A stretch of 64,000 nt of DNA, from contig JAVBSH010000055.1 of the NCBI GenBank assembly GCA_031547085.1, positions 3,249 through 67,248 of the forward strand. The letters run 5' to 3'. The translations under genes were made by a program, and so were the position numbers. The stretch comes from Bacteroidales bacterium (lineage in GTDB: Bacteria > Bacteroidota > Bacteroidia > Bacteroidales > UBA4181). Below the pieces are notes generated by a model. It searched no databases, was not told the DNA's origin, and saw only the letters and a list, made by a program, of their open reading frames with translations. This document shows positions 1-64,000 of the stretch, piece after piece. Numbering within the stretch: position 1 is the first letter of the stretch; each line of letters opens with the position of its first letter.

Positions 1-1842
1 GTAATTGATATTCCACGATTTATAGCTGCCGCTCACAATTGCCGAACCACTGTGCCAAGGTATATAAGGAATTTGATCGCCTTGGAATTCGTCCGTCGGG
101 TCGGTATTATCCTGGGCTTGTTGCCAGGTATAATTCAACCGGGTATTGATATATATCTGTCCTGCGCGGCATCCTGCGTCGGCGGCAACATCCACGCCAA
201 GTATGTCCACTTTGCCGAGATTGAGCATCATCCATTGAAACTGCTGTCCGCCCGGCTCGGCGATGATTTTGTCGGTGATCCGGTTATAATAGGCATCTGT
301 CTGAATGCTGATCCGGTTAAACCATGATTGTTTGAATAACCGTTCGTAAGTGATGCCTGCATCATATTGTGTAGAATATTCGGGTTTTAGGATGTGATTT
401 CCGATGAGTGTATAATACAGGTCGTTAAAGGTAGGCATCCGGAATATTCTTTTGTAGAAGGCACGAAGGTGGAGTTCTTCATCTGCGAACGGTTGATATG
501 AAACAAAAGCAGCCGGTGTAAAAACGTTCCTATCGGGTGCGACAGCATTCTTCTTCACCTCCTCGTATACAAAAGTCCCCAGAACGCTTGCCTGTACTTT
601 CAGCCGATCGAAATCAAATGCTGTAGCAAGCGCAGCCATACCGGTATAACGTTGCGGGTATGAGAAATTGACCAGGTTGGCATCCATTTTATTATATTGG
701 AAATCGGTAGAAAAAGTCACTTTCCACACAGGCATGACCTGGTACATGTTGATGACCGAAAAATAAAACTCTTTCTGCTGATACTCGTTGTCATACTCCT
801 TTCCCGAATCTTTACCAATGAAATGTGTGTAATCGTACGCGTATTTTCCGTTGACTTTAAAGTCGTAACGGTTTCCGATTATTTTCTTGAATGATGATTG
901 TACGAAAAAATTACGGTCACTAAGCCGTTGATTTCTCCACGAAACATTCCTGACCGTAGCGCCAGGCATTCCACGGTCCGAATCGTAGAAGTACGCCTTT
1001 GCACACCATTCGCCACCATCAAGTTGTCCGGTTAATCCGGCTTCTGCACGGAAAGCATTAATGTCACTATTTTTACGAATCTCAATGGTATCGTAAGCCA
1101 CACTACCGTCGTTATTGAACATGCGTTCCTCGAAACGGTATTTCCCGTTGGAGTTGATCCATTCGGCGCTCACGGTACTACTTACCTGATCATTTAGCTT
1201 TTGTTGCCAGAGAAAAGATGGATTGGTAAGCCCGTATATGAATGGTGTTTCAAGGCCTTCGAAAGCAGCCGTCCGGTATTGAGCTTTCAGTTTGGTTCGT
1301 TCGTCCCCGGTAAACTTAGGTTTGATGGTAGTCAGGTATATAGTTCCAGCCGAGCCATAATCTTTTGCCGACTGGAAAATGTCGCTTTTCTGTGCATTGT
1401 ACAGGTCGATGGCCTCCATGTTGTCCAGCGAAAACTTGCCAAGATCAACCACTCCGTTTTGCGCATTACCAAGTTGAATACCATCGTAGAACACACCAAC
1501 GTGGTGGCTTCCCATGCTCCGGATGTTCACTGTTTTCAGTCCGCCGATACCGCCATAATCCTTCACCTGCATACCCGAAAAGTAACGCAGTGCATCGGCG
1601 ATCGACAGGCTATTAACCCGTTCCAGGTCTCGACCTTTGAGGCTTTGTACAGGTGTGGGTGATGAAAGATTGTATGTAGGCCGCATCCCGGAAATAACTA
1701 CCTCCTGTATGCTGTCTTTCCTGATTGGTTCTATCTCCGGGGCAATATCTTGCGCCAACACTTTCATACACGTGGTGAAAGTGAAAATAAGCAAAACCTG
1801 AAATCTGGAACTTGAAACCTGGAACTTGAAACTACTATCCAT
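1..1842 (-). CDS. TonB-dependent outer-membrane receptor, BtuB-like (partial; 3' end runs off the left edge)
   Basis: Absent from the ORF track because its stop lies left of position 1. Hand translation from the ATG (complement of 1840-1842) gives MDSSFKFQVSSSRFQVLLIFTFTTCMKVLAQ, then plug-like sequence (VVISGMRP, DALRYFSGMQVKDYGGIGGLKTVNIRSMGSHHVGVFYDGIQLGNAQNG). The frame is open where checked (last 60 nt read PWHSGSAIVSGSYKSWNINY). It lies immediately downstream of a cobalamin riboswitch. Confidence 0.8.
   Translation of the reverse strand, partial: MDSSFKFQVSSSRFQVLLIFTFTTCMKVLAQDIAPEIEPIRKDSIQEVVISGMRPTYNLSSPTPVQSLKGRDLERVNSLSIADALRYFSGMQVKDYGGIGGLKTVNIRSMGSHHVGVFYDGIQLGNAQNGVVDLGKFSLDNMEAIDLYNAQKSDIFQSAKDYGSAGTIYLTTIKPKFTGDERTKLKAQYRTAAFEGLETPFIYGLTNPSFLWQQKLNDQVSSTVSAEWINSNGKYRFEERMFNNDGSVAYDTIEIRKNSDINAFRAEAGLTGQLDGGEWCAKAYFYDSDRGMPGATVRNVSWRNQRLSDRNFFVQSSFKKIIGNRYDFKVNGKYAYDYTHFIGKDSGKEYDNEYQQKEFYFSVINMYQVMPVWKVTFSTDFQYNKMDANLVNFSYPQRYTGMAALATAFDFDRLKVQASVLGTFVYEEVKKNAVAPDRNVFTPAAFVSYQPFADEELHLRAFYKRIFRMPTFNDLYYTLIGNHILKPEYSTQYDAGITYERLFKQSWFNRISIQTDAYYNRITDKIIAEPGGQQFQWMMLNLGKVDILGVDVAADAGCRAGQIYINTRLNYTWQQAQDNTDPTDEFQGDQIPYIPWHSGSAIVSGSYKSWNINY
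1795..1833. repeat. Perfect tandem 14-mer (CTGGAACTTGAAAC x2) plus a related flank; GTTTCAAG-type repeat
   Basis: Identical copies at 1805-1818 and 1819-1832. The reverse complement reads GTTTCAAGTTCCAG x2. The core GTTTCAAGTT is shared with the repeat at 41253-41336. It lies inside the first codons of the BtuB-like ORF (encoding FKFQVSSSRFQV). Confidence 0.7.
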
Positions 1843-1861
1843 GCTTTAACCCTCGAAAGCT

Positions 1862-2050
1862 ATGATTATTAACTTGCTTTGGCAGGTCTTCTGACTTGTT
1901 CCATCTCCCGGACACCTTCCCGGAAATAATTTCCAGTGGGTTGAGTATTATCCGGAGATTTTTGTTGGAACTTACAGCAGCGGGTCTGTCCAGGATTTGC
2001 ACCTGGTTCCCTTTTCACGGATGATCCCGGATAGAATCATCCAAACCAAA
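1862..2050 (-). promoter_or_regulatory. Cobalamin (B12) riboswitch in the 5' leader of the BtuB-like receptor
   Basis: The minus strand reads GTGAAAAGGGAACCAGGTGCAAATCCTGGACAGACCCGCTGCTGTAAG (complement of about 1975-2019), matching the conserved cobalamin-riboswitch core. AGTCAGAAGACCTGCC (complement of 1881-1896) matches the B12 box. Outer boundaries are approximate. Confidence 0.85.
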
Positions 2051-2086
2051 AACAGGAACAAAGGTAGTTTCTTTTCAGATACTAAC

Positions 2087-2120
2087 AAAAAAACACGAAC
2101 CATGACGGCTCGTGTTTTTC
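2087..2120. terminator. Bidirectional hairpin terminator (A-run / stem / T-run)
   Basis: AAAAAAACACGAACCATGACGGCTCGTGTTTTTC: stem ACACGA...TCGTGT flanked by A- and T-runs. It lies 23 nt downstream of the ompH stop on the minus strand. Confidence 0.55.
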
Positions 2121-2142
2121 CATGAAAAAGAAATGTATATTT

Positions 2143-2658
2143 TTATTTCTTGATACCCAGGTTCTGCTTCACTGCGGGCAACAGGTCTTTTGAGTCTATT
2201 GATTTAAACACCAGGGCTTGACTGGATAACACATAGGTAATCCCTTGTTCCTTGGCTACGGCTTCTACAGCTTTATTCGCTTTATCCAAAATAGGTTGTA
2301 ATAACTTGGCATTCTGTTCTTCCATGCTTTGTTGTGCATTTTCCTGAAACATCTGGATTCTTTCATTCATTGATTGTAGTTCCTGTTCCTTTGATTTACG
2401 AACTAAATCCGTCCAGTTTTTATTGTTGTTTGCCCAATCCTCATACTTTTTGTTTCGCTCAACGCTCATTTCTTCCAATCCTTTTTCCAAGTCTTTTGTG
2501 AATTTTTGCATTTTCACCATCGCTGAATCATGTTCGGGCATGGAAGTGATCAATTCCTGCATGTTGATATAAGCAAACTTTGGTGTTTGTGCAGAAACTT
2601 TATGAGTGCAAACAACAACGAGGGCTACTACGAATACTAATTTGAGTATGTTTTTCAT
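2143..2658 (-). CDS. OmpH/Skp-family periplasmic chaperone
   Basis: 171 aa with a signal peptide (VVCTHKVSAQ) and a coiled-coil-rich K/E/Q composition. It holds the canonical position after bamA. Confidence 0.85.
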   Translation of the reverse strand: MKNILKLVFVVALVVVCTHKVSAQTPKFAYINMQELITSMPEHDSAMVKMQKFTKDLEKGLEEMSVERNKKYEDWANNNKNWTDLVRKSKEQELQSMNERIQMFQENAQQSMEEQNAKLLQPILDKANKAVEAVAKEQGITYVLSSQALVFKSIDSKDLLPAVKQNLGIKK

Positions 2659-2700
2659 TTTCTAAAGGGTATATTAAAATTTAGGTGCAAAAATAGATAT

Positions 2701-3216
2701 TTATTTCTTATATCCCAACCTTTCAAGAACTTCATCGCTTTTGTCCTGTTTAGGATTGGCATACAGTATGCTTGCGTCGGCCGAGGTGTCGAATATGGCC
2801 GCATAACCGCCTTCAACAGCCATTTCCTTGACTGCTTTGAATACTTCATCCTGTATCGGCTTTACCAACTCTTGTTGTTTTTTGGCCAATTCGCCTTCGG
2901 GGCCGTAATATTTCTTTTGCAGGTCTTTCACTGCCTGTTCCTTTTTGATGATCTCGTCTTCACGTTTCTTTTTCATATCATCCGAAAGCATCACTTTTTC
3001 AGCCTGATAATTCTTATACGACTTCTCGATCTCGCTATATTGCGTTTCGATCTCTTTTTGCCAATCTGCCGACAATTTATCGATTTGTCCCTGCGCCGAT
3101 TTGTAAGCGGGGATATTATTAAGAATATATTCGGTATCCACAAAAGCGAACTTTTGCGCTACTGCAGGTATCACCGCAAACACGGCCAATACTCCTATCA
3201 TGAATATCTTTTTCAT
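2701..3216 (-). CDS. OmpH/Skp-family periplasmic chaperone (paralogue)
   Basis: 171 aa with a signal peptide (AVIPAVAQKFAFVD). It is the second member of the usual Bacteroidota ompH pair downstream of bamA. Confidence 0.85.
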   Translation of the reverse strand: MKKIFMIGVLAVFAVIPAVAQKFAFVDTEYILNNIPAYKSAQGQIDKLSADWQKEIETQYSEIEKSYKNYQAEKVMLSDDMKKKREDEIIKKEQAVKDLQKKYYGPEGELAKKQQELVKPIQDEVFKAVKEMAVEGGYAAIFDTSADASILYANPKQDKSDEVLERLGYKK

Positions 3217-3291
3217 CTTAAACTTCTTTACTTGTTTGAAACTTTATTTATCTTTTGAAATCAAATTCTTCTAACACTAACGTTGGGGTTC

Positions 3292-5844
3292 TTAGAACTG
3301 TTGCCCAAGAATGAACTGGAATTCCCCTTTCCGGCCTCCGCCTTGTGCATCGCGGTCGAATCCATATCCCCAGTCAATTCCCAACATCCCGAACATCGGG
3401 AGGAAGGCCCGAACGCCGATACCTGCCGTGCGCTTCAAGTCGAAGGGACTGTATGTTTTGAAATCGTACCATGCATTACCTGCTTCGGCAAAAGCTACCA
3501 CATAGATGGTCGACGCAGGCTGCATAATTACCGGGTAACGCAACTCCATGTTGGCCTTTGTATAGATATTCGCCTTCCTGAAAGACATATCTTTGCTGGC
3601 TTCGGGTGGTGCATAAGGAGTCAAGGATCCATCGCTATACCCCCTCATAGGAACAATTTCTATGCCATACATTTGATATCCCTGCATACCCGATCCTCCC
3701 ATATCAAATCCTTCATATGGAGAATATCCGGTCTTCTTCTGGTAGTTGCCCAGGTAACCAAACTGGTAATGGGTGGCCAATACCAGCTTATCCACCACAT
3801 TGAGATACCATGCTGCCTTGAATACCCATTTATGATACTCGATCCATTTATATTTTTCTGCCTGGGTTGCCGAACTATAATTGAGATTGTTGAATAACGA
3901 CCAAGGAGGAGTCAAATGCAAACTTAAAGATATATTCGATCCCTGACGTGGATAAATGGGCTGGTCTTGCGAATTACGCGCTAATGTGATACCAAAGTTG
4001 ATATTATTTGATGTGCCGTTTTTGAATCCAAGGCTATAGTATCCACGACCTTCCCAATCCTGCACTTTATAACGCATGTATGATACATCGGTGGAAAGAG
4101 AGAACCAGTCGTCCGGCCATTTCAACCGTCTTCCCAATCCAACGGTAACCCCACTTGATTTGTAATACTGGTCGGAACCTTCCGTTTTCCAATAATACGA
4201 ACGGTTGGTCATTTTCGAATGGTAAAGCGAGACTGAGAAAGAATTGGCACGTTTGCCGCCTAACCAGGGTTCCACAAAAGTGATATTATACGATTGGTAA
4301 TACCGTCCGTTGGATTGGAGCGATAGGCCGAGTGTTTGCCCGTCACCTGACGGTACAGGCCGCCATGCTTTCGGATCGAATATACGGCTGGCAGCAAAGT
4401 TATTAAACCGTACACCGACACGGCCAATAAACATACCCCCCCCAAAACCGGCAGATAATTCCAATTGGTCATTTGCCTTTTCCTCCAACACGTAGGTTAT
4501 ATCAACCGTTCCATTTTGCGTATTCGGTTCAATATTGGGCTGCAATTTTTCAGGATTGAAATGGCCCAGTGTGGCCAACTCGCGGACATCCCTCATTATA
4601 AGCGATTTGCTGAACAAGTCGCCCGGAAGGACACGCAACTCACGGCGTACCACATGTTCGTTGGTTTTGTTGTTACCCCGGATCATCACACGATCGATGG
4701 TCGCCTGTTCTCCTTCATGGATGCGTATTTCCACATCTACAGAATCATTATCGATACGTAATTCTACAGGGGTAACTTGAGAAAAAAGATACCCATTATC
4801 GGTATACAATGATCCTACGGCATCTTCATCGATGTTCAAGCGTTTCTGTAAACCAATCTGGTCATAAATATCTCCTTTCTTATATCGTAATGCCCTGTTT
4901 AAAATGTCAGTAGTGTATTTCGTATTCCCTACCCAGGTGATGTTGCGGTAATAATATTTTTGACCTTCGCTCACACGCATGTGCAACACTACACGGTTAT
5001 CCTTCACAAAAGTAATGGAATCGTTGATGATCTTGAAATCGCGGTATCCGTTTTTATTGTAAAATTCAACCATTTTATTCCGGTCTTCTTTCAGGTTGGA
5101 AACCACATATTTCTTACCTTTGAAGATATTGAAATTCCACTTCATCTGCTTGGTCTTTTTCATGACCCTACGCAGGCGTTTGTCTTTATAATCCTGATTT
5201 CCGATAAAATCTATCTCAGCGATTTTTACCTTCGACTGTTTGTCGATGATCACTTTCAGCGATACCCTGTTAACCGCTGAAGTGTCATTCTTTTGGACAA
5301 ATTCGGTAGAGACATTGTAATATCCTTTTTCACGATAATGCTTGGTGATAATGGTTTTAATGTTATTCAAGGTGTTTTCGGTAACCTGGTTTCCCGGTCT
5401 GACGTTTATTTTTTCTTTTAAATCCTTTACCTCACCTTTGCGCACTCCTTCAATGACTAGTCTTGACAGACGCGGACGTTCACGGAGCACGATTTCAAGG
5501 TAAATCACATTGCCTTCTATCTTTTCAGCAATTACCTTTACATCTGAAAACAAACCCTGTTCCCAGAATTTATCTACCACCTTGGTAATGTCGTCACCGG
5601 GAATAGTGATTTTCCGCCCGACATCCAAGCCCGACATACTGGCCAGGACATTGGTGTCCATAAATTTGATACCCGTCACTTTAACTCCGCCAATGACGTA
5701 TTCCTGGGCGTTGGAATAATCCATTACCGGATAACTCGAATAATCCGGCTCCTGCGCAAACAGATGATGGGAAAGAATAGACGAGAAAAAAATGAAACAA
5801 AGCGTTACTTTTTGCAACATATTATTGGTTTTCTGTTTGTTCAT
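3292..5844 (-). CDS. bamA: Outer-membrane protein assembly factor BamA
   Basis: 850 aa with POTRA-like repeats and an Omp85 barrel ending GIDWGYGFD...FQFILGQQF. The context is uppS-bamA-ompH-ompH. An alternative ATG at 5820 (MLQKVTLCFIFF...) would remove the overlap with uppS. Confidence 0.92.
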   Translation of the reverse strand: MNKQKTNNMLQKVTLCFIFFSSILSHHLFAQEPDYSSYPVMDYSNAQEYVIGGVKVTGIKFMDTNVLASMSGLDVGRKITIPGDDITKVVDKFWEQGLFSDVKVIAEKIEGNVIYLEIVLRERPRLSRLVIEGVRKGEVKDLKEKINVRPGNQVTENTLNNIKTIITKHYREKGYYNVSTEFVQKNDTSAVNRVSLKVIIDKQSKVKIAEIDFIGNQDYKDKRLRRVMKKTKQMKWNFNIFKGKKYVVSNLKEDRNKMVEFYNKNGYRDFKIINDSITFVKDNRVVLHMRVSEGQKYYYRNITWVGNTKYTTDILNRALRYKKGDIYDQIGLQKRLNIDEDAVGSLYTDNGYLFSQVTPVELRIDNDSVDVEIRIHEGEQATIDRVMIRGNNKTNEHVVRRELRVLPGDLFSKSLIMRDVRELATLGHFNPEKLQPNIEPNTQNGTVDITYVLEEKANDQLELSAGFGGGMFIGRVGVRFNNFAASRIFDPKAWRPVPSGDGQTLGLSLQSNGRYYQSYNITFVEPWLGGKRANSFSVSLYHSKMTNRSYYWKTEGSDQYYKSSGVTVGLGRRLKWPDDWFSLSTDVSYMRYKVQDWEGRGYYSLGFKNGTSNNINFGITLARNSQDQPIYPRQGSNISLSLHLTPPWSLFNNLNYSSATQAEKYKWIEYHKWVFKAAWYLNVVDKLVLATHYQFGYLGNYQKKTGYSPYEGFDMGGSGMQGYQMYGIEIVPMRGYSDGSLTPYAPPEASKDMSFRKANIYTKANMELRYPVIMQPASTIYVVAFAEAGNAWYDFKTYSPFDLKRTAGIGVRAFLPMFGMLGIDWGYGFDRDAQGGGRKGEFQFILGQQF

Positions 5845-6583
5845 AATGATTTAACTGCTCGCTTGTTTTGCCGAACCGCCGTTCCCTTTTTTGGTAATCG
5901 ACAATAGCCTTATAGAAATCGTCTTTACGGAAATCGGGCCACAACGTTGGTGTAAAATACAGTTCGGAATAAGCAATCTGCCACAGCAGGAAATTGCTAA
6001 CCCTGTATTCGCCGCTGGTGCGGATCAGTAATTCGGGGTCGGGTATATTTTGGGTATTCAAATAAGAAGAAAAAATTTCGCTGGTAATGGATTTATCCAA
6101 TTTTCCTGAAGTGGTATCAGCCTTGATCCGGTTCACTGCATCGAGTATTTCCCAGCGTCCACTATAATTCAACGCCAGGATCAACTTTAAACCTGTATTG
6201 TGTGATGTTTTTTCGATGGCAGCCATCAATTGCTTGGATACGTTGCTCGACAAGCGGTTGATGTCGCCGATGGCTGCAAGGGAAATATTGTTTTTCATGA
6301 GGGTGGGCGTTTCGTCATGCAACGACGAAACCAGCAACGACATGAGTGCATCGACCTCCATCTTGGGGCGGTTCCAGTTTTCAGTGGAAAAAGCATACAA
6401 AGTCAAGAAGCGGATTCCCATCTCAGCAGCGGCCTCCACCGTTTCGCGGACAGCCGTCACACCATTCTTGTGCCCAAAAATTCGTTGGTTACCCTTCTTT
6501 TTGGCCCACCTCCCGTTACCGTCCATGATAACGGCAACATGCACAGGCAGATTATCCATATCAATCTTGTCTTTATAAATCAT
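5822..6583 (-). CDS. uppS: Isoprenyl transferase / undecaprenyl-diphosphate synthase
   Basis: 253 aa with the motifs HVAVIMDGNGRWA, YAFSTENWNRP and RTSGE.R.SNFLLWQ.AYSE. Confidence 0.93.
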   Translation of the reverse strand: MIYKDKIDMDNLPVHVAVIMDGNGRWAKKKGNQRIFGHKNGVTAVRETVEAAAEMGIRFLTLYAFSTENWNRPKMEVDALMSLLVSSLHDETPTLMKNNISLAAIGDINRLSSNVSKQLMAAIEKTSHNTGLKLILALNYSGRWEILDAVNRIKADTTSGKLDKSITSEIFSSYLNTQNIPDPELLIRTSGEYRVSNFLLWQIAYSELYFTPTLWPDFRKDDFYKAIVDYQKRERRFGKTSEQLNHYEQTENQ

Positions 6584-7284
6584 TTATAGACATTTTGTTC
6601 CTTGATGGCAGGACAGATAAAACTTTGTTCAAATATCCGGAAAGTAACGAACACCCCGGCAAACGAATACCAATCGTTGTTGTGCGACGAAGAATACGAA
6701 CCGTCCGGTCCGGGATTCAGTACACCATCCAGCTTATCGGTAAAAGTTTTACGCATACCCCACTCGCATCCGATCCCGATCACCTCGGTGATACGGTATT
6801 TATATCCTACACCGAAAGGTATGGTTACATGGTTGGCAGCGCTATTGGTTGTTGACGATAAAACAAACGAGTAACCAAGCCCGGCAAAGATGTAAGGCGT
6901 ATGCGCTTTCGTCCGCCGGTTGATGATGTATGGTAAGAAATTGAACTCATACCCGACCTGGCAATCGACCAACGAAGTCTCGAAATTTTGTGCCCTTGTT
7001 TTTTGATAATCATTTTTGAAATCCAGATCGTTCCCTTTTATTTTACCATAAAATACATTGAAACGCAAACTGTGATGCTCGGTGAAATTGTGTTTTACCA
7101 ATGCCCCGAACGACATGCCGGGATCATAAAACTGTTTTCGCGGATTGATATCACCCAGGTAATAAGATACGCCCCCGAACAAACCACCATCCGTATTCGG
7201 ATGAAAAACTTGTCCGCAAACGGCTAATGGTTTCATCAGCACCCCCATCACACATCCGATAATCGTATATCTAACTAATCTCAA
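6580..7284 (-). CDS. Small outer-membrane beta-barrel protein (DUF6089-like)
   Basis: 234 aa with a signal peptide and alternating beta-strand pattern. Its stop overlaps the uppS start (ATGA). The family name is from memory of this conserved neighbourhood. Confidence 0.6.
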   Translation of the reverse strand: MRLVRYTIIGCVMGVLMKPLAVCGQVFHPNTDGGLFGGVSYYLGDINPRKQFYDPGMSFGALVKHNFTEHHSLRFNVFYGKIKGNDLDFKNDYQKTRAQNFETSLVDCQVGYEFNFLPYIINRRTKAHTPYIFAGLGYSFVLSSTTNSAANHVTIPFGVGYKYRITEVIGIGCEWGMRKTFTDKLDGVLNPGPDGSYSSSHNNDWYSFAGVFVTFRIFEQSFICPAIKEQNVYK

Positions 7285-7383
7285 TTTTTTCGTATCTACC
7301 CTATTTGAAATTGTCCGGAAATCAAAAAACGAAACGTAAATAGTTTCGTTTTATTGTTTGATGATTGGTTTATGTTATATTCA

Positions 7384-8163
7384 TTAACGTCTGCTCCTAT
7401 TCGGACGTACCGGTTTTCTCTTTCCTCCCGCGAGTTGTATCTTATAGATGGCATGCAGGGTGGTGAAATAGTAGGTATCTTTTGCCTTCGACCAATCGGT
7501 GGAAATCCCGTCGAGATAATCGGATGTGGTGAACCTCCGGCCTATCTCCAAACCTACACCCCAAAACGGACTGATATCGGATCGGATACCTAACCCAACC
7601 GGGAGTGCCAATCCAAGTGTATGGTTTTTGGTGTATTCGCCCGGAATAAGCTCACCGCCGTGTGTATCAAGTTCGGGCATTGAATAAAATGCTCCGGCTC
7701 CGGCAAATACATATGCTTTGGTCATCATGTGAGCGCCTCTGCGGCCTCTTCTTTGTGCCATCAAAGTGCCGATACAGTCGTTCATACGCAAGAAATTCCA
7801 TTCGATTTGTCCCGAAAGTTCAAACATCCATGCACGATAAGAATAATGCCGTGCATCATTGATCGACCCTTTATCGTTTCCGGCTGCTATGCCGGCAAAC
7901 AGATTCAATTTCCCGGAAAATTGTTCGTTGATGTCCATGCGGCCAGCCACATATATGGTGGGACGGGTTTGAGAAAACTGAATATCTTTTATCCCATACC
8001 AATTATCCCTGGTAGCAGCACCACCGAGGTCCCCAAAAACATTAGCCGCGCCAATGCCCCCGTGTATTTCATATACCCTATATCTTCTATTGTACTGGGC
8101 ATCCACATGGAACCAACACAATATTAATAAAAGTATAGTTAAGGTACAGATCCTTTTAGACAT
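7384..8163 (-). CDS. Small outer-membrane beta-barrel protein (DUF6089-like paralogue)
   Basis: 259 aa with signal peptide MSKRICTLTILLLILCWFHVDAQ and Gly/aromatic-rich strands similar in style to 6580-7284. Confidence 0.6.
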   Translation of the reverse strand: MSKRICTLTILLLILCWFHVDAQYNRRYRVYEIHGGIGAANVFGDLGGAATRDNWYGIKDIQFSQTRPTIYVAGRMDINEQFSGKLNLFAGIAAGNDKGSINDARHYSYRAWMFELSGQIEWNFLRMNDCIGTLMAQRRGRRGAHMMTKAYVFAGAGAFYSMPELDTHGGELIPGEYTKNHTLGLALPVGLGIRSDISPFWGVGLEIGRRFTTSDYLDGISTDWSKAKDTYYFTTLHAIYKIQLAGGKRKPVRPNRSRR

Positions 8164-8286
8164 GTTTTTATTTTTTCAGGAAGCAAAAATACTAAAATAG
8201 ATATAACAGACAAAATTATGGCAAAAATACGACATATTTTTGATATATTGAACGATAATCTCAACTTATGTCCTTAGAGGGAAGGC

Positions 8287-9315
8287 TTAAATGCTTTTTA
8301 ATGCGTTTGCTAATGCCTCGTTTTCGGCAGGAGTTCCTACCGTAACCCTGAGACAGTTGCCACATAGCGATATGGTACTCCGGTTACGTACAATAATCCC
8401 TTTTTTCACCAAATGATGGTAAATAGCGTTTGCATCGGGCACTTTGATGAGAAGGAAATTTGCATCGGTAGGATATACCTTTTCCACACAGGCAGCTTGC
8501 AAAAGTTGGTTTTGCAGCGTGTCGCGTTCCTGCAACAAAATCTTTACCCAGTCGTTCACTTGTCTTGCTTTTTCCAGCATCTGCAAAGCGTAGCCTTGGG
8601 TCAGTTGGTTGATGTTGTACGGATATTTCACCTTGCTCATGAGGGCGATGATCTCCGGTGCGGCAAAAGCCATTCCCAGACGGACAGCCGCACTGCCCCA
8701 CGCTTTCGAGAATGTCTGGAAAACAATCAGGTTAGGGTAACGCTTCAACTCACTGAGTAATGAAGGTTGCGATGAAAAATCAATATAGGCTTCATCTATA
8801 ATGACAATGCCGGAAAAATTTTCGACGGTTTTGATGATTTGAGTGCGGTCCAAACTGTTACCTGTCGGGTTGTTCGGCGAACACAGGAAAATAAGTTTTG
8901 TGTGTTCATCCGTTGTACGGAGCAACTCTTCGGCCGAGAAACCGAAATTTTCATCGAGCAATACTTTACGATATTCCACATCGTTGATGCCGGCAGCTAC
9001 CTGGTACATACCATAGGTAGGATCAATGGCCACCACATTGTCCGTAGCAGGTTCGCAAAACACACGGAATACTAAGTCGATAGGTTCATCACTACCGTTG
9101 CCGAGGAATATTTGTTCCTTGTCCACTCCCTTCAGTGTTGCAATCTTTTCTTTCACTTTCCATTGCAACGGATCCGGATAACGGTTGAGCGGCAAATTAT
9201 ACGGGTTTTCATTCGCATCGAGATATACAGATGCTTCACCTTTAAATTCGTTACGCGCAGACGAATATGGCTTCAGGTTCCAAATGTTGGGACGGACTAA
9301 TTGTTTTAAATCCAT
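8287..9315 (-). CDS. hisC: Histidinol-phosphate aminotransferase
   Basis: A class-II aminotransferase (YPDP, NPNNPTG, SKAWG with the PLP lysine). The track ORF starts at 9483, but the first 56 codons look non-genic. The ATG at 9315 gives [21 protein letters not shown], a typical HisC N-terminus. Confidence 0.9.
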
Positions 9316-9397
9316 TGTGTTTACTTTATTGAGGATGCAAATGTAGGTAAATCCGCAGAATAAAAAACAATATCGTCCCCCACAAACGGTAAAAAGC

Positions 9398-9691
9398 TTA
9401 AAAGTTATTTCCCAGTTTGGATAATTTTTGTTTTTTCTTTTTCGAAAAGAAATGTGACAAAAGTTTGTATCCAATTTCAACACTACCCAGCATAGATGCT
9501 GATGAAATCAAACTGCTGGCCCATCCTGCTATTTTATTCACAATCCGCCACCCTTCTTCGATCCGTTCCCAATCGCGTCCCAGTTTCTTCTCCTGCTTTT
9601 TAATTTTCCAGCGTAACCGTTCTTTTTCAGCACGGATTTCTGCAAGGGTGGAAATTTGGCTGTATCTGAGGTCATTCTGTTTTTTCATCAT
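9398..9691 (-). CDS. Hypothetical coiled-coil/membrane protein of the YtxH stress cluster
   Basis: The likely start is [37 protein letters not shown] (internal Met of the 112-aa ORF). A C-terminal hydrophobic segment is present. It overlaps the stop of the upstream gene by about 20 nt. Confidence 0.5.
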
Positions 9692-10076
9692 CTTTGTCTT
9701 CTTTATCTTCGTCATCATCTTCTTCAATAGCGTCATCGAACAGTATTTTACTGAAACGACGAATTAAAGGGTTAAGAATGATTTGATCCTTGAAAAGGAT
9801 AACTACTACTAAAGCCACAACACTAACGCCTCCCATTACCATAAAAGCAGGGATGAAACTTCCGAAGGCTTTTTCCATCAATACGATCAAAATGCAAGAA
9901 ATATAAATCCATATAGAACTTATCAGCATCAACGCCACCATAACCATGATCAGCAGCGAGATCACGGAAGATATTTTTTCGAGCAATTCTAACCGTAACA
10001 GGTCGTATCGGGTATTCAGGTATTCTTTGCCATCTTTGATGAAAGTCCTGTATTTCCCGGGAGAAGATTTACTCAT
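9672..10076 (-). CDS. Holin-X/phage-holin-like small membrane protein with an acidic tail
   Basis: The likely start is MSKSSPGKYRTFIKDGKEY. It has two transmembrane segments and the tail [17 protein letters not shown]. This is the typical partner of YtxH genes in Bacteroidota. Confidence 0.55.
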   Translation of the reverse strand: MSKSSPGKYRTFIKDGKEYLNTRYDLLRLELLEKISSVISLLIMVMVALMLISSIWIYISCILIVLMEKAFGSFIPAFMVMGGVSVVALVVVILFKDQIILNPLIRRFSKILFDDAIEEDDDEDKEDKDDEKTE

Positions 10077-10139
10077 AAATGTGTGCATATTTGAAATAAT
10101 CGGGATACAGGCTGCCTGTATCCCGGACAAAATAGTGAT

Positions 10140-10358
10140 TTACTCAGTTATGTCGGTAGCCTCTTTTGCTTGTTTTTTATGCCTGAGGCGGCCGATCAAT
10201 TCATTTAACTCTTCCTTACTTAAATCGATACCATGTTCTTTCAGCTTGCGCCGGAGTTCCCTACGGGTATTCGATCCCTTATCAGGAGCTACCAACAGTG
10301 CGATTATAGCACCTAAGGTAGCGCCGCCTAAAAATGTGAAAAATGAGGATGCTTTCAT
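10140..10358 (-). CDS. YtxH domain-containing protein
   Basis: 72 aa with FLGGATLGAIIALLVAPDKGSNTRRELRRKLKE, matching the YtxH signature (TM-APxSGxxTR). Confidence 0.8.
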   Translation of the reverse strand: MKASSFFTFLGGATLGAIIALLVAPDKGSNTRRELRRKLKEHGIDLSKEELNELIGRLRHKKQAKEATDITE

Positions 10359-10382
10359 GATTTTTTAATTTATAAATTTGAT

Positions 10383-10604
10383 CTAATCAAAAATGTTTCC
10401 AATCGTCTTCTTGGCACGTCCGTGCTTGAAGTGGTTGATGAGTTCGCTCAATTCATCAGTACTTAAATCAATACCGCGCTTTTTCAACTTACGTTTTATT
10501 TTTTTTCGGGTTTTACGTCCGCTCTCAGGTGCCAGCAACATGGCTACCAATGCACCCAATGCTGCTCCGCCGAGAAATGTAAAAATGGTTGATGGCTTCA
10601 TCAT
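10383..10604 (-). CDS. YtxH domain-containing protein (tandem paralogue)
   Basis: 73 aa with FLGGAALGALVAMLLAPESGRKTRKKIKRKLKK. It is roughly half identical to 10140-10358 by eye. Confidence 0.8.
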   Translation of the reverse strand: MMKPSTIFTFLGGAALGALVAMLLAPESGRKTRKKIKRKLKKRGIDLSTDELSELINHFKHGRAKKTIGNIFD

Positions 10605-10734
10605 TGTTTAGTTTGGTTAATCCGTGGAATTTGATTATTCCAGTGGGAAATTTTAGTTTAAATATTTACTTTTGTTCGGTCGGCGGAATTATTTTAGCCA
10701 ATCCGATCATAGGTATAACAAATCCCTTTAAAAA

Positions 10735-12450
10735 ATGTTTAAAGATACTCGAAAAATCATTCGTTACATCATATTTGCCGCACTTTTTATTTATCCGTTT
10801 TGCATTGTTTCAGCGCAAGACAAATTGCTGGATATCCTTAAGGACGAATTGAAGCGCGAAATGACCGGCTTTGAGCAACGTGCAGGCACGCTCGATGTCC
10901 CGTATTTCATCAGTTACCGTGTAGATGAAACCAAATCGGAAACCGTACGAGCGACGCTCGGCAGTTTGGTTTATTCGAGAGCATCACATAACCGTATTTT
11001 TACACCCATGGTACGTGTGGGCAACTACGAAGTAGACAATTACCACCAGCTACGGGAAACAAACATGACCAACCGTACCGAGCCGGCTTATCTTCCCATC
11101 GAGGATTCGGAAGATGCCATCAGGCAATGTATCTGGTGGATGACTGACCAGGCGCAGAAAAATGCTGTCGACCGTTTCGAGAAAGTAAGGTCGAACGTGG
11201 CAGTGAAGGTGAAGGAAGAAGACATGTCGGCCGATTACACGCAACAACAGCCTGTTAAGTATTATGAGCCGACGTTAGCGGACGCACATACCAAGTTCAA
11301 CCGCAAGGATTGGGAAGGAAAGCTCAAGGAGTATTCTGCTGTGTTCAAACAATCGGACGATGTTATTGACGGGTGGGCTTCCATCAGCGCCCAGACGGTG
11401 CGGAAATATTACGTATCGTCCGAAGGCGCCGAAATAGCCCATAATATGGTATACATTACCCTAAACATTGGTGCGATGGTGAAAGCCGACGACGGGATGG
11501 AACTCCCGCTTCACAAATCGTGGTTTGCACTAACAACCAGTCACTTGCCATCGGATAAAGAGATTATCAAAGAAGCAAAGCAGATTGTAGATAAATTGAA
11601 GGAACTAAAGGTTGCCCCTGTAGTTGAAGCATTTTCGGGTCCTGCCTTGTTGTCGCCCGAAGCATCGGGTGTGTTCTTCCACGAAATATTCGGGCACCGT
11701 GTAGAGGGACAGCGCATGCGTCAGGAAACCGACGGCCAGACTTTCAAGAAAAAGATAGGGGAGCCGGTACTACCTTCATTCTTCAATGTGTACATGGATC
11801 CTACCGTCAACAAATACAAGGGCCGCGAAATCAACGGATATTATGCCTATGATGACGAAGGTGTGAAGGGGCAAAAGGTAACGCTGGTGGAAAACGGCAT
11901 ACTGAAAGGATTCCTGATGTCGCGCGTACCCATCGAAGGATTTCCTGCATCGAACGGGCATGGACGTGCTTCGCCGGGACTGAATCCTGTAACACGGCAA
12001 TCGAACCTGATCATCGAATCGTCACAACCAAAAAGCGAGAAGGAACTGCGGCAGGCGTTGAAGGATGAACTCAAAAACCAATCGAAAGAATACGGGTATT
12101 ACTTTGTAAGTGTCACCGGCGGCTTCACACAAACCGGCCGTTATTCGCCCAATGCATTTAATGTAACACCCAATGAAGTATACCGTGTATATGCCGACGG
12201 ACGTCCTGACGAACTGGTGCGTGGCGTTGATCTGGTGGGCACACCGTTGGCCATGTTTTCGCAAATAGGAGCAGCCGGAAACGAAAATGGCTATTTTACC
12301 GGAATTTGTGGCGCCGAATCAGGTTCGGTACAGGTTTCGTGTATATCACCCATGTTATTTGTCAAGCAGATAGAAATACAGAAAAAAGTAAAATCGCAAA
12401 GCTTGCCACCACTGTTGCCAAAACCGGAAGAGGGAAAAGGGAAAAAGTAA
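10735..12450 (+). CDS. TldD/PmbA-family metallopeptidase, secreted form
   Basis: 571 aa with signal peptide IIFAALFIYPFCIVSAQ, the HEIFGHRVEG motif (TldD-type HExxGH) and a C-terminal region typical of the family. Confidence 0.75.
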   Translation: MFKDTRKIIRYIIFAALFIYPFCIVSAQDKLLDILKDELKREMTGFEQRAGTLDVPYFISYRVDETKSETVRATLGSLVYSRASHNRIFTPMVRVGNYEVDNYHQLRETNMTNRTEPAYLPIEDSEDAIRQCIWWMTDQAQKNAVDRFEKVRSNVAVKVKEEDMSADYTQQQPVKYYEPTLADAHTKFNRKDWEGKLKEYSAVFKQSDDVIDGWASISAQTVRKYYVSSEGAEIAHNMVYITLNIGAMVKADDGMELPLHKSWFALTTSHLPSDKEIIKEAKQIVDKLKELKVAPVVEAFSGPALLSPEASGVFFHEIFGHRVEGQRMRQETDGQTFKKKIGEPVLPSFFNVYMDPTVNKYKGREINGYYAYDDEGVKGQKVTLVENGILKGFLMSRVPIEGFPASNGHGRASPGLNPVTRQSNLIIESSQPKSEKELRQALKDELKNQSKEYGYYFVSVTGGFTQTGRYSPNAFNVTPNEVYRVYADGRPDELVRGVDLVGTPLAMFSQIGAAGNENGYFTGICGAESGSVQVSCISPMLFVKQIEIQKKVKSQSLPPLLPKPEEGKGKK

Positions 12451-12552
12451 AATGTAAGAAGTATACAGGTGTAAAAATGATATCCGAATCGTTGTTCGGC
12501 GAAGTCTCCAGACTTCGTCGTGCTAAAAAGAAAACTCCTGCTTTCTACATGT

Positions 12553-12574
12553 GCAAGGCGAAAGCCTTGCTTTT
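12553..12574 (+). terminator. Rho-independent terminator (GNRA-loop hairpin plus T-run)
   Basis: GCAAGGC-GAAA-GCCTTGC followed by TTTT, about 100 nt after the TldD-like stop. A second hairpin (CGAAGTCT..AGACTTCG) lies at about 12500-12517. Confidence 0.6.
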
Positions 12575-12593
12575 AACGCTACGTCGAACAACC

Positions 12594-13814
12594 CTACTCA
12601 ATTACAAATCCTACTTTCTGTAAGTCATTCCAAAAATTTGGATAGGATTTACTCACCACTCCGGGGTCTTCAATTTGTAAGCCTGGAAAATGAATGGCTG
12701 CGGGGGCGAAGGCCATCGCCATGCGGTGGTCGTGGTAAGTAGCAATACTGATTTGTTGCTGCGGGTCAGTACGTTCCCCTTTCCATTCGATAATGCCGGG
12801 TTCCGCCTCCCTGATCACATACCCCAGTTTCAATAACTCAGTCTGCAAAGCGGAAATCCGGTCGGTTTCCTTTACCCGTAAAGTCTGTACCCCAGCAAAC
12901 CGGAACTTAGTATTATTCAGGCAACAAGTCACTGCCATGGTTTGCACGATATCCGGCGCATTAATAAAATCTAATCCCAGGAAAAGGCATACATTCCGGC
13001 GCTTGGTTAGCGATGCTCCGTCAGGCATATATTCCGTATGAATGCCAAATGCCTCGGACATGAGCGATATAACGGCATCGCCTTGCAAACTGTTGTTGGT
13101 TACGCCTTCGAGTAGAATTTCAGTTCTGTCGGTTAACGTAGCCAATTGGTACCAATAAGAAGCAGCGCTCCAATCACGTTCGGCGATCATCCCTTCCGAT
13201 CGATAATCCTGATGGGTAACAATAATCACGTTGTCTTCCCACTTTGATGACACTCCTGACCGTTTCATCAACTCCAGCGTCATCCGGACATACGATGCCG
13301 AAACTAAGTTGCCTGCGATCCGGATGGTAAGACCATCGGGTAATACCGGGGCGACCAGCAGCATGGCCGAGATAAATTGGCTGCTGACGTTTCCGTTGAT
13401 CTCAATAGTATTGCCCGAAAGCGGGTTACCCGATGTTTGCACTGGCGGGTAGCCTTCCTTTTCAAGGTAACGGATACCAGCGCCCAACTTGTTCAACGCA
13501 TCAACAAGATCGCCAATCGGCCTGTTCTTCATACGTTCCGATCCGGTAATCGTCTTAACCTGTCCGGTGGCAGCAAAATACGCTGTGAGAAAACGCATCG
13601 AAGTACCTGCATGTCCGATATCAATGATATCCGAAGCCAACTGTAAACCGAGTTGTAATACCTGTGTGTCGTCGCTGTCGGACAATCCGCTGAGGGAAAA
13701 TCTGCTGCTGCTTAATGCCTGCATGACCAACAAACGGTTGGAGATGCTTTTGGACGACGGTAGACCGATGGTTCCCTGCAACACCTTTTCCGGATAATGA
13801 AGCGTATATTTCAT
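12594..13814 (-). CDS. aroA: 3-phosphoshikimate 1-carboxyvinyltransferase (EPSP synthase)
   Basis: 406 aa with LPSSKSISNR, GHAGTSMRFL, and the ETDRI and HDHRMAMAF motifs. Confidence 0.92.
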   Translation of the reverse strand: MKYTLHYPEKVLQGTIGLPSSKSISNRLLVMQALSSSRFSLSGLSDSDDTQVLQLGLQLASDIIDIGHAGTSMRFLTAYFAATGQVKTITGSERMKNRPIGDLVDALNKLGAGIRYLEKEGYPPVQTSGNPLSGNTIEINGNVSSQFISAMLLVAPVLPDGLTIRIAGNLVSASYVRMTLELMKRSGVSSKWEDNVIIVTHQDYRSEGMIAERDWSAASYWYQLATLTDRTEILLEGVTNNSLQGDAVISLMSEAFGIHTEYMPDGASLTKRRNVCLFLGLDFINAPDIVQTMAVTCCLNNTKFRFAGVQTLRVKETDRISALQTELLKLGYVIREAEPGIIEWKGERTDPQQQISIATYHDHRMAMAFAPAAIHFPGLQIEDPGVVSKSYPNFWNDLQKVGFVIE

Positions 13815-14023
13815 TGTGTTCTCGCCAATTGAATATTTTATGATTTTTTATGTTGTAACTTTCAGCAAATTCCAACATCTTTGCAAAGATAAACAAACTT
13901 ATAAGCCCTTTTTAACAAAGACAACAAACATGTATCATTGCCCCGGTAAAATGAAAAACAATTGCAATTTACCCTTTGGCTTATTTTTTGTACGGAAGCA
14001 TGTTGTCTGAAAGCAATCTATCA

Positions 14024-14758
14024 ATGAAAAGCGTTATCATCATTCCCACTTATAATGAGCAGGAAAACATCGAACGGATGATCCGCCGGGTGTTTTCCCT
14101 GCCACGCGATTTTCACCTGTTGGTGGTAGATGATAACTCGCCCGACGGTACGGCTGGCACTGTAAAACAATTGCGCAACGATTATCCCGATCAGCTTTTT
14201 TTGCTCGAACGTAGCGGCAAGCAAGGACTGGGAACGGCTTATATTGCCGGATTCGAGTGGGCGCTGGAACACGGCTATGATTACATTTTCGAGATGGATG
14301 CCGACTTTTCGCATAATCCCGACGACCTGGTGCGTTTGCTCGATGCATGTGTGGAAGATGGCGCTGACGTGGCCATTGGTTCACGCTACATTACGGGAGT
14401 AAACGTGGTTAATTGGCCCATGTCACGGGTATTAATGTCATATTGTGCATCGAAGTATGTGCGTTGGATCACCCGTATGAAAGTACGCGACACCACGGCA
14501 GGGTTCAAATGCTACAAACGCGAGGTGCTTGAAACAATCCCATTCGAAAGTATCCATTTTAAAGGCTATGCCTTTCAGATCGAAATGAAATTCACTGCCT
14601 GGAAGTTTGGCTTCAAGCTGGTTGAAGTACCCATCATCTTTACCGACCGTAGCGCCGGAACATCCAAGATGAGCGGCGGTATTTTCAACGAAGCATTTTG
14701 GGGCGTAGTGGTGATGAAATGGAAAAGCTTTTTCAGGAAATACAACAGAAAATCATAA
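14024..14758 (+). CDS. GT2 polyprenol-phosphate mannosyl/glucosyl-transferase (Dpm1-like)
   Basis: MKSVIIIPTYNEQENI, LVVDDNSPDGT, FEMDADFSH (DxD) and GSRY. The track start at 13976 is a TTG, and the first ATG at 14024 gives a canonical N-terminus. Confidence 0.85.
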   Translation: MKSVIIIPTYNEQENIERMIRRVFSLPRDFHLLVVDDNSPDGTAGTVKQLRNDYPDQLFLLERSGKQGLGTAYIAGFEWALEHGYDYIFEMDADFSHNPDDLVRLLDACVEDGADVAIGSRYITGVNVVNWPMSRVLMSYCASKYVRWITRMKVRDTTAGFKCYKREVLETIPFESIHFKGYAFQIEMKFTAWKFGFKLVEVPIIFTDRSAGTSKMSGGIFNEAFWGVVVMKWKSFFRKYNRKS

Positions 14759-14787
14759 CGATCATCAATGGTCGATTACTTAACTTT

Positions 14788-15246
14788 TCATTGAGCCGGA
14801 GCATTGGTTCGATGCATAAAAAAACTTGCTCCAGATTTTTTGGGATATACCCATAACCGGACATCCATCAGATTTTTGAAATCAAGTTCTAAGTGCAGGC
14901 TATCGCCCGGGACCAGATCCCAGGAGGGCAGATACGGTTTCATACTGATATCTTGCGGTTGATTCAACTCAAATTCGAAATAAAACGTTTCATCTTCTCT
15001 GATGGGAGAGATGATTGTTGAATCCTTGCCACCTGACAAATGTGGTATTTCTATTTGTAGTTCTGTGGTGTTGGGCGAATGATCCCTGTTGTGAATATAC
15101 CCCGTAATTTGTATAAAATTTTCGGACATTTTTTTTACAGCGATTTCATCACTGGCTTGTTCGTGAACACGTTTATTACTTTCGCCCTTACATTGTATGC
15201 AAAGCAATACCGTAACAGCAAGAAAAACCTTGATCATCTGCTTCAT
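14788..15246 (-). CDS. Hypothetical lipoprotein
   Basis: 152 aa with signal/lipobox VLLCIQCKGE. No recognisable family. Confidence 0.5.
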   Translation of the reverse strand: MKQMIKVFLAVTVLLCIQCKGESNKRVHEQASDEIAVKKMSENFIQITGYIHNRDHSPNTTELQIEIPHLSGGKDSTIISPIREDETFYFEFELNQPQDISMKPYLPSWDLVPGDSLHLELDFKNLMDVRLWVYPKKSGASFFMHRTNAPAQ

Positions 15247-15317
15247 AATTGAAATTACAATATTAGCGAAAATCTTTTATTTCCGCTATCTTCGCTCCCT
15301 TAAACCACCATTATTTT

Positions 15318-16523
15318 ATGGAATCAATTCGCAATATATATAAAATCGGGCTTGGCCCCTCGAGCAGTCATACCATGGGACCAAAGTTTGCTGCCGAGCA
15401 GTTCCTCATTGGTTACTCGCAAGCCGATTCATTCCGGGTAACGCTATATGGTAGCCTGGCTGCAACCGGCAAAGGCCATTTGACCGATGTGGCCATCATT
15501 AAAACGCTGTATCCATACCCTGTGGAAATCGTTTGGGAGCCCAAAATTTTCCTACCTTTCCATCCAAATGGGATGAAGTTCGAAGCCATAGACGAAACCG
15601 GGAACGTGACAGGCAGTCGGGTATTTTTCAGCATTGGCGGTGGTGAGATCGTAGAGGAAGGGCAAGCACGTATGGAAAACGTGCAAATGTACGACCTCTC
15701 TACCATGCAGGATATTCTTATATGGTGTGAACAACAGGGACGCACTTATTGGGAATATGTACTTGAGGAAGAGGGCGAAGATATCTGGATGTATCTTGCC
15801 GAAGTGTGGGAAACGATGAAAGCGGCGGTGCAACGCGGCCTTGAAAACGAAGGCGTTTTGCCGGGCGGATTAGGCTTGCAACGCAAGGCTTCGGCATACC
15901 ATGTAAAGGCGTCAGGATATAAGGCTTCACTGAAAAGCCGCGCATTGGTATATGCCTATGCTTTGGCTGTTTCCGAAGAAAACGCAGGTGGAGGAGAGGT
16001 TGTTACTGCACCCACCTGTGGTTCGTCGGGTGTACTTCCAGGTGTGCTGTATCATCTATACAAAAGCTATGAATTTCCTGACAGCAAGATACATAAAGCA
16101 TTAGCTACTGCCGGATTGATTGCCAACATCGTAAAAACCAATGCCTCGATATCAGGAGCACAAGTTGGTTGTCAGGGCGAAATAGGCGTAGCTTGCGCCA
16201 TGACTGCCGCTGCTGCCAACCAGTTATTCGGCGGAAGCGTGGCGCAAATAGAATATGCCGCCGAGATGGGACTCGAACATCATCTCGGATTGACATGTGA
16301 TCCGGTATGCGGCCTGGTACAGATCCCCTGCATCGAACGCAATGCTTTTGCTGCTGTCCGTGCTCTGGATGCCAACTTATATTCAACTCTTTCGGACGGA
16401 GTACATCGTATCAGTTTCGACAAGGTAGTGGAAACCATGCGTCAAACCGGTCACGACCTGCCAAGTCTATACAAGGAGACATCGGAAGGTGGCCTGGCTA
16501 AACAAATAGGAAAGATAGGGTAA
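15318..16523 (+). CDS. sdaA: L-serine ammonia-lyase (iron-sulfur dependent, single chain)
   Basis: 401 aa with IGLGPSSSHTMGP, TGKGH and the APTCGSSG and CQGEIGVAC cysteine motifs. Confidence 0.9.
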   Translation: MESIRNIYKIGLGPSSSHTMGPKFAAEQFLIGYSQADSFRVTLYGSLAATGKGHLTDVAIIKTLYPYPVEIVWEPKIFLPFHPNGMKFEAIDETGNVTGSRVFFSIGGGEIVEEGQARMENVQMYDLSTMQDILIWCEQQGRTYWEYVLEEEGEDIWMYLAEVWETMKAAVQRGLENEGVLPGGLGLQRKASAYHVKASGYKASLKSRALVYAYALAVSEENAGGGEVVTAPTCGSSGVLPGVLYHLYKSYEFPDSKIHKALATAGLIANIVKTNASISGAQVGCQGEIGVACAMTAAAANQLFGGSVAQIEYAAEMGLEHHLGLTCDPVCGLVQIPCIERNAFAAVRALDANLYSTLSDGVHRISFDKVVETMRQTGHDLPSLYKETSEGGLAKQIGKIG

Positions 16524-16544
16524 GGTTTGAAAAAAGGCTGTAAA

Positions 16545-19500
16545 CTAAAAGTCCAGACTTAGGGAGAAATAGAAGACCGAGGGTAATATGACCCTGTTCT
16601 CGACGCCCCATGCCCAGTCAAACCGCATGAAATAGCCAAGTAGTTGTGCCCGTAAGCCGAATCCATATCCGAATACGATTGGATCGCGGCCGGTTTCGAT
16701 GGTAACTATTACCGAACCCTCTCCACTTGCCGGGATGGTCTCATAATCGTAAGCGCTGGTTTTCTTGAAAGGCGATACGCCCGACCAGGCAGTACCCACA
16801 TCGCAAAATCCAACCAATTGCAAACTCGACCAGAAATTCGACATCGGGTATTTGGAGAAATATTGAATGAAAGGCCAACGTATTTCATTGTTCATCAAGG
16901 CAAAGTTGTTCCCGTTGCGGATGTTCTGAATGAACCCGCGCATATCGGTAGCCAAAGTTTGGTAAGCATAGTTTTCCTGGTGGTCAACAGCTACGGAAGC
17001 ATTGTATACCGGTTTATCCCTAAAAAAAGTGATCCAGTTGTCCACACTACCCAGATAATAAAGCAACCGGCTACGTCCGAACGAGGTGCTGGTGGCAAAA
17101 CGGCTTGCCCAAATCAGGTTGCGATGTATCACTTGGTAATGCCTGAAATCCGCACCGAGCACATACAAGTCGGATGCGTCATTTAATTGCCAGTAAGTTT
17201 CGCCGAAGACCTTATAACGCCACCCACTAGGTATATTGATCCCTATTTTACGGGTATTATCGAATATCGCTTCTAACTTCAGTCCTGCCCAGTTGCGGTG
17301 ATAATTAGCCAAAGTCCGGGATTGCGGAAGTGCATTATCTGTCAGGAATACTGTGCGGTCATCACGGAACGAGGCAGTCCCTTTGATGGCGAAAGTTTGG
17401 GTGAACGGCCAACGCAAGGAATAAAACAACTCGTGTGTATGTGTTTTCAGCGGGTAATAAACGCCTGATCCATCGTCAGCATAGTTTTCATAGGCCTGTC
17501 GGTGGAAAATGATCTGCCTGTCTAATCGGTGTTTCAGATTTTCGAAGCTTAACAGGTACTCGTTGCTTTCGAAATCGAGCCCAAACCGTACACCGCCAAT
17601 GATCTTGTAATCCTCGAACAGATCGTTGGTTCCCAGCTTGAACAATAGATTGAAGCCCGGATTGTAGTACACCGCACCGCCTGTATACGCTTGGTAAGAA
17701 GCCTCGAGAAAACTGAAATCGACTTGCGAAACCAGATAATTTGGATAAAAAGCTGTTTGATAGATACGTATCTTGTTGCGTTCGGCTTTAATGGAGTCGT
17801 TCTCCAATTGAAAATCAGTTAGTTCAAAATTATTCTGGTAAAAATTGAGCTTTTCCGCCTCGAATACATAACGGTAGATATTTACATGATCCATATCGAA
17901 TTTGACGGTATCGCCTTCTGGAGTCAGAATATCGCCATTATCAAGCAGTATAGCAGGTATCGCCGTTTTGGCTATATTTGCCAAGCTATCGGCAGCACTG
18001 CGTTTCCTGACGATTTCTTTCCTGTAATCGGTTTCAGGAAGCTTGTCGGTAACATTGGTTTCCCCAGGCATGCGGTACATGTTGAACCGTCCTTTTTTAC
18101 GGAACAGGTTTACACTTTGCTTGTCAACAAGGCTGATATCGTGTTCAAGGATACTGCGCGAAAAGTCGGTCATCGGCTTGGCATTGGCCGTATAACGGTA
18201 ATGTACGGTAGTATCGATAAAACTAATCGTACTGTCAAACGATGTAACATAACGATTCACCACACCGCTTTGGTCACTCAGGAAAGCATAACGATTCCTC
18301 CCCAGTTCCACCGGATCGGTTTGGTTGGTATAAGGAACATCGGCAAGCGGGATTAATGCTGATGGCTTTCGTATATAATCATAAATAAACAGACTTTTTT
18401 CGGGCGACAGGCGCTGGATAACCCCTCCCTCCATACGGATGGAATCGTCGGTACGATTGGATGAAAAGATGATCTTTGTGCCGTTTTCAATGAATTTTGG
18501 ATTCAAGTCATCGGCGATATCATTGGTGACCTGCTGGTTGGTACCGGAAGCCAAGGTGTGTATGAAAATGTCCGACCGGCCAAAACGGTATGCCGACATA
18601 ACCAATTTACCACCATCAGGCGAGAGATCGGCATCCAGTATTTTCTCAAAATAAAGCAAGTTACGTGTCGTACGCTCGTTGTCGGAAACATTGTAGAATG
18701 TCATTTTCAAACCGCCCTTTTCTTCATAGATAAATAAAAGAATGTCGCCCGAAGGATGCCAAGTCAGTACGGGGTAGGTATAATCCTGTATTTGTTCGAG
18801 TTTTTGTTCGCGGCGGAATATCCGTTTTTGCTTTCCTGTTTCCAAGTCGCGAAGCCAAATGCGGTATTGCCCCATGTCATTGGTCACATACGCCAGATAA
18901 CGTCCATTAGGACTTACTTTCAGCTTTTCGTAAACGCGGTTTTTCTTCGGTCTTTTCTGCATTGGCGGTGTATCGGGATAAGGATTACCATCCTCCTTGG
19001 CATACATTTCGGTATAAAAATTCCGCCATTCTTTCGACAAGCCTTTGAGGTTACTTCCCAGCACGGACAGGAAGCCACTTTTTACACTTTTATTGACACG
19101 GGTAATGTACACGATGTTCGGTATTACCGCCGGCCCGTATACCTTTTCAATGAATCGCCAGAACGAATGTCCCGCCCATACGGCATCCTCCCCGGTCAAA
19201 CGGGTAAATTGATCGTATCGCTTACTGGTGATACCGTCTTTGATCCGGTCATCCATAGTTACGCTCCATGGTTCGGCAACGTACGCCATCAATCCTTTAT
19301 GAAACCATTCCGGAATGTTGATGGTGGCCGAAGTCGTCATATTGGCACGCAAGGCGCTGCCATAAATCATCTCGTTGACCACCACTTCGGCAATGGCGGC
19401 ACGCACCTGCTTATCGAATGAATCGTGGTCGCCATCGAAATACAGGAACACCTTGTTGTCGATGATACGGGTTACCCCGCCGGTATTGTATTCGTCGATA

Positions 19501-19853
19501 CCTGTAATCAACCCGATATTACCTTGCCGGAAATCCGTCAATTTGTTGTAGACGATGAAAATAATCCGCTTTTCAATGATGTAGTCAAACAAACCTTCGA
19601 TGCGATCCAGTTCGGGTGTAATCACCGATTCGGCATATTGTGCCAGCTCGTTGCCGTCCTGGTTGAAATACACATCAAACCGTTCAAAACGATAATACGA
19701 CCAGTAGAAATCGTTATATTGAACCCGGTTTTTGCCAAATGTCATCTGGTGCCCGTTGTAGAATTGCCCGAATGCAAAACCACCCCCCATCCACAATAAA
19801 AGGACCGCGGTCACAATGGTTCTCAAACCTTTGATTCGCAAAAACAGATTCAT
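16545..19853 (-). CDS. Large outer-membrane protein: degenerate MA-like domain, PD40/TolB-like beta-propeller repeats and a C-terminal Omp85-like barrel
   Basis: The likely start is MNLFLRIKGLRTIVTAVLLLWMGGGFAFGQ (27th codon of the track ORF). PD40-like repeats are present (SPNGRYLAYVTNDMGQYRIWLRDLETG; LSPDGGKLVMSAYRFGRSDIFIH). The C-terminus is CDVGTAW...FGYGFGLRAQLLGYFMRFDWAWG...FYFSLSLDF. Confidence 0.7.
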   Translation of the reverse strand: MNLFLRIKGLRTIVTAVLLLWMGGGFAFGQFYNGHQMTFGKNRVQYNDFYWSYYRFERFDVYFNQDGNELAQYAESVITPELDRIEGLFDYIIEKRIIFIVYNKLTDFRQGNIGLITGIDEYNTGGVTRIIDNKVFLYFDGDHDSFDKQVRAAIAEVVVNEMIYGSALRANMTTSATINIPEWFHKGLMAYVAEPWSVTMDDRIKDGITSKRYDQFTRLTGEDAVWAGHSFWRFIEKVYGPAVIPNIVYITRVNKSVKSGFLSVLGSNLKGLSKEWRNFYTEMYAKEDGNPYPDTPPMQKRPKKNRVYEKLKVSPNGRYLAYVTNDMGQYRIWLRDLETGKQKRIFRREQKLEQIQDYTYPVLTWHPSGDILLFIYEEKGGLKMTFYNVSDNERTTRNLLYFEKILDADLSPDGGKLVMSAYRFGRSDIFIHTLASGTNQQVTNDIADDLNPKFIENGTKIIFSSNRTDDSIRMEGGVIQRLSPEKSLFIYDYIRKPSALIPLADVPYTNQTDPVELGRNRYAFLSDQSGVVNRYVTSFDSTISFIDTTVHYRYTANAKPMTDFSRSILEHDISLVDKQSVNLFRKKGRFNMYRMPGETNVTDKLPETDYRKEIVRKRSAADSLANIAKTAIPAILLDNGDILTPEGDTVKFDMDHVNIYRYVFEAEKLNFYQNNFELTDFQLENDSIKAERNKIRIYQTAFYPNYLVSQVDFSFLEASYQAYTGGAVYYNPGFNLLFKLGTNDLFEDYKIIGGVRFGLDFESNEYLLSFENLKHRLDRQIIFHRQAYENYADDGSGVYYPLKTHTHELFYSLRWPFTQTFAIKGTASFRDDRTVFLTDNALPQSRTLANYHRNWAGLKLEAIFDNTRKIGINIPSGWRYKVFGETYWQLNDASDLYVLGADFRHYQVIHRNLIWASRFATSTSFGRSRLLYYLGSVDNWITFFRDKPVYNASVAVDHQENYAYQTLATDMRGFIQNIRNGNNFALMNNEIRWPFIQYFSKYPMSNFWSSLQLVGFCDVGTAWSGVSPFKKTSAYDYETIPASGEGSVIVTIETGRDPIVFGYGFGLRAQLLGYFMRFDWAWGVENRVILPSVFYFSLSLDF

Positions 19854-20354
19854 CCGTGATGACAAGCTAAGAAATGAATTAGATGCGTACGTAAGACTTG
19901 CAAATCTACATGCTTTTTTGCAAAAAAACAATTGTCAAAAATCTGTGGAGAATCTTTCGGGCTTTATTCCTGATGGTGGAGATAGAACAAAACCTCATTG
20001 ACCAGATGAACAGGATGCAAAATCAGCAGATGCAAGTCAGATTGTGTTGAATAACCGGAACTAAAGCCGGGAGAATCCGGTGGGTAGAAACACCACTGCT
20101 GAATTTGGTGAAAACGAAGATAAAACGGAAAGGAGGTAAAAATTAGATAGATAGGGCTTCAAGGAAATAATAAATCCGATAAGAAAATTTTGTATGTGCA
20201 TGGTTGCAAAATGCAATCATGAAGTAAAGCGGAAAAATATAGTAACGGAATTGCATCTTTCCGTACATGGTTTTTATATTTTTAATGAAATGCTAATGTA
20301 CCGGTTTCTACACTGTTATTTTATGAGTTTTGTCATATAGCATGTAAAAGTGCA

Positions 20355-22553
20355 TTAAGACATCGGTTCCGCCACCGTATATTGTGAATATACCAGATTA
20401 TAATAATCACCCTTCTTTTCCATTAAAGAATCATGGGTTCCAACTTCTGCTACAAAACCTTTATTTAACACAATGATTTGGTCGGCATTTTTTATTGTGC
20501 TGAGCCGGTGGGCAACAATAACAACCGTTCTGCCTTTGAAGGAATCGTTCAGGGCAGTAACAATCTTGCTTTCGTTTACCGCATCCAACGAGTTGGTGGC
20601 TTCATCCAGAAACAAAAAATCCGGATTGCGATATAATGCCCGCGCGATGAGCAACCGTTGTTTCTGTCCTCCACTAAGTCCCCTGCCTGTTTCGCCGATG
20701 ACTGTTTCATATCCTTTGGGCATTTGATTGATTTCTTCCTCGAACTGGGCAATTTGGCAAGCATTACGAACATTTTCGTAGTCGATCTTCTCGTCGTCGA
20801 GTACGATATTATTGAGAATCGTGTCACTGAATAATTTACCGTCTTGCATGACAACTGCACACATTTTACGCCATGTTCGCAAATTGATATTCTTTATGTT
20901 CATACCACCCATCAAAATTTCTCCATACGAGGGATTATAAAGCCTCAACAAAAGTTTTAAAAGAGTGGATTTTCCGCTGCCGCTTCCACCAACAATGGCC
21001 GTTACTTTGTTTTGTGGAATGGTTAGATGAACATATTGTAGTACCAGAGGTGAATTTTGATGGTATTGAAAACTGATATTTGACAACTTCAAATCCCTGC
21101 TTTCGGGAATAATATTGGTACTGCTGACAGACAGGGCTTCTTCCTCGTCATCCAATTGACGGATTTCGTTGATACGCAAAAAACTGATCTTTGCATATTG
21201 CGCCGAAATGATAAAATTAATGTACTGGCTCAGGGGACCATTCAACATGCCGATGATAAATTGCGTTGAAATCATCACACCAAAAGTGATTTCACCGGCA
21301 ATTACCGCTTTGGCGCAATAGAACACAATAGCCATATTTTTGATGTTCTCTATGAATTGAGCGCCCAAATTTTGGGTGTTGGTAACGGTTAATACCCTTT
21401 TGTTTACTTTGTAGAGCCGGGCCTGTATTTCCTCCCATTTCCAGCGACGATGTTTTTCGTAATTGTAAGTTTTGATATCCTGAATAGCAGACACCGTTTC
21501 CACCCAATAACTCTGGTCTTTGGAGACAATTTCAAAGTATTCCCAATCCAGCTTTTTACGTATATTCAGGAAGAGCAATACCCATAATACATAAAACACA
21601 GAACCAAAAAAGAATATGAAGAATATTATTTTATTATATATCAACAATATGACGCCGAAGATGACGAAAGTAAGCGTGGAGAATACCATTGCCAACGAAT
21701 TGTTCATGATAAAACTTCGTATCCGTTCGTGGTCGCGGGCGCGTTGCAAGATATCTCCCAATATCTTGTTTTCGAAAAATGTAACGGGCAATTTCATCAA
21801 CTTGATTAAGTAGTCTGAAATCAACGAAATATTTACCCGCGAGGTAATATGCAATAAAATCCAATCCCGTAAAATGTTGAATATCGTTATGCTGAACAGT
21901 ATGGAAATATTGCCTATAAGAATCATATTGATAAAACTTATATCCTGTGTTTTGATCCCCACGTCAATAACTGCTTTGGATATAAACGGCAGTACACCCT
22001 GCAACAAAGTAACAACCAGCATGATGACAAGCAGCAAGGTGAAACTTCGCTTATAGGGGACAAAATAGTTGAGCATATTGATCAGGCTTATCTGATGTAC
22101 CCGTCGCTCCTGGGCTGTCAGTTTGAAATCAGCCATCGGTTCAATTGCCAGTAAAACGCCTGTCTTTTCACCTTTTTTGTACCAGCCCTTTTTGAACTCT
22201 TGATGAGTATATTTTATTAACCCTTTCGAAGGGTCGGATACATAGATATACTTTTTTGTTGTATGGTAAACCACTACAAAATGATTGTCATTCCAATGGA
22301 TGATGGCCGGTAGAGGCACTTGAGAAATGATGTCGTCAAGGGTACACTTGATGGGAAGGCTTCTTAACCCGATACTTTCGGCTCCTGTCGTTAAATCCAG
22401 CAGGGAAACACCTTCTTTTGAGAGACCGCACTTATCCCGCAGGTATTGCAGGGAGTAAAACCGTCCGAAATGTTTGGCGATAATCTTGAGACTGGCGGGT
22501 CCACAATCTTGCGAATCCATTTGGTATTCTACGGGAAATCGTCTAAGTATCAT
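20355..22553 (-). CDS. Peptidase-containing ABC transporter (PCAT; C39 peptidase, TMD and NBD)
   Basis: 732 aa with a C39 triad (Q11..C17 in QMDSQDCGPASL, H91 in NHFVVVY, D107 in VSDPSKG). Also Walker A GGSGSGKST, signature LSGGQKQR, Walker B FLFLDEATN and H-loop VAHRLSTI. Confidence 0.93.
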   Translation of the reverse strand: MILRRFPVEYQMDSQDCGPASLKIIAKHFGRFYSLQYLRDKCGLSKEGVSLLDLTTGAESIGLRSLPIKCTLDDIISQVPLPAIIHWNDNHFVVVYHTTKKYIYVSDPSKGLIKYTHQEFKKGWYKKGEKTGVLLAIEPMADFKLTAQERRVHQISLINMLNYFVPYKRSFTLLLVIMLVVTLLQGVLPFISKAVIDVGIKTQDISFINMILIGNISILFSITIFNILRDWILLHITSRVNISLISDYLIKLMKLPVTFFENKILGDILQRARDHERIRSFIMNNSLAMVFSTLTFVIFGVILLIYNKIIFFIFFFGSVFYVLWVLLFLNIRKKLDWEYFEIVSKDQSYWVETVSAIQDIKTYNYEKHRRWKWEEIQARLYKVNKRVLTVTNTQNLGAQFIENIKNMAIVFYCAKAVIAGEITFGVMISTQFIIGMLNGPLSQYINFIISAQYAKISFLRINEIRQLDDEEEALSVSSTNIIPESRDLKLSNISFQYHQNSPLVLQYVHLTIPQNKVTAIVGGSGSGKSTLLKLLLRLYNPSYGEILMGGMNIKNINLRTWRKMCAVVMQDGKLFSDTILNNIVLDDEKIDYENVRNACQIAQFEEEINQMPKGYETVIGETGRGLSGGQKQRLLIARALYRNPDFLFLDEATNSLDAVNESKIVTALNDSFKGRTVVIVAHRLSTIKNADQIIVLNKGFVAEVGTHDSLMEKKGDYYNLVYSQYTVAEPMS

Positions 22554-22559
22554 GTCGAT

Positions 22560-23903
22560 TTATTGTTCAGTTTGATTTCGAATTTCATCACTTGTGACAG
22601 AATATTTCAAATTATCAAACAGTCTTTGAATTAATCGTCTGTTTTTCGTGATGATTTCGGCCATCCCTTTAGATTCGAAATTCAAATCCAATTTAGCACC
22701 ATAGTTTGTTGTGCTTCCATCGGGAAATTCTACGATAACCCTGTAAGCATCCATATCACTACGCTCCGTCTTTATCTTGCTTGTAATGTGCGAAATAGAT
22801 TTAACTACCCCTCTTATCGAACCGAACTCATCATAAGGATAATTATTTAATTTCACATTCACTTGCTGCCCGATTTCCACCTTTCCAGAGCCATACGAAG
22901 GAATCATCACTTCGCCAACAAGTTCATTTTTCAGCGGAATAACGGAATACAATTCCTGTCCGGCCTGTACAAAACTGTTTTGCCTCCAGAAATCCAAATA
23001 TTCCAGTTTACCGTCAATCGGGGATACAGTTACAAAATTTTGTTTCCAAACAGCAATACGGTTGATTAATTCGTTTTTTCCGGTGATTAATTCTAACCAA
23101 AACCGGTGAACGGTTTCTTTTTCTTCCGTTTTCAACTGTTCTATATCCATAGTATTCTTTTTTATCCTCGACTGAATGGACGATAATTCGGTTTGTAAAT
23201 TGTGGTATGCTTCAGTTGCTGTCAAGTGTTCGGCTTTTTGCCTGACATACTCCGCCTCGCTCATTGCTTTTTGCACAAAAATGATACTGTCTTTGGAAAG
23301 CTGCTCCGAAGAAATTTTCAATATCTCGTTCCTTATGGATATTTCATTTTGAATGTTACTCAAAATTTTATTGTCCATTTCAATCTGGCTCCTTAAACTG
23401 TTACAGCGTATCCCATAAGTATTGGAGCTCATGAAATAGTGGTATTGTTGATGCGCTTTATAAAAATTGCTGTACGCAGGGCTGATCTCACCCAATTCCA
23501 ATTGTTCGTTTAAAGGAATTTCGGATATTTTCGTAATATCGCAGGAATTGATGATGGAATCAACCGTGTTCGCATCCCGGTAATCTGTGGAACTGTATAT
23601 ATAGGAAATGACAGTGCCTTTTGTTACCGTGTTGCCATCTTCTTTCAGTAAATGCAATCTCCCGTTGTTGCTGGAAACAAGCCGCACAGGCGCTGTCAAC
23701 GCGGTAATGGATATCTGGCCGTCAACCGTATCGTGGTACCTGACTATAAAACCAATGGTGAAAATAATGGCAATCAATATGATGGTAATGATGGCGGCGT
23801 AAATAGAAGTTTGGGTCGGCATACGGTCGATGATGGATTGTACCTCTTCGCTCCGTTCATCATCCTCTATATGGCCTGTATTTTCATTTTCAATTGTGCT
23901 CAT
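22560..23903 (-). CDS. HlyD-family membrane fusion protein
   Basis: 447 aa with a single N-terminal TM segment, a long coiled-coil centre and a beta-barrel-like C-terminus. It starts 7 nt upstream of the PCAT gene. Confidence 0.85.
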   Translation of the reverse strand: MSTIENENTGHIEDDERSEEVQSIIDRMPTQTSIYAAIITIILIAIIFTIGFIVRYHDTVDGQISITALTAPVRLVSSNNGRLHLLKEDGNTVTKGTVISYIYSSTDYRDANTVDSIINSCDITKISEIPLNEQLELGEISPAYSNFYKAHQQYHYFMSSNTYGIRCNSLRSQIEMDNKILSNIQNEISIRNEILKISSEQLSKDSIIFVQKAMSEAEYVRQKAEHLTATEAYHNLQTELSSIQSRIKKNTMDIEQLKTEEKETVHRFWLELITGKNELINRIAVWKQNFVTVSPIDGKLEYLDFWRQNSFVQAGQELYSVIPLKNELVGEVMIPSYGSGKVEIGQQVNVKLNNYPYDEFGSIRGVVKSISHITSKIKTERSDMDAYRVIVEFPDGSTTNYGAKLDLNFESKGMAEIITKNRRLIQRLFDNLKYSVTSDEIRNQTEQ

Positions 23904-23919
23904 TTCCTATTTGTTTAAA

Positions 23920-25407
23920 TTAATGAAGTAACACTTCCGTTAATTCCTTATTTTCTACAAAATCGAACAAGGTCTTGTTACGCAAATTGTAATAACCGGC
24001 CCAAACCTCTTTCATTGCTGTGTAATACCTGTTCATGGAAGCAAATACTTCCTTCTGGGCGATTCCTAATTCGTAAATGGATAATTTTCCCAAATCAAAT
24101 TTACTGACAGAAACCTCGTATTGTTTCATTGCCAGTTCGAAAGATGAACGGGCAATAGTCATCAGGTTCACGTTGTGATTATAATTGTTGACTAATTCCT
24201 TCAAATCGTTGTAAAAAAGGATGTATTCCCGGTCGATTTCCATCAAGGAAATTTCATAATTATTTTGTGCTATTTTGAAGTTGTTTTTATTAACACCCCA
24301 TTGAAAAACAGGAATTTGTAACCCGATGGTCAGTGATTGCTGCGATGCCATGTTTTTGTAAGCGTCTCTAAATACAGGAGCGTATTGATTCGTACCCAAG
24401 TTAAAACTGATGTTACTCGTAAAACGGTTCTGGTATTTGGCATTGTGGATTTGCTTTTCGGCTTCTATACGTCTTATTTGCTGCCCCAAAGCGAAGGAAT
24501 TATTATTTTCGGCATATTCCATTACCATGTCGAAATTCAAAAAATCCGGAAGGTCGAAATCAGGGCTTTCAATTGCATAATGTTTAAAAATATCAGCTAT
24601 GCCAAGGTAGTTCAACAAACTGCGAAGTGAAACTTCATATTCCTTTTTATAGTTTTCGGAAGCAAAACGGTCGTTTACCGCCTGTATTTTCATTTGTAGA
24701 TATTCATTTTCCGCCATTCGCCCGTTGTCGAATTTTATAGTACTTGCCTGTAGAAGTGTATCCGAAATGGCTTCGCTTTTCAAAGCAATATCCATTGACA
24801 TCTTTACCAAAAACAAATCCATGTAAAGCAAAATTACTTCACGTTGAATATCCGTGATACTGTTGCAATAATCCTTTGCCGCCTTGATATTCCTTTTTTG
24901 CTCAATATTTTTCGTAAACTTGTAATCAGCTGCGGAACCGCCAAATAACTTTTGACTGTAACCAATGGAAAACGGACGGGTATTAAAGCTCCTTCTCTCC
25001 TCGTTGAATTCATTGAGCATGTTCACGTTGCTTCCGATATTGACGCTGCCACCTGTGATGCCGATCTTTTGCGTGACTGATACGCCCATGCTGCTGTTGT
25101 TTGAAAAATCATCAATATAAGAATAACTGCCATCGGTTGGACTTTGCAATACCTTGTATGAACGATTGAAACTGGCGGGGCTGATATTAATGGCAACAGA
25201 AGGGAGGAATCCCCTTTTGTAATTTTCAAAACTGTAATTGGCATTATCATAATTGAGTTTTGCTTTGATAGCTCCTGGCGCGGCAAAACAATATTCGGTC
25301 AGTATTTTATTCAAGCTTATCTCAAAAGTTTGACAATTAATTTTGCTATTGCATACGAGCAATAGCAAAATTGTTGAAAAATATTTACAAAACCTTGTCA
25401 GGTTCAT
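23920..25407 (-). CDS. TolC-family outer-membrane efflux protein
   Basis: 495 aa with a signal peptide and a two-fold repeat of helical/beta segments typical of OEP proteins. It is the first gene of the TolC-HlyD-PCAT operon. Confidence 0.8.
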   Translation of the reverse strand: MNLTRFCKYFSTILLLLVCNSKINCQTFEISLNKILTEYCFAAPGAIKAKLNYDNANYSFENYKRGFLPSVAINISPASFNRSYKVLQSPTDGSYSYIDDFSNNSSMGVSVTQKIGITGGSVNIGSNVNMLNEFNEERRSFNTRPFSIGYSQKLFGGSAADYKFTKNIEQKRNIKAAKDYCNSITDIQREVILLYMDLFLVKMSMDIALKSEAISDTLLQASTIKFDNGRMAENEYLQMKIQAVNDRFASENYKKEYEVSLRSLLNYLGIADIFKHYAIESPDFDLPDFLNFDMVMEYAENNNSFALGQQIRRIEAEKQIHNAKYQNRFTSNISFNLGTNQYAPVFRDAYKNMASQQSLTIGLQIPVFQWGVNKNNFKIAQNNYEISLMEIDREYILFYNDLKELVNNYNHNVNLMTIARSSFELAMKQYEVSVSKFDLGKLSIYELGIAQKEVFASMNRYYTAMKEVWAGYYNLRNKTLFDFVENKELTEVLLH

Positions 25408-25418
25408 ATAAAATGTTT

Positions 25419-25426
25419 TATTTTTG
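25419..25426 (+). promoter_or_regulatory. Candidate Bacteroidota -7 promoter box (TAnnTTTG) for the plus-strand island genes
   Basis: TATTTTTG lies 28 nt upstream of the ATG at 25454, in the 46-bp divergent gap. A second match, TAATTTTG, is at 25439-25446. Confidence 0.3.
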
Positions 25427-25453
25427 CAAAAATAGAAATAATTTTGAATTGAA

Positions 25454-26398
25454 ATGACGGATATATCTAAACTGGTTGGTCATATTCTATCAAATGTCTG
25501 TTTAGTAGACACTACAGGCTTATATTACGGGAAAGCAGGAATATCTTTAGCCCTGTTTGAGGCCTCCGGGTATCTTCAAGATGAAGATATGGAAGATAAA
25601 GCGTTCAATATTCTTCGGGAAGCATTAATTCTCAAAAGCGGGGATTTTAGTTTTGAAAATGGATTATCCGGAATTGGGTACGTTTTGTGTTACCTGATGG
25701 AGAATAAATTCATAGAGGCTGATTTTGATGAAATATTCGGCGAACAGTATGAAAAAACTGTAAAAAGCCTCGAAGATATAGAAAAAAAACCTGAAAGACT
25801 GTTGAACACATTACAGGTTATCTACTTTCTATCTTCGGTAAGGAAGATAAAACCAAATGATGAACGGCTGCAAAAAATCATCAAAAAAATTTTTGAAGGC
25901 TTGGAATTGTTTTTCATAGTCCAATTTCAGGATTTTATTGACATTCACTACATCAATGACAAAATGGCGGTTTTGAGGATTTATGAAACTTACCTTAAAT
26001 TGGTCAATTTTGCGGGTTACACTCACTTTTCGCATTCGTTATTAGAAAATTACGTCGATTTATACCGAACGGGTAGAGCGGTAAGTTCAATAGCTATCGG
26101 ATATTATTTAGGGATGTTGTTAAGAAACAACGCGATAACAGGCTATGACGATGTTGTAAAAAATCATATAGAGAACGGAATCAGGGATATACACGAAGAT
26201 ATGCTTTCACCAGGAGAAAAAGTAGATGTCACGAAATTATTAACTGATGTCAAAAACAACGGAATCGCGCAGCTGCCGGATACAAAGATCGATGATCTGC
26301 CAAAAAACGTAGGCTTGGGTTCCTGTTCCTTAGACTACAAGAAAGGGTTGTCGCGGCTTCTCTTATTTTGTGTAAACAAACAAGCCGAACTTTTATAA
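25454..26398 (+). CDS. LanC-like (alpha/alpha-toroid repeat) protein lacking recognisable zinc-ligand motifs
   Basis: 314 aa. The N-terminal repeats LYYGKAGISLALFE and ENGLSGIGYVLCYL resemble LanC GxxG helix-repeat motifs. No WCxG or CHG motifs were seen. Assignment is tentative. Confidence 0.45.
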   Translation: MTDISKLVGHILSNVCLVDTTGLYYGKAGISLALFEASGYLQDEDMEDKAFNILREALILKSGDFSFENGLSGIGYVLCYLMENKFIEADFDEIFGEQYEKTVKSLEDIEKKPERLLNTLQVIYFLSSVRKIKPNDERLQKIIKKIFEGLELFFIVQFQDFIDIHYINDKMAVLRIYETYLKLVNFAGYTHFSHSLLENYVDLYRTGRAVSSIAIGYYLGMLLRNNAITGYDDVVKNHIENGIRDIHEDMLSPGEKVDVTKLLTDVKNNGIAQLPDTKIDDLPKNVGLGSCSLDYKKGLSRLLLFCVNKQAELL

Positions 26399-26408
26399 TA
26401 TTCAAATT

Positions 26409-27230
26409 ATGAGTGAAATATCAGTCATCCTACCAGTATGTAACCATGAAAAATATGTACATGATACCATAAAAAGTATTCTGAATCAATCTTTTGAGGA
26501 TTTTGAACTCATTCTCGCCGATGATGGCTCAACAAACGATTCATTATCCGTTGTCAAATCATTTGAAGATAGCCGCATTCGTATCATAGCCCGTAATGAT
26601 TTACACAATCGCACCAACGCATTAAATGCAGGTATAGAATCAGCTTCGGGTAAATACATAGCAATGATGGAAGCAAATCATATCATGCACGTTGACCGGT
26701 TGAAAATTCAACATGCCTTTATGGAGGCAGAACCTTCAATTACCGTATGTAGTGCACATATAAAATATTTTGATGCTCAAAAGCAGGAAAATAACGCTAT
26801 CAAACTACGAGTGCCCGGTGGTTTGATAGAAAATCCGCTGTTGTTCTTTTTAAGTGGTAATTGTATCATACACCCAACTGTGATGATACGAAATCAATTT
26901 TTAAAGAAGCACCAATTGCTATACGAAAATTATCCCGACGCGGAAAACTTTAAACTTTGGACTGAAATTGCCAAACGCGGAGGACAATTTCATATGGATA
27001 CGCAACAGTTGCAGTACGGTCAAGTAACAAACAAACAAGATGATGGGCTAAAACGGCAATCATCCGATCATATTATCAACGAAATAGTTGAATTTCTGGC
27101 AAAAAGGCATCCTGAACTGGAAGTTATCCTGGCAAATTTCAAAAAATTGCAGGATAAAGAAACGATGACACACTTGGATATAGTCGGATTTTTCCATCAT
27201 TTCTTCACGAAAAATAAAGATAAGTTATGA
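26409..27230 (+). CDS. Family-2 glycosyltransferase with a non-canonical DxD region
   Basis: 273 aa with ISVILPVCNHEKYVHDTIKSILNQSFEDFELILADDGSTNDS (GT-A N-terminus). The expected xDxDD is replaced by YIAMMEANHIMH. Confidence 0.8.
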   Translation: MSEISVILPVCNHEKYVHDTIKSILNQSFEDFELILADDGSTNDSLSVVKSFEDSRIRIIARNDLHNRTNALNAGIESASGKYIAMMEANHIMHVDRLKIQHAFMEAEPSITVCSAHIKYFDAQKQENNAIKLRVPGGLIENPLLFFLSGNCIIHPTVMIRNQFLKKHQLLYENYPDAENFKLWTEIAKRGGQFHMDTQQLQYGQVTNKQDDGLKRQSSDHIINEIVEFLAKRHPELEVILANFKKLQDKETMTHLDIVGFFHHFFTKNKDKL

Positions 27231-27469
27231 CCGGAATACATATCGGAAAATTAATACGCACCAAATTGGAAGACGATAGACGCTCGGTGGAATGGCTCGC
27301 AAATAACATTGGCTGCGTACGAGACAATGTTTACAAGATACTTAAGAAAGAATCCATTGACACTGAACTTTTAATGCGCATATCCGTGGCGCTTGAAACG
27401 AATTTCTTCCGCTACTATTCTGATATTTATTATGATAAGATGAAAAAGAAAACAGACAATACTGATTAG
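27227..27469 (+). CDS. Small XRE-like helix-turn-helix regulator
   Basis: 80 aa with IGKLIRTKLEDDRRSVEWLANNIGCVRDNVYKILKKESIDTELLMRISVALETNFF. Its ATG overlaps the GT2 stop (ATGA). Confidence 0.65.
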   Translation: MTGIHIGKLIRTKLEDDRRSVEWLANNIGCVRDNVYKILKKESIDTELLMRISVALETNFFRYYSDIYYDKMKKKTDNTD

Positions 27470-27479
27470 GAAAGGTCAC

Positions 27480-27525
27480 ATATACAAAATATATACATTT
27501 TGTATATATTTTATATACAGTATAT
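27480..27525. promoter_or_regulatory. Palindrome array (five ATATAC/GTATAT hexamers); candidate operator
   Basis: ATATACAAAAT-ATATAC-ATTTTGTATAT forms 11-bp perfect arms (27480-27490 and 27497-27507). ATATAC-A-GTATAT follows at 27513-27525. It lies between the HTH gene stop (27469) and the 171-aa gene start (27611). Confidence 0.45.
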
Positions 27526-27610
27526 TGATTTCACTTATTGCGATTTAACTTAATTTTGAATCACTAAATTTTAATATTTTGTTGTATAACCTTAATAAAA
27601 AATCGATATC

Positions 27611-28126
27611 ATGAAGAACTTGACAAAAAAGAGCCTTGATGAATTGGCAAAAACGATGAGTTTGATCCCAGAAGATGAAAGGGATGGTTATTGGGGAATG
27701 TATAGTAATGACTGCTTTTGGAGATGCGTTTCTTATTTAGCGACAGGTGATCGTAGTGAAACTGCAGCTGCAAGGTTTGCAGAATCTTATTGGAGTGGAG
27801 AATTAGGATACTATGGTGCAATGAATCACCTATCTGTTAACCAAGGAGATATGTCATTAGACAGTGCTATATCTTTTAAAAATTCTTATGCCGGTTCCAT
27901 CAACATGAGCAGCATCTGCATTCAACTTGTGGGCAACAGTGTTGGGCATGCGCTTGTTTATCAGGGAGCGGGTAAGAAGAATATACTTGGTCAGACACAC
28001 GATGTCTATTATTATTATGATCCACAAAACGGGACAAATGTCGAATCGTTAATTAAACACAAAACTATAACAGAGTTAGAAGCTTCATCGAATTCATCCG
28101 CTTCGTCGAATTCGTCAAATCCATAG
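27611..28126 (+). CDS. Leader-bearing small protein with a C39/papain-like Cys-His-Asp motif set and a Ser/Asn tail
   Basis: 171 aa. The N-terminus MKNLTKKSLDELAKTMSLIPEDERDGYWG resembles a bacteriocin-type leader helix. C35 lies in SNDCFWRC, H113 in VGHALVY and D137 in YYYDPQNG. The transporter's own C39 domain has the same pattern (DCGP, NHFVVVY, VSDPSKG). The tail is SSNSSASSNSSNP. Confidence 0.6.
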   Translation: MKNLTKKSLDELAKTMSLIPEDERDGYWGMYSNDCFWRCVSYLATGDRSETAAARFAESYWSGELGYYGAMNHLSVNQGDMSLDSAISFKNSYAGSINMSSICIQLVGNSVGHALVYQGAGKKNILGQTHDVYYYYDPQNGTNVESLIKHKTITELEASSNSSASSNSSNP

Positions 28127-28151
28127 GTCTTAAAAAAAATAAAAAAAAACA

Positions 28152-29339
28152 ATGAATATACTTTTGATTTTGATTTTAAATTGTTTTTTGGCGAATGGGA
28201 TAAATGAGGGTTCAAAAAAAACAAAGAGCTATAAGCAAGAGACAAGTTCAAGGATTGTCAATGCAAGAGCTACTTCTGTATACGTATCCAACAACAATGT
28301 GTATATTGTTGGATATCAACACTCTGAAGACAAAAAAACAGTTGCTAAGCTTTGGAAAAACGGTACTGAGTATGACCTTACCGATGGGACTAATGATGCT
28401 TTCGCCTTGTCTGTTTTTGTATCCGGTAATGATGTATATGTGGTGGGTTACGAAAATTCCGATTCTCATTTTTTTAGGCCCACGGCTGGTTTGATTGTGA
28501 AGTCATTTGTTGCCAAATTATGGAAAAACGGTATCGCGCAAAATCTCAGTAATAAAGATGTTAAATATTCGATGGCGCGATCTGTTTTCGTATCCGGTGA
28601 TGATGTATACGTAGCTGGAATGGAAGTTGAACCCAACGAGAAAGATTCATTGTTCACAGTCGCTAGATTATGGAAGAACGGTGTTGTACAAAATCTTTCT
28701 GATAATTGTATGGGTATTGCCAGATCTGTTTTTGTATCCGGCAACGATGTGTATGTGGCGGGTAGTGGAAAATATGAATGTTCACCGAACGCTAAATCAT
28801 ATGTTGCTAGATTGTGGAAAAATGGCATAGCACAGAACCTTAGTGACGGAGCTAAAATGACTTGGGCCCATTCAGTTTATGTCTTCAATGATGATACTTA
28901 TGTAGCAGGAATTGAATATCCAGAATCTGATTTAAATAAAGAAACTCCGGTATTGTGGAAAAACGGTATTGTCCAATATATGAATATTGCCAACATAACT
29001 AGTAATACAGGGTGTGACAATGTTACAGGTTCGGCCAATTCCATTTGCGTTTCTGAAAGTGGGGATGTGTACGTGGTCGGCTTCATAAATTGCGGTAACA
29101 TTTATTCTGTATTGTGGAAAAACGGCATTGCACAGCTTATCAATCAGGATGGTACATTTCAGATGATTGAGGAGTTGGCTCGTAATAACTCTGTTTTTGT
29201 ATCTGGAGAAGATGTATACATAACGGGAAGTGAACATGGGGTAAAAATTGCTGCCATCTGGAAAAATAATATCTTGCAAGAGCTTACAGAGTATCATCCA
29301 GATGAAATAATGATTATTCGGCAACAGTTATCTGAATGA
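28152..29339 (+). CDS. Seven-repeat LWKNG protein (probable 7-bladed beta-propeller), N-terminal hydrophobic anchor/signal
   Basis: 395 aa with seven copies of (A/V)xLWKNGxxQxL...A(R/H)SVFVSGxDVYVxG (LWKNG x6 plus IWKNN; DVYVxG-type x7). The N-terminus is MNILLILILNCFLANG. Confidence 0.7.
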   Translation: MNILLILILNCFLANGINEGSKKTKSYKQETSSRIVNARATSVYVSNNNVYIVGYQHSEDKKTVAKLWKNGTEYDLTDGTNDAFALSVFVSGNDVYVVGYENSDSHFFRPTAGLIVKSFVAKLWKNGIAQNLSNKDVKYSMARSVFVSGDDVYVAGMEVEPNEKDSLFTVARLWKNGVVQNLSDNCMGIARSVFVSGNDVYVAGSGKYECSPNAKSYVARLWKNGIAQNLSDGAKMTWAHSVYVFNDDTYVAGIEYPESDLNKETPVLWKNGIVQYMNIANITSNTGCDNVTGSANSICVSESGDVYVVGFINCGNIYSVLWKNGIAQLINQDGTFQMIEELARNNSVFVSGEDVYITGSEHGVKIAAIWKNNILQELTEYHPDEIMIIRQQLSE

Positions 29340-30490
29340 ATATTCTTTTTCTCTCAAGATACGATCCTACAGTGATTAATAACTGGTCGGGTACCCTATA
29401 TTACATGTATCATAAATTAAAAGAAAAACATCATGTTGAAATCATAGGAACTGAAATACTGCATCAACTCACTTTTTTTTCAAATGGAAATTTCCATAAT
29501 GAGTTTTTCATATATAGCAATCGATATGTAAAAAATATTGGACTTCTACTATCAGAACGTATAAATATTGTTAAATACGATCTGGTTTTTTTGGGCGATT
29601 TAATTTTTTCCTCTTTAGATATTTGTATACCTTTTGTTCATCTCAGCGATATGACTTATGAGCAGGTAAATATATATTTAAAAAAATCAGACGAGAGAAA
29701 TATTGAACCTTGTATGTGTCTCGAGAAATTAATACTTAACAACTACTCAAAAATCATTTATACTTCCGAATGGATAAAACAAAAAGCAATAGAAACCTAT
29801 AATATCGACCCCAATAAAATTGCGGTGGTTGAATTGGGTGCGAATATACCAACACCAACAGATTATTCTATTGATATTGATACGGATATTTGCCGGTTGG
29901 TTTTCATTGGAAGAAACTGGGAGAAAAAAGGTGGCGATAAACTCTTGCAAGCATACCGGATATTGAAAACAGAAGGATTCCCATGTTCACTTACGATTAT
30001 CGGTTCCACACCAAAAGAAATTCCGGATGCCGACGAGGATTTAACCATTATTCCATTTCTTAATAAAGAGAAGAAAGAGCATTTGAATAAATTGTGTAAA
30101 ATACTTTCAAAGGCGCACTTTCTTGTTTTGCCAACCGAATTTGATGCTTATGGCATTGTTTTTTGTGAAGCGTCGGCTTACGGTGTTCCGTCTATAGCCT
30201 CAAATGTTGGCGGAGTTGGGCAACCTGTACGCGAGGGGAAAAATGGGTTCTTACTACCGCCCGATGCAACAGCACAGGACTATGCCGAAAAAATCAAAAG
30301 CGTTTTTAACGACCGGGAAAAATATTTCAAGTTACGTGCTTCCTCCCGCTGTGAATTTGAAACGCGGTTGAACTGGGATGTTTGGGGCGAACGGGTGAAT
30401 CAGATACTGGAGGATACTGTAAAAGGGTGGAAAGGACAAAAAGAAATGTGTGAAAACAATAGACTTATGTCATTTGATATTGAAAATTAA
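29336..30490 (+). CDS. GT4-type (GT-B) glycosyltransferase
   Basis: 384 aa with FLVLPTEFDAYGIVFCEASAYGVPSIASNVGGVGQPVREGKNGFLL (EX7E-type region). Its ATG overlaps the stop of the repeat protein (ATGA). Confidence 0.85.
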   Translation: MNILFLSRYDPTVINNWSGTLYYMYHKLKEKHHVEIIGTEILHQLTFFSNGNFHNEFFIYSNRYVKNIGLLLSERINIVKYDLVFLGDLIFSSLDICIPFVHLSDMTYEQVNIYLKKSDERNIEPCMCLEKLILNNYSKIIYTSEWIKQKAIETYNIDPNKIAVVELGANIPTPTDYSIDIDTDICRLVFIGRNWEKKGGDKLLQAYRILKTEGFPCSLTIIGSTPKEIPDADEDLTIIPFLNKEKKEHLNKLCKILSKAHFLVLPTEFDAYGIVFCEASAYGVPSIASNVGGVGQPVREGKNGFLLPPDATAQDYAEKIKSVFNDREKYFKLRASSRCEFETRLNWDVWGERVNQILEDTVKGWKGQKEMCENNRLMSFDIEN

Positions 30491-30548
30491 TGTATTTAAA
30501 ATGCTCCGTAACAATTAATTTGACATAATCTCTAATATAGCTAAATTA

Positions 30549-31712
30549 ATGAATATAATCTTTCTTGCAAGGGATGACCCTAAAGACATTCACAATTGGT
30601 CGGGAACCTTGTATCATATTTATCATAAATTAATAGAAAAACATCATGTTGAAATCATAGGTACTGAGTTGTTCGATCAACTTTTTGTTTTCAGGAATGG
30701 AAATTTTCCCCAAGATTTTTTCTTGCTTCAGGATCGATACGTGAAAAATCTTGGCAGGTTGTTATCGGAACGTATCAATGCACTCAAATTTGATTTGCTT
30801 TTTTTCGGAGATTTATTTTTTATCCCTTTAGACATTGACATCCCTTTCGTTCATTTCGGCGATCTGACTTACGAACAATTAAAGGTATATTATGTAAAAG
30901 AAGATGAGCGGGATATAGAGCCTTGTATCAACCTTGAGAAAATATTACTGAACACATCTTCTAAAATTATCTATTGTTCCAAATGGATAAAAAACCGGGT
31001 AGTTGAAATCTATAACATTAACCCCAATAAGATTGACGTGGTTGAAATGGGTGCAAATATTCCTACACCGCAGAACTATTCAATCGAAATCAATATGGAT
31101 GTTTGCCGGTTGGTCTTTATTGGAATAAATTGGAACAGAAAGGGTGGTGACATTGTTATGCAGGTATTTCAACATCTGAAAAAGGAAGGATTTCCTTGTA
31201 CGCTTACCATTATTGGTTCATCTCCAAGGAATAGACCAGAAGACAATCATGGCCTTACTGTTATTCCATTTCTTGATAAAGCCAAGAAGGACCACTTGAA
31301 GGTCTTAAACGACATTCTTAATGAGTCGCATTTTCTTGTTTTACCTACACGCTTCGATGCTTATGGTATCGTTTTCTGTGAAGCATCCGCGTATGGAGTT
31401 CCATCAATTGCGGCGGATGTTGGCGGAGTTGGACAGCCTGTATGCGAAGGGAAAAACGGTTTCTTACTACCACTTGATGCAACAGTACAAGACTATGCTG
31501 AAAAAATCAAAAGCGTTTTTAACGATCGTGAAAACTATATCCGGTTACGTGCATCTTCACGCCGGGAATTTGAAACGCGATTAAATTGGGATGTTTGGGG
31601 CGAACGGGTGAATCCTATATTGGAAAGTACTGTAAAAGAGTGGAAAGAACAAAAAATGCGTGAAGATAATTCAAGTCAAATAATAAGCACAATTAAAAAT
31701 GGAAAAAATTGA
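30549..31712 (+). CDS. GT4-type glycosyltransferase (tandem paralogue)
   Basis: 387 aa, collinear with 29336-30490 and roughly 70 percent identical by eye. The C-terminal 100 aa are nearly identical. Confidence 0.85.
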   Translation: MNIIFLARDDPKDIHNWSGTLYHIYHKLIEKHHVEIIGTELFDQLFVFRNGNFPQDFFLLQDRYVKNLGRLLSERINALKFDLLFFGDLFFIPLDIDIPFVHFGDLTYEQLKVYYVKEDERDIEPCINLEKILLNTSSKIIYCSKWIKNRVVEIYNINPNKIDVVEMGANIPTPQNYSIEINMDVCRLVFIGINWNRKGGDIVMQVFQHLKKEGFPCTLTIIGSSPRNRPEDNHGLTVIPFLDKAKKDHLKVLNDILNESHFLVLPTRFDAYGIVFCEASAYGVPSIAADVGGVGQPVCEGKNGFLLPLDATVQDYAEKIKSVFNDRENYIRLRASSRREFETRLNWDVWGERVNPILESTVKEWKEQKMREDNSSQIISTIKNGKN

Positions 31713-31716
31713 AATC

Positions 31717-32139
31717 ATGATGAAAAAAAAATCTTGGATAACAGTCGCTTGCTTTGCAACACTGTTTTTGGCATGTGTTTCATTCAAGACTCATACCAAT
31801 TCCGTAAACAATATAGACCAAATTATTGGAGTGTGGAAAATTGTTTCTCCTGAGTTAAGCGGAGAAGGTGAACAGGAAAATATTAAAATTATCACAAAAG
31901 ATCGTTTTATTTGGACGCATACAATCAACAGCATGATAATATTTTCGCTCGGAGGCACCTATTCTTTTGATGGAGAAACATATACTGAAATTATTAAATT
32001 CGGGACACCAAACCAGCGAACCGCATTTGGAAAAAAGGTAGTTTATAAAGTCCGGTTCGAGGACAAAAAAATGCATATCATTGGGGGGTACGAAAATGAT
32101 CATCGAGTTTTCAATGAAATATGGGAACGAATTGAATAA
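31717..32139 (+). CDS. Lipocalin-like small lipoprotein
   Basis: The start is MMKKKSWITVACFATLFLACVSF (lipobox FLAC). The IIGVWKIVS and RFIWTHT pattern is typical of Bacteroidales lipocalin-like domains. It begins 4 nt after the GT4 stop. Confidence 0.6.
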   Translation: MMKKKSWITVACFATLFLACVSFKTHTNSVNNIDQIIGVWKIVSPELSGEGEQENIKIITKDRFIWTHTINSMIIFSLGGTYSFDGETYTEIIKFGTPNQRTAFGKKVVYKVRFEDKKMHIIGGYENDHRVFNEIWERIE

Positions 32140-34036
32140 CAGTTACATTTCCGAAAATAGAGTAGACCTTTCGGTCATTGTTCCGGTATTCAATGCGGAA
32201 AAATTTTTACCTGCATGTATTGATTCATTGATACATCAGGGTGATCTTAGCCTTGAGATTATTCTGGTGAATGACGGTTCTACAGATCGTTCAGGAGAAA
32301 TTGCCGATGAATATGCCAATAAAGACAGTCGGATAAGGGTGATTCATCAAGGAAACGGGGGCGCCTCGGCGGCTCGTAATACCGGATTGGAACTGGCACA
32401 AGGTGAATATATTGCTTTTGTTGACAGCGATGATTGGGTTAAAGAAAAATCATTGTGTGAATTATATCATGAAGCGATCAAGCATCAGGCAGATATAGTG
32501 ATGGGCAAGATTGAGGTTTTGAATCAAAGTGAAAATATGTCTCTTCATCTTGAACCTGCTCCCAAGGGAATCAAGGACATTCCGTCAGGTAAAGAATGCT
32601 TCATCAACCTCGTTAAAGCAAAGGCTTATTCACCTATGGCATGTAATTACATATACCGTAGGGAATATATTGAAACAATACAAGCCCGTTTTGAAGAAGG
32701 CATCATGGCTGAAGATGAATTGTGGACTTGCATCGTTCTGTGCCAAGCAAAAAAGATGGTTATTGTTGACATTACTTTTTATTATTACCGCCTGCGAGAA
32801 GGTTCGGTCATGCACACAACAAATCCCAAACGGCGTTTAAAATCTTTGTTCCGGGTCACTGACCAATTGTTTGAATTTACTGATCGTTTCGACTTTAAAG
32901 GAGAAGACGGAGAATTGAAAAATTGGTTGTATGTTAATATCTATAGGATTTATTCCATAACCTTTACTGTACTTTCACGCATAAAGGACAGTTCAATTAT
33001 TGTGCCGGCAAATCATTTGGATCGTTTTTGGAGAAATTGCCCGGAAATGATGCCCGAGCCGCAAAAAGCCTGCAATGAATATTTCAGAGTTTCAGAAGCC
33101 GGTTTTAAAAAATATACTGATTGGCGTACATCGGAATGGGTGGCATCCATTGGTTCTCAAATTTCAACCGGAAAGAAACTAATGTTGGTATACAATACTC
33201 TCTGGAACGGGGAATTAACCTTAAAAATCGGGGATATTCCTGAAAAATGGCTTATTACCACTGACCGGCGCTATTTCCAGCAAGCAGATGCGGTTGTATT
33301 CCATCTTCCCGACCTGCGACAGGTACTGGACATTGATTTAGACAAGCCGGAAGGACAGATATGGGTTGGCTGGTACTTAGATTCAGAAAAAAATTATCCA
33401 TGGATTAGGTCGCCGGAAATGAAGGAAACATTCGACCTCTGGATGAGTTACCGTCAGGATGCTGACGTGGTGTATCCATATTACCAGTACGGATATCCCA
33501 AACTATTCATGCAACAAATTATTCATGCTCAAAAACAGGATAAAGCATGCTTGTTTGTTCCTAACCAACTAAACCATGCTTTTATGGAGCTGATGAAGCT
33601 TACTGCAATAGATGTTTTTGGAATGGGATACAACAACCAACAACCGCATTCGTTTCGCAGAACTGAAAAGTTAGATATTTATAGAAAATATAAGTTTGTC
33701 ATCGCATTCGAAAATGCGATTGACATAGACTATATTACGGATATTTTTTATGACCCGCTCATTGCCGGTTCAGTACCCATCTATTTAGGAGCACCCAATA
33801 TTAATGACTTTGCACCGGGCGACCATTGTTTTGTAGATGTACGGCAATTTGAGAATCCCAAAGCATTAGCAGATTTCATCAATACCTGTTATGATGATGA
33901 ACAACTGTATGCTAATTTTTTTGAATGGAAAAACCAACCATTAAAAGAGTCCTTTTTACAAAAAATAGAAAAGCAGAAAGATCACCCTTTAGTACGTTTA
34001 TGTCGGCAGGTTGAAGAAAAAATCAACCAAATATAA
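32096..34036 (+). CDS. Bifunctional glycosyltransferase: N-terminal GT2 fused to a C-terminal GT10-like fucosyltransferase domain
   Basis: The GT2 part has LSVIVPVFNAEKFL, LVNDGSTDRS and YIAFVDSDDWV. The C-terminal part has KFVIAFENAIDIDYITDIFYDPLIAGSVPIYLGAPNI, matching the alpha-1,3-fucosyltransferase FENS..YVTEK motif. The start is uncertain (TTG 32081, ATG 32096 or ATG 32114). Confidence 0.8.
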   Translation: MIIEFSMKYGNELNNSYISENRVDLSVIVPVFNAEKFLPACIDSLIHQGDLSLEIILVNDGSTDRSGEIADEYANKDSRIRVIHQGNGGASAARNTGLELAQGEYIAFVDSDDWVKEKSLCELYHEAIKHQADIVMGKIEVLNQSENMSLHLEPAPKGIKDIPSGKECFINLVKAKAYSPMACNYIYRREYIETIQARFEEGIMAEDELWTCIVLCQAKKMVIVDITFYYYRLREGSVMHTTNPKRRLKSLFRVTDQLFEFTDRFDFKGEDGELKNWLYVNIYRIYSITFTVLSRIKDSSIIVPANHLDRFWRNCPEMMPEPQKACNEYFRVSEAGFKKYTDWRTSEWVASIGSQISTGKKLMLVYNTLWNGELTLKIGDIPEKWLITTDRRYFQQADAVVFHLPDLRQVLDIDLDKPEGQIWVGWYLDSEKNYPWIRSPEMKETFDLWMSYRQDADVVYPYYQYGYPKLFMQQIIHAQKQDKACLFVPNQLNHAFMELMKLTAIDVFGMGYNNQQPHSFRRTEKLDIYRKYKFVIAFENAIDIDYITDIFYDPLIAGSVPIYLGAPNINDFAPGDHCFVDVRQFENPKALADFINTCYDDEQLYANFFEWKNQPLKESFLQKIEKQKDHPLVRLCRQVEEKINQI

Positions 34037-34076
34037 CCGTCAAAAACAAATTCAACAAACTGGAAGTAACAGTATT

Positions 34077-34508
34077 TTATTTAAACAAGGAATCAACAAA
34101 CTCATATTTATTAAACACCAACAGGTCCTCCATTTTTTCACCAACCCCGATATATTTAACCGGTATTTTGAACTGGTCGGAAATTCCCAGGATAACGCCG
34201 CCTTTGGCCGTGCCGTCAAGTTTGGTGAGCGCCAGTGCGGTTACTTCAGTAGCCAGGGTAAATTTTTTGGCCTGTTCGAATGCATTTTGTCCGGTAGAAC
34301 CGTCGAGTACCAGTAAAACTTCGTGGGGCGCTTCGGGTATCACCTTTTGCATCACTTTCTTGATCTTCGAAAGCTCATTCATCAGGTTCACTTTGTTGTG
34401 CAAACGTCCGGCAGTGTCAATGATCACCACGTCGGCATCGTTGGCTTTGGCTGAACTGATGGTATCGTAAGCCACCGATGCGGGATCGGCCTTTTCGGGT
34501 GTTTTATC
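34077..34508 (-). pseudogene. ftsY: 5'-truncated ftsY (SRP receptor) remnant: C-terminal ~143 codons only
   Basis: It reads ..ADPASVAYDTISSAKANDADVVIIDTAGRLHNKVNLMNEL...LTKLDGTAKGGV...YIGVGEKMEDL. This covers SRP-GTPase G3-G5 but has no G1 P-loop. The frame closes at a TAA (complement of 34509-34511). Only 114 bp remain before the GH92 stop. Confidence 0.8.
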
Positions 34509-34622
34509 TTAACTGATAATGATTTGTAATGCCTTCAAATGATTGTACAAGTGTTTATTCACTTTGCTTATGCGGATGTTTTGCTAAAGTGCCGGCAACA
34601 AAAGTTAATTTTCAAGAATTCC

Positions 34623-36842
34623 TTAATTTCCCGACGGTGGCACAGCATCTTTCCCTGTCCCCCATTGTTTATTCGGACGGTCTCCCATTTTCAGTTCTAA
34701 AGTGCCGCCATTAACGATATCGTCATGTGTAAACCATGTTTTATTCCATTCCTGGCCGTTCAATTTAGCTGATTGGATATATTTGTTGCTCCACGAAGCG
34801 TTGTTGGCCACAATGGTAAATTTTTTGCCATTATCAAGCCTGATGGTGGTTTTACTGAATATCGGACTGCCAATGTTATAGGCCGGTATTCCTGCCGAAA
34901 CGGGATAGAAACCCATTGCCGAAAAAGCATAGTAGGCCGACATGCCGCCACCATCCTCATCGCCGGGAATACCCATCAGGTCATTGCGGAACCAGCTTTC
35001 CATCACCATGCGGATGCGTTTTTGCGCTTTCCATGGTTCTCCGGCATAGTTGTACAGGTAAGGAATGTGGAAACTCGGTTCATTTCCGGCTACATATTGT
35101 CCGATGTTGCCCGTGGCATCCGGTTGCACGGCAAAATATTGCCATTTGGACATGGGAATTTCCGTTGCAAACAATCGATCCAACTGATTGATGAAGGGCT
35201 GCGGACCTCCGAACAAATCGATCAGGTCGGCAATGCGGTGGTGTACATCCCAGATATAGGTCCAAGCATTGTTCTCGTCGTAGTAATCGCGCGAACCGAT
35301 GCCCCCTGAGAGCGCATAATCGAATGGTTCGATGAATTTACCATTCTTGTCTTTGGGGTGGAAAAATCCGGTTTCCTTGTTGAACAGATGGCGATAATTA
35401 TACGAACGTTTGAGGAAAAATTCATAATCTTCGGTTTTACCCAAAGCTTTTGCCATTTGTGCAATACACCAGTCGTCATACGATGCTGCTTGGGTTACGG
35501 CCACAGCCTGCCGTTTCTCGAACGATTGCACTTCGGGAACCGTTTCTGTTTCGTCCGGGTACAGCGCCGGGAACCAGCCATGTTCGTGGTAAAAGTCGTC
35601 GAGCACAGTCTTGGGCGCTCGCTGCCATGGGATCATCGTTTCGGTAAGCACCGTATTTTTCATCCCTTCGAAAGCCTTTGCCACATCGAATTTCACATTC
35701 TTGCACAAAGCATCGGCAAAGATTACAGCGGCATGGTTGCCGTTCATGCAGTGGGCATCGCCAAACACGCCCGGGAAGGTAGGCATCCAGTGTTCGGGTG
35801 AGTGTTCACACATGCGGATAAACGAAGCCAGCTTTTCTTCCTCGGCTTTCGGGTCGAGGATGATCTGGAGCGGATGCAGCGCATGGTATGTATCCCAAAC
35901 CCAGTCGTCCGTCCAGAATGGTACACCGCCGTCATCATGCACCTGCCCGTCGAAACCGTTGTAATATTTCCCGTCTTCCGAGATATTGATCATCCGTTCG
36001 TGCGAGCGGTATAATGCGGTATAGAATGTTGTTTTCTCATTTTCCGTGCCGCCTTCCACTTCGATCTTGCCCAGCACTTTGTTCCATTGGTCACGGGCAT
36101 TTTTAGCAAGCCGGTCTATATCAAAATCCGTAACTTCTTTCTTCAGGTTCTTTTTCGCTTGTTCTACACTGATGTAAGAAATCCCGTAACGAACTTTTAC
36201 AGTTTTCACCGCCGGATCGAACTGGGCGAATGCGGCGGCTCTTTTTCCTGCGTCTTTATTACCTGTCTGTGTAGGAACCTGGTCAAATTCCAGAAAAAAG
36301 TAGTGTTTTGCACCACGATAATTCTCAAACCCGCTCATCGTTTTCCCGTCGGCTTTTATTTCGCCACCATCCACCGTGCGAAGCAAGATACTGCATGATC
36401 CGTTTTCCTCGAATGTAAAAGAATAGACGGCTGCTTTGGCTGCGGGTGCAAAATCGACATTAATACTATAATCATCTAAGAAAACAGAATACCGGTAAGG
36501 TGTGGAAACTTCGTGATCATAGCGGTAATTGATGTTCGGAGTCAGCTTTTCTATGTCACCGCAATACGGCATCAATAGCAATACATCGCCTTGCCTGTGC
36601 GACGGTACATTCAGCGGGAGACCCTGCATACGGTCGGTAACGAACTCACGGTGTGCGGGAATCATGCGCAACATACTGTTGGGCAAGTGTGTGGTGGGGA
36701 ATGTAGGCACCAGCAGGATGCTGATGTTACCGATGCGATTGTTCACATAATCCACCGGTTCTTTGGTCGGTGACGTGTTTTGTGTAGGAATGCAGCCTGC
36801 TGCACAGAGTAGGCTAACCAGCAAAAAGATGATGTTTTTCAT
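34623..36842 (-). CDS. GH92-family alpha-mannosidase
   Basis: 739 aa with signal/lipobox LLCAAGC. Size and motifs (GNEPSFHIPYLYNYAG, GIPGDEDGGGMSA) are typical of GH92. Confidence 0.88.
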   Translation of the reverse strand: MKNIIFLLVSLLCAAGCIPTQNTSPTKEPVDYVNNRIGNISILLVPTFPTTHLPNSMLRMIPAHREFVTDRMQGLPLNVPSHRQGDVLLLMPYCGDIEKLTPNINYRYDHEVSTPYRYSVFLDDYSINVDFAPAAKAAVYSFTFEENGSCSILLRTVDGGEIKADGKTMSGFENYRGAKHYFFLEFDQVPTQTGNKDAGKRAAAFAQFDPAVKTVKVRYGISYISVEQAKKNLKKEVTDFDIDRLAKNARDQWNKVLGKIEVEGGTENEKTTFYTALYRSHERMINISEDGKYYNGFDGQVHDDGGVPFWTDDWVWDTYHALHPLQIILDPKAEEEKLASFIRMCEHSPEHWMPTFPGVFGDAHCMNGNHAAVIFADALCKNVKFDVAKAFEGMKNTVLTETMIPWQRAPKTVLDDFYHEHGWFPALYPDETETVPEVQSFEKRQAVAVTQAASYDDWCIAQMAKALGKTEDYEFFLKRSYNYRHLFNKETGFFHPKDKNGKFIEPFDYALSGGIGSRDYYDENNAWTYIWDVHHRIADLIDLFGGPQPFINQLDRLFATEIPMSKWQYFAVQPDATGNIGQYVAGNEPSFHIPYLYNYAGEPWKAQKRIRMVMESWFRNDLMGIPGDEDGGGMSAYYAFSAMGFYPVSAGIPAYNIGSPIFSKTTIRLDNGKKFTIVANNASWSNKYIQSAKLNGQEWNKTWFTHDDIVNGGTLELKMGDRPNKQWGTGKDAVPPSGN

Positions 36843-36930
36843 GATATGGATCGTTAAAATTGTGCTGCAATTTACGCCATATCTGTAATGACACCAAATT
36901 TTCGCGGAAAATTATCAGTTAACCTAAACG

Positions 36931-36960
36931 AAAAAAGCCACCCCTTACGAGATGGCTTTT
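36931..36960 (-). terminator. Hairpin terminator downstream of the TPR lipoprotein gene
   Basis: The minus strand reads AAAAGCCATCTCGTAAGGGGTGGCTTTTTT: a stem AAGCCA/TGGCTT followed by a T-run, 30 nt after the stop at 36991. Confidence 0.55.
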
Positions 36961-36990
36961 CCATTTTAACCTTTAAATTTTATAGAAACA

Positions 36991-38703
36991 TTATTGAACG
37001 ATAGATTTGAAAGTGTTGTCTTGGAAATATTTTCCAAACTCAACGTCTTTCTTTGCATTTGCTTTCAATGTAGCGCTCTTTGAGCAAGCTGTACGCAAGT
37101 TGTTCATCAACAGGTCGGTGTTTTGCGTACGTGCGCCAACAACAGCTTTCAGGTAATAAACCAAAGCATCGTCGCTTTTTACTGAATTCAGCGTCGACAG
37201 GGCAGCGTCATTTTGTTTGGCTAATAATTTAGCCAAAGCAGCATTTACTTCTACCTGGTTGCCGAAATAGCTAATCGCTTCGCTGTATTTTCCTTGGATG
37301 ATCTTGATGGTGCCAAGGTTATATTTTACGTCATCGCTTGAACCGGCTGAGTTCAACAATTCTTCTGCGGCGGCAATATTACCTTCGCGCAAAGCAACAA
37401 CAGCCAGGTTGTTTTTCACAACCTCATTGTTGTCAACACTCTTAGCTTCGTTCAAAGCGGTTTTGGCTTCGCTGGTACGGTCAAGGTTCAATAAAGCAAC
37501 ACCAAGGTTGTTTTTGGTACGGTAATCGCTCGGATAATTACGAGCTGCAGCTTGATAAATCGACAATTTCCTGTTGGCATCCTGAGTCAATGTTCCTGCA
37601 TAGAGGATTTCTTCCAATTTCAGCTTGCTGGGATCCCTGTCAAATTGTGCGTTGATTTCCTGATCTGACAAACCAATGATTTCAACATTTACAGTCATTT
37701 TCGAACGACGCAGTTGGGGAAGAATTTTCACCTTGATTTCGTCGAAAGCAGCTGAGAGATTATGAATTTCGCGGTCGCGAACTTCAGGGTCAGAATACAT
37801 CGATAATACACGGAGTACCAATTGTTTGTCGGCAATGTTCGATTCTTCCATCAATTTCTTGAAACCGTCCCAGTCTTCTGGAGTAGAAACAACTTTCAGG
37901 AAATCTGATTTTACGATATCTTCAACTTTTGCAGCTTTGAAATTTTTAGTGAAGAAAGCTTCACCGGTTTTTTCACGGTTTTGTGAAAGCTTTTCGTTCA
38001 AAGCATAAGGACCGTCGGGAGAAGCATAAGCTGATATCTGTGAACTGGTGATTTGGATTCTTTCATTTGCAGCCGCTGCTTTAACAGCATCGGTGAATTG
38101 TTTGATTTCCGGCTTCTTGGTTTCGGTTGCGCGGACATCAGATTGTTGGATCAGATATTTGATGTCGGTTTCGTAAGCATCGGGAGTGATACGGACATAT
38201 TTGTCGGCAGCATAAGAGGCTTTACCATTCTTTTCAACCAACAAGCAAGTGGTGATGATACCATCAGCCAGTTTATAAGGATCGAAATCAAGGGATTTAG
38301 TGCCTTTAGATGCTGCTGCCTTCAATACCAATTCCGAAAGTTGATATTCGGGTTTGTAAGTAACTTTTGACTGGTAATTGAATGTTCCGCCTTCCGCCTT
38401 GATCACTTTATTGTTTTCTTTCACATTTTCTCCCTGAACCTTGTATGCTCCGAAAGGTAATTCGTTACCTCCGCTTACCAGTGTGGGAGTGAGTGTCACG
38501 ACAACATTCTTGTTAAAATAATTCTTAGGGTATGAACCGTTGACGGAAATAGCAACCTCGTCTCCAACCAATTCAAGAACAGGCGGATTGACGGTGTATT
38601 TCACATTACCGGCTTCATTCTTCATCTTTTTCAAAGGATTACAACCACTGAATACAATGCCCACAGCTAGAGCGGACACCAAAATCAAATTATTCCTTTT
38701 CAT
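36991..38703 (-). CDS. TPR-repeat lipoprotein
   Basis: The likely start is MKRNNLILVSALAVGIVFSGCNP (22nd codon of the track ORF). The C-terminal third has TPR-like repeats (NNLGVALLNLDRTSEAKTALNEA, YNLGTIKIIQGKYSEAISYF). Confidence 0.65.
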   Translation of the reverse strand: MKRNNLILVSALAVGIVFSGCNPLKKMKNEAGNVKYTVNPPVLELVGDEVAISVNGSYPKNYFNKNVVVTLTPTLVSGGNELPFGAYKVQGENVKENNKVIKAEGGTFNYQSKVTYKPEYQLSELVLKAAASKGTKSLDFDPYKLADGIITTCLLVEKNGKASYAADKYVRITPDAYETDIKYLIQQSDVRATETKKPEIKQFTDAVKAAAANERIQITSSQISAYASPDGPYALNEKLSQNREKTGEAFFTKNFKAAKVEDIVKSDFLKVVSTPEDWDGFKKLMEESNIADKQLVLRVLSMYSDPEVRDREIHNLSAAFDEIKVKILPQLRRSKMTVNVEIIGLSDQEINAQFDRDPSKLKLEEILYAGTLTQDANRKLSIYQAAARNYPSDYRTKNNLGVALLNLDRTSEAKTALNEAKSVDNNEVVKNNLAVVALREGNIAAAEELLNSAGSSDDVKYNLGTIKIIQGKYSEAISYFGNQVEVNAALAKLLAKQNDAALSTLNSVKSDDALVYYLKAVVGARTQNTDLLMNNLRTACSKSATLKANAKKDVEFGKYFQDNTFKSIVQ

Positions 38704-39063
38704 AGCTACTTGATTATTTGTTTTTAAGTTTAAATTTTCGATATAACACCTGAAATAATTATGCAAAAATACTGATTATTTTTTCAAAACAAAGTTTCGG
38801 TTCATCAAAAAAACAAAAAATAGGAACATTTTTTTTCCAAAACTTCTTGTCTCTGCTTATAACGTACTGATACATATATGGGTATCATGCTGCTTGCCGA
38901 CCAGTATATTATGCAGAATATTCGAAAAACCGACTCTTCGAGATATTTTAACAGTTGCAAAGCACAAAATGTTTAAACGCGATGAGTTAAAAGCAGTTTT
39001 ATTTCCATTTTCCACCCAAACGATACATTTATATAATATTATAAATGCAAGGCGAAAATATTT

Positions 39064-39891
39064 TTAGTAGCTGATCTCTTTTGTTTTTTCCCGCTTCTTT
39101 TTCAACTCGTATGGATCGACAATCCGACCAAACCTGTAACTTACAAATAAAGTAAAGAAAAACTGCTGGTTATCGGCAACTTTGGTCGGGCTTCCCACAG
39201 GGTTTCCAAAATCCATAATTTCAATTTTCTTGACAAATCCTTCCGCTATAACACCAGCCTCTAATGCATGGATGATCCTGTCCTTTTTGCTGTATTCGAA
39301 ATTGAATCCGAATTTGACAAAAGCTCCGGGAACAGCGCTAAGTTCGTCAAATCCTTTGAAGAAAGACGCTCGCCCCACGATGGTTACATTTTGCCAGGTT
39401 GGATCAAATTTTTCGGGTTTTTCGCGGGTAATCCCGTACCCATCAGACCCGGGGTCAGCCACTTCGTAGTAAATGGGCTTGAGCAATACGACCGAAGGCC
39501 CCAGATTATAGAAATACCTGATGGCAATACCGCCCACGTCATGCTTGCGGAATATCTCGTGCTGCTTTCCGTATCCAAAACGGAAATCGAACGCAAGGTT
39601 TGTCTTTCCATACACAAACCGGGTGTTTGATGGCGGATAGGTATTTGAATAAGTCTTATACTCTTTGGGATGCTTCATATAAGCAAAGTCGACTTCGAAA
39701 AGCCGTTTTTTAGCAGCATCCTGCCGTTTCCCGTACCGGTAATTCGCGCCCCATCCGTTAGAGTTAAGCATTAAAGCCACAGACCACTCGTTACGGTAAA
39801 ATACCTTTGGTTGGAGATCAATTTCACCTTGGGCATATACCGCAAAAAAACAATTAATTACACATAGAAAAACTGTAATCCGTTTTTTCAC
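39064..39891 (-). CDS. Hypothetical outer-membrane protein
   Basis: 275 aa with signal peptide VINCFFAVYAQ and a beta-strand-rich composition. No family recognised. Confidence 0.55.
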   Translation of the reverse strand: MKKRITVFLCVINCFFAVYAQGEIDLQPKVFYRNEWSVALMLNSNGWGANYRYGKRQDAAKKRLFEVDFAYMKHPKEYKTYSNTYPPSNTRFVYGKTNLAFDFRFGYGKQHEIFRKHDVGGIAIRYFYNLGPSVVLLKPIYYEVADPGSDGYGITREKPEKFDPTWQNVTIVGRASFFKGFDELSAVPGAFVKFGFNFEYSKKDRIIHALEAGVIAEGFVKKIEIMDFGNPVGSPTKVADNQQFFFTLFVSYRFGRIVDPYELKKKREKTKEISY

Positions 39892-39945
39892 GCCAAGAAA
39901 TTATGTCCGGATCAATTATTAATGGCCGACCCAGCTTGCCATGTA

Positions 39946-40086
39946 TCAACCCGGCAGAGTCGTGCTTACCGGCTGCTCGACAGACGAAACCGAACGGTAT
40001 GCCGGACAGGGCTTACTACTGCGGCAAGACGAAAGAGACATACCTGCGAACAAACAGAAAGCTATTATAACACACGCCTTTTTCAT
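39946..40086 (-). CDS. Small (46-aa) putative lipoprotein, below the ORF-track size cut-off
   Basis: Hand translation gives MKKACVIIAFCLFAGMSLSSCRSSKPCPAYRSVSSVEQPVSTTLPG, with a good signal peptide plus lipobox (LSSC). It is antisense to the listed 61-aa plus-strand ORF, which lacks such features. Confidence 0.4.
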   Translation of the reverse strand: MKKACVIIAFCLFAGMSLSSCRSSKPCPAYRSVSSVEQPVSTTLPG

Positions 40087-40170
40087 GGACATAGGTTTTT
40101 AAATTAAAAAGTAAAATTATGAATGTTTTTAAAAATTACAAACTCTTTTACGAATTAATACCCTGCAAAG

Positions 40171-41250
40171 TTACATAAATGCTTCAAATTTTATGCCTGT
40201 TTTTTCAGCAATAACTTTCATATCGGTTATAACCTGTGGAAGTAGGCTGATTCCTTCATGTGCCATACGTTTTTCATTTTCGCGTTCGGGGTCGCCGGGG
40301 ATCAATACTTTGTTATGTCCTTTGGCAGGATGAGCAGCACGCATGGTTTCGATCCATTTGTCCATGCGGGTCTTGAATTCACCGGCAGGCATGAATGCAT
40401 CCACCCGCATAGCCCCGAGGAAATGTCCCCAGCCTTCGCCTGACTTCTGATCCAGTAAGGGCAGGTACGACATCATAGGCGGTACAAAGGGGCCGAAATT
40501 GGCACCCGACAATACCGCTGCAAGTATGTCAACCATTGCACCAAGGCAATATCCTTTGTGACTTCCGTGTTCGCGATCGCCACCCAATGGCAACATAGAG
40601 CCTCCATGTTCGATGGCGGTAGGATCATCGGTGGGATTGCCTTCCGCATCCTGCGCATAACCGAAGCTGATTTTTTCGCCTTTCTTGGCAGCAATGGTAA
40701 ACTTGCCCCGCGTAACGGGCGTAGTGGCAAAGTCGGCCACAAACGGTGGTTGTTGTCCGGCAGGAATGGCCGTTGCCATAGGATTGGTACCCAACATCGG
40801 TACAGCCGAAAAGGTAGGCGCTACCAAAGGACTGGCATTGGTGCAAGCAAAGCCGATCATGTCGTGTTCGAGCGCCATCATGGCGTAATACCCGGCAATG
40901 CCGAAGTTCGACGAGTTACGTACTGCAACCCATCCGGTGCCTGCCGTACGGGCTTTTGCAATAGCGGTGTTCATAGCCCTGAGCGCCGGCAACATACCAA
41001 TCGTACCGTCGCCATCGATCACGGCAGTGCTTGGGCTTTCGTGAACAATACGGATTTCCGGTTTTACGTTGATACGCCCAGCCTCCCACAATTTGAAATA
41101 ATCGGACAGGCGGATGACTCCATGTGTAGATATGCCACGCATTTCGGCAGCCAGGAATACTTTGGCGCATTGTTGCGAGTCGTCTTCCGAAAACCCCATT
41201 TTTTGCAATACCAAAGAAGTAAAGTCAAACAAATATGAATATGGATACAT
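40171..41250 (-). CDS. Ldh2-family (malate/L-lactate dehydrogenase type 2) oxidoreductase
   Basis: About 359 aa with RGISTHGVIRL, IGMLPALRAM, NFGIAGYY and HKGYCLG motifs. The track start at 41259 is a TTG, and the first ATG is at 41250. Confidence 0.85.
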   Translation of the reverse strand: MYPYSYLFDFTSLVLQKMGFSEDDSQQCAKVFLAAEMRGISTHGVIRLSDYFKLWEAGRINVKPEIRIVHESPSTAVIDGDGTIGMLPALRAMNTAIAKARTAGTGWVAVRNSSNFGIAGYYAMMALEHDMIGFACTNASPLVAPTFSAVPMLGTNPMATAIPAGQQPPFVADFATTPVTRGKFTIAAKKGEKISFGYAQDAEGNPTDDPTAIEHGGSMLPLGGDREHGSHKGYCLGAMVDILAAVLSGANFGPFVPPMMSYLPLLDQKSGEGWGHFLGAMRVDAFMPAGEFKTRMDKWIETMRAAHPAKGHNKVLIPGDPERENEKRMAHEGISLLPQVITDMKVIAEKTGIKFEAFM

Positions 41251-41252
41251 TT

Positions 41253-41336
41253 GTTTCAAGTTTCAAATGACAAGTTTCAAGTTTCAAGTTTCAAGTTAGG
41301 CAAAGCCATGTAATCCGAAACCTGAAACTAGGAACT
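41253..41336. repeat. GTTTCAA heptamer array with a complementary distal arm (stem-loop element)
   Basis: GTTTCAA x2 (41253-41266) and x3.5 (41274-41296). After a 20-nt spacer comes GAAACCTGAAAC (41317-41328), whose complement GTTTCAGGTTTC pairs with the array at one mismatch. It fills the gap between the SDR stop and the Ldh2 start. Confidence 0.7.
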
Positions 41337-42098
41337 TTAATTTTTTCTGACAGTTGTGTTGATATTGGCTTGTGCTGTGGGCATGATCAGCATGTCGTTG
41401 ATATTAACATGCGCCGGACGTGTAAGAGCGAACCAGATGGCTTCGGCCACATCGTCGGCTCTGAGCGGCACCAAACCTTCGTATACTTTGTCAGCACGGC
41501 CTTTGTCGCCTTTGAAACGGACGAGTGAAAATTCGGTATCGACCATACCCGGCGCAATGGAAGTGACCTTGATGTTGTGTTTCAGCAAGTCGATACGCAT
41601 CCCTTTCGTCAGCGCATCAACAGCATGTTTGGTGGCGCAATATACGTTGCCGTTTTCGTACACTTCCTTGGCCGCAATGGAACTGATGTTGATGATATGT
41701 CCGCTACTTCTTTTCACCATCAGCGGCGCTACCTTGCGGGTGATGTACAACAAACCTTTGATGTTGGTGTCGATCATTTGATCCCAATCATCCACCGAAC
41801 CTTCGTCAATAGGCGCAAGTCCGGCAGCCAGCCCGGCATTGTTAACCAATACATCGATGTTTTGCCACGATTTTGGTAAATTCTCGATGGCCATTTCCGT
41901 TTGCTCCCGATTACGGATGTCGAAGTTCAGTACGAGCACATCGCTCTTAAACTTGACGCCTAACTCGCTTTTCAACCTGTCGAGCAGTTCTTTGCGACGA
42001 CCTGTGATGATGAGGTTATATCCGTTTGTCGCCAATATCTCGGCAGTTGCCATCCCGATGCCGGCAGTTGCTCCGGTGACTAATGCTATTTTTCGCAT
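41337..42098 (-). CDS. SDR-family NAD(P)-dependent oxidoreductase
   Basis: 253 aa with TGATAGIG, NNAG and YCATKHA (YxxxK). Confidence 0.9.
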   Translation of the reverse strand: MRKIALVTGATAGIGMATAEILATNGYNLIITGRRKELLDRLKSELGVKFKSDVLVLNFDIRNREQTEMAIENLPKSWQNIDVLVNNAGLAAGLAPIDEGSVDDWDQMIDTNIKGLLYITRKVAPLMVKRSSGHIINISSIAAKEVYENGNVYCATKHAVDALTKGMRIDLLKHNIKVTSIAPGMVDTEFSLVRFKGDKGRADKVYEGLVPLRADDVAEAIWFALTRPAHVNINDMLIMPTAQANINTTVRKN

Positions 42099-42148
42099 AA
42101 TTAAAAGATTCTATTCATTTAAAAATCCAAGATCTTTGGTATTGAACT

Positions 42149-42943
42149 TTATTTTAAAAATTTTTGTACTGTTTCTAAAAACTCGTCAAAGAGCATCGCG
42201 TTGGCTGCTACCAATTCTTTCCCGAAAATGTAATTATCACCGCCCGAAAAGTCGCTCAGCCGTCCGCCGGCCTGTTGCAAAATGAATGCTCCGCCGGCAA
42301 CGTCCCATGGACTGAGGCTATACTCGTAAAAAGCTTCGAATCGTCCGCAAGCCACGTAGGCCAAGTCAGTGGCAGCCGAGCCAAGCCTGCGAACGCCATG
42401 CGAATTTTGCAGGAAATATTCCAAGCAATTAATATATGGACGCATCAGGTGATAATCGTAATATGGAAACCCTGTGGCAATAAGCGCGTCCTGTACTTTG
42501 TCCTTGTCCGAAACATGGATTTCCTTCCCGTTAAGGTATGCTGCCCCATCTTTCCAAGCATAAAAACATTCGTCGAGTGTGACTTCATATACAACACCCA
42601 CAACCGGGCAATTGTTTTCCAACAGCCCTATGCTAACGGCATAAGGCGGCAGGCCATGGATAAAGTTGGTTGTTCCATCCAACGGATCGATGACCCAGTT
42701 GAATCGGTCTCCACGGGTGGTGTTGGTGCCTTCCTCGGCGATGAAACCAGCTTCGGGAAGAAGTTTTTCCAAATGTTCCACGATCAGTTTTTCAGCACCT
42801 TTGTCCACATAAGTCACAAAATTGTGCAGACCTTTCACTTCAATACTTTTTGCCGAGAACGCACTGGCCTCTTTGCGGATAAAGTCGCCTGCATGTTTTG
42901 CCGTTTCACATGCCTGCATACAAAGCCATTTATAATCAATCAT
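42149..42943 (-). CDS. Inositol monophosphatase family protein
   Basis: 264 aa with WVIDPLDGTTNF and the ATGFPY, GSAA.DL and VA.G motifs. Confidence 0.9.
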   Translation of the reverse strand: MIDYKWLCMQACETAKHAGDFIRKEASAFSAKSIEVKGLHNFVTYVDKGAEKLIVEHLEKLLPEAGFIAEEGTNTTRGDRFNWVIDPLDGTTNFIHGLPPYAVSIGLLENNCPVVGVVYEVTLDECFYAWKDGAAYLNGKEIHVSDKDKVQDALIATGFPYYDYHLMRPYINCLEYFLQNSHGVRRLGSAATDLAYVACGRFEAFYEYSLSPWDVAGGAFILQQAGGRLSDFSGGDNYIFGKELVAANAMLFDEFLETVQKFLK

Positions 42944-43158
42944 TTTACTCTATGTTGTTTAAGACAAATTGAGAGGCAAAAGTAAAATAATTTTTCACAA
43001 TGTGTAAAAGTGATGTGGATGAGATAACCGGCAAAAAGATGTCTAATTGAAGAACAAGCAGTGGTAGTAGCCATGCAAAGAAGAGTAGAAAATAAACTCC
43101 GGTTACGGGAAATACTAAAAATTCGTGTAATTTTGGCGGTTATTAATGCTTAATTGAT

Positions 43159-43893
43159 ATGTACTTCCTGTTCAAAAAAGAAATACAAGGTTTTTTTTCC
43201 TCCCTTACAGGATATTTGGTCATTACTGTGTTTTTGGCAGTTACAGGATTGTGTCTCTGGGTTTTCCCGGGTGTATTGAATATTCCGGAAAGCGGTTATG
43301 CATCATTGGATAGCCTTTTCTATATTGCGCCTTGGGTATTTCTTTTCCTGGTTCCGGCCATCACCATGCGTTCGTTTTCTGAAGAAATCAAAACGGGAAC
43401 CATCGAATTGTTACTTACCAAGCCTATCAGCGAGATGCAATTGGCATTAGCAAAGTTCCTGGCTGCAGTGATATTGGTTTTCATAGCCTTATTGCCTTGC
43501 ATCGTTTATATTTTTTCGTTGTGGCGGTTGGGAAATCCTCCCGGCAACCTTGACACCGGGGCTACGTATGGCGCTATGATCGGTTTGTTATTGTTGGGCT
43601 CTGTATATGCAGCGGCCGGAACATTTACTTCGTCGCTTACCGACAACCAGGTGGTGGCGTTCATTGCGGCTGCAGTGACGGCTTTTGTGTTCTACGAAGG
43701 ATTCGACGCGTTGGCGCAACTGATCCCGGCAGCCGGAGTACAGGATTTTATCACCTATCTCGGCATCAAGGAACATTATGCGTCCATTAGCCGTGGTGTG
43801 ATCGATTTTCGCGACCTGGTATATTTCTTTGGAATGATGTTTTTGTTTCTGCTACTCACCCGGTTGAAATTGCAAAGCAGGAAATGGAAATAG
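43159..43893 (+). CDS. gldF: Gliding-motility-associated ABC-2 permease GldF
   Basis: 244 aa. KKEIQGFFSSLTGYLVITVFLAVTGLCLWVFPG...APWVFLFLVPAITMRSFSEEIKTGTIELLLTKPIS closely follows the GldF N-terminal pattern as I remember it from Flavobacterium. Confidence 0.8.
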   Translation: MYFLFKKEIQGFFSSLTGYLVITVFLAVTGLCLWVFPGVLNIPESGYASLDSLFYIAPWVFLFLVPAITMRSFSEEIKTGTIELLLTKPISEMQLALAKFLAAVILVFIALLPCIVYIFSLWRLGNPPGNLDTGATYGAMIGLLLLGSVYAAAGTFTSSLTDNQVVAFIAAAVTAFVFYEGFDALAQLIPAAGVQDFITYLGIKEHYASISRGVIDFRDLVYFFGMMFLFLLLTRLKLQSRKWK

Positions 43894-43937
43894 GAATGGT
43901 TTTTGTTAGGTAAGAGATAATAAATTCTTTATAGTTT

Positions 43938-44231
43938 ATGAAGTTCTATAATAAACATGAGGCCGACAGATACGGATTAGCTGAAGAAGCCATTGGCGAT
44001 ATGATTGCCAAATGTAGCAGAATGCTCTATTATGAATCATTAACCGATGAAGAACGTAAGATTATAGAGAAGAAGAAATGGGAATTCCATGAGGAACAAA
44101 CAGCACTGAATATCAATAATCAGCAACAAGTTGAAGCTGTAATAAAGAAATATTGTCCCTTGCTAAAGAACGGATTAGTTACTTTAGATTATTTACTTTA
44201 TGGAAAAACCTCTACACGTAAATCTGCATAG
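43938..44231 (+). CDS. Hypothetical small protein (possible antitoxin partner)
   Basis: 97 aa, acidic and helical. Its 3' end overlaps the start of the zeta-toxin-like ORF by 32 nt. Confidence 0.4.
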   Translation: MKFYNKHEADRYGLAEEAIGDMIAKCSRMLYYESLTDEERKIIEKKKWEFHEEQTALNINNQQQVEAVIKKYCPLLKNGLVTLDYLLYGKTSTRKSA

Positions 44232-44586
44232 ATTACCACTTGAAGAAAATCAAAGGGTATTTGAAAGTATCGAGATAAAGTATTTATCAAAAGCAAAATC
44301 CCAAAAACAACCACAATGTATCTTTTTGGGTGCTCCTCCTGCTTCGGGAAAATCAACAATCGCAGCGTCTTTTGTTAATGACGAATATGTTCTGATTAAT
44401 ATTGATAAATTACGGCAACAACACCCTGCTTATGATGTATTGAATGAAGTAAACGATAAATACACAGCAATCTATACAAATGCTGATGCCGGGATATGGT
44501 ATGAAAAACTGATCAGGGCAAGTGCGGAAAAAAGGTGTCATATCCTGATAGAAAACACATTCAAACATAAGGAAACGTGCATGTGA
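44200..44586 (+). CDS. Zeta-toxin/AAA-kinase-like protein, N-terminal part only (possibly disrupted)
   Basis: 128 aa with P-loop FLGAPPASGKST and ILIENTF (compare the zeta-toxin xxEGT motif). It ends after about 128 codons, whereas family members are usually about 200 aa or more. Confidence 0.55.
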   Translation: MEKPLHVNLHRLPLEENQRVFESIEIKYLSKAKSQKQPQCIFLGAPPASGKSTIAASFVNDEYVLINIDKLRQQHPAYDVLNEVNDKYTAIYTNADAGIWYEKLIRASAEKRCHILIENTFKHKETCM

Positions 44587-44852
44587 AAGCAATGGAAGTC
44601 ATACAAAGAGAACGTACCAGGGCATACCAGCCTCAAGAATGTGCAGAAATCCTGGATAGTTGGAAAGAAGTATGGCGGTTCATGAAAGCCCGGGAAGCAA
44701 ATATTAAAGAGTTTCGTTATGTTTGTTCCCGTTTGGAGTTTTGTATCCGTTTGATGGAAAATGAAAAATATCCGCCGGAAAATATCCGGATCATCAGCGA
44801 TATTCTCCGCCAATTTAAAGCAGATTTAATATTATTGAATGACAATGAATAA
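44577..44852 (+). CDS. Hypothetical ORF, either the displaced C-terminal part of the zeta-like gene or an independent small gene
   Basis: 91 aa with a GTG start in the track (first ATG five codons later). It overlaps the zeta-like stop and the rpe start. No motif recognised. Confidence 0.3.
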   Translation: MHVKAMEVIQRERTRAYQPQECAEILDSWKEVWRFMKAREANIKEFRYVCSRLEFCIRLMENEKYPPENIRIISDILRQFKADLILLNDNE

Positions 44853-45492
44853 AATAGCTGTATCGATTCTCAATTGTGATTTTGGGAACTTGAATCGTGA
44901 AATTGAGATGATCAATCGCAGTGATGCCGACTGGTTTCATCTGGATATCATGGATGGGGTATTCGTTCCAAATATATCTTTTGGTTTTCCGGTCATCCAG
45001 GCCGTAAAAAGCAAAGCCGCGAAGCCGTTGGATGTGCACCTGATGATTGCCAATCCCGACCGTTACGTCAAGGATTTCAAAGCAGTCGGCACCGATTGGC
45101 TGACGGTGCATTACGAAACATGTCCACACCTGCACCGTACGGTACAAAGCATCAAGCAGGAAGGCATGAAAGCGGGTGTAACACTCAATCCGCATTCGCC
45201 GGTGGGCCTTTTGGAAGATATTATTATTGATGTTGATTTGGTGTTGCTCATGTCCGTGAATCCTGGTTTTGGAGGACAAGCATTTATAGAAAACACATAC
45301 AGCAAGATAGCACGTCTACGTGAAATGATTGATAAGAAAGGCTCTAAAACACTGATACAGGTTGATGGTGGCGTCGATACACGTAATATAGCCCAATTGG
45401 CAAATGCCGGCGCCGATATATTTGTGGTGGGAAGTTTCATTTTCCGGGCAAATGATCCGGTGCAGACCATTAAAGAGTTGGCCGGAGCATAG
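44839..45492 (+). CDS. rpe: Ribulose-phosphate 3-epimerase
   Basis: 217 aa with SILNCDF, HLDIMDG.FVPN, DVHLM, MSVNPGFGGQ and VDGG. Confidence 0.93.
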   Translation: MTMNKIAVSILNCDFGNLNREIEMINRSDADWFHLDIMDGVFVPNISFGFPVIQAVKSKAAKPLDVHLMIANPDRYVKDFKAVGTDWLTVHYETCPHLHRTVQSIKQEGMKAGVTLNPHSPVGLLEDIIIDVDLVLLMSVNPGFGGQAFIENTYSKIARLREMIDKKGSKTLIQVDGGVDTRNIAQLANAGADIFVVGSFIFRANDPVQTIKELAGA

Positions 45493-45556
45493 ATCGTAAG
45501 ATTGTAAAAGCTCCAGTACACACTCTATTCAAAAATAGAAAATCAAAAATTGTAAT

Positions 45557-46312
45557 ATGTTAGCAAAACGAATTGTTCCTTGCCTCGATATCAAGGATGG
45601 CAAGACAGTGAAAGGCATTAACTTTGTAGGATTCCGCGATGCAGGCGATCCTGTGGAACTTGGAGCAGAATATAGCCGGCAGGGTGCCGACGAACTTGTA
45701 TTCCTCGACATTACGGCTTCACACGAAGGCCGTAAAACTTTTGTAGATTTAGTCTGCAAGGTGGCCGAAAACGTGAATATACCGTTTACTGTGGGGGGTG
45801 GCATCTACGAACTCAAGGATGTAGATACATTGCTAAATGCCGGTGCAGACAAAGTATCGCTCAATTCGGCAATCCTGCGTAATCCCGGCTTGATTGACGA
45901 GATTGCATCTAATTTTGGAAGCCAGGTGATTGTAGCTGCTATTGATGCCAACTTGGAGAACGGACGTTGGGTGTGTTACCTCAACGGTGGCCGTATTTCT
46001 ACGGATAAGGAGCTATTCTCGTGGGCGATGGAAGCGCAGGACCGTGGCGCCGGCGAAATACTTTTCACCAGCATGACCCACGACGGGGTGAAGGAAGGTT
46101 ACCCCAACGAAGCATTGGCCACACTTTCCGATACGTTGAGTATTCCCGTGATTGCTTCGGGTGGTGCCGGGAAAAAGGAACATTTCAAGGATGCTTTCAC
46201 TTTGGGTAAAGCTGATGCTGCATTAGCAGCCAGCGTTTTCCATTTCGGAGAAATCAAGATTCCGGAACTGAAGAAATATTTGGCCGGCGAAGGGATTAAC
46301 GTACGGCTGTGA
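45557..46312 (+). CDS. hisF: Imidazole glycerol phosphate synthase cyclase subunit HisF
   Basis: 251 aa with [34 protein letters not shown] and ASGGAG. Confidence 0.93.
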
Positions 46313-46400
46313 CTCCCGCCCATCCTCCATAAGGGTGAAATGGACCGGAAGATCGGGATTCGATTTTGATCATGCTCTTTTGAAAATGGTGACACGATGG

Positions 46401-48569
46401 TCACCATTTATTGAATTCACCATCCAGAAACTTGTAACGGTCTTGTAAATAAGTTTTCAATTCGGCGATTCCGGCTTCGTATGATTCCGGCGGGCGGTTG
46501 GCATGCTGCAACGCTTGGTGGGTTATATTCCACCGTTTGAAATTCGCTTTTTGTGATGCATCAAGTTGTACCGCTAATCCATCCACATAATTGACCAACG
46601 CGGATAATGCTACTTTTTTGGCATTCCAGCGTGTTTTAACTGCTGCTTTGAAGGTTTCGTCCTGCATGAAACGGGCGATCCATGCTTTCGGGTCGTGTCC
46701 GACATCAGCCATTAAACGGGTGGGAGCATTACCGATTCGGTTATCGTTATTAAATGCGATATCGAAATCCCATATCGGGCCAATCAGAAACTGATCGACA
46801 TCCCGCTCCTTGGACATGTAGGTGCTCCACCATGCATCGGAATTACCGGTAAACTCACTGATGATGTAATAATCTACCCAAGAAACCTGGTCGATATATT
46901 TCCGCCAACCATTGGCCGCTTCTTTGAATGTAATTGAAAAAAGAGCATTCTCCGTGTCCCAAAAATGATTTTTGATCCAATCGGCCTGCTCCTGCGCATA
47001 ATCGTCATCTTTCGGATATTTGATGGTCACCGGCATATTTTTGGGAGAATAGAAGTGCAAAGGTTCGGATGCTGCAAATCCATCCAACTCAAGTAAATAT
47101 CCCCCGCTGATTTCCGCAACAACACTTTTTTTATTCAACGATTGTACATTCACCCTGCCTTTAGCCACTTCCACCTGGTCGGTCAGGTGATAATTGCCGT
47201 CATAAGTCCCGTTGAGGTATACATCGACAAATTGTGTACACGGTGTGAAACGAGGAGTAGCGGCATCTGCACTTAATATACGGCTCATTTCGAAAGCTAC
47301 CGCATTGCGGATAAGCGTTTTGTCGCAATCGTTGGCCAATAATACCCAACTTTTTTCTTTAGCATGGTTTAACCCGAGCGGACTGTATTTTTCAGGAAAT
47401 TTGATACGGTAAGGTTTTTTGGGTAAACCCATGGTGGAATTTCCCCGAAGACGGATCTCAATCTTTTCTTTGCTAAAATCCCATAAACCTTCGGTGATCC
47501 CGTTTCCAAGAATTTCGAGTTTGGCTTTTACATAATCTTCTTTGCTGGTTATAGGTGCATCCGCTTCGAGCCGTAATACCGGCAAAGTTGCGTTAATTTG
47601 CGGACAAATAAGGTTGACAGAATATGTTCTCGGCTCATTTTTGCCATACGTTGTGGTGAATTGAACCGATTGTTTGAAATCGACAACAATTTCTTTACTT
47701 TGTAGGTCAGCCCCTCCTGATGTAACCGACACTCCATCTGTTTCAAAACTGACAACCAACCTTGAGGGGTTTTCCGCTTCGATCCACTTAAGATAACTTG
47801 CCTCGATGACCAGGTTTTGATGGTCGATGGCAAATACAATGTCCTCGCTTAATGCAGGATTCAAACTCTTCTTTATCTCAAATTTTGTGAAACTATGGTC
47901 TGCCTTGGCAACTGCCTTATAAGTTTTTTTAACGCCGTCAATTCCTTCAATGGCATACTCGACCGTCGAATTGAAATTATTGGAAGAAATCCCGCTGTTT
48001 TGCTTAATCCCGTTTACAGTAACGGATGTGGCCATAGTGATATACGTTGCTACTAAAGCCGACACATTTGTGTTCACTGGGAATTCGGCAATGACACTAT
48101 CATTACGGATAATAGCGCTAACATCTGCCGGCAAGTGGAGGTTGAGGCTTTTTTTGAATTCGAATTTGGAAAAAGTGTTGTCGTTTATTTTAACATTCAC
48201 GATGTATCTCCGTGTTGAATTATCTTCCGCCTGCACTACATATAGAAGGGTCGAACTGAAATCATTGGCGGTAACACCGCTTGTTTGTGATTTCCCGTTC
48301 ACCGATACCTGAACGCCGGCATACGAAAAGGTAGCAATAAGCGATTTAATATCTACTCCATATGGTAGTATCGCGTTAATTCTGTCATCATCAATTTCAG
48401 CAACAACATCATTTGACAGTCCCGGATTTTTCGAAGCCTCGAATAGAAACTGGTCAATACTTTTTTCGGACGAATCTTTTTTACAACTGTCTACACAAAC
48501 AATTAATCCAATAATGGTAGTAAGTAGTAATATTTTTTTGATAAAGATAGATTTTGTATTCATAATCAA
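46401..48569 (-). CDS. CotH-kinase-family lipoprotein with three N-terminal beta-sandwich repeats
   Basis: 722 aa with lipobox VCVDSCKKD and three ~95-aa repeats (F.F....N..L..D....I......A..P......L...F......V.VNG..Q.SG...NDF). The C-terminal CotH-like region has RGNSTMGLPKKPYRIKF and LLANDCDKTLIRNAVAFE. Confidence 0.7.
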   Translation of the reverse strand: MIMNTKSIFIKKILLLTTIIGLIVCVDSCKKDSSEKSIDQFLFEASKNPGLSNDVVAEIDDDRINAILPYGVDIKSLIATFSYAGVQVSVNGKSQTSGVTANDFSSTLLYVVQAEDNSTRRYIVNVKINDNTFSKFEFKKSLNLHLPADVSAIIRNDSVIAEFPVNTNVSALVATYITMATSVTVNGIKQNSGISSNNFNSTVEYAIEGIDGVKKTYKAVAKADHSFTKFEIKKSLNPALSEDIVFAIDHQNLVIEASYLKWIEAENPSRLVVSFETDGVSVTSGGADLQSKEIVVDFKQSVQFTTTYGKNEPRTYSVNLICPQINATLPVLRLEADAPITSKEDYVKAKLEILGNGITEGLWDFSKEKIEIRLRGNSTMGLPKKPYRIKFPEKYSPLGLNHAKEKSWVLLANDCDKTLIRNAVAFEMSRILSADAATPRFTPCTQFVDVYLNGTYDGNYHLTDQVEVAKGRVNVQSLNKKSVVAEISGGYLLELDGFAASEPLHFYSPKNMPVTIKYPKDDDYAQEQADWIKNHFWDTENALFSITFKEAANGWRKYIDQVSWVDYYIISEFTGNSDAWWSTYMSKERDVDQFLIGPIWDFDIAFNNDNRIGNAPTRLMADVGHDPKAWIARFMQDETFKAAVKTRWNAKKVALSALVNYVDGLAVQLDASQKANFKRWNITHQALQHANRPPESYEAGIAELKTYLQDRYKFLDGEFNKW

Positions 48570-48587
48570 TATTTTAGGTTATAGTTT

Positions 48588-50411
48588 TCAATTGTTTTGT
48601 TTTATAATTGGTGTAATGAATTCATTTCCTATCCGAAGTACCTCTTTCCCGTCCTCTTTCTCGAAACGTACAGTACCGATATACATGTGCCGCGGATGGA
48701 TTGCATGATCGTTGTTATGGGCATGGAATACAATACGCAGATTACCGGCTTTATCGGTAAACATGGCGCTATGTCCTATTCCAACCAAATTACGGGGCCT
48801 TTGCAGGATCGGGTTCTGATCATATTTTACCCACGGTCCGGTAATTTTCGAAGCTGTGGCCATGCCAATCCCATAAAATTGACTTTCATAGCTATTAGCC
48901 GAATAGGTCATATAATAAGTGCCGTTGTGTTTGAAAACAAAACAACCCTCGTTTACCCGTGGCCAAACATTTTCCCATGGTTGCGAAACATGGATGCATT
49001 TGGTCAAAGTGTTGGTCTTGATTGTTTTCAGGTCTTTTTCAAGTTCAGCCATCCAAATATTCAACCCGTCGTTGAACCGGTCGAAGAAGAGATAGGATTT
49101 ACCATTATCATCGATAAATAATGAATTATCGATACATTTCTCATTTTCGAACATGGGTTTTTTCACCTCCTGGATGAAGGGGCCAAGCGGATGGTTGGCC
49201 GTAGCAACACAAATATGTTCGTTTGCCGAATAATACATGTAAAACTTGCCATTGACGAAATATACTTCAGGCGCCCAGAACCATTTGTCGCCCCAACTGT
49301 CGGCTTTGTTCAGGGCAAGTTTTTCTGCCGGGGTCCAGGTGATTAAATCCGAAGATGTATAAACCGCAATACCATCGGCAGCAAGCGTACCGTAGGCGTA
49401 ATAAATATTGTCGTGCACCATGATAAACGGATCCCCGAAAGGAATTTTAGCTTGTGCGGTTATCTGGTTACCCAGTTTTACCAAACCGTTTTTTTCTTCC
49501 CAATCGCGGAAAACAGGATGGCTTGGACCAGTGTTCGGTGCATGATATGATATTTTCTGTTTGCCGGATAAATCACGGAAAAGCATGGCGTGGCCACCAT
49601 TATCCCCATTGATACGTTTGGCGGATAGTTCCCATTTCCCGGTAAGGTTTCCATCCGGCGATGTCGCCAAGCCAATGGCATATCGCCCATCTTTGGTAAA
49701 ACTCGACCAAAGCATGACCAGTCCTCCATCAGTGGCATCGTAGATTACAGGTCCATCGGTGACATAGCCGGTTTTTCCATTTCCTGAAATTGATCCTGTC
49801 CACGCTGCTTGCGAAGCCGTAAAAAGGACTACTGGTTCACCTATGTTTTGTTTCAGGTTTTTCGACAACTTTTGGATGACTACTTGTCCATCACCGACCT
49901 CGAGCCATTCGCGGCAGTACAGCAACCATGGTTGCCCCTGTTTATCTATATACAAAGTGGCATCCAGACACATCTGTCCTTCGGGAGTTGCCGGCCTGTT
50001 CATCAAAGGTTCAAACGGCCCCTCAGGATGCTTCGATTCCAAGACTGAGGTCCCCCTGTTGCCTTTTTCATCGCTGAAAGTCACCAACAGGTAATATTTT
50101 CCATTATAGGTACATAAATCGGGCGCCCAAAAATCCTTTTTACCCCAGAAATCCTGCTTCGGGTTGAATGATGTCCCGACTTTCCGCCAATATTTCAAAT
50201 CTTTACTTTTGTATACTGTAATCGTAGGGTTGGTGTTGGCGTGCAGGTAATAACATTTATTGATTGTATCAGTGAAGATATATGGATCGCGAACAACAAG
50301 GCTGTCGACAGGGATATTATATTGTTCGCCTGTCTCCAAACGTTTTTGTGAGCTACAGGATAAACTGACCAATAATAAAAAGCAAAGAAATACCTTCATG
50401 ACTGTGTTCAT
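48588..50411 (-). CDS. Tandem GH43 glycoside hydrolase (two five-bladed propeller modules)
   Basis: 607 aa with lipobox LVSLSCSS. The first module has VRDPYIF and WAPDLCTYNGKYYLLVTFS. The second has FGDPFIMVHDNIYYAYGT and WAPEVYFVNGKFYMYYSAN. Confidence 0.8.
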   Translation of the reverse strand: MNTVMKVFLCFLLLVSLSCSSQKRLETGEQYNIPVDSLVVRDPYIFTDTINKCYYLHANTNPTITVYKSKDLKYWRKVGTSFNPKQDFWGKKDFWAPDLCTYNGKYYLLVTFSDEKGNRGTSVLESKHPEGPFEPLMNRPATPEGQMCLDATLYIDKQGQPWLLYCREWLEVGDGQVVIQKLSKNLKQNIGEPVVLFTASQAAWTGSISGNGKTGYVTDGPVIYDATDGGLVMLWSSFTKDGRYAIGLATSPDGNLTGKWELSAKRINGDNGGHAMLFRDLSGKQKISYHAPNTGPSHPVFRDWEEKNGLVKLGNQITAQAKIPFGDPFIMVHDNIYYAYGTLAADGIAVYTSSDLITWTPAEKLALNKADSWGDKWFWAPEVYFVNGKFYMYYSANEHICVATANHPLGPFIQEVKKPMFENEKCIDNSLFIDDNGKSYLFFDRFNDGLNIWMAELEKDLKTIKTNTLTKCIHVSQPWENVWPRVNEGCFVFKHNGTYYMTYSANSYESQFYGIGMATASKITGPWVKYDQNPILQRPRNLVGIGHSAMFTDKAGNLRIVFHAHNNDHAIHPRHMYIGTVRFEKEDGKEVLRIGNEFITPIIKQNN

Positions 50412-50435
50412 GAGATTATTTGATAAATAGATTGT

Positions 50436-52418
50436 TTACAACGATATTGCTATTTTTTGTCCTTTTTTGCCTATATTGGTTTTCACCAGTTTCCCATTGG
50501 CAAATATTTCGGTTTTGATGCCTTTTTTATCTTTTGAGACAAGAATATCGATTGACTTTCCACCAAATGCAATAATATTGCGAAGTTCCATCTTATCCCA
50601 AGTTTCCGGCAACTGGGGTGATATGGTGAATGAGTTTAATCCGGCAGGTCGGAACCCGAATAAACCTTCGGTAACTACCCTACAATAAAGTGCACTTTCG
50701 GCCGAGAGATGACGCTGATTTCCTTCGGGCCATGCTTCCACGGCATAAGGAACATGTTCGCCAAGCAAACGACGGTTGGAGTAATCGACGAAAAACGGTA
50801 GCGCTTTTGCTGTTGCTCCGGCCGCAAAAGCCCCGCGAAGTCCATACAATGTCGACCTATCCCAGAAAGTTTTATCGCCGGCCTGGGTTAGCAAACCATC
50901 CTTCGTCCACAACAATGGCGAGAACAATGCATCAATGGTTCCTCCTGCCCGTTCGAAGATACCAACGGTTAGGGGAACACAAATCCATGAACGGAGCACA
51001 TCGTTGCCGTCGTAGTAACGGTACGTTTCATACCCCTGTACCTTGGCGCCAAAAAACTTATTGATGTTCTGGTGCAGTTGCTTCGCTTGCCGGGCATATT
51101 CGTTGAGCTTACCAGCCGGAATACTGAGGGATTTTCCCAGGTCAACCGCCGAAACCAAAGCGTCATAATAGAGTGAAGCAGTGCAGAGGTTGGCTTTACC
51201 TGCCGGGAAACGGCCTTCGAGTTCATCACTGTCCGAAGCGGGCACTCCATCTTGGTTGATTTTACGCCTACAATACTCAAGACACCATTCTATCAACGGC
51301 CATATTTCCTTCGCCTTTTCCTTATCGCCCACGGCCAACGCAAAACGTGCAGCGCCATAAGCAATCATAGCCTGGTCGCCGCGGTCGCCTGCACCATTCC
51401 AGTAACTGTCACCTTCGGCGATGATGGAACTGGGGATGGGTTTATAATCGACATTCATATATTTGGCAAACCACTGCCATGAAACCATTGCGCTTTCGAT
51501 AGCAACATCATAACCGGTATACCCGAAGAAGGGATTGGCATACTCGGCCTGATCGTTCGCCCAGATAGCCGCATAATACCGCGATCCACCCGGTCCGTGC
51601 ACCAAACCACCTTTGGTTTCGTAAATACTTTCCATTGCCCGGATTTTCGAAAAGTCGAACATCCGGTTCAATACAGGATCAGGCGATGTAAAACGAATGT
51701 TGTTGAACATCAGGTCGATAAATTTTCCCCGCTTAGCCAATTCAGCGGTCGCATCAGGTGAAACTCCAGGTTCGGACAACTTACGCCCTGAATAGATTAC
51801 TGCAAATTTAGCCGACTGGTCTTTGCCCAGTTTGAAAATACCGGCATTTTGTGTCTTTGCCGAAATCTCATATATGCCATACACGCTTTTTTCAGGATGT
51901 GTGCGGGAGATTTGTTCAAAATCCTCCACGTCAACTGTTATTTCCTTTTCACCATCATTACGCACCGTAAATTGTTCGACCACTACAGCCAAATCGACCG
52001 AGGGAGCGAATTCGCGGGTGACGGTGACATTGTTGCCCGCATCCGATACCGAACGTAAAAATCCTTTCAGGTAAAACTGTTTGGCTGTTTCCTGGACTTT
52101 CCGTCCATTCACGGTTATTTCGGGACAAACATCCGTATCGAAACGATGCAGGAGGCTACCATGGGTGTCGTTGGGAATGGTACGCAACATTGGGAATACA
52201 AACAATTTGTTGCTTACTAGGCGACCTTTATCGTCGCTACCGTATGTCAGGATAACGGAAACCCGTTTTCCGCTCATCTCAATATGGTCGGTATGTACGC
52301 CGCTTACATTCCATGTGATGCCCCCGTCATCGGTCAATTGCCAACGGTTTTGGGCAAAAGATACGGTACATGGAAACAGAAAAAGGATAATGAATAATTT
52401 TGTGAAAAACTGGTTCAT
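50436..52418 (-). CDS. Secreted protein, probably an (alpha/alpha)6-type glycoside hydrolase of unassigned family
   Basis: The likely start is MNQFFTKLFIILFLFPCTVSFAQ. It has an N-terminal beta-rich part. The C-terminal half is helical, with aromatic/acidic motifs (IWANDQAEYANPFFGY, WPLIEWCLEY). The family cannot be named without a search. Confidence 0.4.
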   Translation of the reverse strand: MNQFFTKLFIILFLFPCTVSFAQNRWQLTDDGGITWNVSGVHTDHIEMSGKRVSVILTYGSDDKGRLVSNKLFVFPMLRTIPNDTHGSLLHRFDTDVCPEITVNGRKVQETAKQFYLKGFLRSVSDAGNNVTVTREFAPSVDLAVVVEQFTVRNDGEKEITVDVEDFEQISRTHPEKSVYGIYEISAKTQNAGIFKLGKDQSAKFAVIYSGRKLSEPGVSPDATAELAKRGKFIDLMFNNIRFTSPDPVLNRMFDFSKIRAMESIYETKGGLVHGPGGSRYYAAIWANDQAEYANPFFGYTGYDVAIESAMVSWQWFAKYMNVDYKPIPSSIIAEGDSYWNGAGDRGDQAMIAYGAARFALAVGDKEKAKEIWPLIEWCLEYCRRKINQDGVPASDSDELEGRFPAGKANLCTASLYYDALVSAVDLGKSLSIPAGKLNEYARQAKQLHQNINKFFGAKVQGYETYRYYDGNDVLRSWICVPLTVGIFERAGGTIDALFSPLLWTKDGLLTQAGDKTFWDRSTLYGLRGAFAAGATAKALPFFVDYSNRRLLGEHVPYAVEAWPEGNQRHLSAESALYCRVVTEGLFGFRPAGLNSFTISPQLPETWDKMELRNIIAFGGKSIDILVSKDKKGIKTEIFANGKLVKTNIGKKGQKIAISL

Positions 52419-52501
52419 GTTGATATTTATATTTTCTGCAAAAATAACAATTGGCAGGAAAAAACCTGCCAATTGCGTTTATTATTATTCCATTATCAAA
52501 A

Positions 52502-53644
52502 TTAAAAACCTCCGTATGGATATATTTCGGCTATACTTGTATTAGGCTCATTATTGCTGTCAGGTAGAACAAGCTTAAGGTAACGGCCTTTAGTGGTCTT
52601 GTCTGTCGGTTCGATTTCCATTTTATCTCCGGAAGAAAATGTTCCACTGCCAATTTTTGTCCAGATATCTGAAGCAACAGGGCTGTTACCCAAATAACAT
52701 TCCGCAGATTTGGAATCCGTATTACTTGCACGACGATATACATCCAATTTAACCACATTCTTAGGACCCTTCATATCAATAATAACCCAGTGCGGCAAGG
52801 GCGCATTTCCGCCTGACCACTGAGAATGCCAATAAGTACTAAGATTCCCATCAATAACGGTTGCCATACCGCCGCCATCACTTGCTGTTTCATCAGATAC
52901 TTCCAAAACTTCCCATGCCCTACGGTCGTAACGATATGAATCGACGTCTGGAAAAGTTGTTTGATAGGATGCCCAATCAGTGGCAAAGGTATCGACAGCT
53001 TCCGTTTCAGGAATATACAAGGAACGAACATCGAAAGAAGACCCAGGTTTAACATAAGGACAAATCACCGAATTTTTACTTGGAAGCCCTATTGCAACAT
53101 CGGTTGTTCCATCGGTTTTCTGATATCGAACTTCGGTACGAACCAAACCTGTACCTGCAGAAAACATAGAAACAATTCCGCTTGGCTTGTTGTCGTATTC
53201 CTCAATAGCCACGGTGTTGATTCTCCTATTGCTCAGCGCATTTCGGTAAAGTTCTCCGTAAGCTGTTCCGAAATTTGTCATAAACAATGATTTATGTCCA
53301 TAACTATCTGTGGTCTGGACTCTGAATGTATAAGATTTTTCCTCCAGATTCGGAATAATGGTTTGAAATGAATCAATACCGGCGGATGGGGTTACCGGAA
53401 TAATGAGTGAATCCATATCATCATTCCAATACAAGTCGACTGTACGCACATTGGGCGATTTGTATAACCAATATCTAAACATGACACGGTTCTGTCCGGC
53501 AATAAATATCATCGAATCAACCTTGGGTGCATAAATAATTTCACCATCTTTGACATAGTCTTTATGGATATCCATGAAATCTTCACAGGAAGATAAAATG
53601 AATAATATCAAGAGGGCCAATAACCCATTACATATTTGTTTCAT
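52502..53644 (-). CDS. PUL surface lipoprotein with a C-terminal discoidin (F5/8 type C)-like domain (DUF4998-like)
   Basis: 380 aa with lipobox ILSSCEDF. The C-terminal region reads VIDGNLSTYWHSQW...PHWVIIDM...RYLKLV, which is discoidin-like. Confidence 0.6.
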   Translation of the reverse strand: MKQICNGLLALLILFILSSCEDFMDIHKDYVKDGEIIYAPKVDSMIFIAGQNRVMFRYWLYKSPNVRTVDLYWNDDMDSLIIPVTPSAGIDSFQTIIPNLEEKSYTFRVQTTDSYGHKSLFMTNFGTAYGELYRNALSNRRINTVAIEEYDNKPSGIVSMFSAGTGLVRTEVRYQKTDGTTDVAIGLPSKNSVICPYVKPGSSFDVRSLYIPETEAVDTFATDWASYQTTFPDVDSYRYDRRAWEVLEVSDETASDGGGMATVIDGNLSTYWHSQWSGGNAPLPHWVIIDMKGPKNVVKLDVYRRASNTDSKSAECYLGNSPVASDIWTKIGSGTFSSGDKMEIEPTDKTTKGRYLKLVLPDSNNEPNTSIAEIYPYGGF

Positions 53645-53860
53645 CTTTTTATAATTTTATTTTTAAGGTCAGATGGAATGTCCATTGATAATCATTATAC
53701 TTGGCGCACATTATAGCAATTATGCTTATTGTGTACTACGCCTATTTCTCGTAAAACTCACGAATGCTTATACTTCAGATGCAGACATAGTATAGGATAT
53801 ATGAAATTGCTATAAGTACATGGACATTTCATGAATAACTTTTTTATTAATTAAAATTCA

Positions 53861-55030
53861 CTATTCAACCATTTCACCATAAAAATCGATTTCTGCCGGA
53901 TGGCTGAAAGAACTCGACTCCCAAGTGCTTTTTACCACAATTCTCACATAGCGGATCGGTTGCAGATTTAAGTCGAATTCAAACTCAAATCCTGCTTCGG
54001 CAGCTGCCAGGTCTTCGTCTGTTTGCGTGATACCCGGCGAACCGGAAGGTTTAACCTGTGTACATTCCATCAACTTAGTCCATTCGTCCCAGTTCCCGCT
54101 TGTCGATGGGGTGGTAAAGCATCCATACACATCAAATGTTTTTGGATTACCCCAACTATAGTAAGAATTATTGTAGTTTCGGTTAAATAATACTACGCGG
54201 CTTAATTTAACTTTTTTACCTAAATCAATGGTGAACGGAGCGGGTATAGATGAATTGGGGGAGTGGCCGAAGGTTGCTATATCATCATCGATAAGATAAC
54301 TATCCATTCCTTCCCAATTAGTAAAATTGGCATCATTACTTAATTTCATAACCGACATGCCCGATTTTGGGATTTTCTCCTCGAATAACGGGAGAATCGT
54401 CGAATATACCGTATCGGCTTCATTATTCCAATAATCGCGTACGACTGCTCCAAACCGGCGTTCTGCAGGCTCATAACCACGCAATGAGACCCTCATTGAA
54501 TCGGCTTCGGAAGTAATTATACGCATGGCCTGCAACGACCCAACCGAATCCTGTGCATAGAATTCAAAAGTCAAAGGCGCTTTATCCGTATTCTTCCATG
54601 TAAAACGGGCTCCTCCGAAATCACTGATGATCTTCATTGTTTTTGCAGTTTTGATAAATGAAGCCTCCAAAGGCGTAAATTTTACAATTACCGGATCCGA
54701 CATGACTTGTGCCCGGTTGATTGTATAAATTTTCGCTTCGTGTTCAGCCATATCATTAAAACCGGCAATGGTTAATGTATTTTCGTAAAATGATGCGGAA
54801 CTTTCGAATGTCCGTCCGCCCGACAGGGTGTATACAGCCTTTACAGATAGGATATCTTCGGAGTCGGGTATGCGGTAAGTGACGGTAACGCCTCCCGGGA
54901 TGGCTTCCTGATCAAGGATGGTAACCATTCCTGGTTTACCCAGGCTTCCGGAAACAGGTTCCAGCTTTTTTTCTTCGCATGCGCATACCATAAGGATGAT
55001 CACTGCTAAAAAATAATATATTGTTTTCAT
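53861..55030 (-). CDS. PUL surface lipoprotein with a discoidin-like C-terminus (DUF4959/DUF5000-like)
   Basis: The likely start is MKTIYYFLAVIILMVCACEEKK. It lies immediately downstream of the SusD gene. The C-terminal pattern LIDDDIATFGHS...FTIDLGK...VRIV is present. Confidence 0.55.
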   Translation of the reverse strand: MKTIYYFLAVIILMVCACEEKKLEPVSGSLGKPGMVTILDQEAIPGGVTVTYRIPDSEDILSVKAVYTLSGGRTFESSASFYENTLTIAGFNDMAEHEAKIYTINRAQVMSDPVIVKFTPLEASFIKTAKTMKIISDFGGARFTWKNTDKAPLTFEFYAQDSVGSLQAMRIITSEADSMRVSLRGYEPAERRFGAVVRDYWNNEADTVYSTILPLFEEKIPKSGMSVMKLSNDANFTNWEGMDSYLIDDDIATFGHSPNSSIPAPFTIDLGKKVKLSRVVLFNRNYNNSYYSWGNPKTFDVYGCFTTPSTSGNWDEWTKLMECTQVKPSGSPGITQTDEDLAAAEAGFEFEFDLNLQPIRYVRIVVKSTWESSSFSHPAEIDFYGEMVE

Positions 55031-55047
55031 TTTTCCATTTTTATAAA

Positions 55048-56964
55048 TTACCAACCAGGGTTTTGAACCAATAATGGGTTACGTGTAATATCGCTCTCGG
55101 GAATGGGTGCAAAATAATCGCGGTAAGTAAATTTTTGGGTATACAACGTGGTTACCGTGTAATAATCCTGCAAACTTGTCTTGGATACATCCCATCCCTG
55201 TATCGGCCGATTTTGTTCCTTAACAGCCGTTTTCCACCGGTGGCTGTCCCAGTAATACACTCCCTCGCAGGCAAATTCAACGGCACGTTCACGTTGTATT
55301 ATTTCACGCATTCCCTCCTTGGTCGAAGGTTTTGTTGAGTTCGTGGAATATTTATTCCAGCTATCTACAACTCCTTCCAGGCCGGCACGATTCCTGACCG
55401 CATCAATATATTGATATACTTCTGCATCGGGCGCCTCCTTGGTCTCATTTAAAGCTTCGGCGCAGAAAAGTAACAAATCGGCATAACGCATATCAGGGAA
55501 TGGGAAAGTTTCGTAAGTTACCGAGTTTGCATCGCGGAATGTTGAATTGATGGATACCAATTTTTTCGGCCAATAACCGGTTGCATTGTAATCGCCGGGA
55601 TTGAATACCGATGAATATTCACCGAAACGGTTCTTGGGAAACAAACATTGCGAATCGTCATCCGGTTCATTTTTATAGGAATTTCCGTACCATTTCCCAC
55701 GGTCAAATCCTAAGGTGGAATAAAAACGAGGTTCACGGTCGAAATTCATTGCGGCGGTCTGTTCATCCTGTTGGATATAGTACCTATGGGCGGCATCGCC
55801 CATGCGGACATTGAAACGCTCGGTATAAGCATAGTCCTTATCCTCTTCGATAGGAACCCCATTCTTTGAATAAAACTTGTCCACAGTATGTAGAGGTACG
55901 CTCATCGTACCGCTTGTAGACGAAGAAGTGCCTTGCTCCAAACGGGGAAAGCACGGACTTTGTAAACCGGAGTTAACCGGGTATGATGAATTTCCCCACA
56001 CCAGTTCGCAATTCCACCGAAGACTGACAGCACTCCGGAGGGTATTCACGATCTTTGTGGAATCGGACATGGGTTTTGCCGTGATATAATCGCTCATTTG
56101 GAACAGGCGGATACCGGAGGCTTCGCATACGGCAATCGCTTCTTTACATGCATCTGCGGCCAATTGCCAACGTGAGGGATCATATGTCTGATTAAAGAAA
56201 GGTTCTCCATCTTGGTTACGGAAGCTATTATAATCGGTATTCCCGTTGAAAAGAGGGCTGGCCCAATATGTTAAGGCTTTAGCTTTCAACATATAGGCTG
56301 CTGCCTGGGTAAACCGACCGAGTTCGGTGGTCCGGTTATCAATGATTGTCGGGAGCGCTTCACTTCCAATAACATCATCGAGCAATTCAAATACATAAGC
56401 AAAACAATCGTCAATCTTTTCACGGTACACACGTACTCCACGAGTCGATTCATCCACCGGCAGATTTTCTTTCAGCGGACATATCGGGCCATAATAAGTG
56501 ATCAGATAAAAATGCATGTAAGCTTTGATTAGTTTTACTTCGGCAATCCAGCGCCTCTTCTCGTAAGCATTCAGGTCCTGTACTTTTTCGATATTCTCGA
56601 GAAAAGTATTGCATTCGTGAATACCCCCGTAAAGCGTCCGGATCATGGTGCCGGTTCCTCCCCAATAATTGATGTAAACCTGGGTTGGACTATCTTTCCC
56701 CAAACCGAATTGAAACCCGCCTGTTGTGGAACGTTCTTTGTTGAACACCATTTCCAATGCTCCGAATATAGCCGGATTTTCGTTCCAACCGGCTGATTTG
56801 GGCATGCCCCAGTAACAGGTTGCCAGGTAAAGCTCTGCCGTGTAGCGATCAGAAAAAGCATGATCAATGGTAGCGATGTTATCGGGTACCACATCCAGGT
56901 AATCACAGGCTACACTGGTAAACGCCACGATAATGATAAATATATATTTCTTCAATGATTTCAT
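55048..56964 (-). CDS. SusD/RagB-family nutrient-binding lipoprotein
   Basis: 638 aa with lipobox FTSVACDY and TPR-like helices. The conserved C-terminal W...F.PIP......NP.L.QNPGW is present. Confidence 0.9.
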   Translation of the reverse strand: MKSLKKYIFIIIVAFTSVACDYLDVVPDNIATIDHAFSDRYTAELYLATCYWGMPKSAGWNENPAIFGALEMVFNKERSTTGGFQFGLGKDSPTQVYINYWGGTGTMIRTLYGGIHECNTFLENIEKVQDLNAYEKRRWIAEVKLIKAYMHFYLITYYGPICPLKENLPVDESTRGVRVYREKIDDCFAYVFELLDDVIGSEALPTIIDNRTTELGRFTQAAAYMLKAKALTYWASPLFNGNTDYNSFRNQDGEPFFNQTYDPSRWQLAADACKEAIAVCEASGIRLFQMSDYITAKPMSDSTKIVNTLRSAVSLRWNCELVWGNSSYPVNSGLQSPCFPRLEQGTSSSTSGTMSVPLHTVDKFYSKNGVPIEEDKDYAYTERFNVRMGDAAHRYYIQQDEQTAAMNFDREPRFYSTLGFDRGKWYGNSYKNEPDDDSQCLFPKNRFGEYSSVFNPGDYNATGYWPKKLVSINSTFRDANSVTYETFPFPDMRYADLLLFCAEALNETKEAPDAEVYQYIDAVRNRAGLEGVVDSWNKYSTNSTKPSTKEGMREIIQRERAVEFACEGVYYWDSHRWKTAVKEQNRPIQGWDVSKTSLQDYYTVTTLYTQKFTYRDYFAPIPESDITRNPLLVQNPGW

Positions 56965-56982
56965 TTTTCATTTATTTGATGG

Positions 56983-59900
56983 TTAAAACCCGATATTCAA
57001 TCCGATATTGAATACCCTTTGAACAGGGTATCCCAAGCCGTTACCCGCCATTTCCGGATCCCAGAGTTTGAACCTGCTCCAACAAAGCAGGTTGGTACCA
57101 CTGACATAGATCCGCAGGTTTTTCATATATATTCTCTCTAAAAGGGAAGAGGGTAAGGTATAGCCGATTTCAGCCGATTTTAATCGCAGGAAACCAGCAT
57201 CCTGCATAAACCAGGTAGATGTTTGGTTGTTATTTACATTACTCGAATTGGATAGACGCGGCCATAATGCGTATGGATTCCTGTTGTCTTCCGACCAATA
57301 ACTATCAGCAAAAGCCTTGATAACCTGTGTTTGTCCCAACCGTCCATCATCAGCATTACCATCTAAGAACGGGGTAATCTTGCCAAGATCAAACCAAAAC
57401 GATTGACGAGTCGATCCTTGGAAAAAGAAGGATAAATCAAATCCTTTGTATCCGACAGAAAGTCCAAAACCATAGTTGATCTCCGGCACAGTGGGGAATC
57501 CGATGGGAACCCTATCCAGTTCCGAAATTTTACCATCGCCGTTGATGTCACGGTATTTGATGTCGCCACCCATATAGGTGCCAAACTGGGTCGGGGAATT
57601 ATTTACTTCCGTATCGTCGATGAAAAGGCGTTCCGCTACATATCCCCAGGTCTGGTTTAAAGGTTGGTTAACCCTTGACAACCAAGGAGTATTGCTATAA
57701 TCGGGTTCTTCCCATTCCAATGCTTTACTTGTGGCATAGGTAAAAGTTCCACGTCCGGTTAACCAAAGACCGTTCCTAAAACTTTTTTCATAGTTCAACT
57801 CCATATCGAACCCTTTTCCTTCTGCCTTTCCCAGGTTGGCTTTAACTTCGGGAATGATTCCCATTGTATTGGGAATTACACGGACTAACAGGATATTATC
57901 ACGGGTTTCCTTAAAAATCTCTATATTCGCCGAGAGTCCGTTTTTCATGACAAATTCGAGGCCGCCATTCCATTTATATGCTTTTTCCCATCCAATACTA
58001 AAGTTTGAATATCTTGAAACATCCACGCCGCCCGGATTATAATTGAGCTGTGTACCCCAGTTTACCGCACGGTCAGCATATAAGGTAACCTGCGACAAAT
58101 AATAAAACCGATCTTCGTCATCACCAATGGCATCTTGTCCTACAAGACCGTAAGTCGCTTTCAATTTTAGCGTCGGGATTTGGTTTTTCAACGAACTAAA
58201 GAATCCTTCGTTGGATAGCATCCATGCCGCACCAATAGAAGGGAAGAAACCGAACCTGTTATTTCTAGCAAAACGCTCCGAACCATTATACCCGAAGTTA
58301 AATTCGGCAAAATAACGTGTATCATAATTGTATGCTAAACGACCGGAAAGTCCCATATTACGGTTGGGAAGCGAAAGTTGAAGGTTATCGGCAATGCCAA
58401 CCTTATGGTTACGCATGGTGTACACCAATAGAGCGTTCAAATTGTTTACATCATAAAATGTCCGGTTATATTCGGCGGCAGCTTCTAAATAGAAGGTCGT
58501 AGTGACCTGCCGGCCAGCCGGCATATAATTGATAAATTCCGTTCCACCTCCCGGATTTAACCGTTGAAGTTTATAGCTGTTTTCCAAAAGATTATACGAG
58601 GAGATGCTATAATAAAATGGAAAATATTGACGGTTCACAAAATATTCCGAATACCTGTGCAAATTGACCAAAGCACGGATTGTCAGTCCTTCGGTAAACA
58701 TATCCAGTTTTTGTTTGCCTTCAAATTGTATCAACATCAAGCTCTTGCTGTAATCGCGATATCCTTTAAGAGCCTCTGCATAGGGATTAATATAGCCTGC
58801 ATGCCCAGCATTCCCAAATAGTATATGTTTAGCGTATGAATATTGTTCATCCGGCTCATAATATGGTTTAAATAATACCGGATTAGCTTGGATCACTTTG
58901 TTGTACATCTCGGTTCCGCCATCGATAGGCCCGGTATAATCATCCAAGGTAGCACTCATGCGTAAGATCAGCTCAGTGGTTTTGGTGACATTGATATTGA
59001 CATTCGAACGAATAGCGAGTTTGGTCAAATCAATGTTGGAGTTAAAGTTATTTTTTTTATCCATTTTCAGATTACCGTTATCTTGTGTAACATTTGCAGC
59101 TACATAATAACGGGCTATTGGTCCACCACCACTGATACTCAAATTAGCGCGATTATTGATGGTTACATCCTTGAACATGGCACCATACCAATCAATCGCA
59201 GGAAAAATATCGGGATATAAGCCACGCTCTGTCATATACAACTGCTCAGAGTTATAAATAGCTAACCCAAGCGGATCGCGTGTTTTTACCGACTCATTGT
59301 GCATGCGCATGAAAGTGTAAGGTTCAGCTATTTCTATTTTCTTTGTCGGAGCTGATATTGAACTTTCCAAACGAATGTTTATACTCGCTTTCCCTTCTTT
59401 CCCTTCCTTGGTTGTTACATAAATAACGCCATTAGCACCACGAGCGCCGTATAGCGCAGTGGCCGTCGCATCTTTCATAATGGAAAAACTCGCTATATCA
59501 TCTGTATTTAGTCGCGCAAGATCTTCTGTTGTCAATTCGACGCCATCAATCAATATTAATGGATCCTTTTTGGATTCGGCCCCGAAAGAAGTAATACCAC
59601 GGATAAAAAAACTTGCATTATCCTGCCCCGGTTCACCGCTTCTCTGGTAAGAAATCAAACCCGCCACACGGCCTGCAAAAGCCGTGGTAAGGTTGCTGCT
59701 TGGCACTTTCAGTTCGCTTGGGCTTACCGTAGATATGGAAGCCAACACGCTTTCCTTTTTTTGCTTGGCAAAGGCTACCACGGTAACTTCCCCAATATCT
59801 ACGGCAACTTCTTTCATTGTTACTGCAATAATACGCCGATTCCCAACCACAACATTTTGCGTTTCATATCCAATAAAGCGAAATTGCAACATGGAAGTGT

Positions 59901-60129
59901 CCCTGGGAACCGAAATGGCGTACTCGCCATTAGCATCTGTGGTTGTGCCTTGTACTGTTCCTCTAACAACCACATTAACTCCCGGCATCAGTGTACCGGC
60001 ATTATCGGTCACAGTCCCCGTTATCCGGATCTGGGCTGTTACCGAAAGGATGCTTGCCCATGTGAATACACAGGCTATAATAAATTTTCTTAAGAGAATT
60101 ATTCCTCTAAAATGAATAAATAAATTCAT
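56983..60129 (-). CDS. SusC-like TonB-dependent receptor
   Basis: 1048 aa with a carboxypeptidase-regulatory-like N-terminus (ITGTVTDNAGTLMPGVNVVVRGT.QGTTTD.NG.Y). It also has a plug (ASFSIMKDATATALYGARGANGVIYVTTK) and a barrel ending NIGLNIGF. Confidence 0.93.
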   Translation of the reverse strand: MNLFIHFRGIILLRKFIIACVFTWASILSVTAQIRITGTVTDNAGTLMPGVNVVVRGTVQGTTTDANGEYAISVPRDTSMLQFRFIGYETQNVVVGNRRIIAVTMKEVAVDIGEVTVVAFAKQKKESVLASISTVSPSELKVPSSNLTTAFAGRVAGLISYQRSGEPGQDNASFFIRGITSFGAESKKDPLILIDGVELTTEDLARLNTDDIASFSIMKDATATALYGARGANGVIYVTTKEGKEGKASINIRLESSISAPTKKIEIAEPYTFMRMHNESVKTRDPLGLAIYNSEQLYMTERGLYPDIFPAIDWYGAMFKDVTINNRANLSISGGGPIARYYVAANVTQDNGNLKMDKKNNFNSNIDLTKLAIRSNVNINVTKTTELILRMSATLDDYTGPIDGGTEMYNKVIQANPVLFKPYYEPDEQYSYAKHILFGNAGHAGYINPYAEALKGYRDYSKSLMLIQFEGKQKLDMFTEGLTIRALVNLHRYSEYFVNRQYFPFYYSISSYNLLENSYKLQRLNPGGGTEFINYMPAGRQVTTTFYLEAAAEYNRTFYDVNNLNALLVYTMRNHKVGIADNLQLSLPNRNMGLSGRLAYNYDTRYFAEFNFGYNGSERFARNNRFGFFPSIGAAWMLSNEGFFSSLKNQIPTLKLKATYGLVGQDAIGDDEDRFYYLSQVTLYADRAVNWGTQLNYNPGGVDVSRYSNFSIGWEKAYKWNGGLEFVMKNGLSANIEIFKETRDNILLVRVIPNTMGIIPEVKANLGKAEGKGFDMELNYEKSFRNGLWLTGRGTFTYATSKALEWEEPDYSNTPWLSRVNQPLNQTWGYVAERLFIDDTEVNNSPTQFGTYMGGDIKYRDINGDGKISELDRVPIGFPTVPEINYGFGLSVGYKGFDLSFFFQGSTRQSFWFDLGKITPFLDGNADDGRLGQTQVIKAFADSYWSEDNRNPYALWPRLSNSSNVNNNQTSTWFMQDAGFLRLKSAEIGYTLPSSLLERIYMKNLRIYVSGTNLLCWSRFKLWDPEMAGNGLGYPVQRVFNIGLNIGF

Positions 60130-60397
60130 AAATTTGCTACGTTTTTGTTATAATGAACGATGGAGATTGTTTATTTTTCAAAAATTCGACGACAGGGAGA
60201 TGTTCGCTGCATTTCCCTGTTTTTTCATTAATTAGGATATAATCATGGGCAAAAAGATTTAGTTAAAATTTTCAAATTTTGATATTCAATAAGTATCTTG
60301 TTCCAGATATTTTACAACCACACAAAGAGAAAAACAATATTGTGGAATTCTATCGCAAGAATGCCTTTACGGACATACATGTCTAATTATCACAGTA

Positions 60398-61243
60398 TTG
60401 TATATAAAAATTGCTTCTTTTTTATATACACAAGGACAAAGAACATTGCTGATTTATGTAACAACATTTTTTTATAATTTTACAGCATTTACCGCCATTT
60501 TGTATGGTACAAATATAGACAAAATTTTGGCCAATACCCAAAAAATAGATAAAATTTTATCTCCAATTAAAAAAAGATTGTTTAAGTATCTTGATTTAAA
60601 AGGTGTTAGTAGGAAAAATTTTTATCTAGAAATGAAATTTTCAGCATCAAATTTTAAAGGAAAGGGAGCAAAAAGTGAATTGGGTGGTGATAATATAGTC
60701 AAAATTTTGACCCAATATCCGGATATTAATCCTGAATGGCTTTTGATTGGAAAAGGCAGAATGTTGAGATCATTTAAAGCATGTCAAAATGACGATCCGG
60801 ATGATCTTGAAATTTTAAAGACCATTGGAAATAAATCATATAGTTATCCATTGATTAATTCGAAAATAATCAATGATTTTGGAAATGACGATTTTGCAAT
60901 TCGAACGTCAGACATAAAAGAATATTATGTAATACCAAGATTCTGGAATTACAACATTGATTTTATGATGGAAATAACAGGCGCTTCAATGTCTCCAAAA
61001 TATGCCAACGGCAACTTGATCGCTTGTAGTGTTGTCCGGGAAAGTCAGTTTATACAATGGGGCAGGGTATACGCAATAGGGACATCAAAACAAGGAGTAC
61101 TGGTAAGGCGTCTTTATCCCAGTAAAGAGAATAAAGAACAGTTCGAGTGTCATGCAGATAACCAGGAATTCCCTCCTTTCGAAATACACAAGCAGGAAAT
61201 AACTGGGCTGGCCCTTGTTGTAGGTGTTATTGGCCTGGAGTAA
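60398..61243 (+). CDS. HTH plus S24 (LexA/CI-like) peptidase-domain repressor; true start unresolved
   Basis: The HTH part reads IKKRLFKYLDLKGVSRKNFYLEM...ILTQYPDINPEWLLIGKGRML. The S24 part reads ITGASMSPKYANGNLIAC. The track start is a TTG. There is no in-frame ATG upstream of the HTH, and another in-frame TTG lies at 60527. Confidence 0.7.
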   Translation: MYIKIASFLYTQGQRTLLIYVTTFFYNFTAFTAILYGTNIDKILANTQKIDKILSPIKKRLFKYLDLKGVSRKNFYLEMKFSASNFKGKGAKSELGGDNIVKILTQYPDINPEWLLIGKGRMLRSFKACQNDDPDDLEILKTIGNKSYSYPLINSKIINDFGNDDFAIRTSDIKEYYVIPRFWNYNIDFMMEITGASMSPKYANGNLIACSVVRESQFIQWGRVYAIGTSKQGVLVRRLYPSKENKEQFECHADNQEFPPFEIHKQEITGLALVVGVIGLE

Positions 61244-61261
61244 CAATAGTTCTACTATCAC

Positions 61262-62614
61262 TCACTGATAACTAATCTGCATTCCATGTATTTTCCTGTA
61301 CAGCTCCAATGCATACAAATCCGTCATTCCCGACACAAAATCAAGGACTGATTGTATCCTGATGTAAGCTGAAGCATCGGGTGGGCTGCAAAACTGTTCC
61401 GGAAGCAAAGCAAGCATTTTTTTTGCGTAATGTGATTGCGGATTCAGTCCGGCATCAATGAACTCGTCCAATAATGCACCCAAGATACGATACCCGGCCA
61501 ATTCCACTTCAATCACCGTCGGATGGTTGTATATGCGTTTCACAGCCAGTGCACTGCAATGTTGCATGGCTATAGCTGGTGTCCCACAGAGCGAATCGAT
61601 AAGCGATATATTGTAACAACCAGCCATGATTGCGTTATAGTTATTCATGAATACGGAAACACACTCACCGACTAACTTATTGATCAATGTCGCCCGTAAA
61701 TACGAAATTTGTTCATTCGGGTCGGTAACTGTTGCAAACACAATATTGGCATTGGCAAAAAAAATTTGGTCCTTATCCGGTGATCCATCCCAAAATGCCA
61801 TCAGCAAATCCTTGGTTTCGGTAGTTGACAGGATGTTCAGTTTGTGTGCATCTTCTATATCCATAACCTGGTAAGTAATGTCGTCGGCAGCTTCTACCAA
61901 ATATACCAGTGGATGACGGCTGTAACGCACAGGATCGTCGGACTGCCGGATGATACCTTGTTCGCAGGCAATTGTTTCAAAAGTATCGCGTTCTGACACA
62001 AAATACCCGTATTTGCATTTCTTGCTGTCGGCAGCTTCCGAACCGTAAGGATACTTCACCAACGAAGCCAGTGTTGCATACGTCAAGGCGAATCCACCTT
62101 TGCGGCGGCCGTTAAACTGATGGGTCAGCACACGGAGGGCATTGGCATTGCCTTCGAAATGCGTCAAGTCGCTCCATTCATTGGCCGAAACTATATCTTT
62201 TACTACTTTTCCCTTACCTTCGGTGAAATAACGTGAAATAGCTTTCTCGCCCGAATGTCCGAACGGTGGATTTCCCATATCATGTGCCAGGCAGGCCGCC
62301 GATACGATTGAGCCGAGTGTCGAAAAAAGATCGGAGCCACGTAATTCATCCCGCTTTTCCAATTCCAGTGCCAACGCATTTCCTAACGAACGACCTACAC
62401 TCGCCACTTCAAGACTGTGTGTCAGTCGATTGTGCACAAAAATACTTCCCGGTAAGGGAAAAACTTGTGTTTTATTCTGCAACCTGCGAAATGGCGATGA
62501 AAAGATGATACGGTCGTAATCTCGCTGAAACTGCGACCGGGCCATACTTTTATCCTCGGGTAGCGAACTGGCGCTACCAAAACGTTTGGCCGAAAGAAGA
62601 GAATCCCAATTCAT
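61262..62614 (-). CDS. dgt: dGTP triphosphohydrolase-like HD-domain protein
   Basis: 450 aa with RSQFQRDYDRIIFSSPFRRLQNKTQVF, NRLTHSLEV and LAHDMGNPPFGH. Confidence 0.88.
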   Translation of the reverse strand: MNWDSLLSAKRFGSASSLPEDKSMARSQFQRDYDRIIFSSPFRRLQNKTQVFPLPGSIFVHNRLTHSLEVASVGRSLGNALALELEKRDELRGSDLFSTLGSIVSAACLAHDMGNPPFGHSGEKAISRYFTEGKGKVVKDIVSANEWSDLTHFEGNANALRVLTHQFNGRRKGGFALTYATLASLVKYPYGSEAADSKKCKYGYFVSERDTFETIACEQGIIRQSDDPVRYSRHPLVYLVEAADDITYQVMDIEDAHKLNILSTTETKDLLMAFWDGSPDKDQIFFANANIVFATVTDPNEQISYLRATLINKLVGECVSVFMNNYNAIMAGCYNISLIDSLCGTPAIAMQHCSALAVKRIYNHPTVIEVELAGYRILGALLDEFIDAGLNPQSHYAKKMLALLPEQFCSPPDASAYIRIQSVLDFVSGMTDLYALELYRKIHGMQISYQ

Positions 62615-62769
62615 AGAACGCGGATGACACGGATTTAACAGATTAAAACGGATTTTTGAAGATAATAGAAGACAGATGACACAGATTTAACGTAATAAAG
62701 TATAGATTTTTCCGGATTTCAGATTAAAAAATCCGTACAAATCAGCCCGATCAGCGTCATCCGCGTTCT
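62615..62769. repeat. Palindromic intergenic repeat element (GGATTT-rich, with terminal inverted repeats)
   Basis: The left end is AGAACGCGGATGACACGGATTT (62615-62636). The right end, reverse-complemented, is AGAACGCGGATGACGC...ACGGATTT (62729-62769). Internal GGATTT/GATTAAAA-type units repeat. It fills the dgt-korA gap exactly. Confidence 0.7.
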
Positions 62770-64000
62770 ATGAAATCGTATTGATGGCATCAACTAATTC
62801 TTCCACAAGGAACGGTTGCCCCTGTACTTTGTTATATTGCTGGTATGTATATTGCGGATGCGTCATGCGCAGATAGTTGACAAACTGTCCGCCATTGAGC
62901 TCACACACCAGTATTTTCTCGTACTTGCCCAATATTTCGCTTGTATTAAGCGGCAGCGGCATAATATGCTTGAAATGTGCATGTCCCACGGGTTTCCCTT
63001 CGGCACGCATGCGATTGACAGCAGCATGCACAAATCCGTAAGTCCCGCCCCAGCTTACCACAAGGGTTTCGCCTTCAATGTCGCCTTCCACTGTTTGACG
63101 TGGGATATAATTAGCCACACGTTGTACTTTTTCATTTCGCAAATGCACCATTTTTTCATGGTTTGGGCCATCGGTTGATACATTGCCTGCCCCATCGGTC
63201 TTTTCCAAACCGCCCACACGGTGCAGCAAGCCAGGCATACCCGGCAAAGCCCATTGCCGTGCCAAGGTCACAGGATCGCGGCGGAAAGGTTTGTATTCCG
63301 TATCATTGGCTTGTGCCAGGGGTGGATGAATTTCGGGCATATCTTTTACCACCGGTAACTTGAAAAGTTGCGAACCATTGCCGATATACCCATCAGTAAG
63401 TAGAATCACCGGCGTCATGTGTTCCATGCTGAGCTTGGCAGCCTCGTAAGCTGTGTAGAAACAATCCGACGGCGACGATGCAGCTATCACAATACATGGA
63501 CATTCGCCATTGCGGCCAAACAATGCCTGGTATAAATCACTTTGTTCCGATTTAGTGGGCATACCTGTTGAGGGGCCGCTGCGTTGTACATTCACGATTA
63601 CCAAAGGCAATTCGGTAATCACAGCCAGTCCTATCGCTTCGCTTTTCAACGAAAATCCGGGACCGGAAGTGGTGGTGAGGGCTAAGGAACCCGTGTAGCT
63701 TGCTCCGATAGCCGAGCAGATACCTGCAATTTCATCTTCAGCTTGGAATGTTTTAACACCCAGTGATTTGTGCTTAGATAATTCGATAAGAATGTCAGTA
63801 GCCGGAGTAATCGGATACGAACCCAAGAATAACGGGCGTCCCGAACGTTCGGCGGCAGCCATGAATCCCCATGCTGTAAGTACATTACCTATAGCATTGC
63901 GGTAGCGGCCTTTTTCAAGTTTGGCAGGAGCCACATGGATGATCGAATGGACGGCTTCGGTATGGTAAGCATAACTGTAACCAGCCTCCAATACCAGTTT
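62768..64000 (-). CDS. korA: 2-oxoacid:ferredoxin oxidoreductase alpha subunit (partial; 5' end beyond the right edge)
   Basis: GSYPITPATDILIELSK, FQAEDEIAGICSAIGASYTG and TTSGPGFSLK. The track start at 63991 is a TTG inside a frame that stays open to 64000 (KLVLEAGYSY). Confidence 0.88.
   Translation of the reverse strand, partial: KLVLEAGYSYAYHTEAVHSIIHVAPAKLEKGRYRNAIGNVLTAWGFMAAAERSGRPLFLGSYPITPATDILIELSKHKSLGVKTFQAEDEIAGICSAIGASYTGSLALTTTSGPGFSLKSEAIGLAVITELPLVIVNVQRSGPSTGMPTKSEQSDLYQALFGRNGECPCIVIAASSPSDCFYTAYEAAKLSMEHMTPVILLTDGYIGNGSQLFKLPVVKDMPEIHPPLAQANDTEYKPFRRDPVTLARQWALPGMPGLLHRVGGLEKTDGAGNVSTDGPNHEKMVHLRNEKVQRVANYIPRQTVEGDIEGETLVVSWGGTYGFVHAAVNRMRAEGKPVGHAHFKHIMPLPLNTSEILGKYEKILVCELNGGQFVNYLRMTHPQYTYQQYNKVQGQPFLVEELVDAINTIS

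Follow-up and report, generated by a model that had tools for sequence, protein, structure and literature searches.

Several kinds of described system come close to the locus analysed here. Class II microcins and bacteriocins are peptides of <10 kDa, and their export (CvaAB-TolC, PCAT1, ComA, LahT) is marked by a C39 peptidase-ABC protein with Q/C/H/D residues, HlyD and TolC, an N-terminal leader of ~30 residues that ends in Gly-Gly, and cargo and immunity genes adjoining the exporter. Glycocin clusters (sublancin SunA/SunS/SunT, glycocin F) combine a PCAT and a soluble GT2 with a leader-bearing product, a small two-helix disulfide peptide, and hold a thiol-disulfide oxidoreductase. Polymorphic toxin systems (CDI, T6SS, Rhs; PMC3482391) join a constant N-terminal trafficking part to swappable C-terminal toxin domains; a partner gene lies alongside and co-varies with them, and some modules are orphaned or decayed. 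The parts of Zhang et al. 2012 considered here (PMC3482391) list Tox-MPTase2 under another trafficking mode, TcdB/TcaC, and mention no PCAT/T1SS trafficking for Tox-PL-C39. The in-silico Bacteroidales 'RiPP' clusters BGC3-5 (PMC10352776) contain LanC-like proteins without the C…CH zinc motif beside CAZymes, and GG-type leaders; each long 'precursor' of BGC5 has a further gene behind it. The published interpretation was of clusters for peptide natural products, and toxin-immunity logic was not recognised there. No publication describing the system reported below was found.

The island occupies positions 20355–34036 of the window, by which we mean the whole 64,000-nucleotide stretch of Bacteroidales DNA that was analysed. 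All listed open reading frames (ORFs) of the original prediction were found at their coordinates, and Pfam upheld its domain calls (Peptidase_C39, ABC_membrane, ABC_tran, HlyD_3, OEP and the glycosyltransferase (GT) families, with five GT domains). The ORF coordinates bear out the 46-bp gap (25408–25453) that separates the LanC-like/GT/cargo arm from the divergent exporter arm, the ATGA overlaps at 27227 and 29336, and the close gene packing at 31699–31717 and 32081–32139. The dip in G+C is present but much milder than the 25–35% against 45–55% first estimated: the island has a computed G+C of 37.6% and the two flanks 44.2% and 43.5%, GC3 is 0.32–0.47 in the island versus 0.42–0.54 in the flanks, and a G+C of 35% or less is reached in only 39% of 60-nt lines. 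For the flanking 1128-aa protein labelled 'PD40/Omp85', Pfam supported PD40 weakly and gave no match to Omp85.

The island does not stand alone. Judged by sequence and gene order, it belongs to a conserved, widespread and so far uncharacterised Bacteroidales system that has many cargo types and a polymorphic toxin logic that was not foreseen. Searches anchored on the LanC-like gene and on the exporter recovered the same cluster from many Bacteroidales, including Tannerella forsythia, Prevotella, Paludibacter, Proteiniphilum and Bacteroides pyogenes. The genes usually run in the order TolC, LanC-like, GT2, variable cassettes, GT4, HlyD and PCAT, all co-directional, and this arrangement recurs across genera. 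At the 36 LanC-like-anchored loci, for which the counts are limited by contig ends, a GT2 gene adjoins the LanC-like gene in 28, leader-bearing cargo is present in 29, GT4 in 16, PCAT and HlyD in 19 each and TolC in 15. Anchoring on the PCAT gave 27 metagenomic loci of ≥12 kb whose PCAT has ≥60% identity; LanC-like genes occur in 19 of them, GTs in 18 and leader ORFs in 19. Among PCATs under 55% identity, the figures drop to 3/12 and 0/12. Divergent LanC-like genes and GTs were revealed by Pfam in loci that were negative by BLAST. Both anchors thus recover one conserved unit in which the exporter and the GT/LanC-like genes hold together as predicted, and independent travel of exporter and GTs therefore fails as an objection.

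These data bear on the reading that an exporter of the bacteriocin type and an ordinary cluster of polysaccharide GTs are chance neighbours, or that the island is a classical RiPP locus (lanthipeptide or glycocin) for a small modified peptide. The two arms in the window diverge, which could point to two separate units, and LanC and 'GlyS' genes have been flagged in Bacteroidales by BAGEL-type tools (PMC10352776). However, in most relatives all the genes run in one direction in a single array, the GTs lying between TolC and HlyD-PCAT, the association persists in PCAT-anchored loci, the sole leader-bearing ORF of the window encodes a 171-aa protein, and Zn ligands, a dehydratase, a thiol-disulfide oxidoreductase and a small precursor are all missing. 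We regard this reading as highly improbable.

The exporter genes lie on the minus strand. The 732-aa PCAT (20355–22553) consists of a C39 peptidase domain, a 6-TM ABC exporter and an ATPase (Pfam Peptidase_C39 1.5e-34, ABC_membrane 8.8e-29, ABC_tran 6.1e-31), matches PCAT1 (4ry2) over its full length with E = 8e-106, and shares 72–91% identity with its counterparts at sister loci. The predicted C39 residues C17/H91/D107, plus Q11, are intact as read straight from the protein. The HlyD-type membrane fusion protein (447 aa, 22560–23903; Pfam HlyD_3, NCBIfam type_I_hlyD) has a single N-terminal TM segment at residues 28–60, and the TolC-type outer membrane factor (495 aa, 23920–25407) matches Pfam OEP in two stretches and NCBIfam type_I_sec_TolC. 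By homology, the three proteins form a dedicated type I secretion system. The divergent exporter/accessory layout is also seen in two sister loci, L002 and L088. The exporter, the ~30-residue leader with its Gly-Gly end in most family cargo, and the placement of cargo and putative immunity genes beside the exporter all resemble class II microcin and bacteriocin export. In contrast to those systems, the cargo here are 150–250-aa enzymes (peptidases, amidases), each locus can hold several polymorphic cassettes, the putative immunity proteins are large and Sec-exported, LanC-fold and GT genes lie within the operon, and the window leader has Met at −1.

Each cassette encodes a 150–250-aa protein with a common leader (MKKLTKKSLDELAK…GG), followed by a gene for a signal-peptide protein. 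A leader HMM found 54 ORFs, and the 171-aa protein is its only match in the window, at 71 bits. The homology of its leader (aa 1–30, MKNLTKKSLDELAKTMSLIPEDERDGYWGM; 27611–27700, plus strand) to double-glycine leaders stands as predicted, but the junction reads G29-M30 and not G-G. C39 domains normally require Gly, Ala or Ser at −1. The junctions of the family form a series, …VGG|YD.NDC, …VGA|YDNDC and …YWGM|YSNDC, in which Met replaces the −1 glycine in the subclade of the window. There is strong reason to think that the exporter would recognise this common ~30-residue N-terminal leader on small protein toxins and then secrete them; in most relatives, cleavage by the C39 domain would follow Gly-Gly. 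Cleavage of the window cargo is uncertain because its junction reads Gly-Met; at another locus (L003), GG-type and GM-type cargo both lie beside the sole PCAT seen there.

The leader is followed by a Cys-His(-Asp) papain-like toxin domain with a Ser/Asn-rich tail (27701–28126, plus strand), identified by family alignments and profile matches. The alignments, from a family of 198 representative clusters, place its residues at C35-x3-C39, H113 and D137, the same Cys-x3-Cys…His…Asp layout as in StbD-CT (8ssk/8ssm). The domain profile matched the StbD-CT/CdiA C39 peptidase toxin 8ssm (E = 1.9e-5) and 9l5u (E = 2.7e-3), in both cases only over the His-Asp half. Comparison with the C39 domains of its own locus was not significant (E = 0.19), and the cargo model (pLDDT 79.5) gave only weak Foldseek matches to calpain-core folds. 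Unlike C39 domains, the window toxin has its Cys ~5 residues from the mature N-terminus and lacks the upstream strand and Gln. We propose, in part from these matches, that it is a ~140-aa papain-like Cys-His-Asp peptidase distantly akin to the C39-type toxins StbD-CT and Cpe1. Since the putative catalytic Cys is only five residues beyond the junction, the uncleaved precursor may be inactive in the producer cytoplasm. The cargo of sister loci match Tox-MPTase2, CHAP, Amidase_5 and DUF5675, and longer relatives run from a GG leader through a linker or an 'NPYT/GGYVEG' module to the Cys-His domain. As read from its domains, this layout is a polymorphic toxin architecture, with Tox-MPTase2, CHAP and Cys-His as swappable C-terminal domains. 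It differs from the described polymorphic toxin systems in that trafficking is by a double-glycine leader and a PCAT, and no cell contact would be needed because the cargo are free small proteins.

The cargo gene is followed by a signal-peptide protein of 395 aa (28152–29339, plus strand), in which the predicted seven (L/I)WKN(G/N) repeats recur with a period of 46–56 aa and are β-propeller-like. It sits where sister loci have the signal-peptide protein behind the cargo; such an ORF follows 36 of 41 cargo genes by a crude rule and ~40 on inspection by eye. Homologous cargo strongly tend to have homologous partners (odds ratio 48, Fisher p = 5e-41), a co-variation like that of cognate toxin-immunity pairs, making the partners probable immunity proteins. 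The LWKNG repeat family is generic in Bacteroidota, with >4000 homologues, and the nearest homologues of the window propeller do not adjoin cargo genes. The 395-aa protein, as the presumed cognate immunity protein, would have its site of action in the periplasm or on the cell surface. Cpe1 and StbD, the characterised relatives, act in the cytosol, and StbI co-purifies with the StbD toxin upon co-expression in E. coli, whereas the partner here carries a signal peptide.

The leader-bearing proteins could instead be the producer's own secreted hydrolases or signals, for wall remodelling, nutrient release or host interaction, with the partners as substrates, anchors or receptors. CHAP and metallopeptidase domains do occur in housekeeping autolysins, and the partners are large and varied across loci (LRR, Glug, erythromycin-esterase-like and propeller proteins). 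We nevertheless find this improbable: cargo-partner co-variation is strict, as is typical of toxin-immunity systems, loci carry several divergent cassettes, a decayed cargo remnant at L088 is followed by an intact orphan partner, and the Tox-MPTase2 domain was defined from polymorphic toxins. The predicted role in antagonism is strongly suggested by the toxin and cell-wall hydrolase domains of sister cargo and by the co-varying signal-peptide partner.

Upstream of the cargo gene, the predicted HTH regulator (80 aa, 27227–27469, plus strand) matches HTH_26 below threshold (17.8, cutoff 22), but has a clear homologue at the same position in L088, as judged by direct comparison of the two sequences. 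The predicted palindromes are present at 27480–27525 as AT-rich nested inverted repeats (I1-I5, core TATATACATTTTGTATATA) and form a candidate operator between the HTH and cargo genes. An analogous palindrome (…GGATACTTTTGTATCC…) lies upstream of each cargo cassette in L088. The HTH protein and the palindrome probably control the cassette.

The accessory module begins with its conserved first gene (25454–26398, plus strand), which encodes a 314-aa protein. Its LanC-like call was below the Pfam threshold (LANC_like 22.3 bits, cutoff 23.2), but the LanC fold is confirmed by a confident model (pLDDT 90.8) whose best Foldseek matches in the PDB are LanCL2, LanCL1, MadC and NisC, at TM ~0.6. Its ~115 homologue clusters are almost all from Bacteroidales, and the L013 locus encodes a 1513-aa protein that fuses GT-like, DUF2264, GT2 and LanC-like domains. 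No Cys or His is conserved in an alignment of 29 family sequences, and domain searches found no dehydratase in the island. A lanthionine cyclase of a known kind is ruled out because Zn ligands and a dehydratase are both missing.

The remaining genes of the module, all on the plus strand, encode mainly GTs. The soluble GT2 (GT2a, 273 aa, 26409–27230; Pfam Glycos_transf_2 1.4e-26) is the conserved partner of the LanC-like gene. GT4a (384 aa, 29336–30490; Pfam Glycos_transf_1 and GT4-conflict 35.9 bits) belongs to the conserved core, and its orthologues in sister loci, 51–72% identical, lie between the cassettes and HlyD-PCAT. It matches NCBIfam TIGR04157 'glyco_rSAM_CFB' weakly, at 43 bits, far under the 400-bit cutoff. 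The LanC-like proteins without a zinc motif, the neighbouring CAZymes and the GG-type leaders recall BGC3-5; unlike those radical-SAM/pseudo-rSAM centred clusters (PMC10352776), the island has no rSAM gene. The second GT4 (387 aa, 30549–31712; Pfam) is a tandem paralogue, 68% identical to GT4a over 384 aa, and each GT4 has one moderate hydrophobic stretch at residues 83–101. The predicted lipocalin-like lipoprotein (146 aa, 31699–32139) is a probable lipoprotein by its hydrophobic N-terminus with Cys, but its DUF4488 match is sub-threshold (20.7, cutoff 27; E = 3.9e-4), and no homologue was found among 84 loci. The last gene (32081–34036, probable start 32096; 646 aa in the NCBI call) encodes a fusion of GT2 and fucosyltransferase-type GT10 (Pfam Glycos_transf_2 1.9e-40, Glyco_tran_10_N 8.2e-15, Glyco_transf_10 1.2e-27). 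In other lineages, 620-aa GT2 proteins beside LanC-like genes resemble only its N-terminal GT2. The fusion, GT2a and the LanC-like protein have no hydrophobic segment. On comparative grounds, four of the proteins fall outside the conserved core as accessories particular to the lineage: the fusion, the second GT4, the lipoprotein and the LWKNG protein.

The Zn-less LanC-like protein and the GTs probably modify the cargo. They would most likely glycosylate it in the cytoplasm before export, with the LanC-fold protein as a peptide-binding adaptor. This is the weakest step of the model, drawn from a soluble LanC-fold protein, GT2 and GT4 that travel with the exporter and are extended here by the second GT4 and the fusion. 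The PCAT, soluble GT2 and leader-bearing product parallel glycocin clusters, and the proposed glycosylation in the cytoplasm, with export by the PCAT afterwards, would follow the same logic. Unlike in those clusters, there is no small two-helix disulfide peptide or thiol-disulfide oxidoreductase, the GT2 has no specific similarity to solved peptide glycosyltransferases, GT4, GT10 and LanC-fold proteins are added, and the exporter is tripartite, in a Gram-negative host.

For the GT module, but for no other part, surface modification stays in play as an alternative. Within the same toxin, immunity and exporter scheme, the LanC-like/GT module may build or alter an envelope glycan of the producer, such as the LOS/LPS core or a different surface glycoconjugate, and so hide a receptor or prevent re-entry, in the way that Bacteroides acquire LPS-glycan genes together with MACPF toxins. 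The closest solved relatives of the GTs are enzymes of polysaccharides, glycolipids or small molecules, not SunS-type peptide glycosyltransferases; the number and type of tail GTs differ among close relatives (the window, L002 and L088), as for a surface glycan under diversifying selection; no acceptor motif common to all cargo classes was found; and LOS-type glycans do not need wzx or wzy. Against this, a general glycan shield looks redundant because every cargo already has its own co-varying partner. In addition, the module lies inside the secretion operon, between TolC and HlyD-PCAT, in several Bacteroidales genera and families, domain searches of the island found no initiating transferase, flippase, ligase or sugar-nucleotide genes, and the LanC fold handles peptides in every characterised case. 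We hold envelope modification to be a possible but rather doubtful role.

Taken together, we favour, with reasonable though far from full confidence, the view that these Bacteroidales secrete polymorphic toxins through a PCAT type I system, with immunity outside the cytoplasm, and that the accompanying LanC-like/GT module most likely glycosylates the cargo.

The exporter encoded on the minus strand of the island (20355-34036) is complete, as originally proposed. Pfam searches with the PCAT returned Peptidase_C39 (1.5e-34), ABC_membrane (8.8e-29) and ABC_tran (6.1e-31), that is, a C39 domain, a six-helix ABC exporter and a nucleotide-binding domain, and an alignment with PCAT1, a solved peptidase-ABC exporter, spans the transporter end to end. 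The C39 site is intact: Q11, C17, H91 and D107 can be seen in the sequence itself, and these four residues are invariant in 16 relatives. The adjoining genes match HlyD_3/type_I_hlyD and OEP/type_I_sec_TolC, which together with the PCAT constitute a tripartite type I secretion system.

The remaining architecture also agreed with the original prediction in most respects. All twelve island ORFs were found in an ORF check; the divergent gap is 46 bp, the ATGA overlaps and the palindromes at 27480-27525 are real, and the LWKNG protein has seven repeats at a spacing of 46-56 aa. On the plus strand, Pfam identified the expected GT2, two GT4s and GT2-GT10 fusion, and gave weak matches for LANC_like, HTH and, in the lipoprotein, DUF4488. 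The predicted dip in G+C content is real but its size had been overstated: the island has 37.6% G+C against 44.2% and 43.5% in its flanks, and its GC3 ranges from 0.32 to 0.47 compared with 0.42-0.54 outside.

Neither a tRNA gene nor flanking direct repeats were found at the island borders. At the right edge (34077-34512, minus strand) lies a 3′ fragment, about 140 codons long, of a gene for an SRP54-type GTPase (probably ftsY). In-frame stops precede it, and a second copy of this gene is absent from the window. The fragment looks like the scar of the rearrangement that put the island here. The neighbourhood is ordinary Bacteroidales chromosome with genes for BamA, TldD, a serine dehydratase and GH92 and a SusC/SusD locus. 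Within the window, the most AT-rich kilobase falls at 60001-61243 (29.6% G+C), with a SusC/SusD pair on one side and, on the other, a protein of 281 aa that has a Peptidase_S24 (LexA/CI-like) domain. At 46401-48569 on the minus strand, a 722-aa protein with a CotH-kinase domain adjoins a GH43 gene, and a SusC/SusD pair lies about 6 kb beyond.

Whether the exporter and the glycosyltransferases (GTs) belong together was examined by gene-neighbourhood searches from two anchors. The same gene set was already visible in three homologue contexts. Homologues of the LanC-like protein fall into about 115 clusters, and their alignment, used to scan species-representative genomes, yielded 78 loci, in which TolC, LanC-like, GT2, a variable region, GT4, HlyD and PCAT recur as a co-directional array. 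Its carriers include Tannerella forsythia ATCC 43037, Prevotella, Paludibacter, Dysgonamonadaceae, Proteiniphilum and Bacteroides pyogenes, with identities to the window of 72-79% for the PCAT and 51-62% for the GT4. In a variant common to the window and two sister loci (L002 and L088), the exporter arm is inverted. No LanC-like match in the scanned species set exceeded about 50% identity, so the set holds no close relative carrying the island. Since these loci had been chosen through the LanC-like gene, the reverse search was conducted in metagenomes with the PCAT C39 domain. Among 27 loci of at least 12 kb whose PCAT was at least 60% identical, a LanC-like gene was present in 19, a GT in 18 and a leader-bearing ORF in 19; for PCATs below 55% identity the corresponding figures were 3/12 and 0/12. 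Several seemingly negative PCAT-anchored loci carry divergent LanC-like and GT2 genes. A BLAST-only count of PCAT-anchored loci without LanC-like or GT genes was corrected, as most of these hold divergent versions detectable by Pfam and iterated HMM searches. The two anchors agree that the genes travel together, in line with the predicted coupling. In Bacteroidia bacterium MS502-39 (L005/L021) the system is degraded: two ORFs now make up the LanC-like gene, the GT4 has been truncated, there is a DDE transposase, and a PCAT is missing within 10 kb. Even so, this genome retains two intact Cys-His cargo genes, whose partners have Glug repeats.

The candidate substrate of the exporter is the 171-aa protein encoded at 27611-28126. 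It gave no match by Pfam, NCBIfam or single-sequence PDB search. A first homology search recovered 17 relatives, which measure 150-190 aa and come without exception from Bacteroidales or metagenomes, and an exhaustive profile search extended the family to 198 representative clusters. Alignments show a conserved N-terminus, MKKLTKKSLDELAKTM, followed by D-C-(F/W)-W-R-C, a single His and Asp-Pro-Gln. An HMM of the leader scores 71 bits on the window protein, which identifies its N-terminus as homologous to PCAT leaders. The same leader occurs on 54 ORFs of the sister loci, terminated by GG in most, and is carried there by proteins unrelated to the 171-aa protein, on which it ends in an unambiguous Gly-Gly (for example …TIIGG|AFYF and …HYVGG|GDG); in the window the 171-aa ORF is the only one that bears it. 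The window cargo itself reads G29-M30 at the -2/-1 positions and not Gly-Gly, Gly-Ala or Gly-Ser. Its subclade has GM, GQ, GK or GR at this junction, while other clades of the Cys-His family have GG or GA. Because the junctions form a graded series (…VGG|YDPNDCWWRC, …IVGA|YDNDCFWRC, …YWGM|YSNDCFWRC), the window protein can be traced to a true double-glycine cargo. A locus of Porphyromonadaceae bacterium KH3CP3RA (L003, 8338-14198) encodes three HExxH cargo proteins with GG leaders beside one Cys-His cargo with a GM junction. One PCAT is visible before the contig end cuts the locus, and presumably this single transporter handles both types of junction. The search of representatives also recovered a 172-aa protein (P0246) that begins with ~50 residues of the LanC-like N-terminus and continues straight into the Cys-His toxin domain; either an assembly artefact has produced a chimera or a deletion has fused two genes.

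The variable region of each locus holds one to four cassettes of a cargo gene and its partner. Pfam domains in sister cargo proteins include Tox-MPTase2 (two), CHAP (two), Amidase_5 and DUF5675. Many cargo proteins have a common 'GDG…NPYT…W.GGYVEG' module between the leader and the variable C-terminus, and in some relatives the Cys-His domain follows this module or a Gly/Ser/Tyr linker. An ORF with a signal-peptide-like N-terminus starts within 400 bp downstream of 36 of 41 cargo genes by a crude rule and of about 40 of 41 by eye. Cargo and partner homology co-vary over 40 cassettes (odds ratio 48, p = 5e-41, a p value that overstates the case as the pairs are non-independent). A common trafficking region, toxin domains that can be exchanged and a neighbouring, co-varying and putatively protective gene are the hallmarks of polymorphic toxins. 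In L088, a close relative of the window locus (4700-5000 and 2930-3140, minus strand), a decayed cargo gene retains the leader …TKKSLDELVMTINVISEDERDNYWGM… and has lost its toxin domain, an intact 292-aa orphan partner follows it, and ahead of the next cassette stands a duplicated HTH 3′ end with TATCCATAATGGATACTTTTGTATCCATTATGGATA, a palindrome of 36 nt. This arrangement suggests that cassettes duplicate and are replaced as units of HTH end, palindrome, cargo and partner.

In the window, the partner is the 395-aa LWKNG-repeat protein (28152-29339, plus strand). Its repeat family is generic and apparently unnamed, of β-propeller type, with more than 4000 homologues in Bacteroidota and fusions to T9SS sorting tails, Big_2, PKD and IPT domains, a TIR domain and a Ser/Thr kinase. 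We rejected the idea of a dedicated immunity family, as the nearest homologues lie in unrelated contexts and none is linked to a cargo gene; a putative immunity function for this protein thus derives from its position. A Pfam 'RIP' match on it proved spurious, reflecting repeat composition and no significant stretch. In six sister loci (L007, L008, L009, L020, L028 and L034), the signal-peptide partners of NPYT/GGYVEG cargo are 570-630 aa long and match the erythromycin-esterase family (PF05139, 4.9e-13 for the L008 partner), an unexpected fold for an immunity protein.

To which peptidases the Cys-His domain is related was explored by profile and structure comparisons. C35/C39, H113 and D137 are conserved across alignments of the family. 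In the predicted model (pLDDT 79.5), a helix begins at Cys35 and is followed by more helices and then a β-sheet bearing His113. Foldseek searches with the full-length model gave weak matches to the calpain core (E about 0.08) and to eIF5A/CarD, none better than 0.05, which are consistent with a papain-like fold but fall short of proof. A 37-sequence profile of the domain matched the StbD/CdiA C39 peptidase toxin (8ssm, 8ssk) at E = 1.9e-5 over only 40 residues, the His…Asp-Pro segment, and the PAAR-like effector chain 9l5u at 2.7e-3 over that segment only. Comparison by hhalign with the C39 domains of the locus's own PCATs aligned the His…Asp-Pro motif at a non-significant E = 0.19. In StbD-CT, the C39 toxin domain of these structures, the catalytic Cys183 is followed by Cys187, His258 and Asp275, and the order Cys-x3-Cys…His…Asp equals that of C35, C39, H113 and D137 in the window cargo. 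StbD-CT and Cpe1 cut GyrB and ParE after Gly-Gly. The C39-type toxins have a cytosolic target and a cytoplasmic immunity protein, whereas the window partner has a signal-peptide-like N-terminus. Since partners bear signal peptides and some cargo proteins are cell-wall hydrolase domains, their sequences point to action in the periplasm of the target, which agrees poorly with the idea that the window's domain has a target in the cytosol, as Cpe1 does. We class the domain as a putative peptidase toxin of papain-like type, similar to the C39-type toxins and possibly a member of their family.

The LanC-like protein has the α/α-toroid of LanC enzymes in a confident model (pLDDT 90.8), for which the top Foldseek matches are LanCL2, LanCL1, MadC, CuvL and NisC (probability 1.0, TM ~0.6). 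Across 29 homologues, the invariant and near-invariant columns contain no Cys or His, so that the zinc ligands (Cys…Cys-His) and the catalytic His are missing, and no island protein matches a dehydratase (LanB or the LanM/LanKC/LanL domains) by Pfam or NCBIfam. Zinc-dependent LanC cyclase chemistry is excluded by these two absences. Nor was a small Ser/Thr/Cys-rich precursor found, the only leader ORF of the island being the one of 171 aa; the resemblance to a lanthipeptide cluster ends with the fold. Bacteroidales genes for zinc-less LanC-like proteins beside CAZymes, with long 'precursors' and then another gene, have been read as RiPP clusters in a genome-mining study (PMC10352776). In a Dysgonamonadaceae MAG (L013, 6392-10933), a single 1513-aa ORF joins a fucosyltransferase-like region, DUF2264, a GT2 and a LanC-like domain.

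A glycocin cluster offers a second likeness in the soluble GT2 beside a PCAT, with SunS-type identity made uncertain by the PDB relatives of this GT2: chondroitin synthase, GalT1 and SpsA are among them, and none of the 17 matches is a peptide glycosyltransferase. Glycocin clusters also encode a small helical core peptide stapled by disulfides, together with thiol-disulfide oxidoreductases; neither was found in the island, which does not qualify as such a cluster. It is not a capsule or O-antigen locus either. Wzx/Wzy and sugar-nucleotide synthesis enzymes are absent from the 12 island proteins, as had been noted from the sequence, and so are an ABC polysaccharide exporter and an initiating phosphoglycosyl transferase. 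The system more closely resembles class II microcin export combined with the logic of polymorphic toxins, with a possible glycocin-like modification step. In the parts of Zhang et al. 2012 (PMC3482391) that treat them, Tox-MPTase2 is listed under another trafficking mode (TcdB/TcaC) and Tox-PL-C39 is described without PCAT/T1SS trafficking. No description of the system as such was found in the literature, only in-silico flags.

The number and type of GTs differ among lineages, some of which have an extra WsaF-like GT4. Following the core GT4 are a second GT4 and the GT2-GT10 fusion in the window, a GT2 and a second LanC-like gene in L002, and Gly_transf_sug in L088. The GT2-GT10, lipoprotein, LWKNG and HTH genes had no homologues in the first 84 loci, and an HTH homologue is present in L088. 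No hydrophobic segment was detected in the LanC-like protein, the soluble GT2 or the GT2-GT10 fusion, and a single stretch of moderate hydrophobicity spans residues 83-101 of each GT4. The solved relatives of the GTs do not reveal their acceptor. One explanation is that the GT module modifies an envelope glycan of the producer. We favour the cargo as the most likely target instead, because the enzymes are soluble and sit inside a secretion operon, because cargo proteins share no feature but the leader, and because LanC folds are known for handling peptides. The coupled secretion-glycosylation antagonism originally proposed is supported in part: the coupling stands, antagonism is strongly implied, and the cargo is a putative acceptor of the GTs.

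A more specific scheme, which we regard as improbable, extends modification of the cargo to its entry into competitors. The LanC-fold protein would act as an adaptor, binding leader or cargo and bringing in GT2, GT4 and the variable extra GTs, and a strain-specific oligosaccharide would be built on the protein toxins in the cytoplasm. The PCAT system would export the glycotoxin, whose glycan would bait the SusC/SusD-type importers of competing Bacteroidales into carrying it across the outer membrane. The toxin would thereby reach the target periplasm, the site of the signal-peptide partner immunity. If true, the scheme would combine leader-guided glycosylation of proteins with bacteriocin entry by a glycan 'Trojan horse', neither of which is known to us.

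Secreted antibacterial proteins shape the coexistence of Bacteroidales strains in the gut and mouth, and the weapons described are, to our knowledge, T6SS effectors, MACPF toxins, bacteroidetocins and a few others. The locus family would add a further route, in which a PCAT type I system exports polymorphic enzyme toxins independently of cell contact. Direct testing is possible because Tannerella forsythia ATCC 43037, Prevotella conceptionensis, Proteiniphilum acetatigenes and Bacteroides pyogenes are cultured carriers. The family also raises the questions of what a zinc-less LanC fold does in the absence of a dehydratase and why glycosyltransferases consistently accompany a protein exporter; an answer could explain the LanC-like 'orphans' that genome-mining tools flag in Bacteroidales.

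Follow-up and report, generated by a model that had tools for sequence, protein, structure and literature searches.

What does a gene encode that joins the leader of an exported peptide to a core resembling a cysteine peptidase, next to an exporter with a peptidase domain of its own? The question is raised by an open reading frame of a Bacteroidales genome (27611..28126, + strand; 171 aa, 18.8 kDa) which, from its translation and its homologues, is a leader-bearing C39-like cysteine peptidase gene and a predicted toxin precursor. Coordinates refer to the window, the whole 64,000-nucleotide stretch of DNA analyzed here. An initial annotation, made from the sequence alone, had offered two readings: an exported toxin of papain/C39 fold whose tail is a glycan acceptor, or a free-standing accessory leader peptidase. 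We present here a computational analysis of the gene, its family, and its locus. Homology is shown for both leader and core, the predicted catalytic triad is conserved, and so is the surrounding cassette. The gene product is probably a polymorphic, C39-like peptidase toxin that leaves the cell through the PCAT and is paired with an immunity partner in the envelope. The leader, the core homology, and a toxin/immunity-like locus beside an intact PCAT agree with the first reading; its glycan-acceptor tail, unique to this protein, does not survive.

Leader, processing site, and tail

The translation of 27611..28126 is identical to the protein quoted in the initial annotation, and the main features named there are present. 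Residues 1 to 29 resemble a double-glycine leader, and GG, GA, and GS are absent from the window protein. The C35/H113/D137 set is in place, with 78 residues from Cys to His versus 74 in the C39 domain of the PCAT (C17/H91/D107). C35, the predicted nucleophile, lies in NDCFWRC and is followed by a second Cys at i+4 in a C-x3-C motif (C35-F-W-R-C39; 27713..27727, +), assigned from AF2 models, conservation, and StbD-CT. H113, the predicted catalytic His on a beta-strand, lies in VGHALVY (27947..27949, +), and D137, predicted to complete the triad from the end of the following strand, lies in YYYDPQNG (D137-P138-Q139; 28019..28027, +); both were assigned from conservation and profile alignments. 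Two other 171-aa open reading frames in the window (2143-2658 and 2701-3216) encode unrelated OmpH/Skp-like proteins and are not paralogues.

The Ser/Asn tail (residues 159 to 171, SSNSSASSNSSNP; 28085..28123, +) contains two N-x-S triplets and, as first described, is encoded by an imperfect 18-nt tandem duplication (28082-28116). The duplication comprises two 17-nt copies, 18 nt apart, with 88% identity, and TRF also reported a weak period-9 array in the tail-coding DNA. The tail is not conserved in the homologues, so its proposed role as a glycan acceptor is unsupported and was rejected. To our knowledge, N-x-S sequons are not the known Bacteroidales glycosylation motif. The GT2 and GT4 genes conserved in the cassette would allow for glycosylation of something.

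Homology searches returned 17 close homologues and, at E<=1e-3, 198 cluster representatives. The family comprises about 200 clusters at 50% identity, is essentially from Bacteroidales, and carries no annotation. Its conserved columns include G29 (117/120 members), C35 (114/120), H113 (115/120), D137 (104/120), and P138 (112/120), and D137 is replaced by Cys in 11/120. The homologues thus keep the triad, whose absence from them the initial annotation had named as a refutation. C39 can be Ser, Val, or Ala elsewhere in the wider family. Given the 17 close homologues, the 198 representatives, and the conserved residues, the feature set is more than a chance assembly.

The leader (residues 1 to 30, MKNLTKKSLDELAKTMSLIPEDERDGYWGM; 27611..27700, +) was delimited by alignment with GG- and GA-ending relatives and by leader identity. 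In the 120-member alignment, the columns of G29-M30 (27695..27700, +), the homologue of the double-glycine cleavage dipeptide, hold GG in 62 members, GM in 31, GA in 11, GS in 1, and G[KLRQ] in 9. A GG site is therefore present in aligned relatives, as the initial annotation had proposed to check, and the relevant site in the window protein is G29-M30, column for column with GG, GA, and GM, instead of the D25-G26 or W28-G29 first considered. Because G29-M30 aligns with the relatives' cleavage dipeptide, the site is in register, but residue -1 is Met. The documented PCAT cleavage dipeptides are GG, GA, and GS only; G-M is not among them (PMC6363468). GG leaders are recognized by hydrophobic residues at -4, -7, and -12 and Glu at -8 (PMC6363468). 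Counting M30 as -1, Y27 (-4), E23 (-8), and I19 (-12) fit the pattern, but position -7 is R24; the same position is Gln in 30/62 GG-class relatives. The window protein has G29 at -2 and M30 where the canonical residue would be Gly, Ala, or Ser.

TIGR04149, the curated CFB-group GG-leader model, matches 32/101 relatives (best E, 3.6e-11) and gave no match in a search with the window protein. Within the G[MKLRQ] class, pairwise identity is 0.55 in the leader versus 0.31 in the core. The leader is modular: no fewer than two further cargo classes, unrelated to this one, carry it, and the core is also found after GG behind long Gly/Ser/Tyr linkers. These comparisons show that the leader is homologous to canonical GG leaders. 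Residues 1 to 30 would thus act as a Bacteroidetes-type double-glycine leader and bring the protein to the PCAT/HlyD/TolC-like type I exporter nearby. The C39 domain of the PCAT would remove the leader at G29-M30/Y31, a derived site with Met for the usual -1 Gly. Processing after M30 is predicted to leave a mature protein that starts at Y31 (141 aa, 15.3 kDa). A PCAT specialized for G-M sites was considered and is unsupported, because one locus (L002) has both GG and GM cargo with a single PCAT and no systematic difference was seen between the C39 domains.

The core domain, its toxin relatives, and C39

Alone, the window protein matched nothing in Pfam, NCBIfam, or the PDB sequences (phmmer for PDB). 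The family profile, searched against PDB chains, matched 8SSM (E, 7.3e-7), 8SSK (E, 2.8e-6), and 9L5U (E, 1e-4). The matched solved toxin chains (E, 7e-7 to 1e-4) are CdiA-CT (8SSM and 12AJ), StbD (8SSK), and Cpe1 (9L5U). Alignment with hhalign to three full-length toxins of StbD-CT/Cpe1 type, taken from plasmid records, gave 92 to 94% probability and E values of 1e-7 to 6e-7, and the negative controls gave 0.3 to 0.6. Most of the signal that links the family to the toxin clade comes from the His...Asp-Pro half; confidence in the alignment of the Cys region is low. H113 and D137-P138 align with the catalytic His and the DP found both in StbD-CT/Cpe1 and in C39 domains. The window protein (C35/C39) and StbD-CT (Cys183/Cys187) also have the C-x3-C motif in common. 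By profile comparison, the core is thus homologous to the solved C39-like toxins StbD-CT and Cpe1.

The initial annotation had described the core as a mirror of the transporter's own C39 domain. This holds for the order of residues, as hhalign places C35, H113, and D137 in register with C17, H91, and D107. It fails as a direct statistical relation: hhalign against PCAT C39 domains was not significant (E, 0.008 to 0.009; probability, 4 to 5%), and PF03412 gave no match to the window protein at E<=1 or E<=10 and weak matches to 6/101 relatives (best E, 9.4e-4). The toxin clade itself aligns with C39 at E 8e-10 (hhalign). Because the direct comparison with the cognate PCAT C39 was not significant, membership in Peptidase_C39 was rejected, and a relation to C39 is kept only transitively, through the toxin clade. 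At Cys-6, the family has the invariant G29 and not the oxyanion-hole Gln of C39, which in the PCAT is Q11.

The profile searches proposed at the outset were negative for the window protein alone and gave weak papain-fold matches in its relatives. The commonest recurrent weak Pfam/NCBIfam matches in the family are all of this fold (C39_2, C70, C39, CHAP, Gln_amidase, the C39-ABC model, and YopT), and CHAP and Amidase_6 match a few members weakly. Identity with Tox-PL1/Gln_amidase, for which NC-H-DxQ was compared with NDC-H-DPQ, was not adopted because PF15644 matches only 4/101 relatives, all below threshold.

AF2 models were built from 18-sequence and 101-sequence alignments (pLDDT, 79.5 and 87.6), with core pLDDT of 85 to 97. 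According to DSSP, a helix (residues 35 to 45) starts at C35, H113 belongs to strand 113-125, and strand 128-137 closes with D137. The models therefore agree with a papain-like topology, with Cys at a helix N terminus and His and Asp on consecutive strands. Foldseek searches of the PDB with both models gave no match at E<=0.001 (best E, ~0.06 to 0.09); only weak calpain-core matches spanned most of the domain (TM, ~0.24). Since Foldseek gave no significant match, the fold is not regarded as structurally confirmed. Within the papain-fold peptidases, the mature 141-aa domain would belong to the C39/C70 branch as a divergent member, closest to Cpe1/StbD-CT. C35, four residues past the cleavage site and in the C-x3-C pair, is the predicted nucleophile, and H113 and D137 would complete the triad.

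The cassette and its partner genes

On the - strand, the cassette encodes a PCAT, an ABC exporter with an intact N-terminal C39 domain (20355..22553; PF03412 E, 1.5e-34) and invariant Q11, C17, H91, and D107. The next two genes, adjacent to that for the PCAT, encode a HlyD-family membrane fusion protein (22560..23903) and a TolC-like outer membrane efflux protein, OEP (23920..25407). On the + strand are a LanC-like protein without the conserved Cys/His zinc ligands (25454..26398) and a GT2 glycosyltransferase (26409..27230), both conserved cassette members. An 80-aa HTH protein with a weak Cro/C1-like match is encoded directly upstream of the toxin gene (27227..27469, +); it is present in related loci L016 and L018 as well. 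The 17-nt AT-rich inverted repeat between the two genes (27481..27517) is a candidate operator or attenuator, and its sequence is not conserved in the other loci. Downstream of the toxin gene lie the partner gene (28152..29339, +; 395 aa), which by the partner pattern in other loci is a candidate for an envelope-located immunity protein, and two tandem GT4 glycosyltransferase paralogues (29336..31712, +; 29336-30490 and 30549-31712), GT4 also being a conserved cassette member.

The related-loci scan with alignment A1 comprised 7 loci. The arrangement LanC-like + GT2 + N x (leader-cargo + partner) + GT4 + PCAT/HlyD/OEP is found in L001, L002, L006, L012, and L016 and is partly present in L004 and L009. 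The cassette is a low-GC island in which leader-cargo genes are interchangeable, each followed by a variable partner gene, and up to two divergent copies of the peptidase occur per locus, each with its own partner. No other leader-bearing cargo was found in the window. PAAR, VgrG, Rhs, and CdiA are absent among the annotated cassette neighbors in the window and the related loci.

This arrangement bears on the accessory leader peptidase of the initial annotation, which would cut the GG leaders of other cargo in trans and supplement or replace the C39 domain of the PCAT. Homology to GG-specific peptidases and a position among GG-leader cargo genes in L002 favor that role. We nevertheless find it quite improbable, because the protein carries an export leader itself, its divergent copies each have a cognate partner, the window holds no other leader-bearing cargo, and the PCAT C39 domain has a full catalytic residue set. 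A housekeeping maturation enzyme would also not be expected to diverge as fast as the core does (0.31 identity).

The LanC-like and glycosyltransferase genes raise another alternative, that the protein is a RiPP-like or glycocin-like structural precursor in which Cys (C35, C39) or Ser residues are modified by the LanC-like, GT2, and GT4 proteins, and His and Asp are conserved for structural reasons. The modified protein, not catalysis, would then be the source of activity. A GG leader, a PCAT, and a GT2 together make up a glycocin gene set; the LanC-like and glycosyltransferase genes are strictly syntenic with the cargo, and the leader is conserved beyond what an export signal alone might need. 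Yet no Cys or His is invariant among the LanC-like proteins, which thus lack zinc ligands, and no LanB or LanM dehydratase was found in the window cassette or related loci. Homology to catalytic C39-like toxins is significant over the His/Asp region, C35 and H113 hardly vary in the family, unlike C39, the homologues do not keep the Ser/Asn tail, and unrelated cargo classes without those Cys residues use the same cassette. A precursor of this kind therefore has a very slim chance of being correct.

All of the loci examined have a partner gene downstream. The partners range from 226 to 799 aa, have a hydrophobic or signal-peptide N terminus, and show unrelated folds (WKN-repeat, LRR, GLUG, and STN/TonB_C types). 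The window partner has a hydrophobic N terminus and, at intervals of about 50 aa, seven WKN repeats. Partner type correlates with cargo type, and this cargo-specific pairing is taken as a hallmark of toxin/immunity polymorphism. At L008, tandem and orphan partner arrays adjoin a truncated toxin remnant. The product of the gene immediately downstream would accordingly be the cognate protective partner of the window protein in the envelope.

The partners also give some weight to an enzyme without toxicity, a secreted peptidase, amidase, or transglutaminase-like protein that acts on envelope or surface proteins of the producer itself, to process or attach them, with the partner as substrate or dock and possibly with GT2/GT4. 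They are large surface-type repeat proteins, unlike typical small immunity proteins; GT2, GT4, and LanC-like genes are conserved in the cassette; CHAP and Amidase_6 match a few members weakly; and toxicity is so far only predicted. Against such an enzyme, several unrelated cargo classes share one leader and PCAT, each cargo type tending to pair with a partner type of its own, L008 has orphan tandem partner arrays and toxin remnants, the closest characterized relatives are toxins, and the cassette is a low-GC island. We regard it as unlikely, though worth keeping in view.

For the toxin reading, which we prefer, we infer both antibacterial toxicity and the substrate of the secreted peptidase. 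Homology to Cpe1/StbD-CT suggests a Gly-Gly-containing substrate such as GyrB or ParE; because the partners would sit in the envelope, an envelope target is suggested instead. A more elaborate proposal, speculative and in our judgment rather unlikely, is an undescribed Bacteroidales secretion-competition system in which a Gly-Gly-specific protease fold is the cargo of a Gly-Gly-specific exporter. With cleavage 4 residues away from the nucleophile, the leader could also be a zymogen lock, and the change of -1 Gly to Met in a third of the family could shield it from sibling toxins before export. Immunity would be provided by envelope decoys, and the conserved LanC-like, GT2, and GT4 proteins would modify either the cargo or the producer envelope. 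Some decoys would copy TonB C-terminal or TonB-dependent-transporter N-terminal (STN/FecR_C) domains, which would therefore suggest toxin entry via, or attack on, the TonB-dependent uptake machinery.

Known systems and significance

Cpe1 and StbD-CT, like EvpQ and TsaP, are papain-like, C39-related interbacterial toxins delivered by T6SS or CDI; toxicity of Cpe1 and StbD-CT has been demonstrated experimentally, and they cleave GyrB and ParE at Gly-Gly (PMC12136450; bioRxiv 10.64898/2026.05.07.723447). Bacteroidales are not among the phyla listed in a survey of 155 Cpe1-type genes (PMC12136450). The window protein resembles these toxins in its ~140-aa domain, its Cys...His...Asp-Pro triad, its significant profile similarity, the C-x3-C motif at the nucleophile, a candidate protective gene directly downstream, and a polymorphic, horizontally mobile context. 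It differs in its Bacteroidales lineage, in an oxyanion Gln that is not conserved, in the LanC-like, GT2, and GT4 genes of its cassette, and in its predicted delivery by a GG-type leader and PCAT/HlyD/TolC instead of PAAR, VgrG, Rhs, or CdiA fusion. For Cpe1 and StbD, immunity comes from small proteins that bind directly to the peptidase domain (PMC12136450; bioRxiv 10.64898/2026.05.07.723447). In contrast to these (Cpi1 and StbI), partners in the window family have signal peptides and unrelated, often large folds, and the window partner, at 395 aa, is not a small downstream protein.

With the C39 domains of PCAT/AMS proteins (ComA, LahT, PCAT1; PF03412), the window protein shares the order, context, and similar spacing of Cys, His, and Asp-Pro. 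Unlike them, it is not fused to an ABC transporter, lacks Gln at Cys-6, and is itself the predicted substrate of such a domain. GG-leader cargo (class II microcins, bacteroidetocins, TIGR04149) is similar in the hydrophobic residues at -4 and -12, Glu at -8, Gly at -2, and the adjacent PCAT/MFP/OMP. Such cargo consists of peptides of <10 kDa, whereas the window cargo is a predicted folded enzyme domain of 15 kDa, and about one third of its family has Met (or Lys, Gln, Arg, or Leu) at -1.

Typical Gram-negative PCAT cargo is <10 kDa, and export by the MccV system fell for a 116-aa cargo; cargo size thus counts against the toxin reading. Further points on the same side are the large, unrelated folds of the partners, a G-M dipeptide outside the documented set, the replaced C39 oxyanion Gln, Cys in place of D137 in some members, the low-confidence alignment around the Cys, and the lack of significant matches for the window protein alone or, with Foldseek, for the models.

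Tox-PL-C39 and Tox-PL1 are papain-fold toxin domains of polymorphic toxin systems, including those of Bacteroidetes, in the passages of Zhang et al. 2012 (PMC3482391) that bear on them. As described there, C39-related and NC-H-DxQ papain-fold toxins have adjoining immunity genes, and the window family has a DPQ motif; those domains are, however, the C termini of large T6SS, T7SS, Rhs, or CDI polypeptides, and the same passages of PMC3482391 do not describe a GG-leader/PCAT route. Our literature search found no report of delivery of C39-like peptidase toxins by a leader-cleaving ABC transporter.

C39-like toxins that cut GyrB/ParE were demonstrated only in 2025-2026, so far as T6SS/CDI payloads and mostly in Proteobacteria. 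If the toxin reading is true, this class would extend to Bacteroidales, a dominant gut and termite-gut order, and would gain a contact-independent delivery route. Gram-negative PCAT export would likewise widen from peptides of <10 kDa to folded enzymes of 15 to 25 kDa. The 43 natural G-[MKLRQ] sites offer a handle on how strictly C39 processing requires Gly at -1, and the family offers another on the role of the widespread zinc-less LanC-like and glycosyltransferase genes beside Bacteroidales PCATs.

The precursor and its predicted leader

The open reading frame at positions 27611 to 28126 (+ strand) encodes the 171-amino-acid (aa) protein quoted in the initial annotation, with C35, H113, and D137 in the sequence contexts given there. 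Two further 171-aa ORFs, in tandem on the − strand at 2143 to 3216, encode unrelated OmpH/Skp-like periplasmic chaperones, and the equal length is coincidental. The window protein alone matched nothing in Pfam, NCBIfam, or PDB sequences. A large protein database held 17 homologues (37 to 46% identity), all "hypothetical," those with a named organism being from Bacteroidales, Bacteroidia, or Porphyromonadaceae. An exhaustive HMM search of 1.84 billion cluster representatives returned 198 matches at E ≤ 1e-3 and 105 at E ≤ 1e-10. Relatives in named genomes belong to Bacteroidaceae, Tannerella, Alloprevotella, Proteiniphilum, and Bacteroides; the single match in a Bacillota-labelled MAG covers the leader only.

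As first described, the leader-like helix is not followed by GG, GA, or GS, the canonical dipeptides in the recognition pattern of ComA and LahT (PMC6363468). Homologue alignment locates the site: among 120 aligned members, residues 29 and 30 are GG in 62, GM in 31, and GA in 11. Residue 29 is Gly in 117 members, and residue 30 is Gly (63), Met (32), Ala (11), or, in a few, Lys, Leu, Arg, Gln, or Ser. The window's DGYWGM/YSNDCFWRC aligns with NSVVGG/YDPNDCFGRC and RSIIGG/YKDDCFWRC of relatives. With M30 as position −1, G29 (−2), Y27 (−4), E23 (−8), and I19 (−12) fit the ComA/LahT pattern; R24 at −7 is off pattern, although GG-class members often have Gln there as well. Of 101 relatives, 32 match the curated CFB-group model for GG leaders, TIGR04149 (best E, 3.6e-11); the window protein does not. 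The leader is modular, with at least two unrelated cargo classes behind it, and the peptidase core is also found after GG plus long Gly/Ser/Tyr linkers. Where Gly is followed by Met, Lys, Leu, Arg, or Gln (43 of 117), the leader is better conserved than the enzyme (pairwise identity, 0.55 versus 0.31), which argues that selection maintains the variant leader and that it is not decaying. Judged by sequence, the protein begins with a true leader of the double-glycine type in which the cleavage dipeptide has changed. Counting against the exported-toxin reading, G-M is absent from documented C39 cleavage sites.

The tail SSNSSASSNSSNP (residues 159 to 171) is indeed encoded by a duplication, of two 17-nt copies 18 nt apart with 88% identity. 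An independent metagenome contig (L018) has an identical stretch. Its suggested role as a glycan acceptor is unsupported, since the tail is found in the window protein alone.

The predicted peptidase domain and its toxin relatives

The putative catalytic residues are conserved in most of the 120 members (C35 in 114, H113 in 115, D137 in 104), as are P138 (112) and Q139 (92). Cys39 is kept in 103, whereas distant members carry Ser, Val, or Ala instead. The Cys-to-His spacing is 78, versus 74 in the PCAT (C17/H91/D107), as claimed. The window protein lacks the oxyanion Gln because the position six residues before the Cys is the leader's G29. In 11 of 120 members, Cys ("FCPQ") stands in place of D137 (e.g., P0011, P0015, and P0016, the last also having Tyr for C35); such variants may lack activity or work by an altered mechanism.

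In AF2 models with 18 sequences (pLDDT, 79.5) and 101 sequences (pLDDT, 87.6), helix 35 to 45 begins at C35, H113 lies on strand 113 to 125, and D137 ends strand 128 to 137, a predicted placement that is papain-like. Foldseek searches of these models against the PDB count against this reading: they gave no support for the fold, with nothing below E 0.05 and near-full-length matches only to calpain cores (TM, ~0.24). The most frequent weak Pfam matches of 101 members are to papain-fold families throughout, namely, Peptidase_C39_2 (9), C70 (8), C39 (6; best E, 9e-4), CHAP (5), Gln_amidase (4), and Amidase_6 (2), to which NCBIfam adds a C39-ABC model (10) and YopT (4).

The family HMM matched solved toxin chains 8SSM_B (7.3e-7), 12AJ_A (9.5e-7), 8SSK_A (2.8e-6), and 9L5U_A (1e-4); the next matches, to AvrRpt2 (0.065) and a C39-like peptidase (0.29), were not significant. 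Three full-length Cpe1/StbD-type toxins from plasmid records were used for hhalign. The family aligned with them at E 1e-7 to 6e-7 (probability, 92 to 94%), they aligned with transporter C39 domains at E 8e-10 (96%), and the family aligned with transporter C39 domains at E ~0.008 (4 to 5%), with all three triad residues in register. Negative controls against LanC-like proteins gave E 0.3 to 0.6 (0.1 to 0.2%). The relation to C39 therefore runs through the toxin clade; the original "C39-like" call was right in kind, although Pfam C39 does not include the window protein. Around the Cys, confidence in the alignment with the toxins is low, which counts against this reading. From sequence and models, the body is predicted to be a peptidase with a papain fold that belongs near C39 and C70 and has the Cpe1/StbD-CT toxins as its nearest relatives.

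Cpe1 (Escherichia coli, T6SS) and StbD-CT (Citrobacter, CDI) are experimentally established antibacterial toxins that cut the GyrB and ParE ATPase domains at a Gly-Gly motif, have ComA and LahT as nearest structural neighbours, and are neutralised by small immunity proteins binding the peptidase domain (PMC12136450; bioRxiv 10.64898/2026.05.07.723447). C35-x3-C39 has a counterpart in Cys183/Cys187 of StbD-CT, which the StbD-CT authors raised as a possible redox switch. Free-standing Cpe1/StbD-type C39-like toxin genes lie on one Salmonella IncF plasmid and two Gloeothece plasmids (L013, 1063 to 1674; L014, 1192 to 1683; L015, 1186 to 1677), each followed by a small ORF; their products start with an "AGAGG(N/R)W" segment resembling the StbD autoprocessing site.

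The cassette and partner genes

The gene lies in a low-GC island (~20300 to 34050; 35 to 40% GC versus 41 to 48% in the flanks). On the − strand, the island encodes the PCAT (20355 to 22553), HlyD, and OEP. It also contains a LanC-like gene (25454 to 26398), GT2, an 80-aa HTH protein gene, the toxin gene, its 395-aa partner, two tandem GT4 paralogues (29336 to 31712), a 146-aa lipoprotein gene (31699 to 32139; 66% identity to an ORF beside the L008 partner array), and a GT2-GT10 (fucosyltransferase) fusion (32081 to 34036). A 132-aa ORF resembling the C-terminal part of FtsY (34077 to 34475, −) adjoins the right edge, which suggests insertion beside or into a housekeeping gene. Between the HTH and toxin genes is a 17-nt AT-rich inverted repeat (27481 to 27517; 94% complementary, 3-nt spacer) that could be an operator or attenuator. 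A different 18-nt inverted repeat occupies the equivalent position in L016 (7926 to 7965), so that position is kept and sequence is not. The LanC-like proteins (alignment A4) keep two GxxG-type repeats and are not zinc-dependent cyclases, because they have no invariant Cys or His; no dehydratase is nearby. A second, divergent LanC-like copy occurs in L001 (14472 to 15410). In 2023, a study that mined Bacteroidales for RiPP clusters described zinc-less LanC-like genes near CAZymes and long "precursors," each with a further gene behind it, and identified no peptidase there (PMC10352776).

The core set (LanC-like, GT2, one or more leader-cargo plus partner pairs, GT4, and PCAT/HlyD/OEP) recurs in related loci L001 (PCAT 91% identical to the window's), L002, L006, L012, and L016 and partially in L004 and L009. 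Directly after every leader-cargo gene comes a partner gene, whose product in most cases starts with a hydrophobic stretch or a signal peptide. In the loci compared, partner class correlates with cargo class. Papain-like peptidase cargo is paired with WHPE-type, BspA-type LRR, GLUG, STN/FecR_C plus CarbopepD_reg, or TonB_C proteins or with the window's seven-repeat "WKN" protein; "GG/xFYFDxxGNF..." cargo (~160 aa) with "YLNDS..YLMN.SPL" signal-peptide proteins; and "GG/..NPYTxAEFD..GGYVEGMGY" cargo with 600-aa lipoproteins having an erythromycin-esterase-like domain or a 77-aa hydrophobic protein (L010). Loci of the latter two classes are L002 (8338 to 14922), L010, L011, and L012 (10001 to 14401). 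In L008, a 42-codon toxin remnant sits beside three tandem WHPE-type partners. This combination of a common trafficking module with exchangeable payloads, cognate neighbours, and orphan arrays is characteristic of polymorphic toxin/immunity systems. Chimeric ORFs, probably frameshifts or deletions within cassettes, independently confirm that the genes adjoin; P0119 joins a LanC-like N-terminus to the peptidase core, and in P0083, P0075, and P0101 a truncated N-terminal part of the toxin is fused to a partner.

The partners are unusual for immunity proteins, which counts against the toxin/immunity reading. The window partner (28152 to 29339) carries seven "WKN(G)" motifs ~50 residues apart, a spacing that would suit a seven-bladed propeller; its N-terminus is hydrophobic and shows no clear lipobox. 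It has no homologue in the other loci compared, and its sole Pfam match, to RIP, is short and probably spurious. TonB-uptake domains (STN/FecR_C plus CarbopepD_reg_2 or TonB_C) occur in some peptidase-cargo partners, and two TonB_C-type genes lie upstream of P0001 (L016, 8628 to 9428; P0101 and P0075; L017, 193 to 1315). These domains hint at immunity by decoy or at a toxin using or targeting TonB-dependent transport.

Proposed export and action

The precursor would be synthesised in the cytoplasm, where its leader helix would dock onto the C39 domain of the PCAT. After cleavage at G29-M30/Y31, the 15.3-kDa domain would exit through the ABC/MFP/OMP conduit. The predicted site is only 4 residues ahead of the conserved Cys in most members; with the nucleophile so close, the leader might, speculatively, hold the enzyme inactive until export. 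Size counts against this route, as Gram-negative PCAT cargo is typically <10 kDa and export in the MccV system dropped at 116 aa. The exported domain would act on competitors outside the producer cell. By homology, it might cleave a protein with a Gly-Gly motif, for instance GyrB or ParE. Against this, the partners' location in the envelope favours a step in the periplasm or at the surface, where the toxin would have its target or be intercepted on its way in.

Of the two readings first offered, an exported C39-related peptidase toxin largely stands, shorn of its glycan-acceptor tail, and a free-standing accessory leader peptidase is unlikely. We hold with high confidence that the window protein is a PCAT cargo carrying a leader and a C39-related peptidase domain; that it and its partner form a toxin and immunity pair we favour only modestly.

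"Tox-PL-C39" domains within polymorphic toxins are among the predictions of Zhang et al. 2012 (PMC3482391). In a survey of 155 Cpe1-type genes, all were T6SS or CDI linked, and Bacteroidota is missing from the phyla listed. The literature searched held no description of a GG-leader/PCAT-delivered version of this toxin class. The toxin fold is known; the proposed delivery route, the lineage, and the accessory gene set are new.
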